Origin: an uncultured Ruminococcus sp.
Lineage (GTDB): Bacteria; Bacillota; Clostridia; Oscillospirales; CAG-382
Length of the DNA stretch: 64,000 nucleotides
NCBI GenBank assembly: GCA_964650045.1
Contig: CAZYRT010000006.1
Span: 3,576-67,575 of the forward strand
Direction: 5' to 3'
Position numbers and translations under genes: made by a program. The notes below the pieces were generated by a model, which saw nothing but the letters and a program-made list of their open reading frames with translations, was not told the DNA's origin and ran no database searches. This document shows, one piece after another, positions 1-64,000 of the stretch (the first letter of the stretch is position 1; every line of letters starts with the position of its first letter).

Positions 1-1729
1 TATTTTGAATAAGGATATTGAAATATATAAGCTTGATAATAATATTCAGCAAAAGGTGAGGTTTAATCTTCAAAAGCAACAGCGTGATATGTATTTACGT
101 GAGCAATTGAGGGTTATCAAGGGTGAATTGGGAGAAGATTCCCGTTCCGAGGAAATTGATGATTCTGACGATTATTATTCCAAAATCAAGGACGCTAAAT
201 TACCTGAGGATGTAAGAGAAAAGCTTTTTGCCGAAAACACAAAGCTTTCCAAAATGCCTTTCGGTACTCCCGAAGCAACTGTTACAAGAAACTATATCGA
301 AGCCTGTCTTGAATTGCCTTGGAACAACAAGAGCAAAGACAGAACGGATATTGCGGTTGCCAAAAAGATTTTGGACAAGGATCACGACGGTATCGAAAAG
401 GTAAAGGAAAGAATTATTGAATTTCTTTCTGTGAAACAGCTTAAACCCGATTTGAAGGGACAGATCCTTTGCTTTGTAGGTCCCCCGGGTGTTGGTAAGA
501 CTTCTATTGCAAAATCAATCGCGAAGGCAACTAACAGAAAATTTGTAAGAATTTCTTTGGGCGGAATCCGTGACGAAGCGGAGATTCGCGGTCACAGAAG
601 AACATATATCGGTTCAATGCCCGGCCGTGTTGTAAACGCTTTGAAGCTTGCAGGTACATCAAATCCTGTTATACTTTTTGACGAATTGGACAAGCTTACA
701 AAGGACGCTCACGGAGATCCTACAAGTGCAATGCTCGAGGTTTTGGATGTTGAGCAGAACAATGCTTTCAGAGATAATTTTATCGAAATTCCCGTTGACC
801 TTTCCGAATGTTTATTTATTGCTACTGCAAACACGACCGAAACCATTCCGGCTCCTTTATTGGACAGACTTGAAGTCATTAATATGGACAGCTACTCCGA
901 TAAAGAAAAAAGAGCTATTGCTAAGAATCATCTTATTCCCAAGCAATTAAAGCTTCACGGCTTGAAGGCGAGCCAATGTAAAATTACCGAAGAAGCGGTT
1001 GATGGGCTTATAACCTCGTATACCCGCGAAAACGGCGTCAGAAACCTTGAAAGAGAGATTGCATCTCTTTGCAGAAAGAGCGCAAAACGAATCGTTGAAG
1101 GGGCAAAGAAGGTTACTGTTGATTCCGAAACAGTGGTTTCTATGCTTGGTCCTGCTAAATTTATCCCTGACAGTATTTATGATTCCGATGAAATCGGTAT
1201 TGTAAACGGATTGGCTTGGACTCAGCTTGGCGGTGATATGCTCAGAATTGAATGTAGCTCAATGAAGGGCAACGGCAAGCTTGAATTAACAGGTCATCTT
1301 GGCGATGTTATGAAGGAAAGCGCAAAAGCCGCTGTAAGCTACATACGCAAGCATTCAGACGAGCTTAGTGTGGACGGAGAGTTTTATTTCAACCGCGATA
1401 TTCACATTCATGTACCCGAAGGGGCGATTCCCAAGGACGGCCCTTCTGCAGGTATAACCATTGCAACAGCTTTAGTTAGCGAGCTTAGCGGAAGAAGTGT
1501 AAAGCGCGATGTTGCCATGACAGGCGAAATTACTCTTACGGGCAGAGTGTTGCCTATAGGCGGATTGAAGGAAAAGTCTATGGCAGCATATAAATGCGGC
1601 GCCAAGCAGGTTATTATTCCTTCGGAGAATGCGGCTGATATTGCTGAATTTGATATGGAGGTCAGAAATGCTATTGAATTTATTCCCGTAAAGCATATCT
1701 CGGAAGTATTCAATATAGCATTGAACTGA
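1..1729 (+). CDS. lon: Lon protease, C-terminal ~575 aa (the gene's 5' end lies upstream of the window)
   Basis: The frame is open from the window edge. Walker A GPPGVGKTS is present. The protease domain carries the catalytic-Ser motif PKDGPSAG and a Lys in IGGLKEK. engB follows, as in Bacillus lonA-ysxC. Confidence 0.95.
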   Translation, partial: ILNKDIEIYKLDNNIQQKVRFNLQKQQRDMYLREQLRVIKGELGEDSRSEEIDDSDDYYSKIKDAKLPEDVREKLFAENTKLSKMPFGTPEATVTRNYIEACLELPWNNKSKDRTDIAVAKKILDKDHDGIEKVKERIIEFLSVKQLKPDLKGQILCFVGPPGVGKTSIAKSIAKATNRKFVRISLGGIRDEAEIRGHRRTYIGSMPGRVVNALKLAGTSNPVILFDELDKLTKDAHGDPTSAMLEVLDVEQNNAFRDNFIEIPVDLSECLFIATANTTETIPAPLLDRLEVINMDSYSDKEKRAIAKNHLIPKQLKLHGLKASQCKITEEAVDGLITSYTRENGVRNLEREIASLCRKSAKRIVEGAKKVTVDSETVVSMLGPAKFIPDSIYDSDEIGIVNGLAWTQLGGDMLRIECSSMKGNGKLELTGHLGDVMKESAKAAVSYIRKHSDELSVDGEFYFNRDIHIHVPEGAIPKDGPSAGITIATALVSELSGRSVKRDVAMTGEITLTGRVLPIGGLKEKSMAAYKCGAKQVIIPSENAADIAEFDMEVRNAIEFIPVKHISEVFNIALN

Positions 1730-1733
1730 TAAT

Positions 1734-2357
1734 ATGGAAATGTCCTTTGGAGGTCTTAACCTCCATAAAACAGATTTAAAAATAACTGCAGGTCTTTCCT
1801 GGCAGTTAATAAAAGCAGGTATCCCTCAAATTGCCTTTGTAGGCAGATCAAATGTCGGCAAAAGCTCGTTGATCAATTCGCTTTTAGGCAGAAAAAAGCT
1901 TGCGAGAGTTTCATCTGAGCCCGGTAAAACCATTACGGTAAACTATTATGAGGTTGATAAAAAGCTCTTTTTGGTTGACCTTCCGGGTTACGGTTTTGCA
2001 AGAAGACCTAAAGGTGATATAACAAAATGGTCATCCTTAACCGATGGATATTTTGTTGACAACGATGCATTGACCTATGTTCTTCAGCTTATTGATATCC
2101 GTGTAGGTATAACCGAAGACGACAAAATGATGCTGGGATATTTGGACCACTATAATGTTCCTTATATGGTCGTTGCCACCAAATGCGATAAACTCAATAA
2201 AACTCAGTTAAACGAAGCTTGTGCAAAATTGTTATCAAGCGGTGTTTTAAGAAGCAATACCGAAGTGATTCTCTATTCCTCCACCAAAGGAATCGGCAGA
2301 GAAACTCTTTGGGAAAAAATTATTGAAAAAACTATTGGAGGTAATGATGCTCCATAA
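1734..2357 (+). CDS. engB: Ribosome-biogenesis GTPase EngB/YsxC
   Basis: G1 GRSNVGKSS, G3 DLPGYG and G4 TKCDK are present. The ATG lies 5 nt after the lon stop, matching the conserved lon-engB synteny. Confidence 0.9.
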   Translation: MEMSFGGLNLHKTDLKITAGLSWQLIKAGIPQIAFVGRSNVGKSSLINSLLGRKKLARVSSEPGKTITVNYYEVDKKLFLVDLPGYGFARRPKGDITKWSSLTDGYFVDNDALTYVLQLIDIRVGITEDDKMMLGYLDHYNVPYMVVATKCDKLNKTQLNEACAKLLSSGVLRSNTEVILYSSTKGIGRETLWEKIIEKTIGGNDAP

Positions 2358-3642
2358 AAATATTTCCATTTTAGAAAACGGTCATTTGGCATTTTCCGGT
2401 GTTGATGTTGTTTCCTTGGCTGATAAATACGGAACACCTCTTTATGTTACAGATGAGAATAAGATTAGAGAAAATTGCAGGGAATATAAGGCTGCTATCG
2501 AAAAGTATTTTGGCAGCGACAGCCTTCCTCTTTATGCGAGCAAAGCCCTTTGCTATAAGGATATTTATCGCATAATGAAAAGCGAGAGAATGTGCATTGA
2601 CGTTGTTTCGGGCGGTGAGCTTTATACTGCTTTAAGCGTCGGATTTCCCGCAGAACGAATTTATTTCCATGGCAATAACAAAACCTTGTCCGAAATTTCT
2701 CTTGGCTTAGAGAACAAAATAGGAGGTTTTATTGTTGATAACTTTGATGAACTTGAATGTCTTAATACAGAAGCAGGGAAGAGAGGAATTGAGCAGAATA
2801 TTCTTTTAAGGCTTTCTCCTGGAATCGACCCTCACACTCACAGAGCTGTTGTTACCGGTAACGTTGATTCAAAATTCGGCGTTGCCATCGAAACAGGTCA
2901 GGCTCTTGAATTTGTTCAAAAGGCTATTGAAGCCGAAAATCTTAATCTCGAAGGTATTCATTGCCATATTGGAAGCCAGATTTTTGATAAATTTCCTTTT
3001 ACAGATGCGGCTAAGAATATGCTTGATTTCGCTTTGGAAGTTAAGAATAAGCTGGATTATGAATTTAAGAAAATCAATTTAGGCGGCGGTATCGGTGTAA
3101 GATATACCGAAAATGATCCTACTGTTACAATTGATGAGATTTTCTGCGAAATCAAAAAAGAGCTCGATAAGCTGATCAACGAAAGAGGATTGTATAAGCC
3201 TACCTTCTTGTTTGAAATGGGCAGATATATTTGCGGTGATGCAGGTATGACTCTTTACACAGTTGGCTCGGTAAAGAATATCACGGGATATAAGAGCTAT
3301 GTTTGTATTGACGGTGGTATGTGCGATAATCCCCGTTATGCTCTTTATCAATCTAAGTATACCGTCTATAACGCGAGCCACGCTGACTATGAGCGCGATT
3401 TTGTGGCCTCTGTTGCAGGACGTTGCTGTGAAAGCGGAGATTTAATAGGCGAGGATATGGAGCTTCAGAGGTTCAATCGCGGCGATATTCTTGCGGTTGC
3501 GGTAACAGGCGCATATAATTATGCTATGTCATCTAATTACAACCGTGTTCCAAAGCCTGCAATGGTTTCTGTATCCAATGGCACAGAAAAGCTTGTAATC
3601 AAGCGTGAATCCTACGAGGATATTTTAAAGAACGAATTATAA
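2347..3642 (+). CDS. lysA: Diaminopimelate decarboxylase
   Basis: The PLP-Lys context YASKAL, LGGGIGVRY and CCESGD are present. The track start at 2323 is a TTG. A GGAGG at 2336-2340 favours ATG 2347 (or 2344). The gene overlaps the engB 3' end. Confidence 0.9.
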   Translation: MLHKNISILENGHLAFSGVDVVSLADKYGTPLYVTDENKIRENCREYKAAIEKYFGSDSLPLYASKALCYKDIYRIMKSERMCIDVVSGGELYTALSVGFPAERIYFHGNNKTLSEISLGLENKIGGFIVDNFDELECLNTEAGKRGIEQNILLRLSPGIDPHTHRAVVTGNVDSKFGVAIETGQALEFVQKAIEAENLNLEGIHCHIGSQIFDKFPFTDAAKNMLDFALEVKNKLDYEFKKINLGGGIGVRYTENDPTVTIDEIFCEIKKELDKLINERGLYKPTFLFEMGRYICGDAGMTLYTVGSVKNITGYKSYVCIDGGMCDNPRYALYQSKYTVYNASHADYERDFVASVAGRCCESGDLIGEDMELQRFNRGDILAVAVTGAYNYAMSSNYNRVPKPAMVSVSNGTEKLVIKRESYEDILKNEL

Positions 3643-3652
3643 TTAATACAAG

Positions 3653-3685
3653 AATTGCCCGATTTTTAAAATCGGGCAATTTTTA
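3653..3685 (+). terminator. Intrinsic terminator after lysA
   Basis: A perfect 12-bp stem (aattgcccgatt / aatcgggcaatt) with a 5-nt loop is followed by TTTTT. Confidence 0.7.
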
Positions 3686-3708
3686 TGTGTATCGCAATAT
3701 TAGAACAA

Positions 3709-4656
3709 TTAAAACAATTCAAGGAATTTGGGTTTTTGAGCTGTAACGGTCAAGCCGTTTAAATATCCTAAGGTTTGGAATTTTTTACAACCTGTAAATT
3801 TAACTGAATAAGCGCACAAGGCTTGCGATTTGTAACCCATTTCACGGTCTTTTTTATTAACGGCATATTTTCCGTCACCAAGCAAGGGGTGACCGATGTG
3901 AGCAAAGCTTGCACGGATTTGATGGGTACGACCAGTAATAAGTTCAATTTCAAGAAGGGAAAATTCGCGATTTTGTGTTTGTGCAACAGTTTTATATCTT
4001 GTGACAGAAGCCTTAGAATTTTTCGTTTCGTGATTCTTTACGCGCACAAGGTTGTCCTTTGAATCCTTTTCCAGAAAAAGCTTTATTTCACCATTTTTAG
4101 GGGTTACTGTTCCATGAACAACTGCAAGATATTTTTTCTCGATCAGTCTATCCTTGATTATCTCATTCATTTCTCTTAATGCCGAAGCATTTTTTGCGGC
4201 AATCACAAGACCTTCGGTGTTTCTGTCAATGCGGTTACAAAGAGCAGGAGCAAAGCTATTTTCGTTTTCGGGGATATATTCTTCCTTTGAGATTAAATAA
4301 GCTGTTATTCTATCAATCAGGGTGTCTCCTTCTTCCTGAGTGTCGGAATGAACCAAAAGACCCGCTTCCTTTTCGGCAATAAGGATATTTTCGTCCTCGT
4401 AGGCTATGTTAATCTTTCCTTTTGTTGCAATATGCTTAGGTGCAGTATCGGAAATTACATCATCGGGAGCAAAAATTAATATAAGATCGTTTTCTTCAAG
4501 AATTTGATTTTCTTTTGCACGCTTACGGTTGACAGTAATCTTCTTTTTACGAATCAGCTTATACATCATTGATATAGGAAGATTTTTGAATTTTTTCGTA
4601 AGGAATTTATCAAGGCGCTGACCTGAATCATTCTTTTTTATAACTATTTCACGCAT
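3709..4656 (-). CDS. RluA-family 23S rRNA pseudouridine synthase with an N-terminal S4-like domain
   Basis: The catalytic-Asp motif NRIDRNTEG (an HRLDxxTSG variant) and GRTHQIR are present. Internal ATG 4656 is preceded by GGAGAAG and clears the upstream stop at 4670. The track start at 4764 would overlap the upstream gene. Confidence 0.85.
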   Translation of the reverse strand: MREIVIKKNDSGQRLDKFLTKKFKNLPISMMYKLIRKKKITVNRKRAKENQILEENDLILIFAPDDVISDTAPKHIATKGKINIAYEDENILIAEKEAGLLVHSDTQEEGDTLIDRITAYLISKEEYIPENENSFAPALCNRIDRNTEGLVIAAKNASALREMNEIIKDRLIEKKYLAVVHGTVTPKNGEIKLFLEKDSKDNLVRVKNHETKNSKASVTRYKTVAQTQNREFSLLEIELITGRTHQIRASFAHIGHPLLGDGKYAVNKKDREMGYKSQALCAYSVKFTGCKKFQTLGYLNGLTVTAQKPKFLELF

Positions 4657-4669
4657 ACTCTTCTCCGTA

Positions 4670-6577
4670 TCAAGCACCTTTGTTAAGAAGCGATCTCGCT
4701 TTGTTTTTGCGTTTTCTTTTAATAACCGCTGTAATAATAAAAATGATAAATAGCAACACCGCATTTACAACAGCGAAAGCCACCCATGTGATATAATTCC
4801 AATTACAGAAAACCTCGTTAAAGCTGAATTTCGCGTTGATTATCTTTCTGTTCATTGTTGAGGCATACTTCATAGGAACGGTAGAAACTCCTGTATCTCC
4901 TTCCGGAAATGAGGCAAGATAATCTGCTAAGGCTTTCCATTCCTTAATTTCCGTGCCGTTTGATGTGGCGATATGGTCATTAAAATCGGTTATAGGATTA
5001 CCTTGGAAATCCTTGGGAGTAAGCTCCAATAAGCCGAAGGATTTTTCCTTTACGGTGCCAAGCATTTCGGCAGAGGTGAGTCCGGAAACCACTCTGTAAA
5101 GCTTATCTTTTTCAATCTCTATTCTTTCACCGTTTTCGCCAATCAACCAGCAATCGTATACCCGGTTCATAAACATTCGATTTGTATTTACGGAATAACC
5201 TAATCCAGAGCAATAAAGCTGTGCATAGGACATTATGCCCGAAACACTTGCATCGATTTCTGCTAAAGACCAAAGCTCGCTTCCGTAAAGATATACAGAG
5301 CAAAGAGGATATCCTGCAACTCCGTCATTACCGATTCCGAGAGAGCTGATTTCATAGACCTGAGAAACGGTTATATGACCTTTATCGATAGATGCTCTGA
5401 TAACTCCTACAGGAACCACAGCAACATCTACAGGAACATAATTATCCCCTTCGGAGGATTTGATTGCGTGAATATAGGAATCGCTTATAAGATTTCCCAA
5501 AGGCTGTTCAGCCAATTTATCACTCATAATTGACTGCTCAGGAAAATCAAAAGGGCTGTATGCTAAAACCTGATCGGCAGATGAATAACCGAATTTTTCA
5601 AGGTACTCATCAACATCCTTGCTCATAGATTTGATCTTTTCGGATGTGGTCTTATCTGCAGGAATGGCATCATCTATTTTAACAAGAGAATAGGAAATCA
5701 AATCGACTTTACCGTCATTCGGGGTAACGATAATCTTACCAACATTTTCGCCGTATTCACCGCAGGATGCTATAATTGTGTCATTTACGATAATAGGCTC
5801 ATTTAATGTGGTATGAGTATGGCCGCTTATGATAATATCAATACCTTCAACCTTTTTTGCAAGCTCTATATCCTCGTCATCAACAGTATCGCCCGTACCG
5901 CTGTGAGAAAGGCATATTACCAAATCGGGAGAATAAAGTCTGTCTATTTCATCAACGGTTATTTTAGCCGTTTCGATAAAATCGTCGAACACAAGATTTG
6001 AGGCAGATGACAACTCTGCAGCATCTCTGCCAAGAACACCAAAAACAGCGATAATATAATCACCTTTTTTAAAAATTTCATAATCCTTTATATTCATCGC
6101 CGAAAGGTCATTATCGGTGTATCCGCTTTTAGCGGTATTTATATTAGCGCACAGAATAGGAGGGATATATTCATTAGTAGACTTAGCAACAGAAATCATT
6201 TCCTTTACTGCATCAAAGCCATAATCAAATTCGTGGTTTCCGAATGTGGTCGCTTCATATCCTAAATATCCCATCATACGGTATTCAATAGCCGATGTGG
6301 AAAAGGCAGTTTGGAACAAGGTTCCCATAGAAAAGTCACCACCATCAACAACGATGGTATTTTTATACATATCCCTTATTTCATCAATAACTGTTTTGAT
6401 TCTTTGGAATCCACCCGAAGAACTGCCGTCCAGCATAAATGAATCTATATGGGAATGTAAATCATGTGTAAAAACAATTGCTATATCAGAATCGTTAACT
6501 TCGTCAGCTGATGTAAGCAAGGGCAGGGAAGTAACGATAAGCAAGAGAATCAAAAAATAAGAAATTAATTTTTTCAT
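4670..6577 (-). CDS. Exported 5'-nucleotidase/UshA-like metallophosphoesterase with a C-terminal membrane anchor
   Basis: Calcineurin-like motifs are present (THDLHSH, GGDFSMG, GNHEFD, SGHTH). The signal peptide is MKKLISYFLILLLIVTSLPLLTSA. The C-terminus has a hydrophobic helix and a KRKRKNK tail. ATG 6577 is preceded by GGAGGT. Confidence 0.8.
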   Translation of the reverse strand: MKKLISYFLILLLIVTSLPLLTSADEVNDSDIAIVFTHDLHSHIDSFMLDGSSSGGFQRIKTVIDEIRDMYKNTIVVDGGDFSMGTLFQTAFSTSAIEYRMMGYLGYEATTFGNHEFDYGFDAVKEMISVAKSTNEYIPPILCANINTAKSGYTDNDLSAMNIKDYEIFKKGDYIIAVFGVLGRDAAELSSASNLVFDDFIETAKITVDEIDRLYSPDLVICLSHSGTGDTVDDEDIELAKKVEGIDIIISGHTHTTLNEPIIVNDTIIASCGEYGENVGKIIVTPNDGKVDLISYSLVKIDDAIPADKTTSEKIKSMSKDVDEYLEKFGYSSADQVLAYSPFDFPEQSIMSDKLAEQPLGNLISDSYIHAIKSSEGDNYVPVDVAVVPVGVIRASIDKGHITVSQVYEISSLGIGNDGVAGYPLCSVYLYGSELWSLAEIDASVSGIMSYAQLYCSGLGYSVNTNRMFMNRVYDCWLIGENGERIEIEKDKLYRVVSGLTSAEMLGTVKEKSFGLLELTPKDFQGNPITDFNDHIATSNGTEIKEWKALADYLASFPEGDTGVSTVPMKYASTMNRKIINAKFSFNEVFCNWNYITWVAFAVVNAVLLFIIFIITAVIKRKRKNKARSLLNKGA

Positions 6578-6596
6578 AGCATACCTCCATGAAGAA

Positions 6597-6625
6597 ATTA
6601 TATCATCAAATAATACTTTTTTCAA
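6597..6625 (-). promoter_or_regulatory. Sigma-A-type promoter for the 5'-nucleotidase-like gene
   Basis: On the minus strand it reads TTGAAA, a 17-nt spacer, then TGaTATAAT (extended -10), about 20 nt upstream of the start. Confidence 0.5.
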
Positions 6626-6767
6626 CAAATTAATTGATAATTCACAAAAAAGAAAACAAACATTTGTCCGGCAAGCGATAAAAATATATACAAATTATAT
6701 TTTTGAAAAAACTATATATTGTCATGCGTCAACTGAAGACACACAACATGGGGCATTGGTTGCTATA

Positions 6768-6795
6768 GTTTACATAATTATGTTTACATAATTAT
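6768..6795. repeat. Perfect 14-bp tandem direct repeat (GTTTACATAATTAT x2)
   Basis: Read directly from the sequence at 6768-6781 and 6782-6795, about 105 nt upstream of the proC start. Confidence 0.9.
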
Positions 6796-6901
6796 TGTTG
6801 ATAATGAACAATTTTCGAGAAAATGCTGAAAAACACTTGAAAATATGAAGAAATTATATTATTATATTTCTTGCACCCTTGAAAAATTAGAGGTACATAA
6901 T

Positions 6902-7735
6902 ATGTCACATCAATCTAAATATTGCCAAAAATTGCTTTTTATAGGAAGCGGGAATATTGCAAACGCAGTTGCTTGCGGGCTTGCTAATTCGGGTTCTGTT
7001 AAAGCATCTGATATAACAGTTTATAACCGAAATTCAAATAAATTTGAAAGATTTGAAAAGCTCGGTATAAACACCTCATTGGATATTGTTGCTTCTGCTA
7101 AGGATGCTGATGTGATATTTTTAGCGGTAAAGCCCGGGATCGTTTCCAATGTGATGAAACAGCTTGCGGCAATCGAAGGTGTTTTGAACAAGGCTTTGAT
7201 TGTCTCCTTCGCCGCTTCTGTTTCTATTGAACATATTGAGAAATCCGCAAATGCTGAGCTTGCTGTTATCCGAACCATGCCAAGCACACCTATTATGGTT
7301 GGAGAAGGCGTTCTTGCTGTCACAAGAAACCAACGTGTGACCGCAAAACAGTTCGAGAATTTTTGCAGAATGATGTCTTCAATAGCTCATGTAGCCGTTG
7401 TGGAAGAACAGCTTATGAATCCTATAATTTCGGTTCAAGGTTCTTCGCCTGCTTATGTTTATCTTTTTGTAAAAGCTATGATGGTCGCTGCAGAGAAGCA
7501 AGGCATTGACGCCAACACCGCATTACCTTTGATACTTAAAACAATCAAGGGTTCAGTCAAGATGATCGAGAATAGTGATGAATCCATTGAACAGCTGATT
7601 TCCAATGTAAGCTCTCCTAATGGAACAACGCTTGCAGCTTTAAACTCTTTTTATAATGATGATTTTGTGGGCTCTGTTGAACGCGCAATGGACGCTTGCA
7701 CAAAACGAGCCAACGAGATTTCAGAGGAATTGTAA
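6902..7735 (+). CDS. proC: Pyrroline-5-carboxylate reductase
   Basis: The N-terminal Rossmann motif is FIGSGNIANAV. The C-terminal signature is SSPNGTTLAAL. ATG 6902 is preceded by AGAGG. Confidence 0.85.
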   Translation: MSHQSKYCQKLLFIGSGNIANAVACGLANSGSVKASDITVYNRNSNKFERFEKLGINTSLDIVASAKDADVIFLAVKPGIVSNVMKQLAAIEGVLNKALIVSFAASVSIEHIEKSANAELAVIRTMPSTPIMVGEGVLAVTRNQRVTAKQFENFCRMMSSIAHVAVVEEQLMNPIISVQGSSPAYVYLFVKAMMVAAEKQGIDANTALPLILKTIKGSVKMIENSDESIEQLISNVSSPNGTTLAALNSFYNDDFVGSVERAMDACTKRANEISEEL

Positions 7736-7776
7736 TTAATTTGAATTTGTCTGCATAAACCTTTATTGGTGATGTT

Positions 7777-8355
7777 ATGGACAAGGATACTCAGGCCTTA
7801 ACTTTATATGTTCCTAAAGAAACCGGAAAATCATTTACAAGGTTAAAAACTTTTATTAGTAAACATTTAATTTCAGTATCGGTGAATTACCGAAATGAAC
7901 TATTTCTGTTTATCTGTTTATACATAGTCTTTGAATTTTTAGGTTTTTGCTTATCAATTAAAGATAACAGTATATTCATTAACTCCGATTTTTTGGAATT
8001 TAAAAAAATATTGGTTATCCTTACTTTCAATGTTATTTTCAGTTTTACAGTTTTCGGCAAAATCGTAACTTTGATAACAGTTACATTTATCGGATTCAAT
8101 TTTGGAATTGAATATTATTTGAACGAATTTGCCACACAAGGTGGAAAACTCGGTTCGGTTGCAAAAATTTTCATACTATTAGTAATTTCCTTTGCTCTTT
8201 TATTGTTTTTACTTGAGTTGTTTTGTTTTTCTAATAGAGCAGTTTATGGAAAACAACAACTTTTCGAGATAAAACCTCTTGTTGTTCACATATTCTTTAT
8301 ATGTATTTCAATATTTTTGATTTATTTCTTATTTTATTTGTATTATAATGTTTGA
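7777..8355 (+). CDS. Polytopic membrane protein, possibly SpoIIM-like
   Basis: The protein is 192 aa with about 5 hydrophobic helices. It sits immediately upstream of xerD, and spoIIM lies near ripX/xerD in B. subtilis. The sequence resemblance is weak. Confidence 0.35.
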   Translation: MDKDTQALTLYVPKETGKSFTRLKTFISKHLISVSVNYRNELFLFICLYIVFEFLGFCLSIKDNSIFINSDFLEFKKILVILTFNVIFSFTVFGKIVTLITVTFIGFNFGIEYYLNEFATQGGKLGSVAKIFILLVISFALLLFLLELFCFSNRAVYGKQQLFEIKPLVVHIFFICISIFLIYFLFYLYYNV

Positions 8356-8371
8356 TTGGTAGGATTTTTAA

Positions 8372-9280
8372 ATGACCGGTTGTGAAAATAATAATATAAT
8401 GTCACAACTTAATAATTATCTGAAATATCTTGAGGATGAAAAAAGTGCCTCCGGTAATACACTTCAGGCATATAAGCGCGATCTTTATAAGTTTGCGGAT
8501 TATGCAAAGGACCTTCACGTTGGAGATATTTCCGATATAGATACCGAGACCATTGAAGATTTCAAGATACATTTGGTTTCAAAGGGGCTTTCTTCATCCT
8601 CTGTAAGCAGAACTCTTTCTTCTTTGCGCGGATTGTTTCAGTATCTCATTGCTTTGGGAATCTGCGAAAGCAATCCTGCCAGAGCAGTTCACAATGATAA
8701 GGCAGAAAAGAAGGGGATGTCCATACTCAGTTCAAAGGATGTTGACCTTCTTTTGTCACAGCCCGATACAAGTGATATAAAAGGTATGCGCGATAAGGCG
8801 ATGCTAGAGATACTTTATGCAACCGGTATTAAGGTTTCTGAATTGGTAGGTCTGCAGATCGATGATGTAAATATTCAATTGTCGTTTATTCGTTGTGGAG
8901 AAGGCGAAAAGGAACGTTTTATTCCGATATATCCCGTTGCGGCTAAGGCTATTTCTCTTTACATCGAAAAATCCCGCAAGCTGTTGGTTACAGACCCCAA
9001 TGAGCATTCTTTGTTTGTTAATATAGCCGGAGAACGAATGACAAGACAGGGATTTTGGAAGATTCTTAAAGGATATGCTGAAAATGCTAATATCAAGGCT
9101 TCCATAACTCCACATACCTTGCGCCATTCATTTGCTGCTCATTTGCTTGAAAACGGTGCAGATATACATGATATTCAAGTAATATTAGGACATTCCGATA
9201 TCGCTTCTACTCAAAGATACGCCCAATTCTTAAAAGAAAAAATGAAAAACAGTTTTATTAAATTTCACCCGCGTGCATGA
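8372..9280 (+). CDS. xerD: Tyrosine recombinase XerD/XerC
   Basis: The C-terminal catalytic motifs are HTLRHSFAAHLLENGADI and LGHSDIASTQRY. An N-terminal SAM-like domain is present. No flanking repeats or phage genes are seen. Confidence 0.85.
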   Translation: MTGCENNNIMSQLNNYLKYLEDEKSASGNTLQAYKRDLYKFADYAKDLHVGDISDIDTETIEDFKIHLVSKGLSSSSVSRTLSSLRGLFQYLIALGICESNPARAVHNDKAEKKGMSILSSKDVDLLLSQPDTSDIKGMRDKAMLEILYATGIKVSELVGLQIDDVNIQLSFIRCGEGEKERFIPIYPVAAKAISLYIEKSRKLLVTDPNEHSLFVNIAGERMTRQGFWKILKGYAENANIKASITPHTLRHSFAAHLLENGADIHDIQVILGHSDIASTQRYAQFLKEKMKNSFIKFHPRA

Positions 9281-9289
9281 GGATACAAA

Positions 9290-10288
9290 ATGGGAAAGAT
9301 TTATAATTTTTTTTCCGGAACTAATAACCGGAACGATAAAGGTATCAGTAAAAAACAAGTAGAATATGACCAGAAGCTTGGTTTTACTTTCTTTTTTAAG
9401 CTATTAAAAATGAAATTAGGCAAATTTTCGGGTTCAAACTTGATATTTTCTTTATGTAATATTTTCTTTTTCGTAGCTCTTTTAGGCATAACAGGCACCT
9501 TTAATGACGAAACAGTTTCTGCTGCTAATCCTCTTTATGCCCAAGTCTCTGCAATTGCAAAAAACGAAAGCGGTCCCGGTATTGCTACATTAATCAGTGT
9601 CTATTGTTCTTCGGTCTATAGCCCTGTGCTTTCGGATATTTCAATAGGTCTTATGTGTTCGGGATTGGTGTTGATATTCACATTTGGAATATCAACAATT
9701 GGTCTTGTTTACAACATGAGAAACATCTGTACTGGCGAGCATATTGATACATGGCACGACTTTTTCTATGCTATCAAAACTAATTTCAAGCAGGGAATTG
9801 TCATCGGTATATTAGACATCGGTCTGCTGTTTATTCTTATTTATGATATTATCATGTATAGTTCAATGGCCAACAGCGGTATGATGTATTTGATTTTCTT
9901 CTATGCATCCATACTTTTAACTGTTTTGTACTATATGATGAGATATTATATGTATCTTCAGCTTGTGACCTGCAAGATGTCAACCTTTAAGATAATTAAA
10001 AATTCGTTCTTATTGGTTTCTCTAGGTATTAAAAGAAATCTTGCCGCGCTTGCCGGTACAATTGTGTTCCTGGTGATATATGTATATATATATATCCTGT
10101 TGCCTCAGGTCGCAATTATCATGTTCTGTATGTTTACTTTCGCTTTCTTAACATACATCGGCGTTTACTGCGCTTATCCTGTTGTTAAGAAATATGTTAT
10201 CGACCCCTATTATGACGAGCATCCCGAGGAACGTCCCGTGGCTCCCTATGAAATGGAAGAGCAAGTGTTCGCAGACAGAGAAATTTAA
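9290..10288 (+). CDS. Uncharacterised multi-pass membrane protein
   Basis: The ORF is 332 aa with about 6 hydrophobic segments. A GAGGA RBS is present and the start is 9 nt after xerD. It may be DUF624/YesL-like, but I cannot confirm that. Confidence 0.6.
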   Translation: MGKIYNFFSGTNNRNDKGISKKQVEYDQKLGFTFFFKLLKMKLGKFSGSNLIFSLCNIFFFVALLGITGTFNDETVSAANPLYAQVSAIAKNESGPGIATLISVYCSSVYSPVLSDISIGLMCSGLVLIFTFGISTIGLVYNMRNICTGEHIDTWHDFFYAIKTNFKQGIVIGILDIGLLFILIYDIIMYSSMANSGMMYLIFFYASILLTVLYYMMRYYMYLQLVTCKMSTFKIIKNSFLLVSLGIKRNLAALAGTIVFLVIYVYIYILLPQVAIIMFCMFTFAFLTYIGVYCAYPVVKKYVIDPYYDEHPEERPVAPYEMEEQVFADREI

Positions 10289-10297
10289 TATTAAATC

Positions 10298-10324
10298 AAA
10301 AAAGGAGCCCAGATGGCTCCTTTT
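10298..10324. terminator. Bidirectional intrinsic terminator between convergent genes
   Basis: The stem is aaaaggagcc / ggctcctttt. An A-run and a T-run flank it on either side. Confidence 0.7.
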
Positions 10325-10325
10325 G

Positions 10326-11489
10326 CTATATCATTTCAATTTTACCGTAATACCAACCAACGCTTCCGTTTTTCTTTACTAAAAATCCATGTGAGGTTTC
10401 TCTGATTATAGACAGCAAATCGCCGTTTGAGACAGCCAATTGATGATTTGTGCAAGAAGCTGTTGTTGATGTATCACCTACTGAAATGTTGTGGATATTT
10501 TGGATATAATCGATAGGGAGCCAAAATTGAGCACCGTTGGCAATATGCTCAACCATAACAGAATCATTATCGATGTTCAAAATGCGAACTACATTATCAT
10601 TATAGCTTATATTAATTGAATTATCAGAAGGGGATTGATCTGTTAAAGCATAACAGGTAGGGAAGCCGTCAAAATAACAGCATTCTATAGAATCGATTGA
10701 ACAATTCAAATGAGGTAAAACAAGCAAATTCAACTGACCATCCCGATTCATACCGCAACCACCATCAATAGAAATAACTTTACTTTCCTTGTCAATTATA
10801 GGGTTCATTATCCTAATAGAAGCATTATAATTAACGACAGGCCAATGTCCAACAACTATATTACGCTCAAATTCAAGTTTATTATCATGAACATAATCCA
10901 AATAACGGTCAAATTTAATACACTTATGCCTATTTACACTTTCGAATGTTTTCTCAACAAACGATTGTTCGGACTCGGGGATTCCACCATGAACAAATAT
11001 ATAATTTGGCGTTTCCAGCATGGTAGGTAAATCACGAATAAATTCTAATTCAGGAATAAAACGAGATCTAACAACATCAAGAACATGGATAAGCTCATCA
11101 ACCGTTGTCGGTATTTTAGCTACTTCGGCAGACATTTCGTCAAAAAACGATGTACCGATCCAATCACGCATATAGAACAAATAATTCAAAAAGTCTTTAG
11201 CGCTATTATAATCGGTTATATTATCCAACTGCCATAGAAAACGATTATCAACATTACCCATAAGCGCTATTGCGCGACCAGCCTCACAAAGACTCTTAAT
11301 ATATCGTACAACAGCAAGGCTTTGGGGACCTTTTTCAACAATATCACCATTAACAATCAAAATGTCATCGGAACTAAATTCAGCTATTTTGAGCAATTGC
11401 ATAAGATGATCAAAATGTCCATGTATATCACTTGTTACAAGAATACGTCCTTTAGATTTTTCTAAGGAAACAGCTTTAAATTCGTTCAT
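10326..11489 (-). CDS. Calcineurin-like metallophosphoesterase (Ser/Thr phosphatase-like) with a C-terminal SH3-like tail
   Basis: Motifs SDIHGH, NGDIVEKGP and GNVD are present. The start is uncertain: ATG 11489, or GTG 11552 which would add a hydrophobic N-terminus. Confidence 0.7.
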   Translation of the reverse strand: MNEFKAVSLEKSKGRILVTSDIHGHFDHLMQLLKIAEFSSDDILIVNGDIVEKGPQSLAVVRYIKSLCEAGRAIALMGNVDNRFLWQLDNITDYNSAKDFLNYLFYMRDWIGTSFFDEMSAEVAKIPTTVDELIHVLDVVRSRFIPELEFIRDLPTMLETPNYIFVHGGIPESEQSFVEKTFESVNRHKCIKFDRYLDYVHDNKLEFERNIVVGHWPVVNYNASIRIMNPIIDKESKVISIDGGCGMNRDGQLNLLVLPHLNCSIDSIECCYFDGFPTCYALTDQSPSDNSINISYNDNVVRILNIDNDSVMVEHIANGAQFWLPIDYIQNIHNISVGDTSTTASCTNHQLAVSNGDLLSIIRETSHGFLVKKNGSVGWYYGKIEMI

Positions 11490-11632
11490 AATAAAACCCA
11501 CTACATTAATAAAAAATTTCAAGCAGGGGACAAAGAAAATTAATTTTTTCACGTCTCTGCCGTTCGCACCAATTGTATAAAATAAAAATTTTAACTATTA
11601 AAGGGAAGAAAGAATATAACGGTAGACTGTGT

Positions 11633-12418
11633 TCAAAAGCCGCAGTCTACCGATGTATCTTCTTCATCCTTTGGAATCCATTCTGTTACAGGAAGTATTC
11701 CGCCATAGTCATACATAGGTCTACAAGTAAGTGAAAACGCATCCACATGATGATTAGCGCAGAAATTTCTTATATCATTGCCATATTTATACTTATTCAA
11801 ATCTCCTGTAAATCCGAGCAGATTTTCGGAAAGCATTCCTGCACAACCGCCTATCAATCCATGGCTAAAGCCTCTTAAACCTATTTCGTCAGTATCTTTT
11901 ACAGTCAATACATCGTAACCGTTTTCTCGAAGAGTTTTTCCTATGTATACATCACAAGTTATTACAGCATGGTCGTTTATAGGAATACAAGAACATTTTG
12001 TGTAGTTTTGCGCTACATATATGATTCTGTATTCATCGTATTGTGCATAAGACTGTATAAGATAATCAACGCTTCTTCCGCATATCAAGGCTTTTCCGAG
12101 TCTGAAATTATTAAATAAACAATCAAACGGATACATATCAGAGAGCGTATTTTCTGATTCATGGAAAATGCTTCTCGGCAAATCTTTGGGAAGATATTTT
12201 GCATCAAATTCGCACATCCAATGTCCGACTCTGAAGTTATTTATCAAAATGTCGGGATGGTAGCCAAGCTCGCTTTTTATGTTAGGCGTTCTCCCTAATC
12301 TGTATGTTTTTATACCCATATCGATGAGTTCGGAATTAATATCCTCGGGTAATATTTGTGATATCAAAGCCTTTTTTACCCGCGACTTTGCTATATAAGG
12401 TATACAATGTCTTTCCAT
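11633..12418 (-). CDS. Hypothetical protein (261 aa)
   Basis: The ORF is clean with a GAGGT RBS and starts 33 nt downstream of radA. I recognise no motif with confidence. Confidence 0.6.
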   Translation of the reverse strand: MERHCIPYIAKSRVKKALISQILPEDINSELIDMGIKTYRLGRTPNIKSELGYHPDILINNFRVGHWMCEFDAKYLPKDLPRSIFHESENTLSDMYPFDCLFNNFRLGKALICGRSVDYLIQSYAQYDEYRIIYVAQNYTKCSCIPINDHAVITCDVYIGKTLRENGYDVLTVKDTDEIGLRGFSHGLIGGCAGMLSENLLGFTGDLNKYKYGNDIRNFCANHHVDAFSLTCRPMYDYGGILPVTEWIPKDEEDTSVDCGF

Positions 12419-12451
12419 ACTTTAACCTCGAAATATGAACAAATTATGAAT

Positions 12452-13822
12452 TCAGGCGTCTAATAGCTTTAGTAAATCGTAAACACCGCGCAATGGTAAA
12501 ATTTCAACACCGCTGTATTTTGGTAGATTATTAATGCTTCTGTAAGGCAACGCTATTCGTTTAAAACCAAGGCGAATAGCTTCATTTATTCTTTGCACAG
12601 TATTAGCAACTGATCTGCATTCTCCTGCTAGTCCAATCTCACCGAATACTATAAGATCTTCGGGCATTGGAACATTCTTATATGTAGATATCATTGCCAT
12701 AGCGCAAGCAGCATCGCAGGCAGGCTCCAAAAGGCGCATACCTGCAGCAACATTTACATAAACATCTTGTGTAGAAAACTTCATACCAAGACGCTTTTCC
12801 AATACCGCAAGAAGCAATGCCGTTCTGTTGTAATCTATTCCGGAAGACATTCTTCTCGGCGATGGATAAACAGTTTGCGTTACCAAGCATTGAATTTCGG
12901 CTATTATAGGGCGGCTACCTTCCATAACACAAACAGGACAGTTTCCCGGTACACCCTTGGGGCGCTGTGACAACAGCATTTCCGAGGGTTTTTCTATTTC
13001 AGTTAATCCATCCTCATTCATTTCGAAAACACCTATCTCATTTGTTGAGCCGTATCTGTTTTTTTCAGCTCTTATAATACGATAGGCATGCTGTTTATCG
13101 CCTTCGAAATACAACACGGCATCTACCATGTGTTCCAAAACCTTGGGTCCCGCAATTGCACCTTCTTTATTTACATGGCCAACCAGAAGCATGGAAACGT
13201 TATCTTCTTTTGCTTTGGAAATTAAGCGCAAAGCGCATTGTCGGACCTGGGTGATGCTGCCTTGAGAGGACGGATAACTTTCGTCATACATTGTTTGGAT
13301 GGAGTCAATTATAACGATTTCGGGCTGTAACGTATTTATTTCTGCAATAACGCTTTCAATATTATTCTCGCTTAGAATATATATATCGTCGTTATCTACA
13401 CCCAAGCGCCTACATCTAATTTTAATTTGAGCAGAGGATTCTTCACCTGTAATATATAAAACTCTGCCGTTATCTCCTAATTTTCGACATATTTGCAAAA
13501 GAAGGGTGGACTTCCCTATTCCCGGTTCCCCCGATAAAAGGACAACCGAGCCCGAAACCAAGCCTCCGCCCAAAACTCTGTCAAATTCACCGATTCCTGT
13601 TGTGATTCTTTCCTTTTCGGCAAAGGAAATATCTTTAATCTTTTTTGCCTTGGGAGTATCGGTTATCATAGCATTATTAGGTTTTGCTTTTTTTGCTTTA
13701 GGGGAAGCTACCAACTGTTCCTCACGTTCGGCAAAAGTGTTCCATTCGCCGCATTGAGGACATCGGCCATACCATTTTGATGCTACATATCCGCAATTTT
13801 CACAATAAAATTCGCTTTTCAT
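12452..13822 (-). CDS. radA: DNA repair protein RadA/Sms
   Basis: The zinc ribbon is CENCGY..CPQCGEWNT. Walker A is GEPGIGKST. The KNRYG motif and a Lon-like C-terminal domain are present. Confidence 0.95.
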   Translation of the reverse strand: MKSEFYCENCGYVASKWYGRCPQCGEWNTFAEREEQLVASPKAKKAKPNNAMITDTPKAKKIKDISFAEKERITTGIGEFDRVLGGGLVSGSVVLLSGEPGIGKSTLLLQICRKLGDNGRVLYITGEESSAQIKIRCRRLGVDNDDIYILSENNIESVIAEINTLQPEIVIIDSIQTMYDESYPSSQGSITQVRQCALRLISKAKEDNVSMLLVGHVNKEGAIAGPKVLEHMVDAVLYFEGDKQHAYRIIRAEKNRYGSTNEIGVFEMNEDGLTEIEKPSEMLLSQRPKGVPGNCPVCVMEGSRPIIAEIQCLVTQTVYPSPRRMSSGIDYNRTALLLAVLEKRLGMKFSTQDVYVNVAAGMRLLEPACDAACAMAMISTYKNVPMPEDLIVFGEIGLAGECRSVANTVQRINEAIRLGFKRIALPYRSINNLPKYSGVEILPLRGVYDLLKLLDA

Positions 13823-14556
13823 TTATCTGACTCCGCATATTCCGAAATGCTGCAATACAAGGAAATAGCAATTGCTAGCTTATAATTTTTATCTTTTAGA
13901 AGAGAAGCTTCTGTTTCATTTGACAGGAATCCGCATTCAACCAAAACAGCAGGAATTTCTAAATTTTCCATCAAATAAATGGCGTCGTTTCCTATTTTTA
14001 TCTTTCGGTCATTATCAGGCTGAAGAAGAGCTATACTATTTTGTATAGCTTCGGCAAGCTTGATGCTGTTTTCGTTATTGCTTGAATAAAAAACCTGAAG
14101 CCCTTTACAATCCTCTTGAGCAAATTTATTCATGTGAATGCTCACAAAAACAGAGTTATCGTAGCTTTCGGCAATGGCTTCCCTATTACGAACATCATAA
14201 TATTTCTTTTTATCTTCTTCACCTTGGTTATAAAGAAGTATATCTTCGGTTCTTGTCATAACCGATGCATAACCCGAGACCTTCAAAAATTCATTTAAAT
14301 AACCTGCAACTTCAAGGTTAAGGTCTTTCTCTATCAGATTATTTGCAACTGCACCGGGGTCTTCGCCGCCATGACCGGGATCGATAATAACTATCAAATC
14401 CTCTTTATCTGATATATCAACACTTGCTTTTTTAAAGCCCTCATAGCCCATTGAGGTAAACATAGAGGCTATAAAATAAAACACCGTTGCAAATGCCAAC
14501 ACCAAAGACAAGATGCATAAACTGATTTTTGCTTCTCTAAAAATGTTCGAACGCAT
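13819..14556 (-). CDS. N-acetylmuramoyl-L-alanine amidase, CwlD-like
   Basis: An N-terminal TM helix is present. Amidase_3 motifs are IDPGHGGEDPGAV, SIHMN and ECGFLSN. The size (245 aa) is typical of CwlD. It overlaps the radA start by 4 nt (ATGA). Confidence 0.8.
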   Translation of the reverse strand: MRSNIFREAKISLCILSLVLAFATVFYFIASMFTSMGYEGFKKASVDISDKEDLIVIIDPGHGGEDPGAVANNLIEKDLNLEVAGYLNEFLKVSGYASVMTRTEDILLYNQGEEDKKKYYDVRNREAIAESYDNSVFVSIHMNKFAQEDCKGLQVFYSSNNENSIKLAEAIQNSIALLQPDNDRKIKIGNDAIYLMENLEIPAVLVECGFLSNETEASLLKDKNYKLAIAISLYCSISEYAESDK

Positions 14557-14618
14557 ATTAACCTCACAAATTGCATTTGTAAGATTATATGCGTATCAAA
14601 CTCAACTATTACTAATAT

Positions 14619-15203
14619 TTATTTTTTGGGCTTTCTTTCCATAGGTCCGTCATAAGGAGGCTTGACCTGGAATCCAAGTATGCCTCTGAGGGTTTTATCT
14701 TGCACTCCAAAAGCATATCCTAATGAGCTTACGATTATGGCAGGAAGAAGTGTTACAATTACATAACCAGTGACACCAATGGCTTCGCGTACACCATACA
14801 AGGTTAAATAACTACCCTGCATTATATAGTAAACAAGCAAAGCGATAGGAGAAGCATTTTCAACACCTCCTGCAGCCAAATCAATTATGATGGCAACAAT
14901 TCCCACCAAAATCACAGGAGAATATGCTATTAAGGTTACCTTTAGCCCTTTGAAAACATCGATTTTTTTGCCTTCTGCTCGAAGACGGATGCCTTCTTTT
15001 ACTGCATAGAAATACATATCATCATAGTGCATAAAGCACAAGAATCCGATTGTAAAAATGCTACTTACAATCGTCAAAGCACTGGTGGGGCCACCGATAA
15101 CAATTACCGCCAAGCCCACCATAATGCCAAGCAATGACATTACTATATGAGTTAAAATAAATTTAACTATGATCGGAGAATTTTCGCTGCAAAAACGTTT
15201 CAT
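14619..15203 (-). CDS. Uncharacterised polytopic membrane protein
   Basis: ATG 15203 shares one nucleotide with the upstream stop (TAATG). The protein is 194 aa with about 5 hydrophobic helices. The track's longer Cys-rich N-terminus is probably not translated. Confidence 0.6.
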   Translation of the reverse strand: MKRFCSENSPIIVKFILTHIVMSLLGIMVGLAVIVIGGPTSALTIVSSIFTIGFLCFMHYDDMYFYAVKEGIRLRAEGKKIDVFKGLKVTLIAYSPVILVGIVAIIIDLAAGGVENASPIALLVYYIMQGSYLTLYGVREAIGVTGYVIVTLLPAIIVSSLGYAFGVQDKTLRGILGFQVKPPYDGPMERKPKK

Positions 15204-16330
15204 TACTTCACCTTCTTCTTTCTGAGAAGAATAGCCACAGTAACAGCGACACCGATTATTACAACAGCAACAACCGATATGATTATCCAAACCCAACTAT
15301 TGCTATTCTTGTCTTTGTCGTTGTTGTCCTCGTCCTTATCCTCATCCTTTTCATCATCTGAATTTTCGATTTCGTCGCTAACCGATGAGGTTGAATCTTG
15401 TGATGCAATATCAGATTCATAAGATGCTGTTTCGGAAGCTTCGCTTGTATCTAAGGATGCTCCATCCAAAGAGGATTCGTTATTGATATCAAATGAAATT
15501 TCCGCGGAAATATCTTCATTAGACGATTCTGCAGATGAAATATTTCCCTCAGATGAAACGACCTCTTCGGGAGATGTTATTACTTCATCAGAAGATTCGT
15601 CTTCGGAAGGTATAAACTCACCTATGGAAATATTAGGAAATTCTTCTGCAGAGGATTCTGCAGGGATTTCCACGTCACTAGATTCGATAGAAGACTCATC
15701 AATGCTAGGCTCGAAAGACGGCTCAGAAAAGGGAATATCCAATGTAATATCGATTTCGGAAGAAATTGCTTCCGAAGATTCTTTAATCTCGGAGGAGGAA
15801 CCAACAACAGGTTTTAAATCCGATTTCTTAATTGTAAGAGTTTTTGAAGTACCATTTAAAGGCTCCAGAGAAGGAGAATCGTTATATAATGAATCGCAAA
15901 CAAACTCAATTTTAAGGTCTACATTGGTTACAATAGGTTCTAATTCAATTTGAAGTCGCAATTGATTATCAGCTTTTATTGTATAACCGCTATATGAAAC
16001 AAATTCCAACCAACAAAAATCATTGCCTTCATTGAAAAAAAGAGCATCTACCGCATCATAAGAAACCAAAGATTCCCACGCGGAAGGCACAGGAACATCA
16101 GAAGAAACATATTCTATAAGTCTCGTATTGAATTTAACATAATATATTAAACCCGAAAGACCCGAGGGATCTGTTATATCAACGATTGATGCATTAATCA
16201 GAATGTTACCGTTATCCTTAACAGTATAGCTTACATCAAGACCTGCAACAGTATCACCTTCAGCAGAAACCGACACTAACGATAAAATCAAAATAGCTGC
16301 TATTACAGCCGCTGCTATTATTCTTTTCAT
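15203..16330 (-). CDS. Exported, C-terminally anchored protein with a beta-sandwich-like domain and a Ser/Glu/Asp-rich stalk
   Basis: The signal peptide is MKRIIAAAVIAAILILSLVSVSAEG and a GGAGGTT RBS precedes ATG 16330. About 170 aa are acidic, Ser-rich and low-complexity. The C-terminus has a TM helix and an RKKKVK tail. Confidence 0.65.
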   Translation of the reverse strand: MKRIIAAAVIAAILILSLVSVSAEGDTVAGLDVSYTVKDNGNILINASIVDITDPSGLSGLIYYVKFNTRLIEYVSSDVPVPSAWESLVSYDAVDALFFNEGNDFCWLEFVSYSGYTIKADNQLRLQIELEPIVTNVDLKIEFVCDSLYNDSPSLEPLNGTSKTLTIKKSDLKPVVGSSSEIKESSEAISSEIDITLDIPFSEPSFEPSIDESSIESSDVEIPAESSAEEFPNISIGEFIPSEDESSDEVITSPEEVVSSEGNISSAESSNEDISAEISFDINNESSLDGASLDTSEASETASYESDIASQDSTSSVSDEIENSDDEKDEDKDEDNNDKDKNSNSWVWIIISVVAVVIIGVAVTVAILLRKKKVK

Positions 16331-16488
16331 TGGAAAACCTCCAAACAACAATTATATTCCTTATGATTATATAATTTATAGCTCACATTGTCAAGAGTAT
16401 TGAACTTGGTATATATAAACAAACCTAAAACAATTTATGAAAATAGAGCTGTGCAATTATAGATTACACAGCCCTCTATTCACAAAAA

Positions 16489-17745
16489 TCAATCGTAAAG
16501 CAATGCGCGTTTTCCCTTTCTGATACTGCTGAAAATGAACCACGACAAAATTATTATCAGCAGAATAATGCATATTATATATACAATTTCATTTCCGCTG
16601 TCTTCTGTAGCTGTTGCGCCAAGATGAGTCCATTTTTCGGTCATATAAACCTTTATTTCATCGGGAAGGTCAACAAATGAATCGGTGTATACCGTTTCGG
16701 GAGCTTCATATAATATCTCATAGGCATCAGGATGAAGCTCTCCAAGAAATTCTATATATTCTTCATCCTCAACAACCGCTGTATTGGGAGAAGCATAATA
16801 CATATATTCGGCATTAGCTTTAGCAATTTCGGGATCCATCAAAAAATTGATATATAACTCTGCGGCTTCTTTGTTTTTTGCATTTTTAAGAACGCAGGCG
16901 GCATCAATAAAAATATTGGTGCCTTCTTCGGGATAATAAAATGCAAGATCATCATTATTGCCGTACATGGTGAAAAAGTCACCTGCGTAATAAGGAGCAA
17001 CGGCAGCCTCGCCGCTTTCCATTTTATTGAAAACCTCGTCCATTACATAGCTTTGCAAAATTTGCTTTTGTTCCAAAAGCTTGTTCAAGGCTTTATCCCA
17101 ATCTGCTTTATCTTCGCTGTTTATATCGATACCTTGATAAAACTGGGAGATAGCAAATGCATCACGGGAGTTATTGAAGTTCAAAATCTTTCCGTCATAC
17201 TTTTCATCCCACATAAGAGACCAGCTCGTAGGAGTTTCCTCAACAATGGATGTATTATAGATAACACCTACCATGCCTACATTATAGGGGACACTGTATT
17301 TGTTTTCAGGATCGTATTCGGTATTTTTATATTTTTCATCAATATACTTATAATTGGGAATATTGTCAAAATTAAGTTCGGCAAGATAACCTTCGTTTAT
17401 AAGTCTGCCGACCATATAATCCGAAGGAATTACAACATCATAATCGGCACCGCCGCTTGAAAGCTTGGCGTAAAGACTTTCATTTGAATCGTAGTTATCA
17501 TAAATTACCTTGATGCCCGTCAGCTTTTCAAACTCTTCATTAACATCGATAGTACCGTCAGAACCGTCGGATATATAATATCCCCAGTTATAAACTTTAA
17601 CTTCGGTTCCTGCGTATTTTGAATAATCAATGGATAGAGTTGAATCGGCATATTCGATTTCAATTTCTTCAGATTCGCCGCATCCTGTCAATAAAAAAGT
17701 CATCATAAACAGAAGCGCAAGAATAAGAGACAAATTCTTTTTCAA
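16489..17745 (-). CDS. potD: Spermidine/putrescine ABC transporter substrate-binding lipoprotein with an extra C-terminal TM helix
   Basis: The lipobox is LLTGC and the body is PotD-like. A TTG at 17745 lies 7 nt after AAAGGGGA and 5 nt after the potC stop, so I prefer it to the track's TTG at 17793. Confidence 0.8.
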   Translation of the reverse strand: MKKNLSLILALLFMMTFLLTGCGESEEIEIEYADSTLSIDYSKYAGTEVKVYNWGYYISDGSDGTIDVNEEFEKLTGIKVIYDNYDSNESLYAKLSSGGADYDVVIPSDYMVGRLINEGYLAELNFDNIPNYKYIDEKYKNTEYDPENKYSVPYNVGMVGVIYNTSIVEETPTSWSLMWDEKYDGKILNFNNSRDAFAISQFYQGIDINSEDKADWDKALNKLLEQKQILQSYVMDEVFNKMESGEAAVAPYYAGDFFTMYGNNDDLAFYYPEEGTNIFIDAACVLKNAKNKEAAELYINFLMDPEIAKANAEYMYYASPNTAVVEDEEYIEFLGELHPDAYEILYEAPETVYTDSFVDLPDEIKVYMTEKWTHLGATATEDSGNEIVYIICIILLIIILSWFIFSSIRKGKRALLYD

Positions 17746-17749
17746 TTCT

Positions 17750-18556
17750 TTATCCCCTTTTTGATTTAGGCTTAGTATCTCTGTCGCCGACAAAATTGAT
17801 TACTATCAGCAACACTAGTACAGCAAGAATAATAATAGTATTTGCCGCATACAAAGTAGGTCTCACACCTCTCTTAACTGCGGAATAAATATAGATAGGC
17901 AAAGTTTGGAATCCGCTTCCTGTTACAAAATAGCTTATTAAAAAGTCATCCAAGGAAAGAGTGAACGCCATAAGCATACCCGAAACAACACCGGGCATTA
18001 TACAAGGAAGCTCCACCTTAAAAAATGACATGAGCGGTCTGCACCCAAGATCCATGGCTGCTTCTGTTAAATGCTTATCCATTTGCTTTATCTTAGGCAA
18101 AACCGAAAGGATAACATAGGGCAAGCTAAAGGTTACATGGGCAATGAGAAGAGTCCAAAAGCTGAGAGTGGATTGCAACCCTATAATAGCACCTGCCGAA
18201 ACGAACAAAAGCATAAGAGAAACGCCTGTTACAATATCGGGGTTCATCATAGGTATATTTGTAACAGATAGGATGCTGTTACGAATATATTTACTTTTCA
18301 TCCTACTGATACCCACAGCGGCAGCAGTACCCAAAACACCTGAAATGCAAGCTGTCGAAACCGCAAGTATCAATGTGTTTTTAAAAGCACCTATAACCTC
18401 AGAATTTTTAAATACTTCCCGATAATTTTTCATTGAGAAGCTTTCAAAAACGCTCAAACTGTCGGTTGAGTTAAAGGAGAAAAATACCATGACAAGTATC
18501 GGCGCATAGAGAAGGAAAAATATAACAAACATATATATTTTGGAGAGCTTTTTCAT
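17750..18556 (-). CDS. potC: Spermidine/putrescine ABC permease
   Basis: It is a six-TM permease with the EAA-type loop EAAMDLGCRPLMSFFKVELP. Its ATG overlaps the potB stop (ATGA). Confidence 0.9.
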   Translation of the reverse strand: MKKLSKIYMFVIFFLLYAPILVMVFFSFNSTDSLSVFESFSMKNYREVFKNSEVIGAFKNTLILAVSTACISGVLGTAAAVGISRMKSKYIRNSILSVTNIPMMNPDIVTGVSLMLLFVSAGAIIGLQSTLSFWTLLIAHVTFSLPYVILSVLPKIKQMDKHLTEAAMDLGCRPLMSFFKVELPCIMPGVVSGMLMAFTLSLDDFLISYFVTGSGFQTLPIYIYSAVKRGVRPTLYAANTIIILAVLVLLIVINFVGDRDTKPKSKRG

Positions 18557-19386
18557 AATATCATTCCTCCCCCTTCTTCATCGTCAGAAAACTTATTCAT
18601 AACTGCAATAGAAAGCATTATTAAGATCATCAAAACTAAGGAAATTGCGCTGCCGAAATTTTGGTTACCGCTGCTCATGAAAGCAGCCTCGATTTCTTCA
18701 CCAATAAGACGGCTGTTAGTTCCACCCAACTTTTGTGAAATATAAAATGTACTGATTGCAGGAACAAATACCATGGTTATCCCCGAAACAATACCGCTTT
18801 TAGACAAAGGCAAAATAACCTTTGTTATAACCATAAATCTATTACATCCAAGATCCTGAGAAGCCTCTATAACGTGCTTATCAAGCTTTGATATAACGGT
18901 ATGAATAGGCAAAACCATGAAAGGCAGATAGTTATATATCATTCCCAAAATAACCGCAAAGGGGCTGTCTATCAAGCTTATAGACATTCCCAAGGGTTCC
19001 AGCAAGGTATTTATAACACCTTCATCAGCAATAATATTGCTCAAAGAAAAGGTTCTTATAATAAGGTTGGTCCACATAGGAAGCATGATAAGCATGATAG
19101 CTGTTTTTTGTGTGGTCGCTTTTGCTTGAGAGATAAAATATGCAAGAGGAAAAGCCAAAACAACACAAACAACCGTAGCTATAAACGCATAGGCAACCGA
19201 GCGAACAAATATGGCAACATATTCCGGCTCGCCTAGGCTTAGAATATTGTCAAAGGTAAATTCACCGTTGCTGTCTGTGAAGGTATAATACAATACCATT
19301 ATCAGAGGGATAACGATAAACATAACCGCCCACACGATATAAGGCGCAGCAACAAACCTTTGAATGAGGGATGAACGCTTATTCAT
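18553..19386 (-). CDS. potB: Spermidine/putrescine ABC permease
   Basis: The EAA-type loop is [20 protein letters not shown]. Internal ATG 19386 overlaps the potA 3' end by 8 nt. Confidence 0.9.
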
Positions 19387-20512
19387 CCTCTGCCTCTGTA
19401 TTTTCTGATAATTTTTCAAGCTCATCACTATATGAGCTATAGTCGCCAAACACACCGGAATATTCGCTCTTCTTCATGATGTGAATAGCATCTGGCTCAA
19501 TATACAAGCCGATTTTTGCGCCCACGGGCTCAAAATCAGTTGTTTGTATCATCCATTTAAAGCCGTTGATATCAACAATAATTTCGAAATGAACACCTTT
19601 AAAGGTTACGCTAGTAACTTCACCCGAAAGCATTCCCTTTTCGATAGGAACAACGTCAACATCCTCGGGACGGATAACAACGTCAACCGGCTCGTTTTTA
19701 CCAAAGCCTTTATCAAGACAATCGAAGGTCTTACCTGCGAAAGATGCCTCGAAATCCTCAAGCATGATGCCGTCAACAATATTACTTTCGCCGATAAAGT
19801 CGGCAACGAAAGCATTTTCGGGCTCGTTATAAATATCCAAAGGAGTGCCAATCTGTTGAATACGTCCGTTATCCATAACAACAACGGTGTCGGACATCGA
19901 GAGGGCTTCTTCCTGATCATGAGTTACATATACAAAAGTAATGCCCAAGCGCTGTTGGATTCCTTTAAGCTCGTTTTGCATATCCTTACGAAGCTTCAGG
20001 TCCAAAGCCCCCAAGGGTTCATCAAGCAAAAGAACGCGAGGCTTCACCGCAAGAGCGCGTGCAATAGCAACTCTTTGCTGTTGTCCGCCGCTTAATGAAT
20101 TAACATTGCGTCTGTCAAATCCTTTAAGATTAACAAGCTCAAGCATTTCATGAACAGTCTTTTGAATCTCTTTTTCGGATTTTTTCTGCACACGCAGACC
20201 AAATGCGACATTTTCATACACATTAAGGTGAGGAAAAAGAGCATATTTTTGAAAAACAGTATTTATCTGTCTCTCATAAGAAGGAACGTCGTTTATACGT
20301 TTTCCTTCAAACAAAACATCGCCGCTATCCGGCGTCACAAAACCGCCGAGTATACGCAAGGTTGTAGTCTTGCCGCAACCCGAAGGTCCCAAAAGAGTGA
20401 CGAACTCTTTTTCATTGATATCAAGGCTCAGATCATCAAGGATCTGATCATCGTCAAACTTGACGGAAATGTTTTGAAGACGCAAAAGCGCGTTGTTTTC
20501 AAGTTTGTTCAA
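19379..20512 (-). CDS. potA: Spermidine/putrescine ABC ATPase
   Basis: Walker A is GPSGCGKTT, the signature is LSGGQQQR and Walker B is LLLDEP. A C-terminal TOBE-like domain is present. The TTG start lies 7 nt after GGAG. Confidence 0.9.
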
Positions 20513-20569
20513 TTCTTTACTCCGAATAATTTAATATACTGCTATATATAAATAATATATAACAAATAG

Positions 20570-20598
20570 ATAATACATATATTTTCACTTTTTGTCAA
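20570..20598 (-). promoter_or_regulatory. Sigma-A-type promoter for potABCD
   Basis: On the minus strand it reads TTGACA, a 17-nt spacer, then TATTAT preceded by TG. Confidence 0.45.
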
Positions 20599-20645
20599 TA
20601 CTTTATACAATATTTTCATAATACAATTTTACCATATGAAAGTGT

Positions 20646-21371
20646 GTGAATCGATTGAGCAGTATTAAGGATTGGATTATCAAAATATCAAAGGGAATTT
20701 TCATCGGAGTAGGGACGCTGATACCCGGAGTAAGCGGTGGAACAGCAGCTATTGTAACTGGAGTTTTTGAAGGTCTTTTATATGCATTTTCAAATATATT
20801 CAAAAACTTTTTTGGTTCATTGAAATTTATCTCTCCCATTGGTATAGGGATAATCTTAGGTATATGCACATCTGTATACCCTATAAAATTTTTTTGTGTA
20901 CACTTCCCTGTCTTATCAAATTACATATTTTGTTTTATCTCATTAATCAGCACAATTATTTTCGTCAAAAAGACACTTAGATTTAATTGTACAGTAAAAA
21001 AGGTCATTTCTGTATTTTCAGGTGTTTTTATAGCATTCTCAATTTCCTATATTACAATATATTTTCAATTTTCAAACGAAGATATGGGTATCATTGGAAT
21101 TATATTAATAGGCATATTGTTATCTATCGCTCTTGTTTTACCTGCAATCAGCTTTTCTTATATGCTTTTGTTTTTTGGATTATATGAAAGAACACTTGAT
21201 GCAATATCAAGTATGGATTTATATTTCTTAATTCCTTTAGTTATCGGTGTTTTATCAGGTTCATTTATCTTCTCAAAGCTATTATTAAAAGCTATAAATG
21301 AATATCAGCAAGAAACCTATTCCTTTATATTGGGGTTTGTTTTATGCTCATTAATTGAAATAGTCGTTTAA
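20646..21371 (+). CDS. DUF368-family membrane protein (family recently linked to undecaprenyl-phosphate recycling)
   Basis: The hallmark N-terminal motif is GVGTLIPGVSGGTAAIV and the protein is polytopic. The GTG start is uncertain. Confidence 0.7.
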   Translation: MNRLSSIKDWIIKISKGIFIGVGTLIPGVSGGTAAIVTGVFEGLLYAFSNIFKNFFGSLKFISPIGIGIILGICTSVYPIKFFCVHFPVLSNYIFCFISLISTIIFVKKTLRFNCTVKKVISVFSGVFIAFSISYITIYFQFSNEDMGIIGIILIGILLSIALVLPAISFSYMLLFFGLYERTLDAISSMDLYFLIPLVIGVLSGSFIFSKLLLKAINEYQQETYSFILGFVLCSLIEIVV

Positions 21372-21456
21372 AATGAAAAATGTTAACAAATTATTAACCA
21401 ATAGAGCCTTTTTAAATGCTATTATAATATAAAATATGTTTTTAGGAAGTTTATAA

Positions 21457-22500
21457 ATGATAACAAAGAGTCTTACCAAAGCTTTGGAAGAGCTTGGTTT
21501 CAGCTATGCAGAATATCCCAATTCCGATAAAAACCATGTATATGCATTATACGGCGGTTATTTGGTAACCGTTTATGAATCGGCAGGAAAAAAGGTTGCG
21601 TATTTCAACTTTAAATTTTCCGACAACGAAGAAAATGTGCTGAAAAGGTACGATATGTCTGAAACCTTTTCTGCAGAATTGGAGGAATATGCTGTCTGTG
21701 ATTATTCCCTTTCGGAGGACGGTATGCGTGTATTTTCTACAGGTACCGTTCCCGTTTTCCTGAAGCTTATTGACAGATGCATTACATTGCTTATTGAAAA
21801 TGAGATCAAAGGCGCAGGATATTGCTCTTCCTGCGGTAATAAATTCGGCACAAGAAACCCGAAAAAGGTTACAGACGGAAAAGAAAACTATTTAATGTGC
21901 GATCATTGTGCCCTCGAAAGAGTTGAAGAGGTTAAAAACCGCGCTGTTGCTTCCGATTCTCAGAAAAATTCAAAATTGCCCATGGGTATTTTAGGCTCCT
22001 GCCTATTCTCCCTTATTGGTGTTGCTCTGTATTTTGTTTTGTATTATTGGCTTTCTCCTGCTGTTAATACCACAGGAAACAGTGAAATAAGATATATTTT
22101 CTGTGCAACAGGCTTTATCGTTTCCCTTTTGGCATATATAGGCTACAGAGTTTTCTCTAAGAAAGCTGAAATCGGCGCATACATTGTTATTTCAATAAAT
22201 ACTGTTTTGTTTACCGCTATCGGTCAATATTTGGGCATTGTTTTTGAATTTATTGCTAAAAACGGTTTTTCTGTCAGCGCACTTAGCAACAAGCATTTTT
22301 GGTTGGTTCATTTACGCAACACTATTCCTTCCGATGTATCAGAGCTTTTTGTTGACTATTCAGGTGTATTTTATAAGCTTTTGGCGATCAGCCTTATGTT
22401 TGCTGTTGTAGGCGCGGCAATATTTCTTCTTTCATTACATGAAAAATCCGTTGTGACCAAAGAAACAGCCGAAGTAGAAACAATCGTAATCAAAAAATAG
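21457..22500 (+). CDS. Hypothetical membrane protein with a cytoplasmic zinc-ribbon-like segment
   Basis: An AGGAAG RBS is present. The motif CSSCGNKF..CDHCA is followed by about 5 hydrophobic helices. Confidence 0.6.
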   Translation: MITKSLTKALEELGFSYAEYPNSDKNHVYALYGGYLVTVYESAGKKVAYFNFKFSDNEENVLKRYDMSETFSAELEEYAVCDYSLSEDGMRVFSTGTVPVFLKLIDRCITLLIENEIKGAGYCSSCGNKFGTRNPKKVTDGKENYLMCDHCALERVEEVKNRAVASDSQKNSKLPMGILGSCLFSLIGVALYFVLYYWLSPAVNTTGNSEIRYIFCATGFIVSLLAYIGYRVFSKKAEIGAYIVISINTVLFTAIGQYLGIVFEFIAKNGFSVSALSNKHFWLVHLRNTIPSDVSELFVDYSGVFYKLLAISLMFAVVGAAIFLLSLHEKSVVTKETAEVETIVIKK

Positions 22501-22514
22501 CAGATCAAACAAAA

Positions 22515-22552
22515 ATACTATAACTGAGCTCGATTCGGTTATAGTATTTTTT
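22515..22552. terminator. Bidirectional intrinsic terminator
   Basis: A 10-bp stem (atactataac / gttatagtat) has T-runs after it on both strands. Confidence 0.6.
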
Positions 22553-22561
22553 ATATTCAAA

Positions 22562-23608
22562 TTACAAATCTAATTTTAAATCGCCGTATTCAATCCAATT
22601 TAGCTTGCGCATAATTTCGCTAAACAACAATGTGAGTAATGCGGGAAAAACGAAACATAGCAATATCAAGCTTATCCAGAACAGAGGAGATGAAACATCG
22701 CTTTCGGCAATAACACCCAAAGGACCGACAATACCGCAGGTACCCATACCTGCAGAAACGCCGGTATTGGTCATTTCACAAATCATGGTTGAAACAGGAC
22801 CGAGTATTGCCGAAGACAAAATGGTGGGAATCCAAATAATGGGCTTTTTGATAATATTACCCATTTGGAGCATAGATGTTCCCAATCCTTGGGCAACCAA
22901 ACCGCCGACTTTATTCTCCCGGTAACTCATTACGGCAAAGCCAACCATTTGGCAGCAGCATCCTACTGTTGCCGCACCACCTGCAAGTCCTGTTATACCT
23001 ATCATGGCGCAGATAGCGGCAGAGCTTATGGGTAAAGTCAAAAGAATACCAACAACAACCGAAACGATAATACCCATAACAAAAGGATGCATCTCGGTAG
23101 TTTTGTTAATAAACTCACCTAAATAATACATTCCGCGAGCGATCCAAGGACACAAAAGCCAGGAAACGGCATAGCCCGAAAGAATTGTTACCAAAGGTGT
23201 TACCAATATGTCAACCTTGGTTTCCTTATAAACAAGCTTGCCCAGCTCACAAGCCACAAGAACAGCAATAAAAGCTCCTGCAGGTCCTGCTGTATATGTA
23301 GTGCCTTCTGTGGCGAAGGAATATCCGATAGCACCAACCACAGAAGAAGAAAACAATACCAAGCCCTCAGCCTTTAACGCATAGGCAACTGCAATACCTA
23401 TGGTCGCTCCGCAAACATTGGCATTTTTCGCAAATGCAGCAATCTCATTAAGAAAGGAAGCATTTGTCCAATTACCGAGAGTGCCGAGTATTGTACCGAT
23501 AAGGAGAGATGCAAAAAGACCTTGAGCCATTGCGCCCATTGCATTAACAAAATAATTTTTCCAAGAAATATCGATTTTCTTTTTGTTAAGAAATTCTTTA
23601 AACTTCAT
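22562..23608 (-). CDS. PTS EIIC_2-like membrane protein (orphan; no EIIA/EIIB nearby)
   Basis: The N-terminus MKFKEFLNKKKIDISWKNYFVNAMGAMAQGLFASLLIGTI matches my memory of the PTS_EIIC_2 family. The protein is polytopic. ATG 23608 has an AAGGAG RBS. Confidence 0.55.
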   Translation of the reverse strand: MKFKEFLNKKKIDISWKNYFVNAMGAMAQGLFASLLIGTILGTLGNWTNASFLNEIAAFAKNANVCGATIGIAVAYALKAEGLVLFSSSVVGAIGYSFATEGTTYTAGPAGAFIAVLVACELGKLVYKETKVDILVTPLVTILSGYAVSWLLCPWIARGMYYLGEFINKTTEMHPFVMGIIVSVVVGILLTLPISSAAICAMIGITGLAGGAATVGCCCQMVGFAVMSYRENKVGGLVAQGLGTSMLQMGNIIKKPIIWIPTILSSAILGPVSTMICEMTNTGVSAGMGTCGIVGPLGVIAESDVSSPLFWISLILLCFVFPALLTLLFSEIMRKLNWIEYGDLKLDL

Positions 23609-23683
23609 TTTTATGCTCCTTGACCATTTTTTACATTTTATCTCCATATACAACACTTTGTCAATGTAACATTTTCATAATAT

Positions 23684-24457
23684 TCAGCTCATTTGCTTTC
23701 TCATTTTTTCCAATGCTGTTTTTTCCAATCTACTGACCTGCGCTTGAGATATACCTATTTCCTTGGAAACTTCCGTTTGGGTTTTTCCACGGTAGAATCT
23801 CATCAACAAGATCATTCTTTCTCTGTCTCCCAAGGTTTTAATTGCACTGTTTATGGCAATATTGTCAAGCCATAATTCATCGTTCGAATTTTCATCCTTT
23901 ATTTGATCCAACACATAAAGAGAATCACCGTTATCGGAATACACAGGGTCATAAATAGAAATCGGTTCTGAAATGGCTTCAAGGGCTCTTGTAACCATTT
24001 TTCTGTCCTCTTGTATTTCTTTTGCAATTTCTTCAATCGTCGGCTCATGTGACAATATTGACGACAAATGCTCTTTTGCCTTTAATGCACGGTAAGCAAG
24101 GTCACGCAATGAACGCGGAACTCTGATAGGATTAAAGTCTCTTAAATACCTTCTTAATTCACCTATGATCATTGGAACCGCATAGGTTGAAAACTTTACC
24201 TCCAAATTAGGGTCAAAGTTATCGATAGCTTTTATTAATCCGATACAGCCTACCTGAAACAAATCGTCGGGATTTTCATTTCGGTTTCTGAAGGATTGAA
24301 TAACACTTAAAACCAGCCTTAAATTTCCGTTTATAAGCTCTTCTCTTGCATTTTTGTTACCCGAACGTGCTTTAACAAGCAATTCCATTTTTTCCTTTTC
24401 TGTGAGAACCTTTAGCTTTGAAGTATTTACACCGCATATTTCAACTTTATTATACAT
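23684..24457 (-). CDS. sigG: Forespore-specific RNA polymerase sigma factor SigG
   Basis: The N-terminus NKVEICGVNTSKLKVL and the block NGNLRLVLSVIQSF..DDLFQVGCIGLIKAIDNFD..VKFSTYAVPMIIGELRRYLRD closely parallel B. subtilis SigG. Confidence 0.9.
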   Translation of the reverse strand: MYNKVEICGVNTSKLKVLTEKEKMELLVKARSGNKNAREELINGNLRLVLSVIQSFRNRNENPDDLFQVGCIGLIKAIDNFDPNLEVKFSTYAVPMIIGELRRYLRDFNPIRVPRSLRDLAYRALKAKEHLSSILSHEPTIEEIAKEIQEDRKMVTRALEAISEPISIYDPVYSDNGDSLYVLDQIKDENSNDELWLDNIAINSAIKTLGDRERMILLMRFYRGKTQTEVSKEIGISQAQVSRLEKTALEKMRKQMS

Positions 24458-24528
24458 ATAAAACCTCCGAAATGGACTAACTTTAGTGTTGCCCTTTCGA
24501 AGGTTTTAAATTCTTTTATTAAAGCTGA

Positions 24529-25812
24529 TTAAGTGAACTGATTGTTACCTTTTTCTTTTTTCTTCTTAACAATATTAAAGGAGCAGTTAAAAACCGTACC
24601 GTTTTCAGCATCGCTCGATACCGAAATAGTTCCCTCGTTGTTTTCAATTACTCGCTTTGCGATAGACAGTCCCAGACCGCTTCCGCCCTTTTCTCTTGAG
24701 CGAGCCTTATCAACACGATAAAATCTGTCAAAAATCAAGGGGATACTTTCTTTGGGAATTGGTTCGCCTGTATTAAAAACAGAAATAACAGCCTTGTCTC
24801 CGTTAACGTATAAGGTCAATCTTATCCTTCCGTTTTCGTTGGAATATTTGACAGCATTATCCAGCAAAATTGCAATAAGCTGTTTTATAGAGCCAGATTC
24901 GCCATTTATAATTATATCCGGTTGAATATCGATAACAAATTCCTTTCGATTTTCAAAGCAAACACTTTCGAACGGAAGAGCTATCTCGTAAGCCAAATTG
25001 CTTAAATCAAGCTCATCTAAAACAAGCTTTCCGTTTTCCTCATCGGTCTTTGCGAGATAAAGCATCATATTGAGAAGCTCGGTCATTCTTCCTGTTTCAT
25101 CCTTAATATATCCAAGCCATTTGTTTTCATCTCTTACCTTAGAATCCTCATGTGATAGGATAATATCGGTATTAGTAGAAATTACTGCAATAGGCGTTTT
25201 TAATTCATGAGATATGTCCGCAACAAGTTGTTTTTGTTGTTTAATAGATTTGTCAACGGGTTTAACAGCTATGCCTGCAACTATTATTGAAATTATCAAA
25301 AATGCCGCAAATGCAACTATGCCAACAGTTAATAACGATATAAAAAGTTTATTTAGGTTATCATCTTCATATCGTTTGTCCAGCAAAACTATTCTTAAAC
25401 CAACAACCGTTTCGGTGCAAAAATATCTTAGGTCATATTCCTCTAATACACCTTCGGGACTATTTTGATTACCAACAGTATGGATAAGAGAATTTATATA
25501 TTCTATCTGCTCTTCCGAAAGATTTTCAACATCACCGAAACCGTCAACATAGCAGGTATTAGTTTTTGTGTTTAAGTCTATTGTATAAGTAGAAATATAT
25601 GATTTAGAATTCGGCTTATTTTCGGCTCCATGCTGAAATATACCTTCTGCTCCGCCGTAGTCGGAATGAGCAATATCGTGCATGGCATCAATACTGCTTT
25701 GTTCAAGATCCTTTGCGGTATTTACATAGAGGAATGCGAATGCAGAAACCATAACTATGGTTATAGATATCATTGTTGTAAGAATAAATTTGATTTTTAG
25801 TTTGCGTATCAA
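24529..25812 (-). CDS. Sensor histidine kinase (two TM helices and a ~130-aa extracytoplasmic loop)
   Basis: The H-box is SHELKTPI, the N-box is LLDNAVKYS and the G-box is GGSGLGLSI. The TTG start overlaps the regulator stop (TTGA). Confidence 0.85.
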   Translation of the reverse strand: MIRKLKIKFILTTMISITIVMVSAFAFLYVNTAKDLEQSSIDAMHDIAHSDYGGAEGIFQHGAENKPNSKSYISTYTIDLNTKTNTCYVDGFGDVENLSEEQIEYINSLIHTVGNQNSPEGVLEEYDLRYFCTETVVGLRIVLLDKRYEDDNLNKLFISLLTVGIVAFAAFLIISIIVAGIAVKPVDKSIKQQKQLVADISHELKTPIAVISTNTDIILSHEDSKVRDENKWLGYIKDETGRMTELLNMMLYLAKTDEENGKLVLDELDLSNLAYEIALPFESVCFENRKEFVIDIQPDIIINGESGSIKQLIAILLDNAVKYSNENGRIRLTLYVNGDKAVISVFNTGEPIPKESIPLIFDRFYRVDKARSREKGGSGLGLSIAKRVIENNEGTISVSSDAENGTVFNCSFNIVKKKKEKGNNQFT

Positions 25813-26495
25813 GAATTTTCATCCCTTTGCATATCAAGATGGTAGCCGATCTTTCTTACAGTCGTAATTCCGACTTTCGATTTTAAGAACTGAAGCTTTT
25901 TCCGGATAAATGAAATATAAACCTCCACATTATTATCCTCAGCTTCGGATAGGAATCCCCAAACCTTTGTAATTATATCCTCTTTTGAGAATATTCGCGT
26001 CGGGTTTCCAAGCATCATTTTAAGTATTTCAAATTCTTTGTGTCCTATGCGAACGCTTTTATTATTACAGGAAAGGGTATAACCGTTAAGGTCCAGTATC
26101 AAATCACCAAAAGATAATTCATCGATAATAACTTCCCCTTTTCTGCGGGAAAGAGCTCTTATTCTGGCGAGAAGCTCATCTTTTGAAAATGGTTTTGTTA
26201 AATAATCGTCTGCGCCGTAATCCAAGCCCTTGACCTTATCGCTTATTTCATCTCTTGCCGTAAGAAGAATTATAGGAGTCCTTATTTTCTTGGCACGAAG
26301 CTGTTTTAATACCTCAAACCCATTTATCTTAGGAAGCATTATATCTAAAACAATAACATCATAAATACCCGATTCGGCATAAGCCAATCCATCTTCACCG
26401 TTATAAACTGCATCACAACTATATTTTTGAGAACGGAATATTTCACATATACTGTCTGCCAAACGGCGTTCATCATCAACTACCAGAATATTCAT
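25809..26495 (-). CDS. OmpR-family response regulator
   Basis: The receiver domain has VDDE and VLDIMLP. The winged-helix C-terminus has TVRKIGY. An AGGAGG RBS is present. Confidence 0.9.
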   Translation of the reverse strand: MNILVVDDERRLADSICEIFRSQKYSCDAVYNGEDGLAYAESGIYDVIVLDIMLPKINGFEVLKQLRAKKIRTPIILLTARDEISDKVKGLDYGADDYLTKPFSKDELLARIRALSRRKGEVIIDELSFGDLILDLNGYTLSCNNKSVRIGHKEFEILKMMLGNPTRIFSKEDIITKVWGFLSEAEDNNVEVYISFIRKKLQFLKSKVGITTVRKIGYHLDMQRDENS

Positions 26496-26568
26496 TATAT
26501 ACCTCCTAATCTGTAATTTCTTTTACATTAAAGCATTTTACTTAAACTCAACTTAAATTACTTAATTT

Positions 26569-28509
26569 CTATGCCAAAACCTCATTTAGATCCAAATTAA
26601 TGATATCCTCATGCCAGGTATAATTTGCTGTATAATCTGACAGCATTGTTTCTTCGGCAACAAAATAATTGTTTACAACAAAAGCCGATTTTCGCTGATA
26701 CAATGGAACCTCAACAGCCCAATCCAAAATGATTTCGTAGCAATTTTTATAAGCAGTTTTCTTAAATTCAAGATCAGTGGATGAGAAAGCCATGGCTATA
26801 AGACTGTCTAATTCCTTGTCGGATATATCATAATCGTTGGAATCTGTTCCACCGTTACCGTCTATATTAGAGGAATGATATAATTGATAAATGCTGTTGT
26901 CGGAATAATTATCCCAAGCCGCAGCCCATATTTGACAATTACCGTTATCCAAAGCATCCCAGAGCTGTAGTGAATCTTTGATATCGTTAATAATAAGCTT
27001 TAAACCAAGCTTTTCAAAGGCTGTTTTCGCATTTTCAAAAATCTTATATGCAGGATGATCGCCTATCCCGTCACCCAAAACCATAATTTCATAGGTCATG
27101 GACGATCCTTCGGGCGCGGCAATAAATTTTGAGGTTTCAATGTCATAATAGTATCCTGCGGCAATCAAATATGCCTTCGCGGCATCTAACGCGGCTGAAA
27201 ATTTTTTCTCTTGTGTCATATCGGATTTATAGATTTCGAAATTATTTATACTTTTTGAAAAAGCAATTTCGTAGAAACCGTCGGAAACCTTAGGCGCCGC
27301 CCAAAAAGAATTAGAAGCAGGATAATTGATAACCTCTGCGCTTTCACCGAAATATTCCTGTATAGCATCTTCTCTGTAAACCGAGAACACAGTTGCCAAT
27401 GCTTTTCTTAAATATTTAGATTCATTTGAATCCTTCTCTGTTCCCACCTTAACCGTATCGGCACAAATACCGATATATCCGTAACCTAAATTATCATAAA
27501 CATAGGTTCTCAATACAGAGCCATCAAGAGAACCTCCATTAACTGTTTTTATGGATTCTTCAGCAGATTTATTAAAAGTGATATCCGCTATATGTATTAC
27601 TCCGTCAAGAATGCCTTGTATACGTTCCGATTCGTCAACACTTCGAAATTCAATAAAGCTAATTTTAGGTTCACCTTTATAATAGTCTTTATTTCTTTCA
27701 AGATATACAATACCGTTTTTATATTTATCGAATTTATATGAGCCTGTTCCGAGAGGCTCGTTATTTGTTATATTAGCTGAAGATATATCTCCTTTTTTGA
27801 AGCCAAATTTATTATTATCATAGTCATACATATCCTCGTCCCCGTAATAATGCAAGGGCGCTATAGGAATAGAAAGAGAGAAAAGCATTGAGGTATCTAA
27901 ATATTCAAAATCAATTACAATAGTATTGTCATTTTTCTTAGTTATGCCTTCGATGCTCTTAGATTTACCGTTTCTGTAATCGGACATACCTGTTATTGGG
28001 AGATTATAAAAGGTCATAGGACCGTTATAGGATTTATCGGCAAGGACGTACATAGAGAAAATAACATCATCTGCATTCAAAACTTCCCCATCGCTGAATT
28101 TAACGTCATTCCTCAAGGTAATCGTCACAACAGCAGTCAAATCGCTATTGTACTTTATAGTAATATCAGATAAACCTTTATAGGAATATTTCTTTCCGTT
28201 ATAGGAAGATTCTTCACCATCTATACCCTTTTCTATCAAGATTCCCTGTCTGTCAAATGTCAAAAGTTTGTCGAAAATCATATCAATAACATTTTTATCG
28301 CTGAGGGGTTCCGCGAAAAACGGATTGAAATCACCTTTAAAATCTGAGCATCCAACAACAAGAATATTAGGCTTTTCGGTGATAGCCTCGTGGGAAGCTT
28401 CGCTTTCTACAGAAACCGAAACAACTTCTATATCCTCGTTTCCACAGGAAGAAAATGTGAATAGTAAAACAAATGACAAAATCGCCAGAAGGATTCTTTT
28501 TGAATACAT
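26569..28509 (-). CDS. Family-5 (OppA/DppA-type) extracellular solute-binding lipoprotein, orphan
   Basis: The lipobox is FSSCG. The protein is 646 aa with SBP_bac_5-like sequence features. No permease or ATPase genes are adjacent. Confidence 0.75.
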   Translation of the reverse strand: MYSKRILLAILSFVLLFTFSSCGNEDIEVVSVSVESEASHEAITEKPNILVVGCSDFKGDFNPFFAEPLSDKNVIDMIFDKLLTFDRQGILIEKGIDGEESSYNGKKYSYKGLSDITIKYNSDLTAVVTITLRNDVKFSDGEVLNADDVIFSMYVLADKSYNGPMTFYNLPITGMSDYRNGKSKSIEGITKKNDNTIVIDFEYLDTSMLFSLSIPIAPLHYYGDEDMYDYDNNKFGFKKGDISSANITNNEPLGTGSYKFDKYKNGIVYLERNKDYYKGEPKISFIEFRSVDESERIQGILDGVIHIADITFNKSAEESIKTVNGGSLDGSVLRTYVYDNLGYGYIGICADTVKVGTEKDSNESKYLRKALATVFSVYREDAIQEYFGESAEVINYPASNSFWAAPKVSDGFYEIAFSKSINNFEIYKSDMTQEKKFSAALDAAKAYLIAAGYYYDIETSKFIAAPEGSSMTYEIMVLGDGIGDHPAYKIFENAKTAFEKLGLKLIINDIKDSLQLWDALDNGNCQIWAAAWDNYSDNSIYQLYHSSNIDGNGGTDSNDYDISDKELDSLIAMAFSSTDLEFKKTAYKNCYEIILDWAVEVPLYQRKSAFVVNNYFVAEETMLSDYTANYTWHEDIINLDLNEVLA

Positions 28510-28535
28510 TAATCAAGCACCTCCAATCTTGTTTG

Positions 28536-28564
28536 ATTATAACAAAATTATACTTTATTGTCAA
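28536..28564 (-). promoter_or_regulatory. Near-consensus sigma-A promoter for the SBP/two-component genes
   Basis: On the minus strand it reads TTGACA, a 17-nt spacer, then TGtTATAAT. Confidence 0.55.
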
Positions 28565-28626
28565 ATTTTACCAAAATATGACAATTATATAGCAACAAGA
28601 ATTTTTAAAAATATTTACTTTTTCTA

Positions 28627-28655
28627 TTCACAAAATAATTTGATTATGATATAAT
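28627..28655 (+). promoter_or_regulatory. Sigma-A-type promoter for eda
   Basis: It reads TTCACA, a 17-nt spacer, then TGaTATAAT, about 30 nt upstream of the ATG. Confidence 0.5.
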
Positions 28656-28685
28656 GAAAGAAATAAAAATTTACAGGAGAATATT

Positions 28686-29267
28686 ATGATAAACGACTTC
28701 AAATTTATCCCTGTCGTTGTTATCAATGACATTTCCGAAACCGAACATATCCTTGGTGATCTTTGCAAGGGCGGTCTTCCCTGCGCAGAAATTACATTCC
28801 GCACACCTTGCGCGGCTGATGCTATCAAATTGGGTAAAGAGCTTTATCCCGATATGTGCATCGGTGCAGGCACAATTATTAACCTCGACCAATGCTTGAA
28901 GGCACTCGAAGCAGGCGCAGAATTTATTGTTTCTCCCGGTCTCTCTGAGGATGTTGCAAAATATTGCGTTGCTAACAATATTCCCTATTTCCCCGGCTGT
29001 GTTACACCTACCGAAATTATGGCAGCTATCGCATTGGGAATCACTACCGTTAAGTTCTTCCCTGCCGGAGTTTATGGCGGTTTGAAAGCTCTTAAAGCGC
29101 TTGCTGCTCCTTTCCCCCAGATTAAGTTTGTTCCTACCGGCGGAGTGGATATGAACAATATCGATGAATTCCTCGCATTTGATAAGATTCAGGCTATCGG
29201 CGGTTCCTTTATTATGAAGGGCAATATCGCTGAAAACACAGCATTGCTTGTTGAAAAATTGAAATAA
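28686..29267 (+). CDS. eda: KDPG/KHG aldolase (Eda family)
   Basis: The motif GGLPCAEITFRTP and the Schiff-base Lys context TTVKFFPA are present. An AGGAG RBS is present. Confidence 0.85.
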   Translation: MINDFKFIPVVVINDISETEHILGDLCKGGLPCAEITFRTPCAADAIKLGKELYPDMCIGAGTIINLDQCLKALEAGAEFIVSPGLSEDVAKYCVANNIPYFPGCVTPTEIMAAIALGITTVKFFPAGVYGGLKALKALAAPFPQIKFVPTGGVDMNNIDEFLAFDKIQAIGGSFIMKGNIAENTALLVEKLK

Positions 29268-29274
29268 GTCTTAT

Positions 29275-29310
29275 AAGGTACAGAAATCAATCTGTACCTT
29301 TTTCTTTTTC
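29275..29310 (+). terminator. Intrinsic terminator after eda
   Basis: A 10-bp stem (aaggtacaga / tctgtacctt) with a 6-nt loop is followed by a T-rich tail. Confidence 0.7.
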
Positions 29311-29315
29311 ATCTA

Positions 29316-29346
29316 TTGACATTGACCTTAGGTAAAGTGATATAAT
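29316..29346 (+). promoter_or_regulatory. MerR-type promoter: TTGACA, 19-bp spacer, TGaTATAAT, with a palindromic operator in the spacer
   Basis: The -35 element is at 29316-29321 and the -10 at 29341-29346. The 19-bp spacer contains TTGACCTTAGGTAAA, in which 6 of 7 positions pair as an inverted repeat. Confidence 0.5.
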
Positions 29347-29366
29347 ATTGCCAAAGAGGTGATGAA

Positions 29367-29805
29367 ATGGAAAAGCTAACCGATATAAACGAGGTTTGCA
29401 GACTTTTAAACACAACATCAAGAACACTTCGTTTTTATGAAAGCAAAGGAATATATTTTATATTAATGATTGTCTTTACAATTTTATTTAATGAGGTTAA
29501 GCAAAATGAGGTTATCGGCATAAGAACCTCTGCTACATTAAAATATAAAGAGGTTTGGGACAGATCGCACAAGCTTGCATCTTATGTTTTTTTCGTTGTT
29601 TCTTCCCTTTTCCTACACAACAATTTTCTTAAACAGCGGTTGGCTTAAATTTATTCTGACAAATATATCCATTTTAATGCCCTGTATAATCGGATTTATT
29701 ATATCCCATATAGTTGCAAAGCCCTTTATCGAATCCGATTATAATCGTTACCAGGATGATTTGAAACGGCAAATGAAATTAGAAGAAGAAGGAAAGATAA
29801 AATAA
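29367..29805 (+). pseudogene. Gene remnant: MerR-family HTH N-terminus (28 aa) fused to an SdpI-like membrane protein, itself frameshifted in a T7 run
   Basis: MEKLTDINEVCRLLNTTSRTLRFYESKG switches abruptly to the membrane sequence ..NEVIGIRTSATLKYKEVW... The reading frame changes at the T7 run (29587-29593) into the frame of ORF 29575..29805. Confidence 0.55.
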
Positions 29806-29848
29806 TTATATATTAATAGACAAAGAGGAAAGCGATGGTAAATTATAA

Positions 29849-30307
29849 ATGTGTTTGATTTGTGACAGAATAAAAAAGATAAAAAATAACGAGAACCCAT
29901 ATTTTGTAAAAGAGCTGGAAACAGGTTATGTTGTTTTAGGTGATAATCAGCATTTCAAGGGATATACATTATTTTTATGCAAGGAACACAAAAGTGAACT
30001 ATTTCAACTGGATAAGAATTTTAAAACAAAGTTTTTGGAAGAAATGACTATTGTTGCAGAGGCTGTTTCAAAAGCATTTCCTTGCGATAAGCTTAATTAT
30101 GAGCTTTTAGGTAACGGCGATTCCCACCTTCATTGGCATATTTTCCCTAGAAGAAACGGTGATTTGGGTGACTACGGTAATAACGGAAAAGGACCCGTTT
30201 GGTGGTATCCCAAAGAAAAAATGTATAGCGATGAAAACAAGCCTTCAAAAGAAGAATTGAAAGAAATGGTTGCTTTACTTACCTGTGAGCTTGAAATTTC
30301 AACATGA
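29849..30307 (+). CDS. HIT-family (histidine triad) protein
   Basis: The histidine triad is HLHWHIFPR and the N-terminus has a CLIC motif. Confidence 0.85.
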   Translation: MCLICDRIKKIKNNENPYFVKELETGYVVLGDNQHFKGYTLFLCKEHKSELFQLDKNFKTKFLEEMTIVAEAVSKAFPCDKLNYELLGNGDSHLHWHIFPRRNGDLGDYGNNGKGPVWWYPKEKMYSDENKPSKEELKEMVALLTCELEIST

Positions 30308-30394
30308 TAGCGTTTTTTTTATTGACATTATATCATAATAGTGATATACGTTGGATATCAATTACTAAACAACTTAACTGAGGTTTAATATATT

Positions 30395-31279
30395 ATGAAT
30401 AATGTGCGTTTTAAGATTTCAACCGCTTTAGATGCGTTATTCTTCTTGAAAAAATGCTCAATGGATGACGGTCAATGGATGCCTTTAAACCAGGCGACTA
30501 AGGATGTGATACTTGAACATCCGCTTTATAGATTGCAATATGATAAAATAGAGAAATTTAAAGAACACTTCCCTATTCAGCATTATAATTACAAATATGA
30601 TATGTCAACAATGGGTTTAATATTGAGCGCTTACACCAATAACGCATTGGATGATTTGACTTTAGACTATCTGGCTGAAATTTTTGATTCTTGCGATAAG
30701 CTCTATGATACTGTAAAAGAACGTATCACAAGCGGATTTAATATCCTCCATGTATATCCGTTATTAGAAGAATTTAAAAGTAATTTGGGCAAAGTGCTAT
30801 CAAAAGACATTACTATTTTAAACGACTACGGGTTTGAAGAGCTATACAATACCGAAATAACGCCTCTGTTGCATGATGAAATCAAAAACTATGAACAAAT
30901 TATCGGAAATTTAGATTTCAGCCAATTATACAGAAATATTTCAATATTGAAAAATACCAATCAAATTTCCTCCGCAACCATATTTTTCACATTCTTCAGC
31001 CTTCCATACTGTCTGAGTTTATACAACGGAGCATATGCTGCCTGCTACACAGGTGAAAAGCATATTGACCTATTTGCTATAAGTGCCCATGAGCTAATGC
31101 ACGGTTTTGCAAGTAATGAAACGTTATCCCTCTATAAACAATATATTAAAAGCAACAAATATTTAGAAAATGCTCATTACAGATTGATACATGATTTTGG
31201 CTCGGGTGACGAAGAAGAATTTGTAAAGGCTGCTGAATACTACCTTTGCTATCTTTCGTGTAACTATAATAAAAAGTAG
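30395..31279 (+). CDS. Hypothetical protein with an HExxH motif; the frame stays open for 59 codons beyond its TAG, to 31459
   Basis: A GAGG RBS is present. HELMH lies near residue 235. The in-frame TAG is at 31277-31279 and the open frame continues to 31459 (see findings). Confidence 0.6.
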   Translation: MNNVRFKISTALDALFFLKKCSMDDGQWMPLNQATKDVILEHPLYRLQYDKIEKFKEHFPIQHYNYKYDMSTMGLILSAYTNNALDDLTLDYLAEIFDSCDKLYDTVKERITSGFNILHVYPLLEEFKSNLGKVLSKDITILNDYGFEELYNTEITPLLHDEIKNYEQIIGNLDFSQLYRNISILKNTNQISSATIFFTFFSLPYCLSLYNGAYAACYTGEKHIDLFAISAHELMHGFASNETLSLYKQYIKSNKYLENAHYRLIHDFGSGDEEEFVKAAEYYLCYLSCNYNKK

Positions 31280-31515
31280 CTTTATGATATTGCCAAATTA
31301 GAATATAACGGTTGTTGTCCTGTTTCGGTTATTATTTTTGATTTGCTGACAAAAGAAAATGCTCTTCCAAGTGACTATAATAAGTGGTTAAAAAACATTT
31401 TCGAAAGCGATATTCTGCCGAAAGAAAATATACAAGATTATATCAAAAATCTTTTATAGACGAGACCACCGGTTAAACCGGGTGGTATTCCCGCTCCTTA
31501 AGGCACAAACATAAA

Positions 31516-31555
31516 CTGCACTCCTCATTTTTAGAGAAGTGCAGTTTTGCTTTTT
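31516..31555. terminator. Bidirectional intrinsic terminator between convergent genes
   Basis: The stem ctgcact / agtgcag has T-rich tails on both strands. Confidence 0.5.
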
Positions 31556-31623
31556 ATATTTAATTTTATGGGTGCAAGGAACAAGTTAGTCTTTAATCTG
31601 AGCGAAGCAAAAAACCGCTTTTA

Positions 31624-34600
31624 TTATTCAATATTGATTTCAACTACACAGGGTTCCGACCAACCTAAATATTCTGTATATACATAGCTAAAAGTAACTG
31701 TACCTTTAAAACCCTCTTCGGGAAAATACACAAATGTGCCATCATTGTTCATGGTAACAGAACCGTGTTCGGGAGCTAAATATAAGCTAAATTCCCGAAG
31801 CTTATAATCCTCTAAGTCTAAATCAAACATACATATATCATTATCGTTCATTTTGAATATACGATTCTCTATTGTTTTCGGAATATATTCTAAATCACCT
31901 TTTATATAATGATATGTTACATCATAAATGGTTCTTGCCATAATTTCTTTTGAATATGCCGCATCTCGATAGACATATTCGCTTTGATAATACATATTCA
32001 CCGCATCAGAATATCCATATTCAATACCGCCTGCCATATACTCCATGTATTTTTCAAAGAACAACATATTTCTAAGACAGTCATTTTGAATCTCCATTTC
32101 GATACCCATACCAAAGGTTTCGGTCAGTTGGGCGCAATTAATTATATTCATAATATCGGTTTCGGCTCGAAAAACGTAATTTGGTTGCATACAAGCCACA
32201 TCAAATCCCAACTGATTGCACAAATTAAAACCGGGAGAAGTGAACCAAGGTATCCAGAAGAAATTCTTATCTACCGACCGTACATAATTACCAATCTCGA
32301 TAATCAAATTCCTCAAATCAGCATCATCACTTAAAATGTCTTCATGCCACCAATAATATCCAACCAACTCGATATTTTTGAAATTCGTTTGTTTAAAACG
32401 TTTTTCAATTTCATCAATATACCATTTAGTTACTTTCAAACGGTTTTCATAAACTGATAGATCCTCACTAATACCATCTCCGTCTACATCGCCAAAATCG
32501 GTTATTGAAGAAGAAGGATAGTATAAAGTCAAGGTAACTTTATATTTAAAATCATCAGCTAAACCAAGCTTATTTTTAATTTCCCCTGCAGTATTTTCCA
32601 TTGCAGTTATATTACTTGTGTCAGAAAAAACTAGTTCAATATACCATTCCCAATCGGATTTATACGAGCCTGTTTGGGGAGAACCAATCGGCATTTCATT
32701 TGTGCTCAAGAACAGGAAACTATCAAACATTATATCCTCAGGCGTGCCGTTCTTATCAATGTATGCCAAATAAGGTAGCAAATCTTCATTTGTATATTGC
32801 AAATCTTCGCTCACATACAGCAAACACAAATCTTTTGAACCACCCAAAAGCTCATTGGAAGGCATTTTTCGTTCAGTTTCATAAAGTGCAGTAGCAATAT
32901 AACCTGAATCCGATGCCGAAATTGCTCCGATAGACGTCTTTTTTCCGTACACCTCAAGCTCATCACATCCAGCCCATGTTTTTACAACAAAATCAAATGC
33001 TACATATCTTGCTAAAAGAGGCTGTTGAAGCATCAATTCGCCTTTATAGATATCGTCTTCTCCCTCACCGTCAAGAATCAATTCACCAATATTATACCAT
33101 TCTTGTCCATTCTCAGAAATCAAGATAAATACATATCCCGGAGCATAAACAGCCCAATCAGATAAATGGGTGAAGCTTGCTGTAAATTTGTCAACATAAG
33201 TCAACTTTTCGAGATCATAAATAACCTTTCTTCCTGATCCTCCGCTGAATTTAAAGAAATTACCGTTGTGTATATTATTTTCTGTTGCAAATTGACCGTT
33301 TGTCATTAAAGTAGAAGAAACGGGAGTATTGTAATGACTTGTAAAGTTTTCCTCAGCAGGACTAGCCCAAGAAAAGATTTGTTGAGCTTTGCCTAGGATA
33401 AGATTGCAATATTCCGAATTTTCGGTATCTTCCCATTTATCGGTTACAAAATCAAATTTCAAATCAGGATAAAGAGATTTTGACTCTTGATATCTGTAAG
33501 CATATACAGCCAATTCTTCAATCATGAATGTAGTATTTTGCAAAGAGTGAATGGTAAATTCAATATATTTTGCCGTAACGGCATTTCTTAAAGGCAAAAC
33601 AAAATTATAGTTTCCGTTAATGAATGTTGTATTTCCATACTGAACACCTAAATCAATTCGATTATTTTTATTGTCTATAGCCGAAATCTCAATTGCTACA
33701 GGCATAAAAATTCCGATATCGGTGTTTACGAAAAATGAAGCCTCTATATTTGCAACATCATCAGTAACCTTACCTAAGTTGATTTTAAAAGTTGAAGTTT
33801 TTCCGCCTACAAAACCGACCCATGTACCGCCTTCATAATAACCGCTTGTTTTTCCGTCGGTAAGCATTTTTTCTTTATCGGGAAATCTGCTGTCAGCGGT
33901 TGCATTTGAAGTATAATTTTTATTCTGTGATATCAATATTTTATCAAGTGAACGGTCTATACTTCCTTTAATCTCATTATACGAAGCAGTACCGAGATTA
34001 TGATAAGCATCATTAATGGCAATTTCAAATTCATCGCTAAGCTTATTCTGTTCCTCGTCTATATCCGCCACAACAATAACTTCATCTAAAAACATCCAAG
34101 GATATGCACTTTTCATTGTAAACCGTACATATCTGGCGTTTATATAGTTGTCCAAAATCAATGTAGCATAGCAAACTGCCCCTTCAACAAATTCGGCAGG
34201 TGTTAATTCACCAAGATCTTTCCAATTTTCACCATCTATGGAAGCCGAAACTGTAAAGCTCCACGGAACACCGATACCGGCTCCATTGGTTGCGTAATAA
34301 CCAACTTGAAATTGGTAAATATTATTATATAAACCGCCTAAATCCAATGTCACATCTAACTTATCCGCAGTATATCCCGAAAGAGATTCATCACTATAAT
34401 TACCTACAGCAACATTAGTAATTCCGTCAGTCAATTCAATGCTGTAAGTATCCGGATAACTACGCTCATCGGCTTCCTCGGACTTAGTATATGGAGCGTT
34501 TTTTGATATAATAACCGCATTAGGTTTATCGGAAACTTTTATATCCGTGAATACTTCATTCATAGAAATGTTTTCAACACTTTCAATATTAATTGGTGCA

Positions 34601-34734
34601 GACAGCTCGTTTGACCAGTTATCAACAGAAACATCATCAGCAGCAGAAGACGTCACTTCATCATCTACTATGCAGGAGCTTATACAAGTTAGAATTAATA
34701 TTATACACAAAAACAAAAGTGCCGTCCTTTTCAT
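31624..34734 (-). CDS. Large surface lipoprotein (1036 aa): three discoidin/CBM-like modules, an uncharacterised TIM-barrel-like domain and a C-terminal Ig-like domain. It is a paralog of 34802..37936.
   Basis: The lipobox is ISSC. The module-end signature [AS][RK]Y[VI].F recurs (ARYVRF, AKYIEF, ARYVAF). A DVDGDG Ca-loop-like motif is present. An AGGAGG RBS is present. Confidence 0.8.
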   Translation of the reverse strand: MKRTALLFLCIILILTCISSCIVDDEVTSSAADDVSVDNWSNELSAPINIESVENISMNEVFTDIKVSDKPNAVIISKNAPYTKSEEADERSYPDTYSIELTDGITNVAVGNYSDESLSGYTADKLDVTLDLGGLYNNIYQFQVGYYATNGAGIGVPWSFTVSASIDGENWKDLGELTPAEFVEGAVCYATLILDNYINARYVRFTMKSAYPWMFLDEVIVVADIDEEQNKLSDEFEIAINDAYHNLGTASYNEIKGSIDRSLDKILISQNKNYTSNATADSRFPDKEKMLTDGKTSGYYEGGTWVGFVGGKTSTFKINLGKVTDDVANIEASFFVNTDIGIFMPVAIEISAIDNKNNRIDLGVQYGNTTFINGNYNFVLPLRNAVTAKYIEFTIHSLQNTTFMIEELAVYAYRYQESKSLYPDLKFDFVTDKWEDTENSEYCNLILGKAQQIFSWASPAEENFTSHYNTPVSSTLMTNGQFATENNIHNGNFFKFSGGSGRKVIYDLEKLTYVDKFTASFTHLSDWAVYAPGYVFILISENGQEWYNIGELILDGEGEDDIYKGELMLQQPLLARYVAFDFVVKTWAGCDELEVYGKKTSIGAISASDSGYIATALYETERKMPSNELLGGSKDLCLLYVSEDLQYTNEDLLPYLAYIDKNGTPEDIMFDSFLFLSTNEMPIGSPQTGSYKSDWEWYIELVFSDTSNITAMENTAGEIKNKLGLADDFKYKVTLTLYYPSSSITDFGDVDGDGISEDLSVYENRLKVTKWYIDEIEKRFKQTNFKNIELVGYYWWHEDILSDDADLRNLIIEIGNYVRSVDKNFFWIPWFTSPGFNLCNQLGFDVACMQPNYVFRAETDIMNIINCAQLTETFGMGIEMEIQNDCLRNMLFFEKYMEYMAGGIEYGYSDAVNMYYQSEYVYRDAAYSKEIMARTIYDVTYHYIKGDLEYIPKTIENRIFKMNDNDICMFDLDLEDYKLREFSLYLAPEHGSVTMNNDGTFVYFPEEGFKGTVTFSYVYTEYLGWSEPCVVEINIE

Positions 34735-34756
34735 AATATCCTCCTATGAACATTTC

Positions 34757-34789
34757 AGAGAAACGACCTCATAATGAGGTCGTTTCTCT
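34757..34789. terminator. Perfect 15-bp hairpin between the two paralogs
   Basis: The sequence is agagaaacgacctca-taa-tgaggtcgtttctct. It lies 13 nt after the upstream stop and 23 nt before the downstream start. No clean U-tract follows on the minus strand. Confidence 0.45.
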
Positions 34790-34801
34790 TTAATTATGAA
34801 A

Positions 34802-37800
34802 TTATTGAATGTTAATAACTACTTCGCAAGGCTCAGACCAACCAAGATATTCGCTGTATACGAAGCTAAATGTAGTCTCGCCTGTATAATCCTTTTCAGG
34901 ATAGAAATTAAATGTACCATCTTCGTTAATTGTAACAGAACCATGGTCAGCAACCAAATAAACTTCAAATTCGCGAAGCTTTTCAGTATCAAACTCTAAA
35001 GTTCCTGTGAATACTTCATTTTTAGTAGCAGTATAATTAAGATTTTCTAATTTATCAGGGGTATACTGCATATCGCCTTTAATATAATGATATGTTGTAT
35101 CGTAAATAGTACGAGCCATTAAATCGTCAGAATTAGCAGCGTCACGATAAATGAATGTGCTCTGATAATACATATTAACAGCATCATCCATATAACCGTA
35201 TTCAACACCACCGGCAAGATATTGCATATACTTCTTAAAGAACAACTTGTTACGAAGAGCGTCGGTACAAATTTCCATTTCGATACCCATACCGTAAAGC
35301 TCAGTAAACTTAGCGCAGTTAACAACCTTGCTATAGGAAGATACCGCATCAAATACATAGTTAGGCTGCATAACCGCAACGTCAAACCCGTATTCGGCCC
35401 ATTGGTTAAATCCAGGTGCGCAATACCAAGGAATCCAATAGAAATCACGTCCTGTTGCATGAACAAGATCAGCAGTATCATTGATCATATCGTTAGAACC
35501 GCTATCCTTCATAACGATTTCTTCATGATACCAATAGTAGCCGACAAGCTCGATATTCTTGAAGTTAGCTTCTGCAAATCTATTTTCTACTTCATCAATA
35601 TACCACTTGATAGCCTTAATACGATCTGCATAATTAGCAAAGTTTTCAGAAACACCATCACCGTCTACGTCACCAAAGTTTGCGGTATCGGTAGAAGGAT
35701 AGTAAATAGTCATTGTTACTTTATAAGTAAACTCTTCATCAAGACCCAATGCCTGTTTTACTTGTCCCGCAGCTTCTTCCAAAGCCATGATATGTTCACC
35801 TTCGGTAAACAAATCGTTTAATGTCCATTCCCAGTCAGACTTCAAGCTCTTTTCATAGGGATAACCGCCGCTGGGGAATTTAGTATTATTGTAAAGGAAA
35901 AGGAAACTGTCAAACATTACATCCTTAATATTGCCTTCAGTATCAACATAAGCAAGATAAGGAATCAAATCTTCAACCTTATAAGGATTGGTATCGGTAG
36001 TGTGATAAAGCAAGCACAGGTCTTTAGAACCGCCAAGCAAATCTGCGGAAGGTTCCATACGTTTGCCCGAGAAAAGATTCTTCGTAGTGAGACCTGCATC
36101 TGCAGGAGCTACAGCACCGACAGAAGTCTTCTTACCATAAACTTCAAGCTCGTCACAGCCAACCCAAGAAATAACATCAAAGGCAAATGCTACATAACGT
36201 GCTTTCAAAGGTGTTGCAGCAACAAGCTCTCCCTTGTATATAGCGTCTGTACCTTCACCAACCAAATTAATAGTACCTACAGTATACCAATTGGTACCGT
36301 CATCAGAAACATATACAGTAGTAATATCGGGATTATGAACTGCCCATTCTTCTTTGTTTGTAAAGCTTGCAGTAAATTTATCTACATAAGACAAATATCC
36401 AAGGTCAAAAATTACTTTTCTTCCGCTACCGCCATTGAATTTAAAGAATTTACCATTATGAATATCTGTGCTTGTAGCAAATTTTCCGTCTGTAAGCAAT
36501 TTAGATGTAACATCTGTGTTATAGCTATAACTATTCTCACCGGGATCGCTGTCAGCAATAATCTGTTGATCCATGCCGAGAATCAAATTCTGATACTCAT
36601 CGCTTGCTTCGCTTCCCCATTCTGTAACGTTCGTGTCAATTACAGGGGTAGGATAAAGAACTTCGGGTTCTTGGTCACGATATGCGTAAACAGCAACTTC
36701 CTCTACCATGTGCATATTACAATCGGTAGCATACATAGTTATTTCAATATAACGTGCAGATACTGTTTTCTGCAAAGGAAGAGAGAATTTATAATTACCG
36801 TTAGTAACAACTGTGTTACCATAAATAATACCAAGATCGGTACGATTGTTCTTGTTATCAATAGCAGTGATCTTAAGAGCCGCAGGCAAATATATTCTTA
36901 CGGCTGTATTTACAAAGAAGCTAACTTCGACAGCACCGATATCCTTAACGTTTCTTGCAAGATTAACCTTAATAGTTATCTCTTGTCCGCCATTAAAGCC
37001 AACCCATGTTTCACCTTCATAATAGCCGCTGGTCAAACCATCGGTAAGCATCGAGCCGCTATCCTTAAAGTTATCGTTAGTAGTACCGGTAACTTCATAT
37101 TTCTTATCTTGAGAAACCAAAACCTTTGTATAATCACGGATAACATCGTCTCCGTCAGTAGGAGCAGCAACCGCGCCAAGGGTCTGATATGCATTATTTA
37201 CTTCCTCGATAAACTCTTTATTACCTTCGTTTCCTTCGACATCAGCAATAACAGCAACTTCATCAAGGAATACCCAAGCGCCGGATTTACTGATAGAAAA
37301 ACGAATATACTTCGCTTTCACATATTCAGGAACAGAAAGCTCAGCTACTTGCACAGTACCAGCTTGAGCCGAGGGCATTGTCATTGCATCAAATGTGCGG
37401 TCATTACCATCGGCATTAATTGCTTCCCAATTTTGACCGTCCATAGAGGCATATACATAAATAGTACCAGGAGTAGAGATACCTGCAGCAGGAAGAGAAA
37501 AATAGGAAACGGTAAACTTATATATTGTATCAAATTCTCTTCCAAGATCAACATCTACATTTAGAGAAGATACGGTATATCCGGAAAGGGTTTGATCGTA
37601 AAAATTATCTACAGCTACACCCGTTACTCCGTCAGTTAATTCTGTTCCGTAGGAATCGGGGTATTGCGAATCAGCCTCGGTAGGCTTTTTGCCGGAATAA
37701 GTTGTATAAGATGCGCCACCGGAAATTATAGTTTCCTTTGCATCTTCAGCAACTTCAACACTTGTTCTTGTTTCATAAACCTTGGTAGTTTTTGAAACTT

Positions 37801-37936
37801 CTGATTTTTCGTTTTCGCTCACTTCAACAGACGAAGTTTCTTCAGATGAAGTTGTTGTTGATGAATCATCAACACAGGCAACAGCAAAAACAGAAAAAAC
37901 CATTATGATTGCGAGAATCAAAGCAATTTTTTTCAT
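34802..37936 (-). CDS. Large surface lipoprotein (1044 aa), paralog of 31624..34734
   Basis: The lipobox-like sequence is FAVAC. The domain order matches the paralog and roughly half the residues are identical by eye. AKYIRF, ARYIEI, ARYVAF and DVDGDG are present. An AAGGAAG RBS is present. Confidence 0.8.
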   Translation of the reverse strand: MKKIALILAIIMVFSVFAVACVDDSSTTTSSEETSSVEVSENEKSEVSKTTKVYETRTSVEVAEDAKETIISGGASYTTYSGKKPTEADSQYPDSYGTELTDGVTGVAVDNFYDQTLSGYTVSSLNVDVDLGREFDTIYKFTVSYFSLPAAGISTPGTIYVYASMDGQNWEAINADGNDRTFDAMTMPSAQAGTVQVAELSVPEYVKAKYIRFSISKSGAWVFLDEVAVIADVEGNEGNKEFIEEVNNAYQTLGAVAAPTDGDDVIRDYTKVLVSQDKKYEVTGTTNDNFKDSGSMLTDGLTSGYYEGETWVGFNGGQEITIKVNLARNVKDIGAVEVSFFVNTAVRIYLPAALKITAIDNKNNRTDLGIIYGNTVVTNGNYKFSLPLQKTVSARYIEITMYATDCNMHMVEEVAVYAYRDQEPEVLYPTPVIDTNVTEWGSEASDEYQNLILGMDQQIIADSDPGENSYSYNTDVTSKLLTDGKFATSTDIHNGKFFKFNGGSGRKVIFDLGYLSYVDKFTASFTNKEEWAVHNPDITTVYVSDDGTNWYTVGTINLVGEGTDAIYKGELVAATPLKARYVAFAFDVISWVGCDELEVYGKKTSVGAVAPADAGLTTKNLFSGKRMEPSADLLGGSKDLCLLYHTTDTNPYKVEDLIPYLAYVDTEGNIKDVMFDSFLFLYNNTKFPSGGYPYEKSLKSDWEWTLNDLFTEGEHIMALEEAAGQVKQALGLDEEFTYKVTMTIYYPSTDTANFGDVDGDGVSENFANYADRIKAIKWYIDEVENRFAEANFKNIELVGYYWYHEEIVMKDSGSNDMINDTADLVHATGRDFYWIPWYCAPGFNQWAEYGFDVAVMQPNYVFDAVSSYSKVVNCAKFTELYGMGIEMEICTDALRNKLFFKKYMQYLAGGVEYGYMDDAVNMYYQSTFIYRDAANSDDLMARTIYDTTYHYIKGDMQYTPDKLENLNYTATKNEVFTGTLEFDTEKLREFEVYLVADHGSVTINEDGTFNFYPEKDYTGETTFSFVYSEYLGWSEPCEVVINIQ

Positions 37937-37965
37937 AATCGTCTTCCTTTTCTATATTTTTATTC

Positions 37966-37994
37966 ATTATAACATATATATTCTGTTTTGTCAT
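37966..37994 (-). promoter_or_regulatory. Sigma-A-type promoter for the paralog pair
   Basis: On the minus strand it reads ATGACA, a 17-nt spacer, then TGtTATAAT. Confidence 0.45.
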
Positions 37995-38021
37995 CCTATT
38001 TTTGAAATTTTTTCAATAAAT

Positions 38022-38048
38022 AAAGTGCTTTGGAGACCAAAGCACTTT
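38022..38048 (-). terminator. Intrinsic terminator after the carrier-protein gene
   Basis: A 12-bp stem (aaagtgctttgg / ccaaagcacttt) with a 3-nt loop is followed by a T-rich tail on the minus strand. Confidence 0.6.
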
Positions 38049-38055
38049 AAAAGTT

Positions 38056-38280
38056 TCACGCGTTTTCTTCGAGATAGGATACAACGTCACCGACTGTGAG
38101 CAAGGTAGGAAGAACAGCCTCATCAAAGATTATTCCAAATCGTTCTTCACAAAGAACAACCAAATCTGCAAGTTCCAAAGAATTGAAGCCCAAGTCGTTC
38201 ATAAGCTCTGCCTCGGGTTTAATAAGATCAGGGCTGATGTCCATTTCTTCAATAAGTAAATCTTTAAGTTTTGTTAACAT
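38056..38280 (-). CDS. Stand-alone acyl/peptidyl carrier protein
   Basis: The protein is 74 aa and acidic. The phosphopantetheine-Ser context is LGFNSLELADLV. An AGAGG RBS is present, 14 nt after the ligase stop. Confidence 0.8.
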   Translation of the reverse strand: MLTKLKDLLIEEMDISPDLIKPEAELMNDLGFNSLELADLVVLCEERFGIIFDEAVLPTLLTVGDVVSYLEENA

Positions 38281-38294
38281 AAAATACCTCTTTA

Positions 38295-40016
38295 TTATGA
38301 AAGTTTATATCTAATAATTTTCTTTGTTGTGGTTTTTTCAAACTCATTTTTCTTGAGTTCAATGCTTCTCACTTGTTTGAACGAAGCCAAGGTTTTATTA
38401 ATATTTGCAACTTCGGCACGCATTTTTTCAATAATTTCAGAATCATCGCAGCCCTGGAATTTATCATAATCGGGATGTATCAAAGCTGTTAGGACAACTT
38501 CTCCGTTTTCTTTAGTTCTGCCCACAACGACACATTCTTTAATATGCTCAATGCGTTCCAAATATTCTTCTATTTCTTCGGGGTATACATTTTTACCGTT
38601 ATTCAAGACAATAATATTTTTCTTTCTTCCTGTAATGTAAAGAAAACCGTCATTATCAAGATAACCGTAATCACCCGTACGGAAATAACCTTCTTCGGTA
38701 AAAGATGCCTTGGTAACATCCTCTGCTTTATAATAGCCAAGCATGACCTGAGGACCTTTAACGACTATCTCACCGATCTCGCCTGTGGGAAGATCAATTT
38801 CGTTGCCGTCTTCGTCAGATATTATCTTAACACGGGTTCCGGGAACAGGCATGCCTACTGAATCATAGTGAACAGTAACAAGAGGATTTACCGCCACAAG
38901 AGGTGAACATTCTGTAATACCATATCCCTGTGAAACGTTGATACCGATATTTTCAAACCATTGAATATCTTCAGGATCTGTAGCAGCACCGCCGCAAATG
39001 ATCTCTTTTAAACGTCCGCCCAATGATTTCAAAACTTCCGAAAAAACAATACTTCTTGTATCGATGCCAACTTTTCTCAAAGCCTTGGTAGCTTTTACAC
39101 CCACATTAATAACATTTTCCTTTTTACGTTTTCTAATTTCGTCTGAAATTTTCTTTCTGAGAGTAGTAACATACAAAGGAACAACTACCATAACAGTAGG
39201 ACGGAACAATTTAAAGTTTTTCATCAAATACTTTAAACCATTGTTAATACATATCGTCAAGCCCAATCTAATGGCAGTAAACTGTCCGGCGGTAGTTTCG
39301 TAAGTATGATGCATGGGCAAAACACTTAATAAAACATTATCCGAATCCAACGCGATAGCATTAGAAGCACAATTTACATTAGAAACAATATTATCTTCGG
39401 AAAGCATAACGCCTTTGCTGGTACCTGTTGTGCCGGATGTAAAAATCAAAGCGCACATTTTCGAAGAATCGTATCGAGCATTAACAAATTCCAACGAACC
39501 TTCGGCAAAAAGCTGTTCACCGTAGGAAACCATTTTATCATAAGAAATGTAGCGAGAATCGGAATTTTCTTTACTGTCAAAGTCAAAAATATACTTAACT
39601 TTAGGAATGTTCATTGCTAAAACTTTTTCAAGGTATGCACCTGAACAGAAAATGGCTTCCGCATCAGCATATTCTATAAAAGCTTCTATCTGTTCCGGCA
39701 ACAATTCCTTATCAAGAGGAATAACCACAGAACCGCTTCCGATTATTGATGCATAAGCGATGATCCATTCAGGTCTGTTTTCAGAAAGGATAGCAATTTT
39801 TGTCTTTTTTAAACCTAAATTTGCAACAAAAGTACCAACATTGTTATAAGTAGCATAAAGTTGGTTATATGACATTTCGGATATCTCGTTTACAGAAGAA
39901 TAATATTTGTAAACGATCTTATCGCCGTACTTTTCCGCACTTTCACGGAGTATGGCTCGAATGTTTTCAGGGGTCTTGTACTTGTCTTTTATAACAGGTA
40001 TTTTCAAAATCAACAC
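38295..40016 (-). CDS. AMP-dependent acyl ligase (long-chain fatty-acid-CoA ligase-like)
   Basis: Adenylation motifs are TSGTTGTSKG, QGYGITEC, FRTGDYG and GRKKNIIV. The start codon is uncertain (GTG 40016 or TTG 40007). Confidence 0.85.
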   Translation of the reverse strand: MLILKIPVIKDKYKTPENIRAILRESAEKYGDKIVYKYYSSVNEISEMSYNQLYATYNNVGTFVANLGLKKTKIAILSENRPEWIIAYASIIGSGSVVIPLDKELLPEQIEAFIEYADAEAIFCSGAYLEKVLAMNIPKVKYIFDFDSKENSDSRYISYDKMVSYGEQLFAEGSLEFVNARYDSSKMCALIFTSGTTGTSKGVMLSEDNIVSNVNCASNAIALDSDNVLLSVLPMHHTYETTAGQFTAIRLGLTICINNGLKYLMKNFKLFRPTVMVVVPLYVTTLRKKISDEIRKRKKENVINVGVKATKALRKVGIDTRSIVFSEVLKSLGGRLKEIICGGAATDPEDIQWFENIGINVSQGYGITECSPLVAVNPLVTVHYDSVGMPVPGTRVKIISDEDGNEIDLPTGEIGEIVVKGPQVMLGYYKAEDVTKASFTEEGYFRTGDYGYLDNDGFLYITGRKKNIIVLNNGKNVYPEEIEEYLERIEHIKECVVVGRTKENGEVVLTALIHPDYDKFQGCDDSEIIEKMRAEVANINKTLASFKQVRSIELKKNEFEKTTTKKIIRYKLS

Positions 40017-40122
40017 TCCATTCTAAACATTAATTATACCAAAATATTTAAACTTGTCAACCCTATGGGTATATTTTCGACCAAATAGCAGAAAATAAAG
40101 AAAAATCAAAGGAGATATTATT

Positions 40123-40557
40123 ATGAATAACAAAGAATATAACAAATACATTGAAAAACGCGCAGAACGTTCTCCTTGTTTATTAAACTCAATTAAAGCA
40201 TTTTTAGTAGGAGGTATAATTTGCTGTTTAGGCGAAGCATTTTCACAGCTATATATCAGCCTCGGTTCAGACAAGGAAACTTCCCTTCTCATAGCGTCAT
40301 TAACTTTGATTTTATTGGCAGGCTTGTTGACGGGTATCGGAATATTTGACAAGATAGCAAAATTCGGCGGCGGAGGCGCCCTTGTGCCTATAACAGGTTT
40401 TTCAAATTCTGTTACCGCCCCTGCAATTGAAGCCAAAAGCGAAGGCTATGTAACGGGTGTTGCTTCAAAAATGTTTACTATAGCAGGACCGGTTATTGTT
40501 TACGGAACATTTGCATCTATAATTTACGGTATTATATATTATATTACTACTCTCTAG
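40123..40557 (+). CDS. spoVAC: Stage V sporulation protein AC
   Basis: The N-terminus EYNKYIEKRAERSPCLLNSIKAFLVGGIICCLGE is typical of SpoVAC. An AAAGGAG RBS is present. Confidence 0.9.
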   Translation: MNNKEYNKYIEKRAERSPCLLNSIKAFLVGGIICCLGEAFSQLYISLGSDKETSLLIASLTLILLAGLLTGIGIFDKIAKFGGGGALVPITGFSNSVTAPAIEAKSEGYVTGVASKMFTIAGPVIVYGTFASIIYGIIYYITTL

Positions 40558-40565
40558 GTGATACC

Positions 40566-41558
40566 ATGATAAAAAACAAGCTTCATTTTAATAATGTATA
40601 TCTAAATTACAGTTCTGCCACAGTTGGCAAAAAAGAATATGAGGGTCCTTTGGGTGACCGATTTGATGCATACGAAAAGGATGAATATTTCGGTTGCAAA
40701 AGCTTCGAAGAAGCTGAAAGCGAAATGGTACGCAGAAATATTAATCTATTGATCGGAAAAGCAAATTTATCCTTCGACAATATCGACCTGATCATAGGCG
40801 GCGATTTGATAAACCAATGTGTAGCCACAAGCTTTGCAATCAGCGACACAAAAATACCTTTCCTTGGTCTTTACGGAGCCTGCTCTACCGCTGTAGAAGC
40901 AATTATTTGCGGTTCCTCTTTTATCGATGGAGGATATGTAAACAGCACAATAGGAATCGCATCTTCCCATTTCTGTTCATCTGAGCGACAATATCGCTTC
41001 CCCCTTGAATACGGAAGTATAAGAACGCCCACTAGTCAAAATACCGTAACAGGTACAGGAGCATTTTTACTTTCTGATAATAAATCGGACATTAAAGTTA
41101 AAAGCGCAATTGTAGGAAGAATCATCGATAAAGGTGTTACTGATGCTAACAATATGGGCGCAGCAATGGCTTGTGCGGCAGTTGATACAATAAAACGTTT
41201 CTTTGAAGATGATAACCCAAACAACTTTGACTTGATCATAACAGGCGATTTGGGTATTGAAGGTCATTCCATCGCCTGCGAAATTTTAAAATTAGATAAT
41301 CTTGATTTGGGAAATAACTTTACAGATTGCGGAATGTTGATATATGACAAAGAAAAGCAGGATACTCATTCGGGTGGATCAGGCTGTGGCTGTATAGCAA
41401 GTGTATTGGCAGGACACATAATGCGGTTATTTGACGAAGGAGCAGTAAAAAATGTCCTCGCAATAGGAACGGGCGCTCTGCTTAATCCCAATAGTGTTTT
41501 CGGTAAACGTCATATACCTGCAGTTGCCCATGCAATTCATCTTTCGAAGGAGCAATAA
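40566..41558 (+). CDS. spoVAD: Stage V sporulation protein AD (thiolase-fold)
   Basis: The protein is 330 aa and lies between spoVAC and spoVAE. It shows a thiolase-like pattern (GACSTAVEA). Confidence 0.9.
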   Translation: MIKNKLHFNNVYLNYSSATVGKKEYEGPLGDRFDAYEKDEYFGCKSFEEAESEMVRRNINLLIGKANLSFDNIDLIIGGDLINQCVATSFAISDTKIPFLGLYGACSTAVEAIICGSSFIDGGYVNSTIGIASSHFCSSERQYRFPLEYGSIRTPTSQNTVTGTGAFLLSDNKSDIKVKSAIVGRIIDKGVTDANNMGAAMACAAVDTIKRFFEDDNPNNFDLIITGDLGIEGHSIACEILKLDNLDLGNNFTDCGMLIYDKEKQDTHSGGSGCGCIASVLAGHIMRLFDEGAVKNVLAIGTGALLNPNSVFGKRHIPAVAHAIHLSKEQ

Positions 41559-41559
41559 A

Positions 41560-41913
41560 ATGAACTATTTGATTGCATTTTTAGTTGGGGGCGCATTATG
41601 CGTACCGGCACAAATACTTTTAGATAAAACCAAATTAACAAATGCCAGAATTTTGACGGGGTATGTAGTATCAGGCGTTATTTTGACGGCCATAGGTGCG
41701 TATGAACCGTTAGTAAACTTCGCCTCTGCAGGAGCTACTGTTCCTTTAACGGGCTTTGGTTTTTCATTAGTAAAGGGTGTTCGTGAAGGCGTTCAAGAAA
41801 ACGGTTTATTAGGCGCTTTACAAGGTGGATTAAAAGGAACAGCCGCAGGTATAAGCGCAGCATTGTTCTTTTCATTAATATGGAGCTTTATATTTAAAAG
41901 TAAACAGAAATAG
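41560..41913 (+). CDS. spoVAE: Stage V sporulation protein AE (AEB-type)
   Basis: Internal ATG 41560 lies 1 nt after the spoVAD stop. The sequence MNYLIAFLVGGALCVPAQILLD is paralogous to the SpoVAC membrane core. Confidence 0.85.
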   Translation: MNYLIAFLVGGALCVPAQILLDKTKLTNARILTGYVVSGVILTAIGAYEPLVNFASAGATVPLTGFGFSLVKGVREGVQENGLLGALQGGLKGTAAGISAALFFSLIWSFIFKSKQK

Positions 41914-41980
41914 AATCAAAATATAAATGATAGATATCTAAAAACTCATTTAACCATAAATTCAATGCGTTTAATCAAGC

Positions 41981-42007
41981 AAAATAAAAGCCCCGCTTTC
42001 GCGGGGC
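41981..42007 (-). terminator. Intrinsic terminator after regulator 42013..43071
   Basis: The stem is gccccgc-tttc-gcggggc. A T-run follows on the minus strand. Confidence 0.65.
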
Positions 42008-42012
42008 GAAAT

Positions 42013-43071
42013 TTATCTAATATATTCTGCGAGATCATAATCTGATAAATGTTGATTAAAAGGATTCATATAGAATTCCTTTCTCTTTGAAAAATCTTTC
42101 CAAACAACAGAAATAAGTTTATAAGCTTCGGCAATGGATTTTTCGCACTCCTCAATGTTACCAAGCTTTTTATAACATGCGGCAATGCACTGATAAAAAC
42201 TCCAATGAAACGTCTGCATACCGTCCCAAAGATATTGTTCCGCTGGATCTTCATAAATATCGTTCAAAAGGAATGTTTCAAGCACACGAAGCCCTTTTTG
42301 ATAGCATTTAAAAGCCTTGGGAATATAATCGTCAGGAATATAATCGTCAGGAGTATAATCGCGGAACTTGACATCAGGATGCTCATTCATACGGAACCAA
42401 GCGTTTCCCTCTTCCATACATGCTCTATATAAGTTCTCCAAATGATAACATCTGGAAAAAATTGCAGCGTCAAGTTTATCCTTGCCGTATAAGCGAAAAG
42501 CAATAACGTCGTTGCGTATGCTGTAATTCTGCGGAAGTGTTTCCAACACATCTTTTGCTTTTTGGTATTCTTCTTTTTTCAGATATACTGCCGCTTGTGT
42601 TTCTTTTGCAAAGCTCACACGAACAAAATCTGTACTTTCTGTAATGATTTTTTGTGAAATCTCAATCATTTCATCTAAATGAGAAGTGTCTCCCTTATCA
42701 CGCAAGTTGTATTCGTATGCTTCCAAAAGTGCCAAAAGCAAATCCTCATTGCCCGGATATTCTTCCAAAGCGTTCATCATAATTTCGATATACTTTTGTG
42801 TATCATCGAAGAAGTATTCCCAAGCATCATCGATGAGCTTTTGAATTTTTGCTTTCATTTCACGAACATCATAATCGAACAGAATGTCCATAGATACCTC
42901 AAAATATCCTGCAATCACGGGGATCAGCTCCATATCGGGATAGGTAGTTCCGCTCTCCCATTTACTTACCGCTTGCGGGGAAACAGATAGCACAGAAGCA
43001 AGTCCTTCTTGGGTAATACCTTTCTTCTTACGAAGTTCACGTATTTTATTGCCTATATTTATATTTATCAT
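42013..43071 (-). CDS. XRE-family HTH regulator with a long helical-repeat (TPR-like) C-terminal domain
   Basis: The HTH_3 motif is IRELRKKKGITQEGLASVLSVSPQAVSKWESG. About 290 aa of helical-repeat sequence follow. ATG 43071 has a GGAGGTT RBS. Confidence 0.75.
   Translation of the reverse strand: MININIGNKIRELRKKKGITQEGLASVLSVSPQAVSKWESGTTYPDMELIPVIAGYFEVSMDILFDYDVREMKAKIQKLIDDAWEYFFDDTQKYIEIMMNALEEYPGNEDLLLALLEAYEYNLRDKGDTSHLDEMIEISQKIITESTDFVRVSFAKETQAAVYLKKEEYQKAKDVLETLPQNYSIRNDVIAFRLYGKDKLDAAIFSRCYHLENLYRACMEEGNAWFRMNEHPDVKFRDYTPDDYIPDDYIPKAFKCYQKGLRVLETFLLNDIYEDPAEQYLWDGMQTFHWSFYQCIAACYKKLGNIEECEKSIAEAYKLISVVWKDFSKRKEFYMNPFNQHLSDYDLAEYIR
42320..42364. repeat. 15-bp tandem repeat inside the regulator gene (2 perfect copies and 1 degenerate copy)
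   Basis: GGAATATAATCGTCA occurs twice, followed by GGAGTATAATCGCGG. This encodes DYTP-DDYIP-DDYIP on the minus strand. Confidence 0.9.
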
Positions 43072-43205
43072 AAAAACCTCCAAGTAATTATTGTGATGCG
43101 CTTCACTGATTAAAGAATAGCACATATAAAAAGCTTTTTCAACAACGCTATATTAGAAAAAAATCAACCAAAGGTTAAATCGGTTGAGCAAAAACCCTTA
43201 TAAGG

Positions 43206-43232
43206 AAGAAAAAGCCCCGTTCTAGACGGGGC
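43206..43232 (-). terminator. Intrinsic terminator after regulator 43239..44351
   Basis: The stem is gccccgt-tctag-acggggc. TTTTTCTTCC follows on the minus strand. Confidence 0.65.
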
Positions 43233-43238
43233 AAGTAT

Positions 43239-44351
43239 TTAATGAATACTATCAAGCATCTGCACACACTTTTGATATCTTGAATCATTTGAAATTATAT
43301 TATCATCTGTTTCAAAACACATATTGTAGCAACTGTTCAAATAGAATTTAAAATTGCTTTTAATTTCCTCGGCTACGTTAATGTTACCTTTCATTTTGCA
43401 TTCGTTATAATCAAGAATAAGTGTATCCGTAAGCTCCTCAATAACTTCAAAAGCTTTGTCAATTTCGGATATAGAAATATACTCATTGGCAAGATTATTT
43501 AATGCGCTATACAACCACTTTGTATGAAGAGTTATATCAGGAAACTTTTTATAATTAAACTTAATGCCTTCCAAAAAATCATACCAAGCAGCAATCGCAT
43601 CTTGCTTTCTTGAATCGCCGAGCAGCGATATTCTTCGTGCTCTTACTGCCAAAGCCCATAAATAATGCTGAACAGCTTCGCTGCATACAGAGTTTGAAAT
43701 GTCAACGCATTTCTCGAATTCGTTCTTTTTGGAGTATATCTCCATCTCCATCGAAGCTCTTATACTTCCTCTTTGCGGCAGTCCTTCCGCAATCGCTTCA
43801 GCATTCGGAAAATCGTTATGATAAAGATAAAGAATGATTAGTGTTTGCTTTGCATCAATAACTCTTGTTGTATTTCTATCGTAATTTATTACAGATTTCA
43901 AAAGGTTGATTGCTTCGTTATAAAACTTATCTTTTTCATCTGTTGAGCCTTGGCCGTAGTAAATATGTCTAAGTAAGCTATCCGCGCATAAAAGTTTGAC
44001 TTCATAATCAAAAGGGTATTTTTTGATATGCTCTTTATGCAAAACGTAGCTTTCATAATATGCATTATCATCACGGCTATAAACTTTTTCTATGCCCTTG
44101 TTTAGCTGTTCCACTTCTGCATAGAGCTTTTCTCTGTCTGCGTTTTCATCACCGCCGACACCAAGCAAACAGTCGGTAGTAACTCCAAGTATAGCGGCAA
44201 GCGGAACAATCTGTGAAATGTCAGGCATAGCGTTATCGCATTCCCACTTTGAGATTGACTGCACAGACACCATAAGTTTCTCTGCCAACTCCGCTTGTGT
44301 AAGCTGTGCACACTTTCTTATTTCCTTTAATCGTTGTCCGAAACTTGACAT
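43239..44351 (-). CDS. XRE-family HTH regulator with a TPR-like C-terminal domain (distant paralog of 42013..43071)
   Basis: The HTH_3 motif is LKEIRKCAQLTQAELAEKLMVSVQSISKWECD. ATG 44351 lies 7 nt after GAGGAA. Confidence 0.75.
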   Translation of the reverse strand: MSSFGQRLKEIRKCAQLTQAELAEKLMVSVQSISKWECDNAMPDISQIVPLAAILGVTTDCLLGVGGDENADREKLYAEVEQLNKGIEKVYSRDDNAYYESYVLHKEHIKKYPFDYEVKLLCADSLLRHIYYGQGSTDEKDKFYNEAINLLKSVINYDRNTTRVIDAKQTLIILYLYHNDFPNAEAIAEGLPQRGSIRASMEMEIYSKKNEFEKCVDISNSVCSEAVQHYLWALAVRARRISLLGDSRKQDAIAAWYDFLEGIKFNYKKFPDITLHTKWLYSALNNLANEYISISEIDKAFEVIEELTDTLILDYNECKMKGNINVAEEIKSNFKFYLNSCYNMCFETDDNIISNDSRYQKCVQMLDSIH

Positions 44352-44398
44352 TTTGCACTTCCTCACAAAATCTAAAACGATGTTCTATGTGTATTTCA

Positions 44399-44427
44399 AG
44401 TATAGCACATTATAAATGAACTGTAAA
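44399..44427 (-). promoter_or_regulatory. Sigma-A-type promoter for regulator 43239..44351
   Basis: On the minus strand it reads TTTACA, a 17-nt spacer, then TGcTATACT. Confidence 0.45.
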
Positions 44428-44472
44428 CATAATGACGAGATATAAACTATTCGCCTAACGGTTGATTTTGTA

Positions 44473-44504
44473 GAAAAAAGCAAGCGAAATATAATCGCTT
44501 GCTT
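44473..44504 (-). terminator. Intrinsic terminator after 44526..44990
   Basis: A 10-bp stem (aagcaagcga / tcgcttgctt) with a 7-nt loop is followed by a T6 run on the minus strand. Confidence 0.65.
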
Positions 44505-44525
44505 AATTTTTCAATCCATTAGTTT

Positions 44526-44990
44526 CTAATCAATAAGAAGTTGCTCCATAGATTCTTTGCCCGTTACCTTCTCACCTAAATAATTCGCCCATTTTTCGGT
44601 AAAAAATGAAAAATACGACACTCTCTGCAATTTCCGTTTTCTATTGTAATAAGGTAAAAATCCCCATAACGTAGAAGGTACTCCCATCAAAATTAAATAT
44701 AACGGACCCAAAATTATAGATTGAATCGAATGTCCATATTCATGAACCAAAAGTCGCGCTGAAAGCTCCTCTTTTGTATAAGCATCTTTCAGCTTTTCAT
44801 AAAAATAAGGTTCATCGGTCACGAAAACAAACATCCCTAACGACACGCTTGATTTGTTCTTCCATTCAGTCACAATCGCACCGTGATATAGGTAATGCTT
44901 CTCTCCGATATTAAACAAGAATACGATAAATCCCAAAAAACTTTGAACTATACCCCAAGTTGCTTGAATTATAAAATATAAAACATTCAT
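44526..44990 (-). CDS. Small membrane protein with an HExxH motif (putative zinc-metallopeptidase-like)
   Basis: The protein is 154 aa. An N-terminal TM helix is present. HEYGH is followed by a hydrophobic helix. Its ATG overlaps the stop of the reconstructed upstream hydrolase frame (ATGA). Confidence 0.55.
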   Translation of the reverse strand: MNVLYFIIQATWGIVQSFLGFIVFLFNIGEKHYLYHGAIVTEWKNKSSVSLGMFVFVTDEPYFYEKLKDAYTKEELSARLLVHEYGHSIQSIILGPLYLILMGVPSTLWGFLPYYNRKRKLQRVSYFSFFTEKWANYLGEKVTGKESMEQLLID

Positions 44991-45708
44991 AAAACAGTCT
45001 CAATAAAATTTGTCAATCTATCATTTAGACGTTTTGCAAAGACAGGAGGAATATTATGAGCCGCTTTTTTCCATATCTCATATTTGCAATTTGCATTCAT
45101 CTCCTGCATTTTGATTACAGAAAATTTAATGTCATCATCTTCCCTTTCGCCGCTATAGCTAATATTGGAATTTCGACATTTTTAAATGAAGTTATACCAT
45201 TGTTAACAGAATTATATATTGTTGATTCATTTACATTTTGCATATATGCAACAAAGTCTTTTCTCGGCTCCTTTGGTAAACCGTTCATCAAACCAATAAG
45301 ATTACACATCCATGGTTTCTGAAGTGTATTATACTGTTTCATATTTTGCCGAATTATGTAATCCATCTTATCGCTATTTTTAATCAACCAAGGACTAATT
45401 ATTACAGCACCATGGAAAAACTCGGGATAATTTGAAACCAAAGAAAAAGCCAGCTGAGCTCCAAGCGAAAAACCAACAATAAATACTTTCCTATTTATAC
45501 TTTTAATTAACTCAACAATATCGTTGATAGCATCTACTGTTGTAAAAGTTCGTTCAGCCTCTTTGCCGAATCCTACTATATGAGGTACAATAATGTGATA
45601 CTTTTCGGCTAACAGATATTGCCGCCCGAATGTATGGACAAAATTTGCACCATGAAGCATTACCAAAGTAATTTCATTAGATTTTCCATATTCTTCATAA
45701 TAAAGCAT
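44987..45708 (-). pseudogene. Alpha/beta hydrolase interrupted by a 1-nt frameshift in a G run
   Basis: ORF 45115..45708 carries HG and the nucleophile elbow GFSLG. The C-terminal part, GEDDD..KAAHNIP (Asp and His of the triad), continues in another frame to 44987. The frames join if one G is added at the GGG run (45142-45144). Confidence 0.6.
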
Positions 45709-45812
45709 ATAATCACCGAACTTAATTCAAAATATTTTTCATACCAATTTTTCTATATAATATCACATTCAACACAATTATTCAACACCAATTCCCCATT
45801 CTTAATGACGAG

Positions 45813-45844
45813 AAAAAAGCTGTCGCTAATGCGACAGCTTTTTT
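45813..45844. terminator. Strong bidirectional intrinsic terminator at the end of the seven-gene operon
   Basis: The sequence is aaaaaagctgtcgc-taat-gcgacagctttttt. Confidence 0.75.
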
Positions 45845-45859
45845 ATGAAATCTAAGATA

Positions 45860-47047
45860 TTAACCTGTAATACCGCTACGTTCAACACCTTCGATAAGAG
45901 TTCTCTGAGCGAACAGATAAATAATAACAAGGGGAGCAAGAATAAGCAAACCGCAAGTATTCCTGATAGCAGACTCATAAGCAAGCTCTGCAACATAATC
46001 TGTATCCAAGGATTGAGGAATCTTTACGATATTAGGAAGAAGAATTGCATTTCTTGTACTTGTAAAGAACAAGCTGGTATAGAAGGTATCAGACCATTGC
46101 CACGAGAAGGAGAACATGAAAATTGTTACCATCATAGGAACAGCCATAGGAATAATTATACGAACGAATGTCTTAATTACGCCTGCACCGTCAACATATG
46201 CAGCTTCTTCCAATTCATCAGGAACGCCATTGAAATACTGACGCATCATGTAGATGAACAAGCCATTTTTAAATGCCAAACCGGTCAAGGAAAGTACTGC
46301 AAATGGCCAATAGCTGTTAAGCAGGTTAGGAGAATATATTTTCTCGGGATTTGAGAACAATACATCCATAACACCTACATCAGTAATACCCTTATTAGCA
46401 AAAGCTTGAACAAGAGCATCGTAGCCTGCCGAAGCACCGCCGTCATATGTAAGCATTGCAATCAAATTCTTAAAAAGATTAATTGTTCCATCATAGATTC
46501 CAAGAAAGTCAAACGCTTTAAATTTCATAAACATCGAAAGCTGAATGGTTTCATGAGGAACTATCATTGTGAAAATAACGCAAACAAATATAACCTTCTT
46601 GAATTTGAACTTAAACTTTGCAAAACCGTAGCCGACAATTGAACAAATCAAGGTTTGAGATACACCGCATAGCACAGAAAGCAAGGTTGTATTGAACAAA
46701 GCTTCAAAGTAATTGTTGTCGGTGATAATAGCCTTATACGTGTCAAGTGTGGGATTCATAGAGATAAGGTGAACCATTGTATTGGTAAAGTCATCTCTAT
46801 TCATAACCGAGCTGGCGATTTTAGAAATGTAGGGATAGATAATTACATAGGAAATACCTACGAGAAGTACGAATCGAAACAATGCCCAAGCAGCTTTCTT
46901 GGCAAAGTAAAGAGTCAAATACTTATAGCGGAGTCGCATAAGAAAAGGTGTTTTTTCGTCGGATTTGATCCTTTTTATAGCTTCTTCACGTTTGAGCTGC
47001 TTTTGATATTCTTTCAGCTCTTGTTTTGTCATAGTAGAAGTATCCAT
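45860..47047 (-). CDS. Carbohydrate-type ABC permease (MalG-like) with a long N-terminal extension
   Basis: The EAA loop is EEAAYVDGAGVIKTFVRIIIPMAVP. The protein is polytopic. An AAGGAGG RBS is present. Confidence 0.85.
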   Translation of the reverse strand: MDTSTMTKQELKEYQKQLKREEAIKRIKSDEKTPFLMRLRYKYLTLYFAKKAAWALFRFVLLVGISYVIIYPYISKIASSVMNRDDFTNTMVHLISMNPTLDTYKAIITDNNYFEALFNTTLLSVLCGVSQTLICSIVGYGFAKFKFKFKKVIFVCVIFTMIVPHETIQLSMFMKFKAFDFLGIYDGTINLFKNLIAMLTYDGGASAGYDALVQAFANKGITDVGVMDVLFSNPEKIYSPNLLNSYWPFAVLSLTGLAFKNGLFIYMMRQYFNGVPDELEEAAYVDGAGVIKTFVRIIIPMAVPMMVTIFMFSFSWQWSDTFYTSLFFTSTRNAILLPNIVKIPQSLDTDYVAELAYESAIRNTCGLLILAPLVIIYLFAQRTLIEGVERSGITG

Positions 47048-47064
47048 TTATGCTCCTCCTTTCA

Positions 47065-48081
47065 TTAAACATCTTTTCTTTGATAGAAGACGTATGCACT
47101 AAGCAATCCGGCAACAAGTGCAAGAACAACGACAACTATCAAGAAGTAAATCCAAGCCATTGCGGTAGAAACTTCTGTGTTACCATTGGAATAAACGGAA
47201 GAAATATAAGACATTACCGCATTTGATTCAGATGTAAAGGAGTCGATAATCGTATAAACGGCATTTACCAAAATCATGGGGCTTATCATCGGGAAGGTAA
47301 TCTTCCAGAAGGTTTCCCAAGAAGATGCACCATCGATATAACATGACTCATAAATTGCAGGAGAGATAGACTGCAAGCCTGCAAGAAAGATCAACATCTG
47401 TACACCGGATTTGTTTACGATGTCATAAACGTTGTTAATAAGGCCGGTTACATAAGTTACAAGCTCGCCGCCGATTTTCATACCTGAAAACAATCTACTG
47501 ATATCCATAGCAGAAACAATGCCTGCACCTTGTGTATCAGCATTAGCACCGGAACCGATAACATCAGAAGAACCTGCTGCAGTATCAACCATGTTCTCTG
47601 CGAGAGAGTTTTGAAGGTCGATAGATTCAATAATACCTGTAGAAACGATAACAGGGATAAAGAATATCGCTCTAAAAATCGCTCTGCCGCGCATCTTTTG
47701 GTTAAGAATAACAGCCATAAAGAGAGAGAAGATTACGATAGCAGGAACATTGAACAGAAGCTCTTTTACACTTGACCAAAGAGTTGTTGTAAACTGCGTA
47801 TCAGTCAAAAGAGCGTATCTGTAGTTTTCGAATCCAACAAACTCAAGAACATAACCACCGGTCTTTTGAATGATGATTTCATTAAATGAGAATGTGATAG
47901 ATTCAACGATCATGGGAAGATAAATTACTAAAAATCCGATTAGGAAGGGTGCTATGAACACCCAACCCATTCTGGACTTTTGAACATCGAGAGAACGCGA
48001 ACGTTTCTTTTCTGCCTTATTGGCTTTAGCCTCTTTTACAGGAGCTGTGTTTTTCTTTTTAATTGTTTCTTGTTTATTCAT
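47065..48081 (-). CDS. Carbohydrate-type ABC permease (MalF-like)
   Basis: The EAA loop is YESCYIDGASSWETFWKITFPMISP. ATG 48081 lies 7 nt after GGAGG and overlaps the upstream stop (TAATG). Confidence 0.85.
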   Translation of the reverse strand: MNKQETIKKKNTAPVKEAKANKAEKKRSRSLDVQKSRMGWVFIAPFLIGFLVIYLPMIVESITFSFNEIIIQKTGGYVLEFVGFENYRYALLTDTQFTTTLWSSVKELLFNVPAIVIFSLFMAVILNQKMRGRAIFRAIFFIPVIVSTGIIESIDLQNSLAENMVDTAAGSSDVIGSGANADTQGAGIVSAMDISRLFSGMKIGGELVTYVTGLINNVYDIVNKSGVQMLIFLAGLQSISPAIYESCYIDGASSWETFWKITFPMISPMILVNAVYTIIDSFTSESNAVMSYISSVYSNGNTEVSTAMAWIYFLIVVVVLALVAGLLSAYVFYQRKDV

Positions 48082-51014
48082 TATACACCCTCCCATGTTA
48101 TTGCTTCGCCATTTGCAGTAACTTTTACATATCCGTTAACAGGAACAACGATATCTGTACCTTCAACAGAATATGCCTTCTCGCCATAGTTTACATAGAA
48201 TACAACATCGTTATAGTATGTAACTTTAGCAACCTTGCCGTCTTCAGAAAGAATTTCATGCTTTCTGATTGCAGAGTATTTAACATCAGTCAAAGCATCA
48301 TTTACTGCGTTATATGCAGCAATGATATCATCCTTCCAGATATTATAACGTACAGAATAATACTTGTCAACTGCAGTATACTGATACTGTTTAAGCTCAG
48401 AAGTATTATTAGCAGCAATTACAAAATAGGGAGAAGCGCCGCTTTCAATAGTCTTAAGCAAATAGTAATCGTAGTCACCTGCAAGGTTAAGAGCGTTACC
48501 TGCATATTCTTTATATCCATGCAATACCATGCTCATGAAGGGTACGGTTGCATAGGAGTAAAGCAATCTGGAGTCATCCAACGGAACTTCAAGAATATCG
48601 GTAGCATAAGGCAAGGTATACTTATTACCTGCGGTAACAAGAAGTTTGTTATTACCATTATTCTTGATTTTTTCAAGCAATTGAACTATAAGTTCCTTAG
48701 AATCTTCTCTTGAAAGAGGATTATCAGGATCAAAGTCAGAAGAAAGATATTTGCCAAGTGTACCTACAGAAATGGCACCTACATTGAATTTGCTGTAATC
48801 TTCATTAGCAGAATCATAAAGCTCATTCATAAAGGAAGGAGAAATGATACCTTCACCCGTTTTAATAAATGACTGAGTGGCAGGATCGTAATCTTGTCTT
48901 ACAGAAGGACGTTCATCAATGGACTCAGACAAATCTTCATAAGTGTCGAATCCGTCGAATGTACCGTCGTTGTAAGCAAGAGAAAGCTCAATATCAGGGA
49001 AAATGGTAAAACCGTTTTGATTTGCATAATCAATAAGCTGTTTGAAGCCTTCTTCCCCACCGAGAACCTTTTCAACATCAATCGAGGTAGCAATATCGGG
49101 CATCAAGCCATCATTATACCAGCCCTGCATCTTAACCTTGATATTAGTAATGCTATCTTCGCCGTTGTCTTTAAGACCGCTAAGAATATCAATTGTATCC
49201 TGGAAAGATGTAAGAGCGATTGTAGAAAGTACAGGAACACCAAGTATAGACTTTGTTGTTTCAAGAGCACCAAGTGTTTCAAGATAGAGAGGAACATTAG
49301 CATCACCGCTATTATCTATCTCTGTAAGTACTCCGGTATTTTTAAGATATTCTCTATACGCAGCCGCCATATCGGAATATGATTTATCAGCATCGTAAAG
49401 AGCAGTAGCTTCATCTCCGTCTTCAGTACCGTCCAAAATGAACAATCTTAACTTGAAGTCACCGGTATACTTACGTTTGGACTCAACAGTCCACATCGCG
49501 TTAGTACCTACCGAAAGACCGCCGTCGAGTACATAGGAGTCCTTAGGACGGGGGTTGAAGGAAGTGTATATAGATGCATAGTTGTGAACAGGACCACCGT
49601 AGGAGATGTTGATCTTAGCAAGAGAGTCGCCCTCTTCAATAACTGCAAGATATGCAATTTCAAGAGGAACGTCAACAAGAACAGTTTCAGTCACAACATT
49701 GCCGTCTTCATCGTAAACGGGTTGACCGTTTTCATCAAGAACTTCCTTCACTTCTTCCTTCTTGCTATCCTTTTCAACACGCTGGTATACGCCGAATACA
49801 GGAAGTCTTGCAACTTCGCTATTTGCACCGGTAATTGTATGATAAGCATAGTCCTGACCGTACAGGCTGCTTGTATTAGTGAACTGTCCGGAAAGGTCAT
49901 CAAAGGAAATCAAGGACCCCGAACCATCGGGAGAGAAAATATAACCTGAGTTATTAACGTCACCTGCTCCGCCGTAAGGAAGAACAAGCACGTCGGAAAG
50001 CTTATAAACAGAGGAGTCGAATCTGATGTTACCAGCATTACATCTTATAGTGATCTGTTCGCCGTCAACCTTATATTCAAGAGCAAGTTTGAACAAAGGA
50101 GGAACATCGTCAGATGCAACATAATCTGTTTCAGAGTGGTCAGCTTCGAGAGTATCGTAATCGTAATCCGTGTAGGTCTTTACGTACTTTTCAAGCTTCA
50201 AAAGCTCCTGAGAGGAAATTGTAGGTTCACAAACATATATCGCAAATTGCTTTGTGATAGGATAGTTTGTTTCCATTTCCTTTTTACTCTTATCAGAAAG
50301 AGTAGAAGAATTCAAGTCATTCAAAACATAGAATGCCTTAAATCTTTCAGCAAGATATGCAGAGCCTTCAGAAATTTGAGTGTAAAGAGCATCGAATTTT
50401 TCGGCTCTAATTACACGAGGAACAAGATATGTTACCTGCTCACGACCGATGGTATATTCTACACGAACACCACCGCGGATATTCTTTACGGTAATCTGCT
50501 GTCTTGCAGCAGCATCTGCAAAGGAACTCATCTGAGAATCTTTATCACTCTTAGAATATTTAATTATGATCTGGGAAAGCAATTTCTGCTTTTCAGATGC
50601 ATCAGTTCCCTGTGTTTGGTTTTTTGCACGAGCAGCACCCGCGTTGTAAGGATTAGTGCAATAGAACGCGGTATATTCAGGAATAGAACCGCTTTCGACA
50701 ATATCTTCTTTTGTTAATGTCTTATCTTTAAGGACGAGGAAAATCATTTCACCTGTGAGAGTATCACCGTAAAATGCATATCCATCAATAACAGTCAAAA
50801 GATCCATAGGTTCGATTTCACCGCTGCCAAGAATACGTTCCTTAACAGAACTAAAAGCTGTATTCATGTAAGCAGGTTTAACAGTAGCTTCCCAAATATC
50901 ATCCCATGTGACCTCGTCATCATCTGCAGCAGATGCCATCAAACCGGTCATTGAGGAAAACAGCATGAATGCACAGAGAGTGAGTGCAAGCAACTTAATA
51001 AATTTATTTTTCAT
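48081..51014 (-). CDS. Large secreted protein (~977 aa) of unknown function (possibly DUF5696-like)
   Basis: The signal peptide is MKNKFIKLLALTLCAFMLFSSMTGLMASA. I found no recognisable catalytic motif. The C-terminal half has an alternating strand/helix pattern. Start ATG 51014 is preferred over GTG 51026. Confidence 0.7.
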   Translation of the reverse strand: MKNKFIKLLALTLCAFMLFSSMTGLMASAADDDEVTWDDIWEATVKPAYMNTAFSSVKERILGSGEIEPMDLLTVIDGYAFYGDTLTGEMIFLVLKDKTLTKEDIVESGSIPEYTAFYCTNPYNAGAARAKNQTQGTDASEKQKLLSQIIIKYSKSDKDSQMSSFADAAARQQITVKNIRGGVRVEYTIGREQVTYLVPRVIRAEKFDALYTQISEGSAYLAERFKAFYVLNDLNSSTLSDKSKKEMETNYPITKQFAIYVCEPTISSQELLKLEKYVKTYTDYDYDTLEADHSETDYVASDDVPPLFKLALEYKVDGEQITIRCNAGNIRFDSSVYKLSDVLVLPYGGAGDVNNSGYIFSPDGSGSLISFDDLSGQFTNTSSLYGQDYAYHTITGANSEVARLPVFGVYQRVEKDSKKEEVKEVLDENGQPVYDEDGNVVTETVLVDVPLEIAYLAVIEEGDSLAKINISYGGPVHNYASIYTSFNPRPKDSYVLDGGLSVGTNAMWTVESKRKYTGDFKLRLFILDGTEDGDEATALYDADKSYSDMAAAYREYLKNTGVLTEIDNSGDANVPLYLETLGALETTKSILGVPVLSTIALTSFQDTIDILSGLKDNGEDSITNIKVKMQGWYNDGLMPDIATSIDVEKVLGGEEGFKQLIDYANQNGFTIFPDIELSLAYNDGTFDGFDTYEDLSESIDERPSVRQDYDPATQSFIKTGEGIISPSFMNELYDSANEDYSKFNVGAISVGTLGKYLSSDFDPDNPLSREDSKELIVQLLEKIKNNGNNKLLVTAGNKYTLPYATDILEVPLDDSRLLYSYATVPFMSMVLHGYKEYAGNALNLAGDYDYYLLKTIESGASPYFVIAANNTSELKQYQYTAVDKYYSVRYNIWKDDIIAAYNAVNDALTDVKYSAIRKHEILSEDGKVAKVTYYNDVVFYVNYGEKAYSVEGTDIVVPVNGYVKVTANGEAITWEGV

Positions 51015-51035
51015 AATTCTATACACTCCTTTCTA

Positions 51036-53228
51036 TTACCATCGCTGTGATAGCTCAACATAAATCTGGTTGAAGAATGCAACAACTCTCATAATAAGAG
51101 TGGAGAACAGTCCAGCCAAGAAGATTATAAATGCCACGCCTACGATTGAAACAATTGTAGTGATTACATTCTTGCCGAGAGTATAATCGTGTGTAACCAT
51201 CATTCCGCAGAATACAAGCAGGAACAACCAAACAAATGCAAAACTTTCAATCATACTAACTAATTCAAGCTCGGTGATTGTCAAGAAATTAGAAATCAAA
51301 ACCGAAGGAATTATAAGCATGGGAAGAGGAACAAGAGAATAACAGGTTGCTATGAAAACATCCTTAAGGCTGCCTTCGCCCTCGAAAAGTGTGGTAATAC
51401 ACCAGTTAGCGATTACCCACAAAACAACAGGTGCAAGAATAGATACAGCAGACATGAAGAAGGATGTTGTGTTACCCTGAGGATTGGACAAATAGCCCTT
51501 GCCCACAGACTGATATACAAATGTTACAGCAGTAACAGCAAGCCAGAAAACCGCACCGCGAATTGAACCGCGTTTTTCGTGCTTCAAATCCCAGAAACCA
51601 TCAAACGGATGGAAAATTATATGGAAACCATAAAGAATTTCCTCCGCGAAGGTTCTGTTATCCTTCATTTTTTGTCCTGCTTTGTTTACTTTATTTGCGT
51701 AGCCAAAGAATTTCATCAATCCAAAGATAACAGCAAAGAGTACAACAGGAATTACCCAAAGGTATTTTTCCATCCATTCTTTACGGTAGGATTGGAACGC
51801 CTCAGAATAGTCTTCAGTATTGTAAGCATACTTATAATACTTCATAGCCTGATCGTACTTACCGTCACGATACAAGCTGTCTGCTATTCCTACATATGCA
51901 GCATCATAGTTGTTATTACGCTGAAGAATGCTTACATAATAGTTAACTGCGAGGTCATACTGCTTATCTTCAGTATTTTGAATAGCCGCAGCAAGCAAAT
52001 CACCATAACCTGTACGCTTTAAAACAGTAATGGAATTATTAGCTCTATCAAGCAAAAGCATGTTAGTATCTTGATAGTCAATAGCAACAAGGTTAGCTAT
52101 ATTACCAAGCTGAGTACCCTTATCACCGAAGGCAAAGAGAAGATTACCTGCGGAATCATAAGTGAATACCCTACTGCGATTATTATCGATGATACTCCAA
52201 GTATTGTTCGGACCGAGAGCAACGTCAACGATAGAAGAAGGACCGCCTTCGGAATCGGAACCGACAGTAGTACCCATATCGATCTCACCGATAGGAGCCC
52301 AGAAGCCGTTTCTTACCATGACGTCAGTACCGTTGGGATTAAGCTTCTTAACAGGAGCATATTCGCCTGTCTTATCTTCGGCACTGATAGAAGAAAGAAT
52401 AGCTTCAGCATTTGTAGTTACATAAATAAAACCGTCTTTATCAATACAAAGATTATTAAATTCGGTTGAAACGTTAGATTCACTGGCTGCTCTCTGTTCA
52501 GCTGTTTGGAAAAGTCTAAGGAAGTATTCCAAAGCATCGTAAGTAACCTTTTGAGGACCAATAAATCCGTTAAATGAACCGTCACGGTTAATGGAAATTA
52601 CACCGTAGTTGGTTGTGGAAGATACAACATAAATACGGCCTGCCTTGTCAACCGCCAAAGCAACAGGAGTATAAATGCTGTTTTCAGGAAGAATTTCACT
52701 TGCAGGCTCGGGAACAATATCAACAAAGTTACCAAGCTTATCAAAAATTACAATTCTTGAATTGTTAGTATCAGCAACATAAATTTCAGTATCGGTAACA
52801 AAGACGCCGTTAGGAGCACTCAAGCTATCGGGTACACCAAATTTATTTGTAAAACTATCAATTACGAGACGAATATTAAACTCTTCATCAGTAACAACGA
52901 TCTCGTTGTTATTTGTGTTTGCGATATAAACATGACCAAGATCATCTACAAAGATATCCTTAGGCATATTCAATCCTGTGAAAGCACCGGTATTAGCATA
53001 ACGAAGCTTTGCATTATCGCTTGCGCCGCCATCGGGCTCCAATGAAGCCAAAAGTGTAGCACTATCGATAATCTTAACAGGAGTATACGCATCAGGGCTA
53101 CGCATCATAAGCCCATCAACGCCGTAGGTATATGTAGTATAAGGTGTAATCGCGCTTGCGGAGATAGTGCCAACCAGCATTATCAAAACAAGACCGACAA
53201 GCAGCACTTTTGTGATTTTGCTTTTCAT
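51036..53228 (-). CDS. Fusion protein: signal peptide, NHL-repeat beta-propeller, TPR-like segment and C-terminal Yip1-type polytopic membrane domain
   Basis: NHL-like repeats include HVYIANTNNNEIVV, IYVADTNNSRIVIFD and RIYVVSS. The TPR-like segment is YDAAYVGIADSLYRDGKYDQAMKYYKYAY. About 6 C-terminal hydrophobic helices are present. A GGGGGAAG RBS is present. Confidence 0.75.
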   Translation of the reverse strand: MKSKITKVLLVGLVLIMLVGTISASAITPYTTYTYGVDGLMMRSPDAYTPVKIIDSATLLASLEPDGGASDNAKLRYANTGAFTGLNMPKDIFVDDLGHVYIANTNNNEIVVTDEEFNIRLVIDSFTNKFGVPDSLSAPNGVFVTDTEIYVADTNNSRIVIFDKLGNFVDIVPEPASEILPENSIYTPVALAVDKAGRIYVVSSTTNYGVISINRDGSFNGFIGPQKVTYDALEYFLRLFQTAEQRAASESNVSTEFNNLCIDKDGFIYVTTNAEAILSSISAEDKTGEYAPVKKLNPNGTDVMVRNGFWAPIGEIDMGTTVGSDSEGGPSSIVDVALGPNNTWSIIDNNRSRVFTYDSAGNLLFAFGDKGTQLGNIANLVAIDYQDTNMLLLDRANNSITVLKRTGYGDLLAAAIQNTEDKQYDLAVNYYVSILQRNNNYDAAYVGIADSLYRDGKYDQAMKYYKYAYNTEDYSEAFQSYRKEWMEKYLWVIPVVLFAVIFGLMKFFGYANKVNKAGQKMKDNRTFAEEILYGFHIIFHPFDGFWDLKHEKRGSIRGAVFWLAVTAVTFVYQSVGKGYLSNPQGNTTSFFMSAVSILAPVVLWVIANWCITTLFEGEGSLKDVFIATCYSLVPLPMLIIPSVLISNFLTITELELVSMIESFAFVWLFLLVFCGMMVTHDYTLGKNVITTIVSIVGVAFIIFLAGLFSTLIMRVVAFFNQIYVELSQRW

Positions 53229-53239
53229 ACACTTCCCCC

Positions 53240-54157
53240 TTAATCCTTCATACCGGATGCAGACATTGTAGTAATAACGTTACTCTGAGTTACTACGAAT
53301 ACCAAAATCGGTACTATCATCATTACAACGGTAGATGCGGCAGATACACCGGAACGTGCAATACCTGCAGTTACCAACTGGCTGATCGCATAGTTGAAGG
53401 TTTTGAGCTGTTCACTATAAATGTAGAGGTTTGCACCCATGTGCCACAAATCTTTAAATACGAAGATTATAAGAGTGATCCATGCGGGTTTAACCATTGG
53501 CATCGCAATCTTCCAGAAGATAAGGTTTTCGCCGGCGCCTTCAAGACGAGCACTTTCAAGAACGGAATCGTTTACAGAAGTTTCCATAAACTGTTTCATC
53601 AAGTAAAGACCGAAGGTGTAGCACCATGCAGGAACAATTACTGCCAAGTAGCTGTCAACCCAACCGAGAGCTGACATAGTGATAAAGTTTGTAATACCGG
53701 TAACAGTAGAGTTAAACATCAAAGAATAAACAACTACCGAAAACAGGAATTGTCTACCGGGGAACTTAATCTTCGCCAATGCATACGCTGCATAAGAAGC
53801 CAAGATAACGTTACCAAAGGTACCCATACCGGAAATAAATACAGTATTGAATATGTATCTGGAGAAAGGTACCCATGATTCGTTCATAAGGTTGAACAAA
53901 TCTTTAAAGTTTTTAAACGTAGGATTTACCACGAAGAAACGCGGAGGAAATACAAACAATTCATCAAGGGGCTTCAAAGATTGGCAAATAGAATATACCA
54001 AAGGCAAAACCATTATTACAGCAATAATCGCCAACATAATGAAGATACCAACATCGCCGCCCTTGGAACGGTTAATTGAACGGGTAAACTGAGTTTTGTT
54101 TTGAAGTCTCTTATTGCGGTAGCGAACGTATTTAGATTTTAATTCAGCAAAATTCAT
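53240..54157 (-). CDS. Carbohydrate-type ABC permease (MalG/UgpE-like)
   Basis: The EAA loop is ESARLEGAGENLIFWKIAMPMVKP and the protein has six TM helices. Confidence 0.9.
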   Translation of the reverse strand: MNFAELKSKYVRYRNKRLQNKTQFTRSINRSKGGDVGIFIMLAIIAVIMVLPLVYSICQSLKPLDELFVFPPRFFVVNPTFKNFKDLFNLMNESWVPFSRYIFNTVFISGMGTFGNVILASYAAYALAKIKFPGRQFLFSVVVYSLMFNSTVTGITNFITMSALGWVDSYLAVIVPAWCYTFGLYLMKQFMETSVNDSVLESARLEGAGENLIFWKIAMPMVKPAWITLIIFVFKDLWHMGANLYIYSEQLKTFNYAISQLVTAGIARSGVSAASTVVMMIVPILVFVVTQSNVITTMSASGMKD

Positions 54158-54158
54158 A

Positions 54159-55094
54159 TTACGTACCTACCTTTCTAAGCATTTTAGTAACAAGCATGTT
54201 AGCACCAATCATCAAGAAGAAGAGGATGGTAGCAATCGCGGAAGCATAGCCCATTTCAAAACGTGAGTTACCGTAGTCTTCCAAATGGTGCATTATTGTA
54301 TGAGCACAGTAGTTAGGGCTGGGGAAACCAACGAGGGCGGTAATTACAGCACCAAAACCAAAGGACTGTGTAATAGCAAGAATAGCACCGAGCATCATTT
54401 GAGGACGCATTGTAGGAAGCGTAATGTACCAAAGCTCTTGCCAACGGTTTTTAACACCGTCAACCGCTCCTGCTTCATAAAGGGACTTATCAACTACCTG
54501 GAAGCCTGCGATAAAGGTAAGGAACGAGGTACCGAGGGAGGTCCAAAGAGCAACTGCAATAATCAAGGGGAAAATGTATGTTTCATCTTGGAACCAAAGA
54601 ACAGGTTCAGTGAGCAATCCCAACTTCTTACCCCACGCATTAACGAACCCATATTGGTCAGAGGAAAATAAAATGGTCCAAATGAGGTAAACGTTACCGG
54701 AGATCGAAGGAGCATAGAACATAAGTGTCGCAACAGCTCTTACCTTAGGACGAAGTTCATTGATGAACCATGCAAAAAGCATGGACAACAGATAAGAACC
54801 GGGACCTGTGATCATAGAAAACTTAAAGGTATTAAGAATAGCGGTGATAAAGATATCGTCATCCAAGAGAAGTCTGATATAGTTATCCATGAAAATGAAA
54901 TCAGGCCATTCCAAAAGGTTGAAAGAGGTAAAGCTAAGAATAAAGGAAAGTACAACAGGAAGAACAGTAAAGGTGAAGAAAATCAAGAAGAAAGGAAAGA
55001 CCATGAAATAGCCTGCCTTGTTTTTCTTCATTTCGTTTATAGTCCACTGGAAGCGAGTCATATCACTTCTGATGACAGCTTTTTCTTTTGCCAT
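54159..55094 (-). CDS. Carbohydrate-type ABC permease (MalF/UgpA-like)
   Basis: The EAA loop is YEAGAVDGVKNRWQELWYITLPTMRP. Its ATG overlaps the SBP stop (TAATG). Confidence 0.9.
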   Translation of the reverse strand: MAKEKAVIRSDMTRFQWTINEMKKNKAGYFMVFPFFLIFFTFTVLPVVLSFILSFTSFNLLEWPDFIFMDNYIRLLLDDDIFITAILNTFKFSMITGPGSYLLSMLFAWFINELRPKVRAVATLMFYAPSISGNVYLIWTILFSSDQYGFVNAWGKKLGLLTEPVLWFQDETYIFPLIIAVALWTSLGTSFLTFIAGFQVVDKSLYEAGAVDGVKNRWQELWYITLPTMRPQMMLGAILAITQSFGFGAVITALVGFPSPNYCAHTIMHHLEDYGNSRFEMGYASAIATILFFLMIGANMLVTKMLRKVGT

Positions 55095-58000
55095 TATTCA
55101 TTACCTCCCTTCTCCCAATTAGGATATTTCTCTTCTACAACAGACTCCATATCTTTAATATCATCCGATGTAGGCAGCCCAAACTCTTCTCTCTTGCGCG
55201 AGAGTTCAACATTAATGTCGGTAATTTGTGACTGAAGTTCTTCGACAGGTTCAGCATCCTTGTTAATAACATCGAGGAACGCAAAGCTTGTATGACGTGA
55301 TGTGATGTAACTTCCGGGGTATTCGGGAGTACAAGCAACTGCCTTAAACTGAGAGAACAAATTGTTGTATTCATCTGTAGACCAAGCCATATTTGCAAGA
55401 GCTTCAATGTTTGCGGTAGGCTGCTTAGCGGAAGGACCGAGAAGAGCAACCATTTCATTACCGTAAGCACTTTGAATCTCAGAGCTGAGATACCATTGCA
55501 TAAATGCCCATGAACCAAATGCAGCTACAGGATCATCACTTACGGAATTCATCATCATAATCGCGGATACCGCACCAATGGTAACGTTATTGATTTCCTG
55601 AGTAAGCTCATCAGCAGTACCGGGAAGAGGTGTAAATTCCCAAAGACCATTGATTTCGGGGGCGAATACGATAAGAGTATTGTAAGAAGTATAGTCAGCG
55701 ATCGCCAAGGGCATTTCACCTGAACGGAAACGGTTTGCAAAATCGTATACTGTGGGGAAACTGTACATTGTAAAGAATTGGCATACATCCTTAAATGTAG
55801 CAAGAGCAATATCCGAATCGAGGTTAATCGTCATACCGTCTGTCTTAGGTCTAACATTACCCTCATCATCAAGATATGTCCATCCCTTAGCCGCAATCTG
55901 TGCATCAACCTCTGCAAGCTGCTCGTCGGATATATTACTATAGTCACCTTCATAATAATATCTACGGAAAAGTTCCATATAGTAATCATAATCACCTTGG
56001 TCATACAAAGGTTCATCCTGCTGATACATCATAATGATAGAACCGCCTGTACCCTGAGGGAAACCGATTTCCAACGCGTTGGATTGCAAAGAATAGATTA
56101 TATCGTAAAAGTCATCCCATGTATTAGGAATTTCGACACCCAACTCAACAAAAATATCTTTACGATAGAACATCATCGAGAAGGACATTGTTGCAGGCAA
56201 AGCATAAGTCTCACCATACAATGTCAAAGGAACGAGAGCTTGTTCAGCAAACCAACCGGTTTCCTTATCGGTAATCTCGTCAAAGCTCTTTACAGTACCG
56301 TTTTGGATAAGCTTGCTAAATTGAGGATATTTAGCTTCGTCATTCCAAATAGAAGATTCGAGATCGCTAAAGTCGTATCCTATAGAAGTATCGCCTGTCT
56401 TAGTATTAAGAGAAAGAACAGCGGAACGAATAGCATAGTTAACAGGATCCCCCTGTGCAGCGCCCATATATACATCGGGACCTGTTCCGGAAAGTGTAGC
56501 AGGAAGCAATGTACCACCGGCAACAAGCTTAATGTTCACTTTAATACCGGGATGGTTGGGAGCAAAATTATCGTCAACCAAAGTTCTCAAAATTTGAGCC
56601 TGGTCACGAGAAGTCGCAGTCCACACTTCAACAGCAACATTAGAAGTATCGTCCCCTTGTGTTGTTGCACCAAGGTTGTTATAGTCGCTGAAGAAAGACT
56701 GATAGAACTTCTGGATTTCATACCACAAACCTCCCCAGAAACCGGGTTCAGCCTGAGGTGCTTCCGATTGAACAGCCTGAATGCTGATATAGTCAATATC
56801 AAGAGGCTGGTTCTGTGTATCGGAAAGCCAAGAACCGAGAGACGCGCTATAGTCCTTAAGTGTTGTCATATTTGCTGCGATTTCGTCAGGAAGAGTACCC
56901 ATACGCTCACAAATAAGCGCAACACGGTCAAGAGTTGTTGAATGTTCACCCTTTTCACCTACAAGTTCAGTGAGAAGGTTAGACACACGGTAAAGCTGTT
57001 CGGATTCATATTTCAATCCGTTAAGAACATCAGGAATAAGCTTATCAAAGCTATAGTCACGGTATTCATCAGCATCAGGACCGGTGATCATAAGTATTTT
57101 TCTATAGTAGCCGTTTATAGCAGAAAGAGAGTTTTCAACGGTACTGAGAACTTCAGACATGTCACCAAGAACAACTTCGAATCTAATGATGTTTTCACCT
57201 TCTTTAAGATAGAACTTAAAGTCTGTGGTGCCATCGTTCAAAGGCTTGGTCTGCCAATCCGCAGAATAATTAAATCTCAAATTTCCTGCTTCAGCAAAAG
57301 GCAATTCACCGTTGATATAAATTTTTCTGGAAACATATATACCGGAATAATAGTTCTGTTGGCTCCTGGGAATAATAGAATAGAAACCTTCTTGAGGGAC
57401 ATTGACTTTCCATTCGATCCACTGACCAACATACTGCCATTTATCACCACCGATTTCATTGAGACGGATAAGTGCAGCATCCTGAGGTTCAGAATAACTG
57501 GAAGATCTGTCATTCAAAGCATAAATGGTATTGCCGGAAGTACAAATAGGATATTCAGCCTGAATCTTATAGCTTTCAGCACCAGTGTAATCAGTTACAC
57601 CCATGTTGGTATATTTCTGAACATACTGCTCATAGGAAACAGTTTCCTCAGCAGCAACAAGTTTGATGCTCTTGATAGCCATAGGCTCTCTTATAGATTG
57701 GAAGCTGATAGTGTGTGTACCTGCAGAAAAATAGAATGATAAAGGTTCGCTGTAATAACCTGTAGAGTCATACACGAATTTATCAAGCCATGTTTCAACA
57801 AGCACTTTGTCAGGTTTCAACTCATTCCCATTGGTATCCTTAAAGAAAAGACGATCGCTGTCTACGGCGAGATTAGCTTGGTCGGTAACGAACTGCTTGA
57901 ATTCATCACTGGTAGACAACAAGTAATCTTTTGTAACACCGTCTTCCTTATAAATATAGTTACCGTTCTCATCCGCACGAGAATAAGCATCTGCCCACAC

Positions 58001-58558
58001 TTTATCGAATTCAACCGAACGTGCTTCCTTATAAGGAACCAGTCCGTCGATAAGAACATATCTTTCAGCAGCAGACGATTTAGCAATGAGATTGTCTCCG
58101 TAATTAAAATCACCGGTGTAATATTCGACCTTAATGTTATATCTAACATCCTTTTCGAAGTTCACAGTCCAAGTAACAGTACTGTTGTCACCGCAAATGA
58201 GAACCGCGCCGTCACTACCACCGAGACCATCGGTAACAACCTCAATTGCGCCGGAAGACCAGATTCTATCTTCGTCTTCTTCGCTCAATTCGCCTTCGGG
58301 CTTAATGTCATAGTTGGTGATATCTATCTCCAGTTCTTCGCCCATCGGAACATTACCGTAAATGCTCATGTACTCGTCGTAAGTGGTAGCAGTAAGAACG
58401 CTCTCCACGTCTTCCAACGAAGTACGGTAAATGGACTCGTTGCCGTTGAAGTAATCACCCACAGCCGAAGCACTAATCCCGCCGAAGCTCGTCATTAAGA
58501 TCGAGAACAGCAGCAGATAAATGCAAAAACTTTTGGTTTTTCTCCTGTTTCCAGTCAT
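55094..58558 (-). CDS. Giant (1154 aa) extracellular solute-binding protein with a ~600-aa N-terminal extension containing CBM-like beta-sandwich modules
   Basis: The signal peptide is type I (..GGISASA) with no lipobox. N-terminal segments such as GQWIEWKVNVPQEGFYSIIP..IYINGE..LKEGENIIRFEV resemble CBM6/35-type modules. The C-terminal ~550 aa look like a family-1 SBP. An AGGAGG RBS is present. Confidence 0.8.
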   Translation of the reverse strand: MTGNRRKTKSFCIYLLLFSILMTSFGGISASAVGDYFNGNESIYRTSLEDVESVLTATTYDEYMSIYGNVPMGEELEIDITNYDIKPEGELSEEDEDRIWSSGAIEVVTDGLGGSDGAVLICGDNSTVTWTVNFEKDVRYNIKVEYYTGDFNYGDNLIAKSSAAERYVLIDGLVPYKEARSVEFDKVWADAYSRADENGNYIYKEDGVTKDYLLSTSDEFKQFVTDQANLAVDSDRLFFKDTNGNELKPDKVLVETWLDKFVYDSTGYYSEPLSFYFSAGTHTISFQSIREPMAIKSIKLVAAEETVSYEQYVQKYTNMGVTDYTGAESYKIQAEYPICTSGNTIYALNDRSSSYSEPQDAALIRLNEIGGDKWQYVGQWIEWKVNVPQEGFYSIIPRSQQNYYSGIYVSRKIYINGELPFAEAGNLRFNYSADWQTKPLNDGTTDFKFYLKEGENIIRFEVVLGDMSEVLSTVENSLSAINGYYRKILMITGPDADEYRDYSFDKLIPDVLNGLKYESEQLYRVSNLLTELVGEKGEHSTTLDRVALICERMGTLPDEIAANMTTLKDYSASLGSWLSDTQNQPLDIDYISIQAVQSEAPQAEPGFWGGLWYEIQKFYQSFFSDYNNLGATTQGDDTSNVAVEVWTATSRDQAQILRTLVDDNFAPNHPGIKVNIKLVAGGTLLPATLSGTGPDVYMGAAQGDPVNYAIRSAVLSLNTKTGDTSIGYDFSDLESSIWNDEAKYPQFSKLIQNGTVKSFDEITDKETGWFAEQALVPLTLYGETYALPATMSFSMMFYRKDIFVELGVEIPNTWDDFYDIIYSLQSNALEIGFPQGTGGSIIMMYQQDEPLYDQGDYDYYMELFRRYYYEGDYSNISDEQLAEVDAQIAAKGWTYLDDEGNVRPKTDGMTINLDSDIALATFKDVCQFFTMYSFPTVYDFANRFRSGEMPLAIADYTSYNTLIVFAPEINGLWEFTPLPGTADELTQEINNVTIGAVSAIMMMNSVSDDPVAAFGSWAFMQWYLSSEIQSAYGNEMVALLGPSAKQPTANIEALANMAWSTDEYNNLFSQFKAVACTPEYPGSYITSRHTSFAFLDVINKDAEPVEELQSQITDINVELSRKREEFGLPTSDDIKDMESVVEEKYPNWEKGGNE

Positions 58559-58588
58559 TTCGTTTCCTCCTAAGAGAGTGCTTAATGA

Positions 58589-58608
58589 TAGCTAGGCACA
58601 ACTAGCTA
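58589..58608. promoter_or_regulatory. Perfect 7-bp inverted repeat (TAGCTAG-N6-CTAGCTA) between the -10 element and the RBS of the operon
   Basis: Read directly from the sequence. It is a candidate operator or 5'-UTR stem-loop. Confidence 0.35.
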
Positions 58609-58624
58609 CAATATTTATATAAGA

Positions 58625-58653
58625 ATAATAGCACATTGATAACTTTTTGTCAA
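58625..58653 (-). promoter_or_regulatory. Sigma-A-type promoter of the seven-gene operon
   Basis: On the minus strand it reads TTGACA, a 17-nt spacer, then TGcTATTAT, about 65 nt upstream of the ATG at 58558. Confidence 0.5.
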
Positions 58654-59086
58654 GTATGCATATAAAACCACAACCAAAATAATGCAATTTTAACACATCG
58701 TTTGTGAATGATTACAACTTAGCAGCAAAAAAGCAACACATTTTTTTCGCATTTTTACACACCCACGTCACAAAAAGTCTTATCACAGCCACAATTCTTT
58801 TTAGAACAATATAAGCCAATAAGAAGATGGGGTTATAGCTGATTTTGCTTTGAAAATAAAGCAAATTCAACATAAGCATATTTAAATAAATTATTATAAA
58901 ATCCGTTCATCCGCATAACTTAATCCAAAATTTTCCGTCAATTCGTTTATCTAAAATGCGATATTTTTCACCAAAAATCGCATTGTGCAAATGCAACAAA
59001 ATATCATCAGACTTTTCTACACTTTGCACAGCGAAACAAAACTTATGTTCTTTGATGTTTTTAACTTGTTCAATTCAACTCAATTA

Positions 59087-60043
59087 TTAGGGTAATTTTA
59101 TTGTTACAATATAGCCGTCAGATCCATCTCCCGAAACCTCATATTTATACGAAGAATCAACGGGAACATTCACATAAGTTGTATTTGCTTTTTCATCTCG
59201 AGGAACATAATAAACAACATATTTCGCCCCCATGTCATTAGCAGCTCCGCTTTCAAATTCAATAACCTTCTTGGTTTTTATTTCGTCAATATATTCTTCT
59301 AAAGACAAGTTATGAAAACTCATGTACCAACTATGAGCAATACCTACATATCGATATATCGAAGGATCAGCATCAAAACCTGTATAAACCTCTTTTCCAA
59401 ATGGATAACGTTCTATCAGTCCATATTCATAGCTTCTGTCTCTCAAATAGCTGTATTCAGCATCGGAAAAACTGTATGATCCGGTGAAGATAGTTAGTTC
59501 AAATGATAATCCTGTTGCCAATTCTATTTCAGGCTCGGATATATCAATAACGTCAGGAGAAACATATCCGTTTAAAATGCCGACACCATTTTGGGGAACC
59601 TCATCATAGAAATCCAATATCAGTTTATCAATATTTATAATGGCATCTTCATAGGCTATCAAGCTATAATCGCGCAAGCCGTACTTATCCGATGAACGAA
59701 CCGCAGCAACATTTGACAATGTATCTTTATCGATCGCTGTAATTTGATTCTTATTTTTAAGCAAAGCCAAATTGCCTTTATATATCTTATCATTAGTAAA
59801 CGCACAGTTGCTCATTTTAATATTGTCATAATATTTATATTCCTGTTCCGGTTCGGACACAGCCTCGGAAACGATTTCGCTCACTACATAGCTCGATTCA
59901 GACGATCCAGAATAAACATCAGAAACAACATCCATTTTTTCATCACCAAACTTCCCCAACGCAACAATATATGATGAAAGCACTATTACAGATATTACGG
60001 CAGTAATAAGAAAAGCGGATGATGTTTTATTATTCTTATTCAT
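59087..60043 (-). CDS. Membrane-anchored VanY/LdcB-like (peptidase M15B) domain protein with substituted zinc ligands
   Basis: An N-terminal TM helix is present. The C-terminal block YEYGLIERYPFGKEVYTGFDADPSIYRYVG..LSLEEYI matches the VanY signature. However, SEH..D reads SEPEIELATGLSFEL and EPWH reads DPSIY. Confidence 0.7.
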   Translation of the reverse strand: MNKNNKTSSAFLITAVISVIVLSSYIVALGKFGDEKMDVVSDVYSGSSESSYVVSEIVSEAVSEPEQEYKYYDNIKMSNCAFTNDKIYKGNLALLKNKNQITAIDKDTLSNVAAVRSSDKYGLRDYSLIAYEDAIINIDKLILDFYDEVPQNGVGILNGYVSPDVIDISEPEIELATGLSFELTIFTGSYSFSDAEYSYLRDRSYEYGLIERYPFGKEVYTGFDADPSIYRYVGIAHSWYMSFHNLSLEEYIDEIKTKKVIEFESGAANDMGAKYVVYYVPRDEKANTTYVNVPVDSSYKYEVSGDGSDGYIVTIKLP

Positions 60044-60070
60044 ATAATTCTCCGATACAAAAAATATTTT

Positions 60071-60105
60071 GCTATATCACTAATTAGTGATTATAGCATT
60101 TTTTT
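60071..60105. promoter_or_regulatory. 13-bp near-perfect inverted repeat (core is the 16-bp perfect palindrome ATCACTAATTAGTGAT) followed by a T7 run
   Basis: GCTATATCACTAA / TTAGTGA(T)TATAGC is followed by ATTTTTTT. It lies 28-60 nt upstream of the VanY-like start, in the region divergent with comM. Confidence 0.4.
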
Positions 60106-60194
60106 ACAAAAAGTAAATAGATAATTCAAGTTTTAACATTTTTCAGTCAACCCCAATATTTCATATTAATTTTAATTATTTTAAATGTTTGTTA

Positions 60195-60223
60195 TTGAAA
60201 AAAATACAATTATATGTTATTAT
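60195..60223 (+). promoter_or_regulatory. Sigma-A-type promoter for comM
   Basis: It reads TTGAAA, a 17-nt spacer, then TGtTATTAT. The palindrome ATGTTT-AC-AAACAT (60232-60245) lies just downstream. Confidence 0.45.
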
Positions 60224-60264
60224 ATAATGAAATGTTTACAAACATCGACCGAGGTTAATAAAAA

Positions 60265-61821
60265 ATGTCAATCAACACTATTTATTCCGCGGCTATAAGA
60301 GGAATCGACGGTCAAATCGTTACTGTCGAAGCCACAAGTGTTCCCAGCCCTAATCCAAGATTCGACATCATTGGTCTACCCGATGCAGCTATAAGGGAAT
60401 CCCAAGGAAGAGTTCGCTCCGCCGCCCGTGCCTGCAACCTCCCTATCAAAAAGGGAATTTTAACTGTTAATTTGGCACCTGCAGATATTAGAAAGGAGGG
60501 CACGGTATATGACCTCCCTATCCTCCTTTCCCTTTTAGATATGCCCGGATTTGACAGAATCGATTTTACCGAGTGCTGTTTTTTGGGCGAACTGTCTCTT
60601 TCTGGCGAGCTTCGTCCCATTAACGGCGTTCTTCCTATGGCTACTGCCGCAAGAGATGCAGGTTTCAAATATATATTCGTTCCTGCCGACAACGCAGCAG
60701 AAGCTTCTGCTGCGGGCGGGATAACTGTTTATCCTGTGAAAAATGCAGTTCAAGTTGTAAATCATTTTACAACCAGATGTCAAATTATTCCCACACATTT
60801 CGATCAATCACAATTTTTCGCTGTAACAGGCGACACGCTTTTGGATTTTTCGGATGTAAAAGGTCAAGATTCTGCTAAGAAGGCGTTGGAGATTGCTGCC
60901 GCAGGCGAACATAATATATTATTGATCGGCCCTCCGGGTACGGGAAAAAGTATGTTGGCATCCCGTGTCCCCTACATTCTGCCCCCAATTACCTTGGAAG
61001 AATCAATTGAAACCTCAAAAATATATTCAATTGCAGGATTAACCTCTGAACTGACACCGCTTTTGACTCACCGTCCTTTTAGAGCGCCCCATCACTCTCT
61101 TTCTCCTGCAGCATTAATAGGCGGAGGCACAAACCCGAAACCGGGAGAGATTTCCTTAGCAAACAACGGCGTTTTATTCCTTGACGAATTTCCTGAATTT
61201 GATAAGCACAGCTGTGAAGTTCTCCGTCAGCCCATTGAGGAGCGTAACGTAACCATCGCAAGAGTTAATGCAACGGTGAATTATCCCTGCTCTTTTATGA
61301 TGATATGTGCTATGAACCCTTGTAAATGCGGTTTTTACGGTCACCCTACCAAACCATGCACCTGTACGCCGCAATCCAGAAAAAATTATTTATCTATGAT
61401 ATCCGGTCCCATTTTGGACCGAATTGATATCCAAGTTGAAGTAAGCGCTTTAGAGTTTTCTGAATTAGACACAGCTATAGCTGCCGAACCAAGTGAAAAA
61501 ATCAGAGAAAGAGTTTGTCGCGCCAGAGCTTTTGCCATGAGCCGATTTGACGGTGAAACGACATCAAACGGCAAACCGTTGACCTGTAACGCCCGTATGC
61601 AGCCAAAGCATGTACGAAAATATTGTATATTTGACGAAGGCGGCCGTAAAGTTTTGCAAATGGCTTATGATAAACTCGGTTTATCCGGCAGAGGATATGA
61701 CAGGATACTGAAGGTCGCGCGTACTGTCGCAGATTTTGACGAAAGCGATATTATCAAAAAGGACCATATAGCTTTGGCTGTGCAATTGCGAAGCCTCGAC
61801 AGAAAATATTTTAATTACTGA
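60265..61821 (+). CDS. comM: Mg-chelatase-like AAA+ protein ComM/YifB
   Basis: An N-terminal Lon-like domain is present. Walker A is GPPGTGKSM and Walker B is LFLDEFPEF. A Cys-rich insert and a C-terminal Mg_chelatase_C-like region are present. Confidence 0.9.
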   Translation: MSINTIYSAAIRGIDGQIVTVEATSVPSPNPRFDIIGLPDAAIRESQGRVRSAARACNLPIKKGILTVNLAPADIRKEGTVYDLPILLSLLDMPGFDRIDFTECCFLGELSLSGELRPINGVLPMATAARDAGFKYIFVPADNAAEASAAGGITVYPVKNAVQVVNHFTTRCQIIPTHFDQSQFFAVTGDTLLDFSDVKGQDSAKKALEIAAAGEHNILLIGPPGTGKSMLASRVPYILPPITLEESIETSKIYSIAGLTSELTPLLTHRPFRAPHHSLSPAALIGGGTNPKPGEISLANNGVLFLDEFPEFDKHSCEVLRQPIEERNVTIARVNATVNYPCSFMMICAMNPCKCGFYGHPTKPCTCTPQSRKNYLSMISGPILDRIDIQVEVSALEFSELDTAIAAEPSEKIRERVCRARAFAMSRFDGETTSNGKPLTCNARMQPKHVRKYCIFDEGGRKVLQMAYDKLGLSGRGYDRILKVARTVADFDESDIIKKDHIALAVQLRSLDRKYFNY

Positions 61822-61867
61822 TTATATTTCATAGTTTACATAATTTTCCTATTATCTCCCATGTGAT

Positions 61868-61964
61868 TGTGGAAAACTCGGTGGAATTGTGGAAAGTTTT
61901 ATTAAAATTCCAGTATTGTTCGGAATAACTTTTCCACAGTTGAGGGTGATTTGGTGGAAAACTC
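61868..61964. promoter_or_regulatory. Cluster of DnaA-box-like motifs
   Basis: The motifs are TGTGGAAAA (61868-61876), TGTGGAAAG (61888-61896), TTTTCCACA (61930-61938) and GGTGGAAAA (61953-61961). The 11-mer GTGGAAAACTC occurs exactly at 61869 and 61954. Confidence 0.45.
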
Positions 61965-62011
61965 AACAATAAATCAATTTACAATAATCTTTACACGAAA
62001 AGAGTATTATC

Positions 62012-62656
62012 ATGGATTATCAAGGCAGTTATTTTCCCGAAGAACACGATGAGCGAGAATCAAAAATTTATCGCACAGTAAAAGGTATTTTTAAATGGAC
62101 GATGTATAGTATATCCTTCCTGGTTTATGCTATAATTATCTACACGCTTATAGCAAACCGTGACAGCAAAATCATAGAAGAAAACCATTTTGACGAAGTA
62201 TACGAAATAGAAAATACAGAGTCTCTGGAATTGTATAGAATCAATACAAGAATCTTTATGAACGACGACGGTTCACTTCAGCTTCACAGCATTGATTATT
62301 GTAATGATCTCGATGCAATAGAAATAGGTGTGAAATTCAATTCTAAGAAGCTTACCGACGGCGACAGAGGCGATTGCCTTGAATATATACTTTATGACAG
62401 TGATGGTAATGTATACCCTATTGCTTATAAAATAAATGACGGTCAAGGCAGATACGGATTCGCAAGGATAATATTTGATAATGTTGATTTTGACCTCGAC
62501 TCAAATGACTTAAGATATCCTGATGCTCTTCCAACCCCACGAACCGAAACCGAGTATAAATTAGATATTATCAGAAAATCCGATCAAGAAGTTCTCTTTT
62601 CATTTAATCTGTATAACAACAACACTACTTTTTCAAAAACCGAATATAAAGATTAA
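62012..62656 (+). CDS. Hypothetical N-terminally anchored protein (214 aa)
   Basis: The ORF has one N-terminal TM helix (WTMYSISFLVYAIIIYTLIA) and no recognisable motif. The RBS is weak. Confidence 0.55.
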   Translation: MDYQGSYFPEEHDERESKIYRTVKGIFKWTMYSISFLVYAIIIYTLIANRDSKIIEENHFDEVYEIENTESLELYRINTRIFMNDDGSLQLHSIDYCNDLDAIEIGVKFNSKKLTDGDRGDCLEYILYDSDGNVYPIAYKINDGQGRYGFARIIFDNVDFDLDSNDLRYPDALPTPRTETEYKLDIIRKSDQEVLFSFNLYNNNTTFSKTEYKD

Positions 62657-62673
62657 CACGGAGGCAAATTTTT

Positions 62674-64000
62674 ATGAACGAAAATCATATTGAAATCAAA
62701 GAACAACGTAAAAATTGGCTTTTAAAAGGCTTTATTATACTTGTTCTTATGCTAATTTCACTTTTTATTGCACTTCTTCCCCTGCTTTTTGAATTTAACA
62801 AATCGGCAAACGCAGCTTTTTTGGCAATTGGAGGCGTTCTTTTTACCGCGCTGACCGCTTTATTTGTCTTAAACTTATATAAAGTTTGCAAACCCAGAAT
62901 CTCGCTTATCCTTAATGCTCACGGTTTTATTGATACGAAAAATGTAGGCAACGGAATCGAAATAGAATGGACTAACGTTTCTTCGGTAAAAGTGCTTGGT
63001 AAGTCCGATATGCCGTTTTTGGGAATTTGCCTTGAAAACAGCGATATTACTATGGCTAAAATGAAAAAGAATCTGGCGGCAGAGATGCGCGAAAATATTG
63101 CAGAAAACCTACCTGCCATCCTTATAGCTCAGAACGATGTTGCAATTTCGATCAACGAGTTGAAGGATATGTTTTCAAAATTTGCACGCGAAGCAAGAAC
63201 CTTAGAAAACGATGTTCCTAAAAAACCCAAAAACAACCCCTTCTCTACCGACGATGTTCTTCGCGCCTTTGGTCATCTACCTTCTGTGGACGATGTTGAT
63301 AATACAGCTACACGCGAGATACCTTTAAATGCCGTCCAAGATCAACAGACAATAAGCAATAATGATAATAATACCTCATCTGACTTATTCTCCGAAGAGC
63401 CTTCTGCTGAACCCACAATAATAGAACAGCCCATCACAAAAGATGACGTAAGTACCGTCCAAAGCGCTCAAAAAACAGGATTTGACAATAATTCCTTTTA
63501 TGAAGCGCTTCGCGAGAAAGCATCGGCAAATATCGAGAAACCTGCATCGAATGTTGCAAAGGATGAAATTGAGAGTGTTGATAAAGCCGGAGAAAATATT
63601 TCGGCCGAAATTGACGAACTCCTTTCGAAAACCAAATCATCAAGAATCGATGAATTAGGAAAGATCCTGGCAGATAATAACACACCTTTTACATATCAAA
63701 GAACCGACACCCAAAAATCAGAATTCGCATTCGAAGATGAGGACGAAAATAACAACGAAGCAGTCGGAAACATCCACGAAAAATATTCAGAAGTTACTGA
63801 AAACAATGATGGTGAACCTATTTCTTCTGTGACAGAAGCTTCTAAGAATGCAGCAGATGACGAAGTTTCTAATACCGAAATATCAAATAATGATCAATCG
63901 AAAAGTGATATTGTGACAGGAGATAATACTGCACCATTGAATGCAGAAGATGAAAAAATCGCCGAAAATAACGTTAATTCATCATCACCAATAATCGAAC
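62674..64000 (+). CDS. Membrane protein with a long acidic, low-complexity C-terminal region (partial; it continues past the window end). It is not in the supplied ORF track.
   Basis: ATG 62674 follows GGAGG (62660-62664) with a 9-nt spacer. I read 442 codons with no stop up to position 64000. Two N-terminal TM helices are followed by a small globular segment and then D/E/N/S-rich sequence. Confidence 0.65.
   Translation, partial: MNENHIEIKEQRKNWLLKGFIILVLMLISLFIALLPLLFEFNKSANAAFLAIGGVLFTALTALFVLNLYKVCKPRISLILNAHGFIDTKNVGNGIEIEWTNVSSVKVLGKSDMPFLGICLENSDITMAKMKKNLAAEMRENIAENLPAILIAQNDVAISINELKDMFSKFAREARTLENDVPKKPKNNPFSTDDVLRAFGHLPSVDDVDNTATREIPLNAVQDQQTISNNDNNTSSDLFSEEPSAEPTIIEQPITKDDVSTVQSAQKTGFDNNSFYEALREKASANIEKPASNVAKDEIESVDKAGENISAEIDELLSKTKSSRIDELGKILADNNTPFTYQRTDTQKSEFAFEDEDENNNEAVGNIHEKYSEVTENNDGEPISSVTEASKNAADDEVSNTEISNNDQSKSDIVTGDNTAPLNAEDEKIAENNVNSSSPIIE

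Follow-up and report, generated by a model that had tools for sequence, protein, structure and literature searches.

The seven genes packed on the minus strand at 45860-58558 of the window (the whole 64,000-nucleotide stretch analysed here) form one operon, which most likely encodes a CUT1-type (MalFGK2-like) ABC importer that takes up an oligosaccharide or glycan, a conserved seven-part cassette with two translocators and a tethered exo-complex. We give this reading a probability of roughly 0.6. The operon and its signals are as follows, in the direction of transcription.

58657..58699, minus strand: block 5′ of the -35 box (ATGTGTT..TTGCATTAT ... TATATGCA), an imperfect inverted repeat with near-invariant columns in an 11-species alignment
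58625..58653, minus strand: sigma-70-type promoter, TTGACA, 17 nt, TG-extended TATTAT (consensus match 11/12)
58589..58608, minus strand: 5′-UTR hairpin with arms TAGCTAG and CTAGCTA, just 3′ of the -10 box (10-species consensus)
55094..58558, minus strand: giant binding protein, 1154 aa (AF2 model, Foldseek, Pfam scans of orthologues)
54159..55094, minus strand: permease 1, 311 aa, MalF/UgpA-like, with EAA loop (Pfam and NCBIfam similarity)
53240..54157, minus strand: permease 2, 305 aa, MalG/UgpE-like, with EAA loop (Pfam and NCBIfam similarity)
51036..53228, minus strand: NHL-TPR-Yip1 membrane protein, 730 aa (Pfam, PDB sequence matches, hydrophobic segments)
48081..51014, minus strand: DUF5696 protein, 977 aa, secreted; the ORF is open from 51026 (981 aa) (Pfam, AF2, Foldseek, hhalign)
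47065..48081, minus strand: permease 3, 338 aa from the TAATG start, MalF/UgpA-like, with EAA loop; the ORF is open from 48096 (343 aa)
45860..47047, minus strand: permease 4, 395 aa, MalG-like, with EAA loop (Pfam and NCBIfam similarity)
45813..45844, minus strand: intrinsic terminator, a 14-bp hairpin followed by a U-run (dG -23.3 kcal/mol, z = -6.9)

The initial annotation, made from the letters alone, had described seven packed minus-strand genes with gaps of -1 to 21 nt. All seven ORFs were found where it had placed them. The spacings in operon order are -1, 1, 11, 21, -1 and 17 nt, figures which assume that the DUF5696 protein starts at 51014 and permease 3 at 48081 (TAATG), as the database gene calls also have it. 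The gene order from 5′ to 3′ is binding protein, two permeases, NHL-TPR-Yip1, DUF5696 and two further permeases. A Pfam scan of the operon recovered four BPD_transp_1 permeases, one protein with NHL, TPR and Yip1 domains, and DUF5696; the domain scan found no ABC_tran domain among the operon proteins. Three features first described are real: permeases in two pairs, a binding protein of unusual size, and two exoproteins that are not transporter parts. The promoter and strong terminator said to bracket the operon also held up. Ten related species show no change in the -35 box or in most of the TG-extended -10 region. The block 5′ of the promoter is a candidate operator, and the 5′-UTR hairpin has a 10-bp consensus stem in 10 species, with four pairs retained despite two-sided changes.

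Gene order was identical in 87/87 related loci (68 complete, 19 cut by contig ends, none deviating). The same order is found on a plasmid of Butyrivibrio fibrisolvens and on one of Paenibacillus cellulosilyticus, where DUF5696 is only 26% identical; it spans two classes of Bacillota. Within the plasmid collection the binding protein, the NHL-TPR-Yip1 protein and the DUF5696 protein were found only together. Among Clostridia of the rumen and gut, some 290 genomes at species level contain the intact cassette, and most carriers are fibre-associated inhabitants of the rumen and hindgut. The suggestion of a single, conserved transcription-unit-like cassette is supported. DUF5696/YIP1/permease neighbourhoods, which the initial annotation had tentatively described in Firmicutes as lacking functional study, are present in other members of that group. 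No functional study was found: the terms DUF5696 and PF18952 occur in no paper of the library searched, and nothing relevant emerged on YIP1 together with sugar permeases, on Yip1 in polysaccharide utilisation or on four-permease systems.

Each of the four permeases scores above the BPD_transp_1 threshold of Pfam and contains a readable EAA coupling loop; their best NCBIfam similarities are to UgpA, UgpE, MalF and MalG. Permeases 3 and 4 carry extra external loops of ~75 and ~85 aa, respectively. A recent duplication of the permease pairs was rejected, permeases 1 and 3 being just 24% identical and permeases 2 and 4 alignable only locally. No MalK/UgpC/MsmX-type ATPase was found in the operon or elsewhere in the 64-kb window. 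The sole ABC ATPase gene of the window (19379-20512) was rejected as a partner because it is a PotA equivalog within a potABCD-like operon. The lack of a nucleotide-binding subunit, remarked on in the initial annotation, stands for the operon but is not peculiar to the system: a UgpC-subfamily ATPase gene lies directly upstream of the orthologous Paenibacillus cassette, 37 nt away. Shared MsmX-type ATPases are the norm among Firmicute CUT1 importers, and the ATPase gene is often unlinked. On these comparisons the absent ATPase is no anomaly.

The giant binding protein is, on its AF2 model (pLDDT 79.8), a modular protein. Its predicted parts are a signal peptide, a beta-sandwich (~100-300), a second, CBM35-like beta-sandwich (~330-465), a helical bundle (467-582) and a MalE-like oligosaccharide-binding domain (~640-1150); both sandwiches are visible in the model. 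In Foldseek the C-terminal half finds oligosaccharide binding proteins as its best matches (E ~1e-15, TM 0.7-0.77). Pfam scans found SBP_bac_8 in 30 of 43 orthologues, and SBP_bac_1 scores 77-81 bits in those of Butyrivibrio and Paenibacillus, while the window's own protein scores below the Pfam thresholds. CBM_35 matches are weak (14/43 orthologues, best E 4.9e-4; 15.8 bits against a cutoff of 28 in the window). Searched as a profile, the N-terminal region matches part of CITase 5x7g at E 7e-4, presumably that enzyme's CBM35 module, and other, presumably CBM35-type, chains at E 0.07-0.2. Sequence inspection revealed no lipobox or other membrane anchor in this protein or in the DUF5696 protein, and a conserved ASA motif in the binding protein fits cleavage by signal peptidase I.

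The NHL-TPR-Yip1 protein is the only membrane-anchored member among the three exported proteins of the operon. It consists of a signal peptide, an extracellular propeller and TPR region, one TM helix and a multi-TM Yip1 domain. Yip1 (PF04893) scores 56.7 bits (cutoff 28.6) over residues 536-704 and NHL scores 45.4 bits; TPR_19 was also matched, and hydrophobic segments can be read in the protein. Its PDB sequence matches are to NHL propellers, among them the sensor domain of PknD. A precedent for a Yip1-domain membrane protein encoded alongside an ABC transporter comes from Bacillus subtilis: in YknWXYZ, YknW belongs to the Yip1 family and acts as an accessory to YknXYZ, whose assembly it modulates (PMC4887032). 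However, YknYZ is a MacB-type exporter and not a type-I importer, and YknW has no NHL propeller/TPR ectodomain. Because of this precedent, and because the other two exported proteins are anchorless, we propose that NHL-TPR-Yip1 may tether them; by the same analogy the exported proteins and translocators may form a physical complex.

The DUF5696 protein scores 486.3 bits against DUF5696 (PF18952; cutoff 25.6), and its AF2 model (pLDDT 82.7) has a beta-sandwich, a (beta/alpha)8 barrel and a further beta-sandwich, a GH129/GH101-like fold. Its Foldseek matches include GH129 structures (E 6e-28 and 2e-19, TM 0.69) and GH101 (E 1e-14). In hhalign the comparison with GH129 gave a probability of 99.3% (E 1.3e-20, 374 columns). 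Moreover, a fragment of NagBb, a solved GH129 enzyme, itself matches Pfam DUF5696 at 44 bits (cutoff 25.6). The link surfaced only through fold search and profile-profile comparison. A plain sequence search against the PDB found no match, a profile search against the PDB found NagBb alone (E 2.8), and a Pfam scan of 43 DUF5696 members at E<=10 found no GH family. By structure and by profile the DUF5696 protein is a homologue of GH129/GH101 glycosidases. Structure prediction and Foldseek, which had been suggested as a check, placed the binding protein with oligosaccharide binding proteins and DUF5696 with GH129/GH101. The initial interpretation as a whole is supported in part. The statement that the operon has no recognisable glycoside hydrolase is true of a plain Pfam scan but not of structure and profile comparison, which reveal a homologue with the catalytic residues missing.

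The three-domain fold is common to DUF5696, GH101 and the GH129 enzymes NagBb (alpha-N-acetylgalactosaminidase, 5wzn) and DagB (3,6-anhydro-D-galactosidase, 5opq). With GH129 the protein also has in common a motif in the beta2 region (LDGW / MQGW), an Arg after beta4 and a His after beta7. It differs in a ~300 aa extra N-terminal beta-rich region, in being encoded inside an ABC transporter operon, and in its catalytic positions. Residue mapping places Ser749 of the window's protein at the canonical nucleophile position and Thr794 at the acid/base position. Glu478 of NagBb, reportedly named as the acid/base in the structure paper on that enzyme, aligns to a gap or to Thr794 (the cassette column reads S/T/N/A/D); this alignment is remote and may be shifted by 1-2 residues, and conserved acidic residues are absent nearby. 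In GH129 enzymes the nucleophile is the Asp where beta4 ends (Asp435 in NagBb, Asp486 in DagB). Among 53 GH129 representatives the nucleophile column is 96% Asp and the acid/base column 92% Glu, whereas the nucleophile column of 52 cassette proteins reads Ser in 42, Ala in 7, Gly in one and Asp in two. The two Asp belong to the Butyrivibrio and Paenibacillus orthologues, the former with Asp at the acid/base position too. The GH129 'HD' motif reads 'HG' in all 52 cassette sequences, and the DUF5696 clade lacks the Cys and His found in the GH129 stretch DECxxPxH...C...C. From these alignments, at 12-16% identity, we infer that the clade lost the canonical catalytic residues. Other barrel residues are conserved (D687, D760, R769, N797, H832). 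D687 and D760 are invariant in the 52 cassette proteins, and E770 and D771 nearly so. With the barrel pocket conserved while nucleophile and acid/base are lost, the protein probably binds and presents glycan instead of hydrolysing it, or else cleaves in a non-canonical manner.

It is possible, if clearly less probable than the main reading, that we are dealing with an ordinary polysaccharide-utilisation locus of Gram-positive type, and that DUF5696 works outside the cell as an active glycosidase with other catalytic residues, for example D760 with D687, E770 or D771. The enzyme would cut the polymer and the two translocators would import the oligosaccharide products. The acidic barrel residues just described are consistent with this, as are the acidic residues retained in the Butyrivibrio and Paenibacillus orthologues. 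Against it, Ser, Ala or Gly occupies the nucleophile position in 50/52 cassette sequences and 'HG' replaces 'HD' throughout. We know of no retaining GH of the GH129 clan that works without the beta4 Asp. A relocated acid/base does have a precedent within the superfamily: Asp435 is a catalytic residue of NagBb, and the GH129-like DagB retains only its equivalent, with the acid/base relocated (PMC5698469).

The importer proposed here resembles CUT1 systems (MalEFGK2, UgpBAEC and MsmX-powered Firmicute systems; TC 3.A.1.1) in its MalF/MalG-like pairs with EAA loops, its MalE-fold oligosaccharide-binding domain and the UgpC/MsmX-type ATPase gene adjacent to the Paenibacillus orthologue. Unlike them, it has two permease heterodimers with one binding protein in a single operon, two obligatory extra exoproteins (NHL-TPR-Yip1 and DUF5696) and extra external loops on permeases 3 and 4. 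Its binding protein is 2.5x the usual size, with two beta-sandwiches, a helical bundle and no lipid anchor. In our model permeases 1 and 2 (P1P2) and permeases 3 and 4 (P3P4) would form two separate heterodimers, each with intact EAA coupling loops and both powered by a common UgpC/MsmX-type ATPase encoded elsewhere in the genome. The two beta-sandwich modules of the binding protein, the second CBM35-like, would hold a polymeric substrate; the helical stalk would project the protein from the membrane, and the MalE-like domain would hand an oligosaccharide to a translocator. DUF5696 would bind and present the glycan without hydrolysing it, or cleave it non-canonically, and NHL-TPR-Yip1 would hold the two anchorless secreted proteins beside the translocators and aid assembly of the complex. 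The substrate class (oligosaccharide or glycan) and the extracellular partner of P3P4 are presumptive. A glycosidase-fold ectodomain that lacks catalytic residues and serves as an ancillary transporter subunit is found in the SLC3 heavy chains (4F2hc, rBAT) of heteromeric amino-acid transporters. These are eukaryotic, GH13-like and covalently linked to an SLC7 carrier, and the likeness is a functional analogy only, with no evolutionary relationship.

A bolder form of the model, which we regard as doubtful, is that the cassette represents a new class of multi-component ABC importer. P3P4 has enlarged external loops and no binding protein of its own, and the GH129-like DUF5696 protein, taken as catalytically dead, would serve as its substrate receptor. 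NHL-TPR-Yip1 would be the scaffold of a surface exo-complex comprising this receptor and the CBM-bearing giant binding protein, and long glycans would be fed into two channels.

The neighbours of the cassette bear on whether it serves foraging. The Butyrivibrio cassette has a GH43 gene overlapping that of the binding protein, and genes for a YesM-type kinase and a response regulator adjoin. In the 64-kb window no ATPase, regulator or classical GH was found in or beside the operon. Likewise, no ATPase or catabolic genes, regulator or classical GH flank the cassette in the four distant metagenome-assembled loci inspected. The initial remark that there is no regulator is therefore correct for the operon, but not for the Butyrivibrio relative. 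Because relatives show regulators and GH43 alongside, gene context places the cassette among Gram-positive glycan-utilisation loci. It resembles gpPULs in grouping an ABC sugar transporter with glycan-active proteins, and the Butyrivibrio version has the GH43 and a YesM/YesN-type two-component system. Unlike gpPULs, the window locus has no regulator or catalytically competent GH, and a seven-gene cassette is conserved in place of a variable enzyme set.

A system for cell-envelope maintenance, recycling or remodelling the cell's own wall or capsule glycopolymer instead of foraging for food, seems improbable. The permeases are unusually conserved among relatives (55-90%) and a VanY-like carboxypeptidase gene is syntenic with the cassette in most relatives at 26-49% identity, both of which could indicate such a housekeeping role. 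An Amidase_3 gene elsewhere in the window points the same way, as does the lack of catabolic genes beside the cassette both here and at the four distant loci inspected. However, the VanY-like gene is a separate transcription unit beyond a 530-nt spacer containing the conserved promoter of the operon, the GH43 gene and two-component system of Butyrivibrio are typical of plant-glycan loci, and the carriers are mostly fibre-associated Clostridia of the rumen and hindgut.

A second promoter-like site, with a 12/12 sigma-70 match, lies within the DUF5696 gene (48370-48342), ~260 nt upstream of permease 3. Neither hexamer is kept in 11 relatives and the site overlies the conserved YYSVRY codons. A real internal promoter was therefore rejected, and the match is probably due to chance. 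That two ABC importers and two exoproteins, all unrelated to one another, are chance neighbours here, possibly transcribed separately from this site, is highly improbable and already contradicted by the conservation data, namely the order identical in 87/87 loci and across two classes of Bacillota, the strict co-occurrence of the three large proteins, the overlapping stop and start codons within the operon, and an upstream promoter that is invariant where the internal site is not conserved.

None of the three large cassette proteins has a studied homologue in such a context. If the importer reading is correct, it would show Gram-positive fibre degraders, which have no outer membrane or SusCD, building a tethered capture-and-import complex. 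DUF5696 would join the GH129/GH101 superfamily as a likely pseudo-enzyme, and bacterial Yip1 proteins would gain a second example of an ABC-transporter accessory. Two carriers, B. fibrisolvens D1 and P. cellulosilyticus KACC 14175, are in culture, so that the model can be tested directly.

Seven genes lie on the minus strand between 45860 and 58558 (ORF listing of the window), separated by -1, 1, 11, 21, -1 and 17 nt; these spacings rest on the database start for the DUF5696 protein (51014, 977 aa) and a TAATG start for the third permease gene (48081). Pfam and NCBIfam identified four BPD_transp_1 permeases of the UgpA/MalF (P1, P3) and UgpE/MalG (P2, P4) types, a 730-aa protein combining NHL, TPR and Yip1 domains, and weak sugar binding protein matches in a 1154-aa protein. 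The DUF5696 protein scored 486 bits (Pfam). The initial annotation had proposed a seven-gene operon lacking a nucleotide-binding subunit; its ORFs, domains, promoter and terminator were all recovered, and no ABC_tran domain was detected within the seven genes by Pfam or NCBIfam.

Transcriptional features of the seven-gene cassette
58657-58699: near-invariant block ATGTGTT..TTGCATTAT...TATATGCA, just 5′ of the -35 box (alignment of 11 species)
58653-58625, minus strand: promoter TTGACA-17-(TG)TATTAT, read in the sequence
58589-58608: 5′-UTR hairpin directly after the -10 box (cross-species comparison)
48370-48342, minus strand: 12/12 promoter-like match TTGACA-17-TATAAT in the DUF5696 coding region, ~260 nt upstream from the gene for the third permease
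45813-45844, minus strand: terminator, with a 14-bp hairpin and then a U-run (dG -23.3 kcal/mol, z = -6.9)

A ribosome-binding site is also readable in the sequence. When the region upstream of the first gene was aligned between the window and ten related species, the -35 box was invariant and the TG-extended -10 region largely so. The block preceding the -35 box forms an imperfect inverted repeat and is, from this alignment, a candidate operator for a regulator of the cassette. The arms of the 5′-UTR hairpin vary in sequence among species with complementarity kept, four pairs showing compensatory changes; such a stem may stabilise the mRNA or have a regulatory function. The internal promoter-like match overlies conserved YYSVRY codons and neither hexamer is retained in relatives; it was treated as a chance occurrence.

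Species-representative genomes were scanned with DUF5696-derived patterns, yielding 291 stretches encoding a DUF5696 relative. The gene-neighbourhood search proposed in the initial annotation was carried out by tblastn of all seven window proteins against 80 of these loci and seven further loci. The full order (binding protein, P1, P2, Yip1, DUF5696, P3, P4) was kept in 68 loci, the other 19/87 being collinear and cut by contig ends, and no deviating gene order was found in the 87. Relative to the window proteins, the binding protein was 34-75% identical, DUF5696 37-100%, and P1 and P2 55-90%. The cassette is carried there by uncultured Clostridia from rumen, hindgut and human gut, with labels such as Oscillospiraceae, Eubacteriales and 'Ruminococcus'. 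The identical seven-gene order also occurs on two plasmids, Butyrivibrio fibrisolvens D1 pNP243 and one from Paenibacillus cellulosilyticus, with DUF5696 26% identical in each. Across all plasmids of the collection, only these two carry the three large proteins, which were always found together. This co-occurrence and the conserved order refute chance adjacency of the cassette genes.

Structure prediction and Foldseek, also proposed initially, gave recognisable folds for both secreted proteins. In the binding protein model (pLDDT 79.8), a signal peptide is followed by two beta-sandwiches at ~100-300 and ~330-465, by a long helical bundle at 467-582 and, at ~640-1150, by a bilobed domain. The latter matches oligosaccharide binding proteins (E ~1e-15, TM 0.70-0.77), including cycloisomaltooligosaccharide, cycloalternan, sophoro-oligosaccharide and maltodextrin binding proteins and the acarbose receptor GacH. 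SBP_bac_8 was found in 30/43 orthologues and CBM_35, weakly, in 14/43. The N-terminal profile matched residues 437-516 of cycloisomaltooligosaccharide glucanotransferase (E 7e-4), which we take to be its CBM35 module, and other chains at E 0.07-0.2, presumably CBM35 modules too. Both this protein and the DUF5696 protein carry a signal-peptidase-I type signal, and no lipobox or other anchor was found in either.

The AlphaFold2 model of the DUF5696 protein, built on 43 homologues (pLDDT 82.7, pTM 0.79), matched in the PDB a GH129-like 3,6-anhydro-D-galactosidase (5opq; E 6e-28, TM 0.69), the GH129 enzyme NagBb, an alpha-N-acetylgalactosaminidase (5wzn; E 2e-19), GH101 (E 1e-14) and GH31 / GH36 (E 1e-9 to 1e-11). 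At the sequence level, NagBb residues 221-360 scored 44 bits against Pfam DUF5696 (cutoff 25.6 bits), and profile-profile comparison of the cassette family (DUF5696 proteins from related loci) with 53 GH129 representatives gave 99.3% probability (E 1.3e-20, 374 columns). In NagBb numbering, Asp435 lies in 'YLDVF' and Glu478 in 'SSEEV', the latter reportedly being the acid/base. These residues are 96% and 92% conserved, respectively, among the 53 representatives, and Asp435 is catalytic (PMC5698469). The nucleophile position is Ser749 in the window protein and Ser (42), Ala (7), Gly (1) or Asp (2) in 52 cassette-family sequences, Asp occurring only in the Butyrivibrio and Paenibacillus proteins. 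The acid/base position is a gap or Thr794 in a variable column, and the GH129 'HD' motif becomes 'HG'. Moreover, D687, Y709, D760, R769, N797, H832, N843 and E857 are invariant in 52/52 sequences, which argues for a conserved ligand pocket.

DUF5696 is thus homologous to GH129, yet not one of its canonical members. Judged from these residues, a glycan-binding pseudo-enzyme is more likely in this clade than a hydrolase, the main alternative being a non-canonical catalytic mechanism. GH129-like DagB retains just the Asp435 equivalent (PMC5698469), so that a moved acid/base has precedent, unlike loss of the Asp at the nucleophile position. An active glycosidase with relocated catalytic residues, in a plain utilisation locus, is possible though less likely. 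In one distant clade the DUF5696 orthologues (locus L075, 10001-14386, and locus L083; 1461 and 1457 aa) carry a ~480-aa alanine-rich, apparently coiled-coil insert between the barrel and the last beta-sandwich, which accounts for ~1.7 kb of 'extra' DNA before the third permease gene.

Of the three large proteins, only the NHL-TPR-Yip1 protein is anchored in the membrane. After a signal peptide come an NHL propeller, which matches solved NHL domains (the extracellular PknD sensor among them), TPR repeats, a single TM helix and a Yip1 domain scoring 56.7 bits. On pNP243 (L088, 9615-11710) the annotation assigns its propeller and Yip1 parts to a pair of overlapping genes, which reflects a genuine split or else a frameshift. 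Yip1-family YknW modulates how the YknXYZ ABC transporter of Bacillus assembles (PMC4887032), a precedent for an accessory role, although the transporter type differs.

All four permeases contain EAA loops, and docking of an ATPase dimer is therefore expected for both pairs. Identity between P1 and P3, and between P2 and P4, is <=24%, which makes them distant paralogues, and P3 and P4 have ~75-85 extra residues in an external loop. The window encodes a single ABC ATPase, a PotA equivalog belonging to a potABCD-like operon.

Other genes in the window
59087-60043, minus strand: membrane-anchored protein of 318 aa whose C-terminal domain is VanY-like (D-Ala-D-Ala carboxypeptidase; E 1e-21, under the family cutoff)
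42013-44366, minus strand: tandem pair of ~370-aa proteins, each with an XRE-type HTH at its N-terminus, downstream of the cassette terminator; the first also has weak TPR matches
31624-37936, minus strand: two tandem paralogous genes (~1040 aa each), each with a discoidin (F5/8 type C) domain, DUF4855 (316-351 bits) and, C-terminally, a cadherin-like / Big_9 domain
16489-20512, minus strand: complete operon for a potABCD-like polyamine ABC importer, with an ATPase above the NCBIfam spermidine/putrescine equivalog cutoff

Most related genomes have the VanY-like gene immediately upstream of the cassette. The XRE-type pair, reminiscent of RNPP-type peptide-sensing regulators, was not seen beside the cassette in the relatives examined, and the ~1040-aa paralogues are probably uncharacterised surface glycan-active proteins. 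The Paenibacillus cassette has, 37 nt upstream of its binding-protein gene, a gene for a UgpC-subfamily ATPase (464 bits, cutoff 432); directly 3′ of that cassette (L089, 15874-25097) are four genes for LLM-class flavin-dependent oxidoreductases, interspersed with two for ordinary solute-binding proteins and one for an NADPH-dependent oxidoreductase. In Butyrivibrio the binding-protein gene is overlapped at its start by a GH43 gene; next to this lie genes for a YesM-type kinase and a response regulator, and the cassette is followed by two genes for ordinary binding proteins. The Butyrivibrio context speaks against recycling of the cell's own envelope glycan, a role at which synteny with the VanY-like gene and strong permease conservation hint and that we consider improbable. 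That the cassette consists of independent units is contradicted by the conservation data and is very improbable.

The conserved operon encodes two translocators of the CUT1 type, a modular oligosaccharide-binding protein, a GH129 homologue that lacks the GH129 catalytic residues, and an anchored propeller-TPR-Yip1 protein. We propose that the anchored protein would tether both secreted proteins, the beta-sandwich modules and DUF5696 pocket would hold a glycan, and the MalE-like domain would load at least one translocator, both being powered by a shared UgpC/MsmX ATPase. In the literature searched (subscription journals and supplementary tables being outside its scope), neither DUF5696 nor PF18952 was mentioned, no report linked Yip1 proteins to sugar ABC importers, and no description of the fixed seven-part architecture was found. 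The system falls among CUT1 ABC importers and glycan loci of Gram-positive bacteria, of which this architecture is a distinct variant that combines twin translocators with one giant binding protein that has no anchor, a Yip1 scaffold and a GH129-like protein devoid of the catalytic residues.

Follow-up and report, generated by a model that had tools for sequence, protein, structure and literature searches.

A predicted NHL propeller, TPR and Yip1 membrane protein with a possible scaffold role in a conserved carbohydrate-type ABC import cassette

In its textbook form, a type I ABC importer consists of a binding protein, two permeases and two ATPases. Canonical CUT1 importers (MalEFGK2, MsmEFGK, UgpABCE), which use a shared MsmX/MalK-type ATPase, are built from one SBP, two TMDs and two NBDs and lack any Yip1, propeller or GH129-like part. 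In eukaryotes, Yip1 and Yif1 proteins have a role in Rab and vesicle traffic, a function that would not be anticipated for bacterial members of the family. The bacterial proteins YknW (Bacillus subtilis YknWXYZ) and BawG (leaderless/circular bacteriocin clusters) are polytopic Yip1 membrane proteins that are encoded with an ABC transporter as an extra component; both are small (~220 aa), lack an ectodomain and serve MacB-type exporters with an MFP. YknW alters YknX's oligomeric state or the interaction between YknX and YknYZ. Such proteins encoded beside ABC exporters were overlooked by the first-pass annotation of the DNA described herein, which had called bacterial Yip1 domains essentially uncharacterised. 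Among importers, the zinc system AztABCD includes an extracytoplasmic accessory protein, AztD, which is encoded with the transporter and passes its ligand to the binding protein. AztD reportedly adopts a beta-propeller fold. Our literature search yielded the YknW and BawG precedents, no published description of the gene cassette reported below and no paper on the DUF5696 family that forms part of it.

The gene under study lies in a 64,000-nucleotide stretch of DNA from an uncultured Ruminococcus sp. (the whole of which we call the window) and is a single 730-codon ORF on the minus strand (51036-53228), the 730-aa product of which is composed of a signal peptide, a six-bladed NHL propeller, ~2.5 TPR, one TM helix, a basic cytoplasmic loop and a five-helix Yip1 domain. 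The NHL, TPR-like and Yip1 assignments, which the first-pass annotation had made by eye, were upheld by Pfam, PDB profile and fold searches. Pfam NHL (PF01436) matched two stretches of the protein at 45.4 bits (cut-off 20) and Yip1 (PF04893) matched residues 536-704 at 56.7 bits (cut-off 28.6) over profile positions 2-171 of 173, as it also does in homologues, while TPR_19 (PF14559) was borderline (25.7 bits, cut-off 25). When a family profile built from 44 homologues was searched against the PDB, it matched designed Pizza propellers (E 8e-33), the NHL sensor domain that Mycobacterium tuberculosis PknD displays outside the cell (1rwi, E 7e-16), TRIM/Brat NHL domains and consensus TPR proteins (E 1e-18 to 1e-11). 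The AlphaFold2 (AF2) model of the monomer (pLDDT 81.2, pTM 0.67) superposed in Foldseek on the six-bladed NHL propellers of TRIM71, Thin and Brat (TMt 0.71-0.76, TRIM71 ~0.76; best E 4.6e-15), which identifies the fold as a six-bladed propeller. No enzyme family in Pfam or NCBIfam matched the protein, and this fits the earlier view that it is not an enzyme. Longer family members (776-998 aa) were searched for informative extra domains, a lead that was dropped when the added length proved to be only NHL-like or unassigned sequence.

The predicted topology of the protein places its propeller and TPR parts outside the cell and its Yip1 domain in the membrane (all coordinates that follow are on the minus strand). 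The signal peptide (residues 1-26; 53151..53228), read directly as MKSKITKVLLVGLVLIMLVGTISASA followed by I, has a type-I-like ASA site, at which cleavage is predicted, and no lipobox; hydropathy of the N-terminus is highest at residues 9-27, and the AF2 model has a helix at 4-20 and then a low-confidence linker. The extracytoplasmic propeller region (residues 27-405; 52014..53150) comprises N-terminal strands (PYxxYTY) and the six-bladed NHL beta-propeller, in which we read the motifs YIANTNNNEIVV (101-112), YVADTNNSRIVIFD (150-163) and RIYVVSS (198-204). What had been described as about 400 aa of NHL-like repeats is indeed a propeller, though one of ~320 aa preceded by a 58-aa N-terminal segment and carrying a conserved helical insert (225-335) that bears FLRLFQTAEQ and KKLNPNGTDV. 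The net acidic composition of the region (35 K/R vs 61 D/E) suggests that it faces outside. The TPR part (residues 406-488; 51765..52013) forms ~2.5 hairpins from five helices (407-420, 424-437, 442-454, 458-467 and 471-488 in the AF2 model) that would lie beside the outer membrane face, and TM helix 1 (residues 489-517; 51678..51764; hydropathy 2.38 at 490-508, AF2 helix 492-517) probably runs from outside to inside. It is followed by the basic loop (residues 518-555; 51564..51677; motif HPFDGFWDLKHEKRG), which the positive-inside rule places in the cytoplasm, and by the Yip1 TM helices (residues 556-730; 51039..51563; AF2 helices 556-576, 590-615, 621-646, 654-680 and 684-729). The C-terminal block had been taken for a Yip1 domain of about six helices; the Yip1 part of that claim stands, and the helices divide into one plus five with a 46-aa basic loop between them, so that the protein has the five TM helices and the preceding cytoplasmic segment of a Yip1 domain, oriented according to the positive-inside rule. 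Two motifs kept across homologues, NWCxTTLFxGEGxxKD (608-623) and HDY..KN (680-687), are predicted to sit at the inner membrane face. The loop is the best-conserved segment of the protein, with a mean identity of 0.44 vs 0.21-0.40 elsewhere in our diverse alignment (A2). This best-conserved part is, by prediction, cytoplasmic, which a purely external tether would not account for.

The gene belongs to an operon of seven minus-strand genes, the spacing of which ranges from a 16 nt overlap to a 17 nt gap. It sits between two permease pairs, as first described, and all four permease neighbours match BPD_transp_1 above threshold and have readable EAA-like loops. The first gene of the operon encodes a giant binding protein (1154 aa; 55094..58558) with a putative sugar-binding SBP fold in its C-terminal part and no lipobox; family searches gave no match for its N-terminal half (~600 aa) and weak matches only for the protein overall (TIGR03850, 4.7e-5; AcbH and other sugar SBPs, 1.4e-4), and its orthologue in C. 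kronotskyensis matches SBP_bac_1 at 6e-31. Next come permease A (311 aa; 54159..55094; MalF/UgpA-like, EAA loop YEAGAVDGV), which retains 41-70% identity across the order and phylum, and permease B (305 aa; 53240..54157; MalG/UgpE-like, EAA loop LESARLEGAG). The DUF5696 protein (981 aa; 48081..51026; PF18952, 486 bits) starts 9 nt past the gene under study, and its stop is overlapped by permease C (343 aa; 47065..48096; EAA loop YESCYIDGAS), in which an extracytoplasmic loop is enlarged (~150-235) and BPD_transp_1 covers only residues 234-337 (profile 69-174). Permease D, the last gene (395 aa; 45860..47047; MalG-like, 2e-17; EAA loop EEAAYVDGAG), also has an inserted extracytoplasmic loop, its BPD_transp_1 match at 137-381 being mapped on 175 profile positions. 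Upstream of the operon lies a promoter-like site (58625..58653; TTGACA-17-TATTAT with a TG extension), so named from its consensus match alone (11/12 positions). A candidate internal promoter lies at 48342-48370.

The operon contains no MalK/MsmX-type ATPase, and a search of the 74%-complete MAG revealed no MsmX-type ATPase. A TOBE_2 match within the window was considered as the importer ATPase and rejected, since it is PotA of a PotABCD operon; this PotA is the only TOBE-type ATPase in the incomplete MAG. OB_MalK-type ATPases occur at unlinked loci in 8/8 congeners.

The protein family is large (at least 1381 clusters when grouped at 50% identity), and a conserved peptide pattern of the Yip1 part, used alone, recovered at least 600 genomic loci. 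In all 114 loci compared, the protein had the same neighbours: giant, putatively sugar-binding protein, permeases A/B, propeller-Yip1 protein, DUF5696 protein and permeases C/D. The neighbours were kept in 20/20 loci drawn from many of the order's families, in 80/80 named MAG loci as far as the contigs extend, and the same genes were kept in 14/14 loci phylum-wide. Cultured Caldicellulosiruptor, Paenibacillus and Thermoanaerobacterium also carry the cassette. Three of the 14 phylum-wide loci are circularly permuted, from which it follows that NHL/Yip1-DUF5696-permC-permD travels as one block. The first-pass annotation had stated beforehand that its reading should fall if the fusion occurred randomly with respect to ABC permeases; the two were linked in 114/114 loci and across the phylum. 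A profile over 401 genomes of the phylum found both the propeller-Yip1 protein and DUF5696 in 31, the former alone in one, the latter alone in one and neither in 368 (Fisher p = 5.5e-44, kinship of genomes ignored). Of these two apparent exceptions, the DUF5696-only genome (G547) encodes a diverged NHL-TPR gene and a Yip1 gene directly upstream of DUF5696-permC/D, and the match in the other (G471) is confined to a short NHL piece. Copy numbers of the two genes are equal within genomes, for example three and three in both G244 and G254. Synteny and co-occurrence come so close to absolute that a chance juxtaposition of the gene and the cassette was rejected. The earlier proposal of a ligand-capture or assembly factor for the permeases stays conjectural as to function; it holds as far as linkage to ABC permeases goes, and needs narrowing, as the tighter partner is DUF5696 together with the permease pair C/D rather than permeases generally.

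Around 100 of the loci, the flanks consist of variable housekeeping genes (e.g., RNase H, NifS/NifU, MnmA, AlaS and PFOR), and a search of these flanks for conserved glycosidases, regulators or an ATPase found none. In the lineage of the window, too, the flanking genes are housekeeping ones, with no glycosidases or regulators, and a carbohydrate substrate, or even a nutritional role, is putative there. The copy in C. kronotskyensis lies beside a GH43-CBM gene.

Fission and fusion of the gene have occurred repeatedly, the protein being fused in 97 of the 114 loci and split in 17. In the split form, a propeller-TPR-TM gene adjoins a Yip1 gene that begins no more than 21 nt after it or overlaps it; the break always falls within the cytoplasmic loop, and TM1 is retained as a C-terminal anchor of the propeller-TPR product in 17/17 cases. 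Split versions occur in Paenibacillus. A crude regular expression detected no lipobox in 82 of the 94 giant-SBP orthologues whose N-terminus could be recognised, and none in 76/81 for DUF5696. Neither protein appears to be lipid-anchored in the lineage of the window. The propeller-Yip1 gene is also retained in some lineages with lipobox-bearing SBP or DUF5696 orthologues, which means that tethering cannot be its sole role.

The DUF5696 protein has a signal peptide without a lipobox, and its AF2 monomer model (pLDDT 87, pTM 0.83) shows a beta-sandwich, a TIM barrel and a second beta-sandwich, i.e., a GH129/GH101-like arrangement. A single-sequence PDB search returned nothing, and only profile and fold searches were informative: the best Foldseek matches were ZgGH129 (5opq, E 8e-30, TMt 0.71) and NagBb (5wzn), and the profile matched GH129 5wzn weakly (E 9.5e-4). 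The model thus indicates that DUF5696 folds like the GH129 alpha-glycosidases, with which (ZgGH129/DagB 5opq and NagBb 5wzn) it shares the three-domain fold. Candidate carboxylates are conserved in 101 homologues at 88% (D764), 57% (D817) and 97% (E861). Sequence identity to GH129 is only 10-13% and the best candidate nucleophile, D764, is kept in just 88% of the 101 homologues, and for these reasons catalysis by DUF5696 is putative.

Our preferred reading, which we rate as likely as not, is that the propeller-Yip1 protein is a constant accessory component, embedded in the membrane, of a conserved ABC import cassette of the carbohydrate (CUT1-like) type, most likely with the function of a scaffold. 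After export, the NHL propeller and the few TPR repeats would stand at the outer membrane face, held by TM1, and the five-helix Yip1 domain would lie in the bilayer beside the permeases with its best-conserved motifs at the inner face. The outer module may keep DUF5696, with its GH129-like shape, and perhaps the giant binding protein as well, at the entrance to permease C/D, where a glycan captured at the surface could be processed or passed directly to the translocators. Transport would be driven by an MsmX/MalK-type ATPase encoded elsewhere.

Other functions would suit parts of this evidence. The propeller might instead bind a glycan or glycan-derived ligand in a lectin-like manner, acting as a membrane-fixed second receptor that feeds the binding protein or the permeases. 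It faces outward by prediction, its blades reach 0.38-0.40 identity across the diverse alignment, the bacterial structure nearest to it is the extracellular sensor domain of PknD, and AztD provides a precedent for a chaperone that passes ligand to an ABC binding protein. In addition, a second SBP of normal size, the partner of C/D in Caldicellulosiruptor, Paenibacillus and Thermoanaerobacterium, has been lost in the lineage of the window, which implies that another component must feed permease C/D there. However, the propeller-Yip1 gene is retained equally where the second SBP exists, the protein matches no carbohydrate-binding family, the conserved blade positions are mostly structural NHL Asp/Gly/Arg, and the TPR repeats suggest protein partners; we regard ligand capture as rather unlikely. 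That the cytoplasmic juxtamembrane motifs are the most conserved fits membrane over external contacts, as would be the case if the Yip1 domain inserted, paired or stabilised both permease heterodimers without being a stoichiometric part of them, comparable to YknW on YknXYZ. An assembly or stability factor of this kind leaves the large conserved ectodomain unexplained and sits poorly with a linkage that is tighter to DUF5696 than to permeases A/B, and we judge it the less probable of these two alternatives.

The conserved cytoplasmic loop, together with a PknD-like plan of NHL sensor, one TM helix and cytoplasmic effector, could also be accommodated by a gate or sensor, in which ligand binding to the propeller would turn the importer on or off by way of TM1 and Yip1. 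We consider this very unlikely, as a cytoplasmic output domain is absent, with just the 46-aa loop in its place, and no regulator is conserved beside the cassette. The lack of such an output domain also led us to reject a sensor for transcriptional signalling. Finally, some homologues are labelled gluconolactonase/SMP-30 in databases, borderline Pfam matches to SGL, Arylesterase or Phytase-like entries occur in a few relatives (SGL at or below cut-off), and the Vgb lyase is among the distant fold matches, all of which would point to a six-bladed lactonase, lyase or esterase (SMP-30/SGL, Vgb-like) working on the substrate prior to its uptake. In the protein itself, however, Pfam SGL (SMP-30/gluconolactonase/LRE) gave no match at E <= 0.01, so that it does not qualify as a member of that family, NCBIfam matches are far under their cut-offs (ScyF, 56 bits vs 350), and a conserved set of metal-binding or catalytic residues was not identified in the alignments, which makes an enzyme the most improbable of the readings considered.

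Extending the scaffold reading, we suggest tentatively, and with doubt outweighing belief, that the cassette is an unrecognised multi-subunit ABC importer of monoderm bacteria, in which the Yip1 protein is an integral subunit and its propeller-TPR part holds the GH129-fold protein over a dedicated permease pair, coupling surface processing of glycans to translocation. If true, the cassette would correspond in function, among Gram-positive bacteria, to the Sus-type machines of Bacteroidota, and would give a bacterial Yip1 domain its first defined biochemical role in import. Three extra, strictly conserved proteins would add an unstudied layer to Firmicutes sugar uptake, and bacterial Yip1 domains would gain a testable role. 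Carriers of the cassette include uncultured Clostridia of gut and rumen as well as Caldicellulosiruptor, Thermoanaerobacterium and Paenibacillus. Several carriers are cultured and genetically tractable (among the tractable ones Caldicellulosiruptor bescii, Thermoanaerobacterium saccharolyticum and Paenibacillus), and for gut and rumen ecology and for biomass conversion the cassette may be the sign of a major way of acquiring glycans that has gone unnoticed.

Compared with the described systems, the protein combines features that are found separately elsewhere. With the PknD sensor (1rwi) it shares a six-bladed NHL propeller outside a monoderm-type membrane and a single-TM tether, whereas PknD couples to a cytoplasmic kinase and the propeller described herein to a Yip1 membrane domain in a transporter operon. 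AztD differs in being a soluble periplasmic, metal-binding metallochaperone that shows no sequence relationship and lacks a membrane domain. Relative to YknW and BawG, the protein has gained a 460-aa propeller-TPR ectodomain and an extra TM helix, and its gene neighbours encode type I importer permeases (BPD_transp_1) and a protein resembling GH129. As a whole, the cassette resembles the CUT1 importers in its MalF/MalG- and UgpA/UgpE-like permeases, with a putative sugar-SBP fold and a presumably unlinked ATPase as likely further parallels, and departs from the canonical form in that it contains permeases in two pairs plus three additional large proteins, arranged in a fixed order.

The target ORF (730 codons, 51036-53228, minus strand) contains the motifs quoted in the first-pass annotation, and its proposed NHL, TPR and Yip1 domains were upheld by Pfam, where all three exceed the curated thresholds: NHL PF01436 at 45.4 bits (threshold 20), TPR_19 at 25.7 (threshold 25) and Yip1 PF04893 at 56.7 (threshold 28.6), the last covering residues 536-704 and the profile almost end to end. 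A profile built from 44 homologues and searched against the PDB matched Pizza designer propellers at E 8e-33, M. tuberculosis PknD through its extracellular NHL sensor domain (E 7e-16) and consensus TPR proteins (E as low as 1e-18), with TRIM and Brat NHL domains also among the matches; the Yip1 part matched no solved chain in this search. The AlphaFold2 monomer model (pLDDT 81.2, pTM 0.67) superposes with six-bladed NHL propellers (TM-score ~0.76 per target).

The protein begins with a signal peptide without a lipobox (residues 1-26, ISASA) and N-terminal strands carrying a conserved PYxxYTY (27-85), followed by six NHL blades (86-405), whose series is broken by a conserved helical insert at 225-335 that bears FLRLFQTAEQ and KKLNPNGTDV, five TPR-type helices (407-488), the transmembrane segment TM1 (489-517), a loop with the motif HPFDGFWDLKHEKRG (518-555) and five Yip1 helices (556-730). 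With a net acidic ectodomain and a basic loop, the positive-inside rule would put the propeller-TPR region on the outer side and leave the loop cytoplasmic. This loop is the best-conserved segment (mean identity to the target 0.44 vs 0.21-0.40 elsewhere, across a diverse alignment whose members share 29-49% identity with it), and the conserved Yip1 motifs NWCxTTLFxGEGxxKD and HDY..KN are placed at the inner membrane face by the predicted topology.

The target is the fourth of seven minus-strand genes, spaced from a 16-nt overlap to a 17-nt gap. It is preceded by a 1154-aa binding protein (the giant SBP, with sugar-SBP likeness in its C-terminal part) and permeases A and B, and followed by a 981-aa DUF5696 protein (486 bits) and permeases C and D. 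Because all four permeases match BPD_transp_1 and carry EAA loops, both pairs should couple to ATPases; none is encoded within the operon. The sole TOBE-type ATPase found in the window's MAG (74% complete) is PotA, part of a complete PotABCD-type spermidine/putrescine ABC importer (16489-20512, minus strand), and MsmX/OB_MalK-type ATPases unlinked to the cassette occur in 8/8 congeneric genomes. Between the operon's promoter-like site (58625-58653) and the binding-protein start lies an inverted repeat, TAGCTAG-N6-CTAGCTA (58589-58608), that may be an operator or leader hairpin. The permease C/D pair may also have an internal promoter: a perfect sigma-70 consensus (TTGACA-17-TATAAT, 12/12) lies within the DUF5696 gene at its 3' end (48342-48370, minus strand), ~250 nt before permease C begins. 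Promoter-like sites are not enriched across the region (28 observed vs 39 expected). Just upstream of the operon is a VanY/LdcB-like membrane-anchored protein (59087-60043, minus strand; 77 bits vs a cut-off of 425), with a homologue at the equivalent place in 12 related loci. Elsewhere, 31624-37936 (minus strand) encodes two neighbouring secreted proteins of ~1040 aa each, almost without family match, one with a weak tandem-95 repeat match.

Relatives of the target number >2700 in a word-based search, the best 120 nearly all full length, and form 1381 clusters (50% identity) at E <= 1e-30 in an exhaustive search. The gene is present in 93 of 201 genomes of the same order, and the identical seven genes in identical order were found in 20/20 loci from many of its families. 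Scanning species-representative genomes gave 80 named loci, in MAGs of gut and rumen origin with the labels Clostridia, Eubacteriales or Oscillospiraceae, and every one shows this same gene order within contig reach. The cassette genes are also kept in 14/14 loci belonging to other families within the phylum; flanks beyond the cassette are variable housekeeping genes. Three of these 14 (L120, L121, L125) are circularly permuted, NHL/Yip1-DUF5696-permC-permD preceding SBP-permA-permB, which implies that the former moves as a single block; L120 and L121 also have a normal-size SBP immediately upstream of the NHL gene. Across 401 phylum genomes, target and DUF5696 (PF18952) were both present in 31, each alone in 1 and both absent in 368 (Fisher p 5.5e-44, uncontrolled for genome relatedness, the positives spanning 19 genera), with copy numbers agreeing within genomes. 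The target-only match is limited to a short NHL piece, and the DUF5696-only genome (G547) encodes diverged NHL-TPR and Yip1 genes directly upstream of DUF5696-permC/D. This half-cassette (L131, G547:C60:203001-223000) comprises a very diverged NHL-TPR gene (7565-8548), Yip1 (8873-9235), DUF5696 (9807-11429) and a permC/D-like pair (14716-16487), with no giant SBP or permA/B within 10 kb, so that the invariant core is NHL-TPR, Yip1, DUF5696 and permease pair C/D.

Among 114 loci, 97 carry the fused gene and 17 two adjacent genes, the Yip1 gene overlapping the propeller-TPR gene or starting within 21 nt after it. All 17 split propeller-TPR genes retain TM1 plus 10-57 residues at their C-terminus and thus the break always falls in the cytoplasmic loop, a pattern classically taken to mean that the two halves function as a single unit. 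Cultured carriers include Caldicellulosiruptor bescii and C. kronotskyensis (fused, 716 aa) and Paenibacillus taichungensis, P. odorifer and Thermoanaerobacterium (split). The C. kronotskyensis cassette runs on into a second, normal-size SBP (601 aa, SBP_bac_1) and a GH43 + CBM_4_9 + GH43_C2 enzyme (together L117 5-4480), neighbours that suggest an arabinan- or xylan-type substrate for this copy. The second SBP also occurs in Paenibacillus, Thermoanaerobacterium and other phylum-level loci; the window lacks it, and 100 loci of the window's order gave one weak hit and no clear match.

The DUF5696 monomer model (pLDDT 87, pTM 0.83) has as best fold match the GH129 enzyme ZgGH129 (5opq; E 8e-30, TMt 0.71). 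NagBb, which the family profile also matched weakly (E 9.5e-4), ranks next, ahead of GH101, GH31 and GH36. Candidate carboxylates, with conservation in 101 homologues, are D764 (88%; the best candidate for a nucleophile), D817 (57%) and E861 (97%). In four loci (L076, L089, L099, L109) the DUF5696 orthologue downstream of the target homologue has 1700-1980 aa, roughly double the normal length, with a long C-terminal extension. Unanchored exported proteins of a Gram-positive cell would be lost unless something retains them. The window's giant SBP and DUF5696 protein both lack a lipobox and, by a crude lipobox test, a lipid anchor is missing in 82/94 giant SBPs and 76/81 DUF5696 orthologues with a recognisable N-terminus.

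Taken together, the target is very probably functionally coupled to the cassette, and the reading we favour, at roughly even odds, is that it is a scaffold subunit. Its propeller-TPR ectodomain would retain and position DUF5696, perhaps also the SBP, at the permeases, the Yip1 domain would dock in the membrane next to pair C/D, and an MsmX-type ATPase encoded at an unlinked locus would energise transport. A pure tether is disfavoured, as the strongest conservation is cytoplasmic and the gene is kept in lineages with lipobox-bearing partners. Direct ligand capture by the predicted outward-facing propeller, one of two roles proposed in the first-pass annotation, appears unlikely; the other, assembly of the permeases, here in the manner of YknW, we find more doubtful still. 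A gate or sensor (the matched PknD propeller is a sensor domain) is highly improbable. Homologues in cultured carriers are labelled 'YIP1 family protein', 'NHL repeat-containing protein' or 'gluconolactonase' in databases, and a propeller enzyme is the least probable reading of all.

Bacterial Yip1 proteins had been described as essentially uncharacterised, which is too strong: YknW belongs to the B. subtilis ABC exporter YknWXYZ as a fourth component and influences the oligomeric state of its partners, and in bacteriocin clusters Yip1 genes of the BawG type are found alongside ABC exporters. Our literature search found no paper on DUF5696 or the NHL-Yip1 cassette. Unlike the target, YknW and BawG are small, lack an ectodomain and serve exporters, whereas we class the cassette as a CUT1-type importer whose set of accessory subunits is new.
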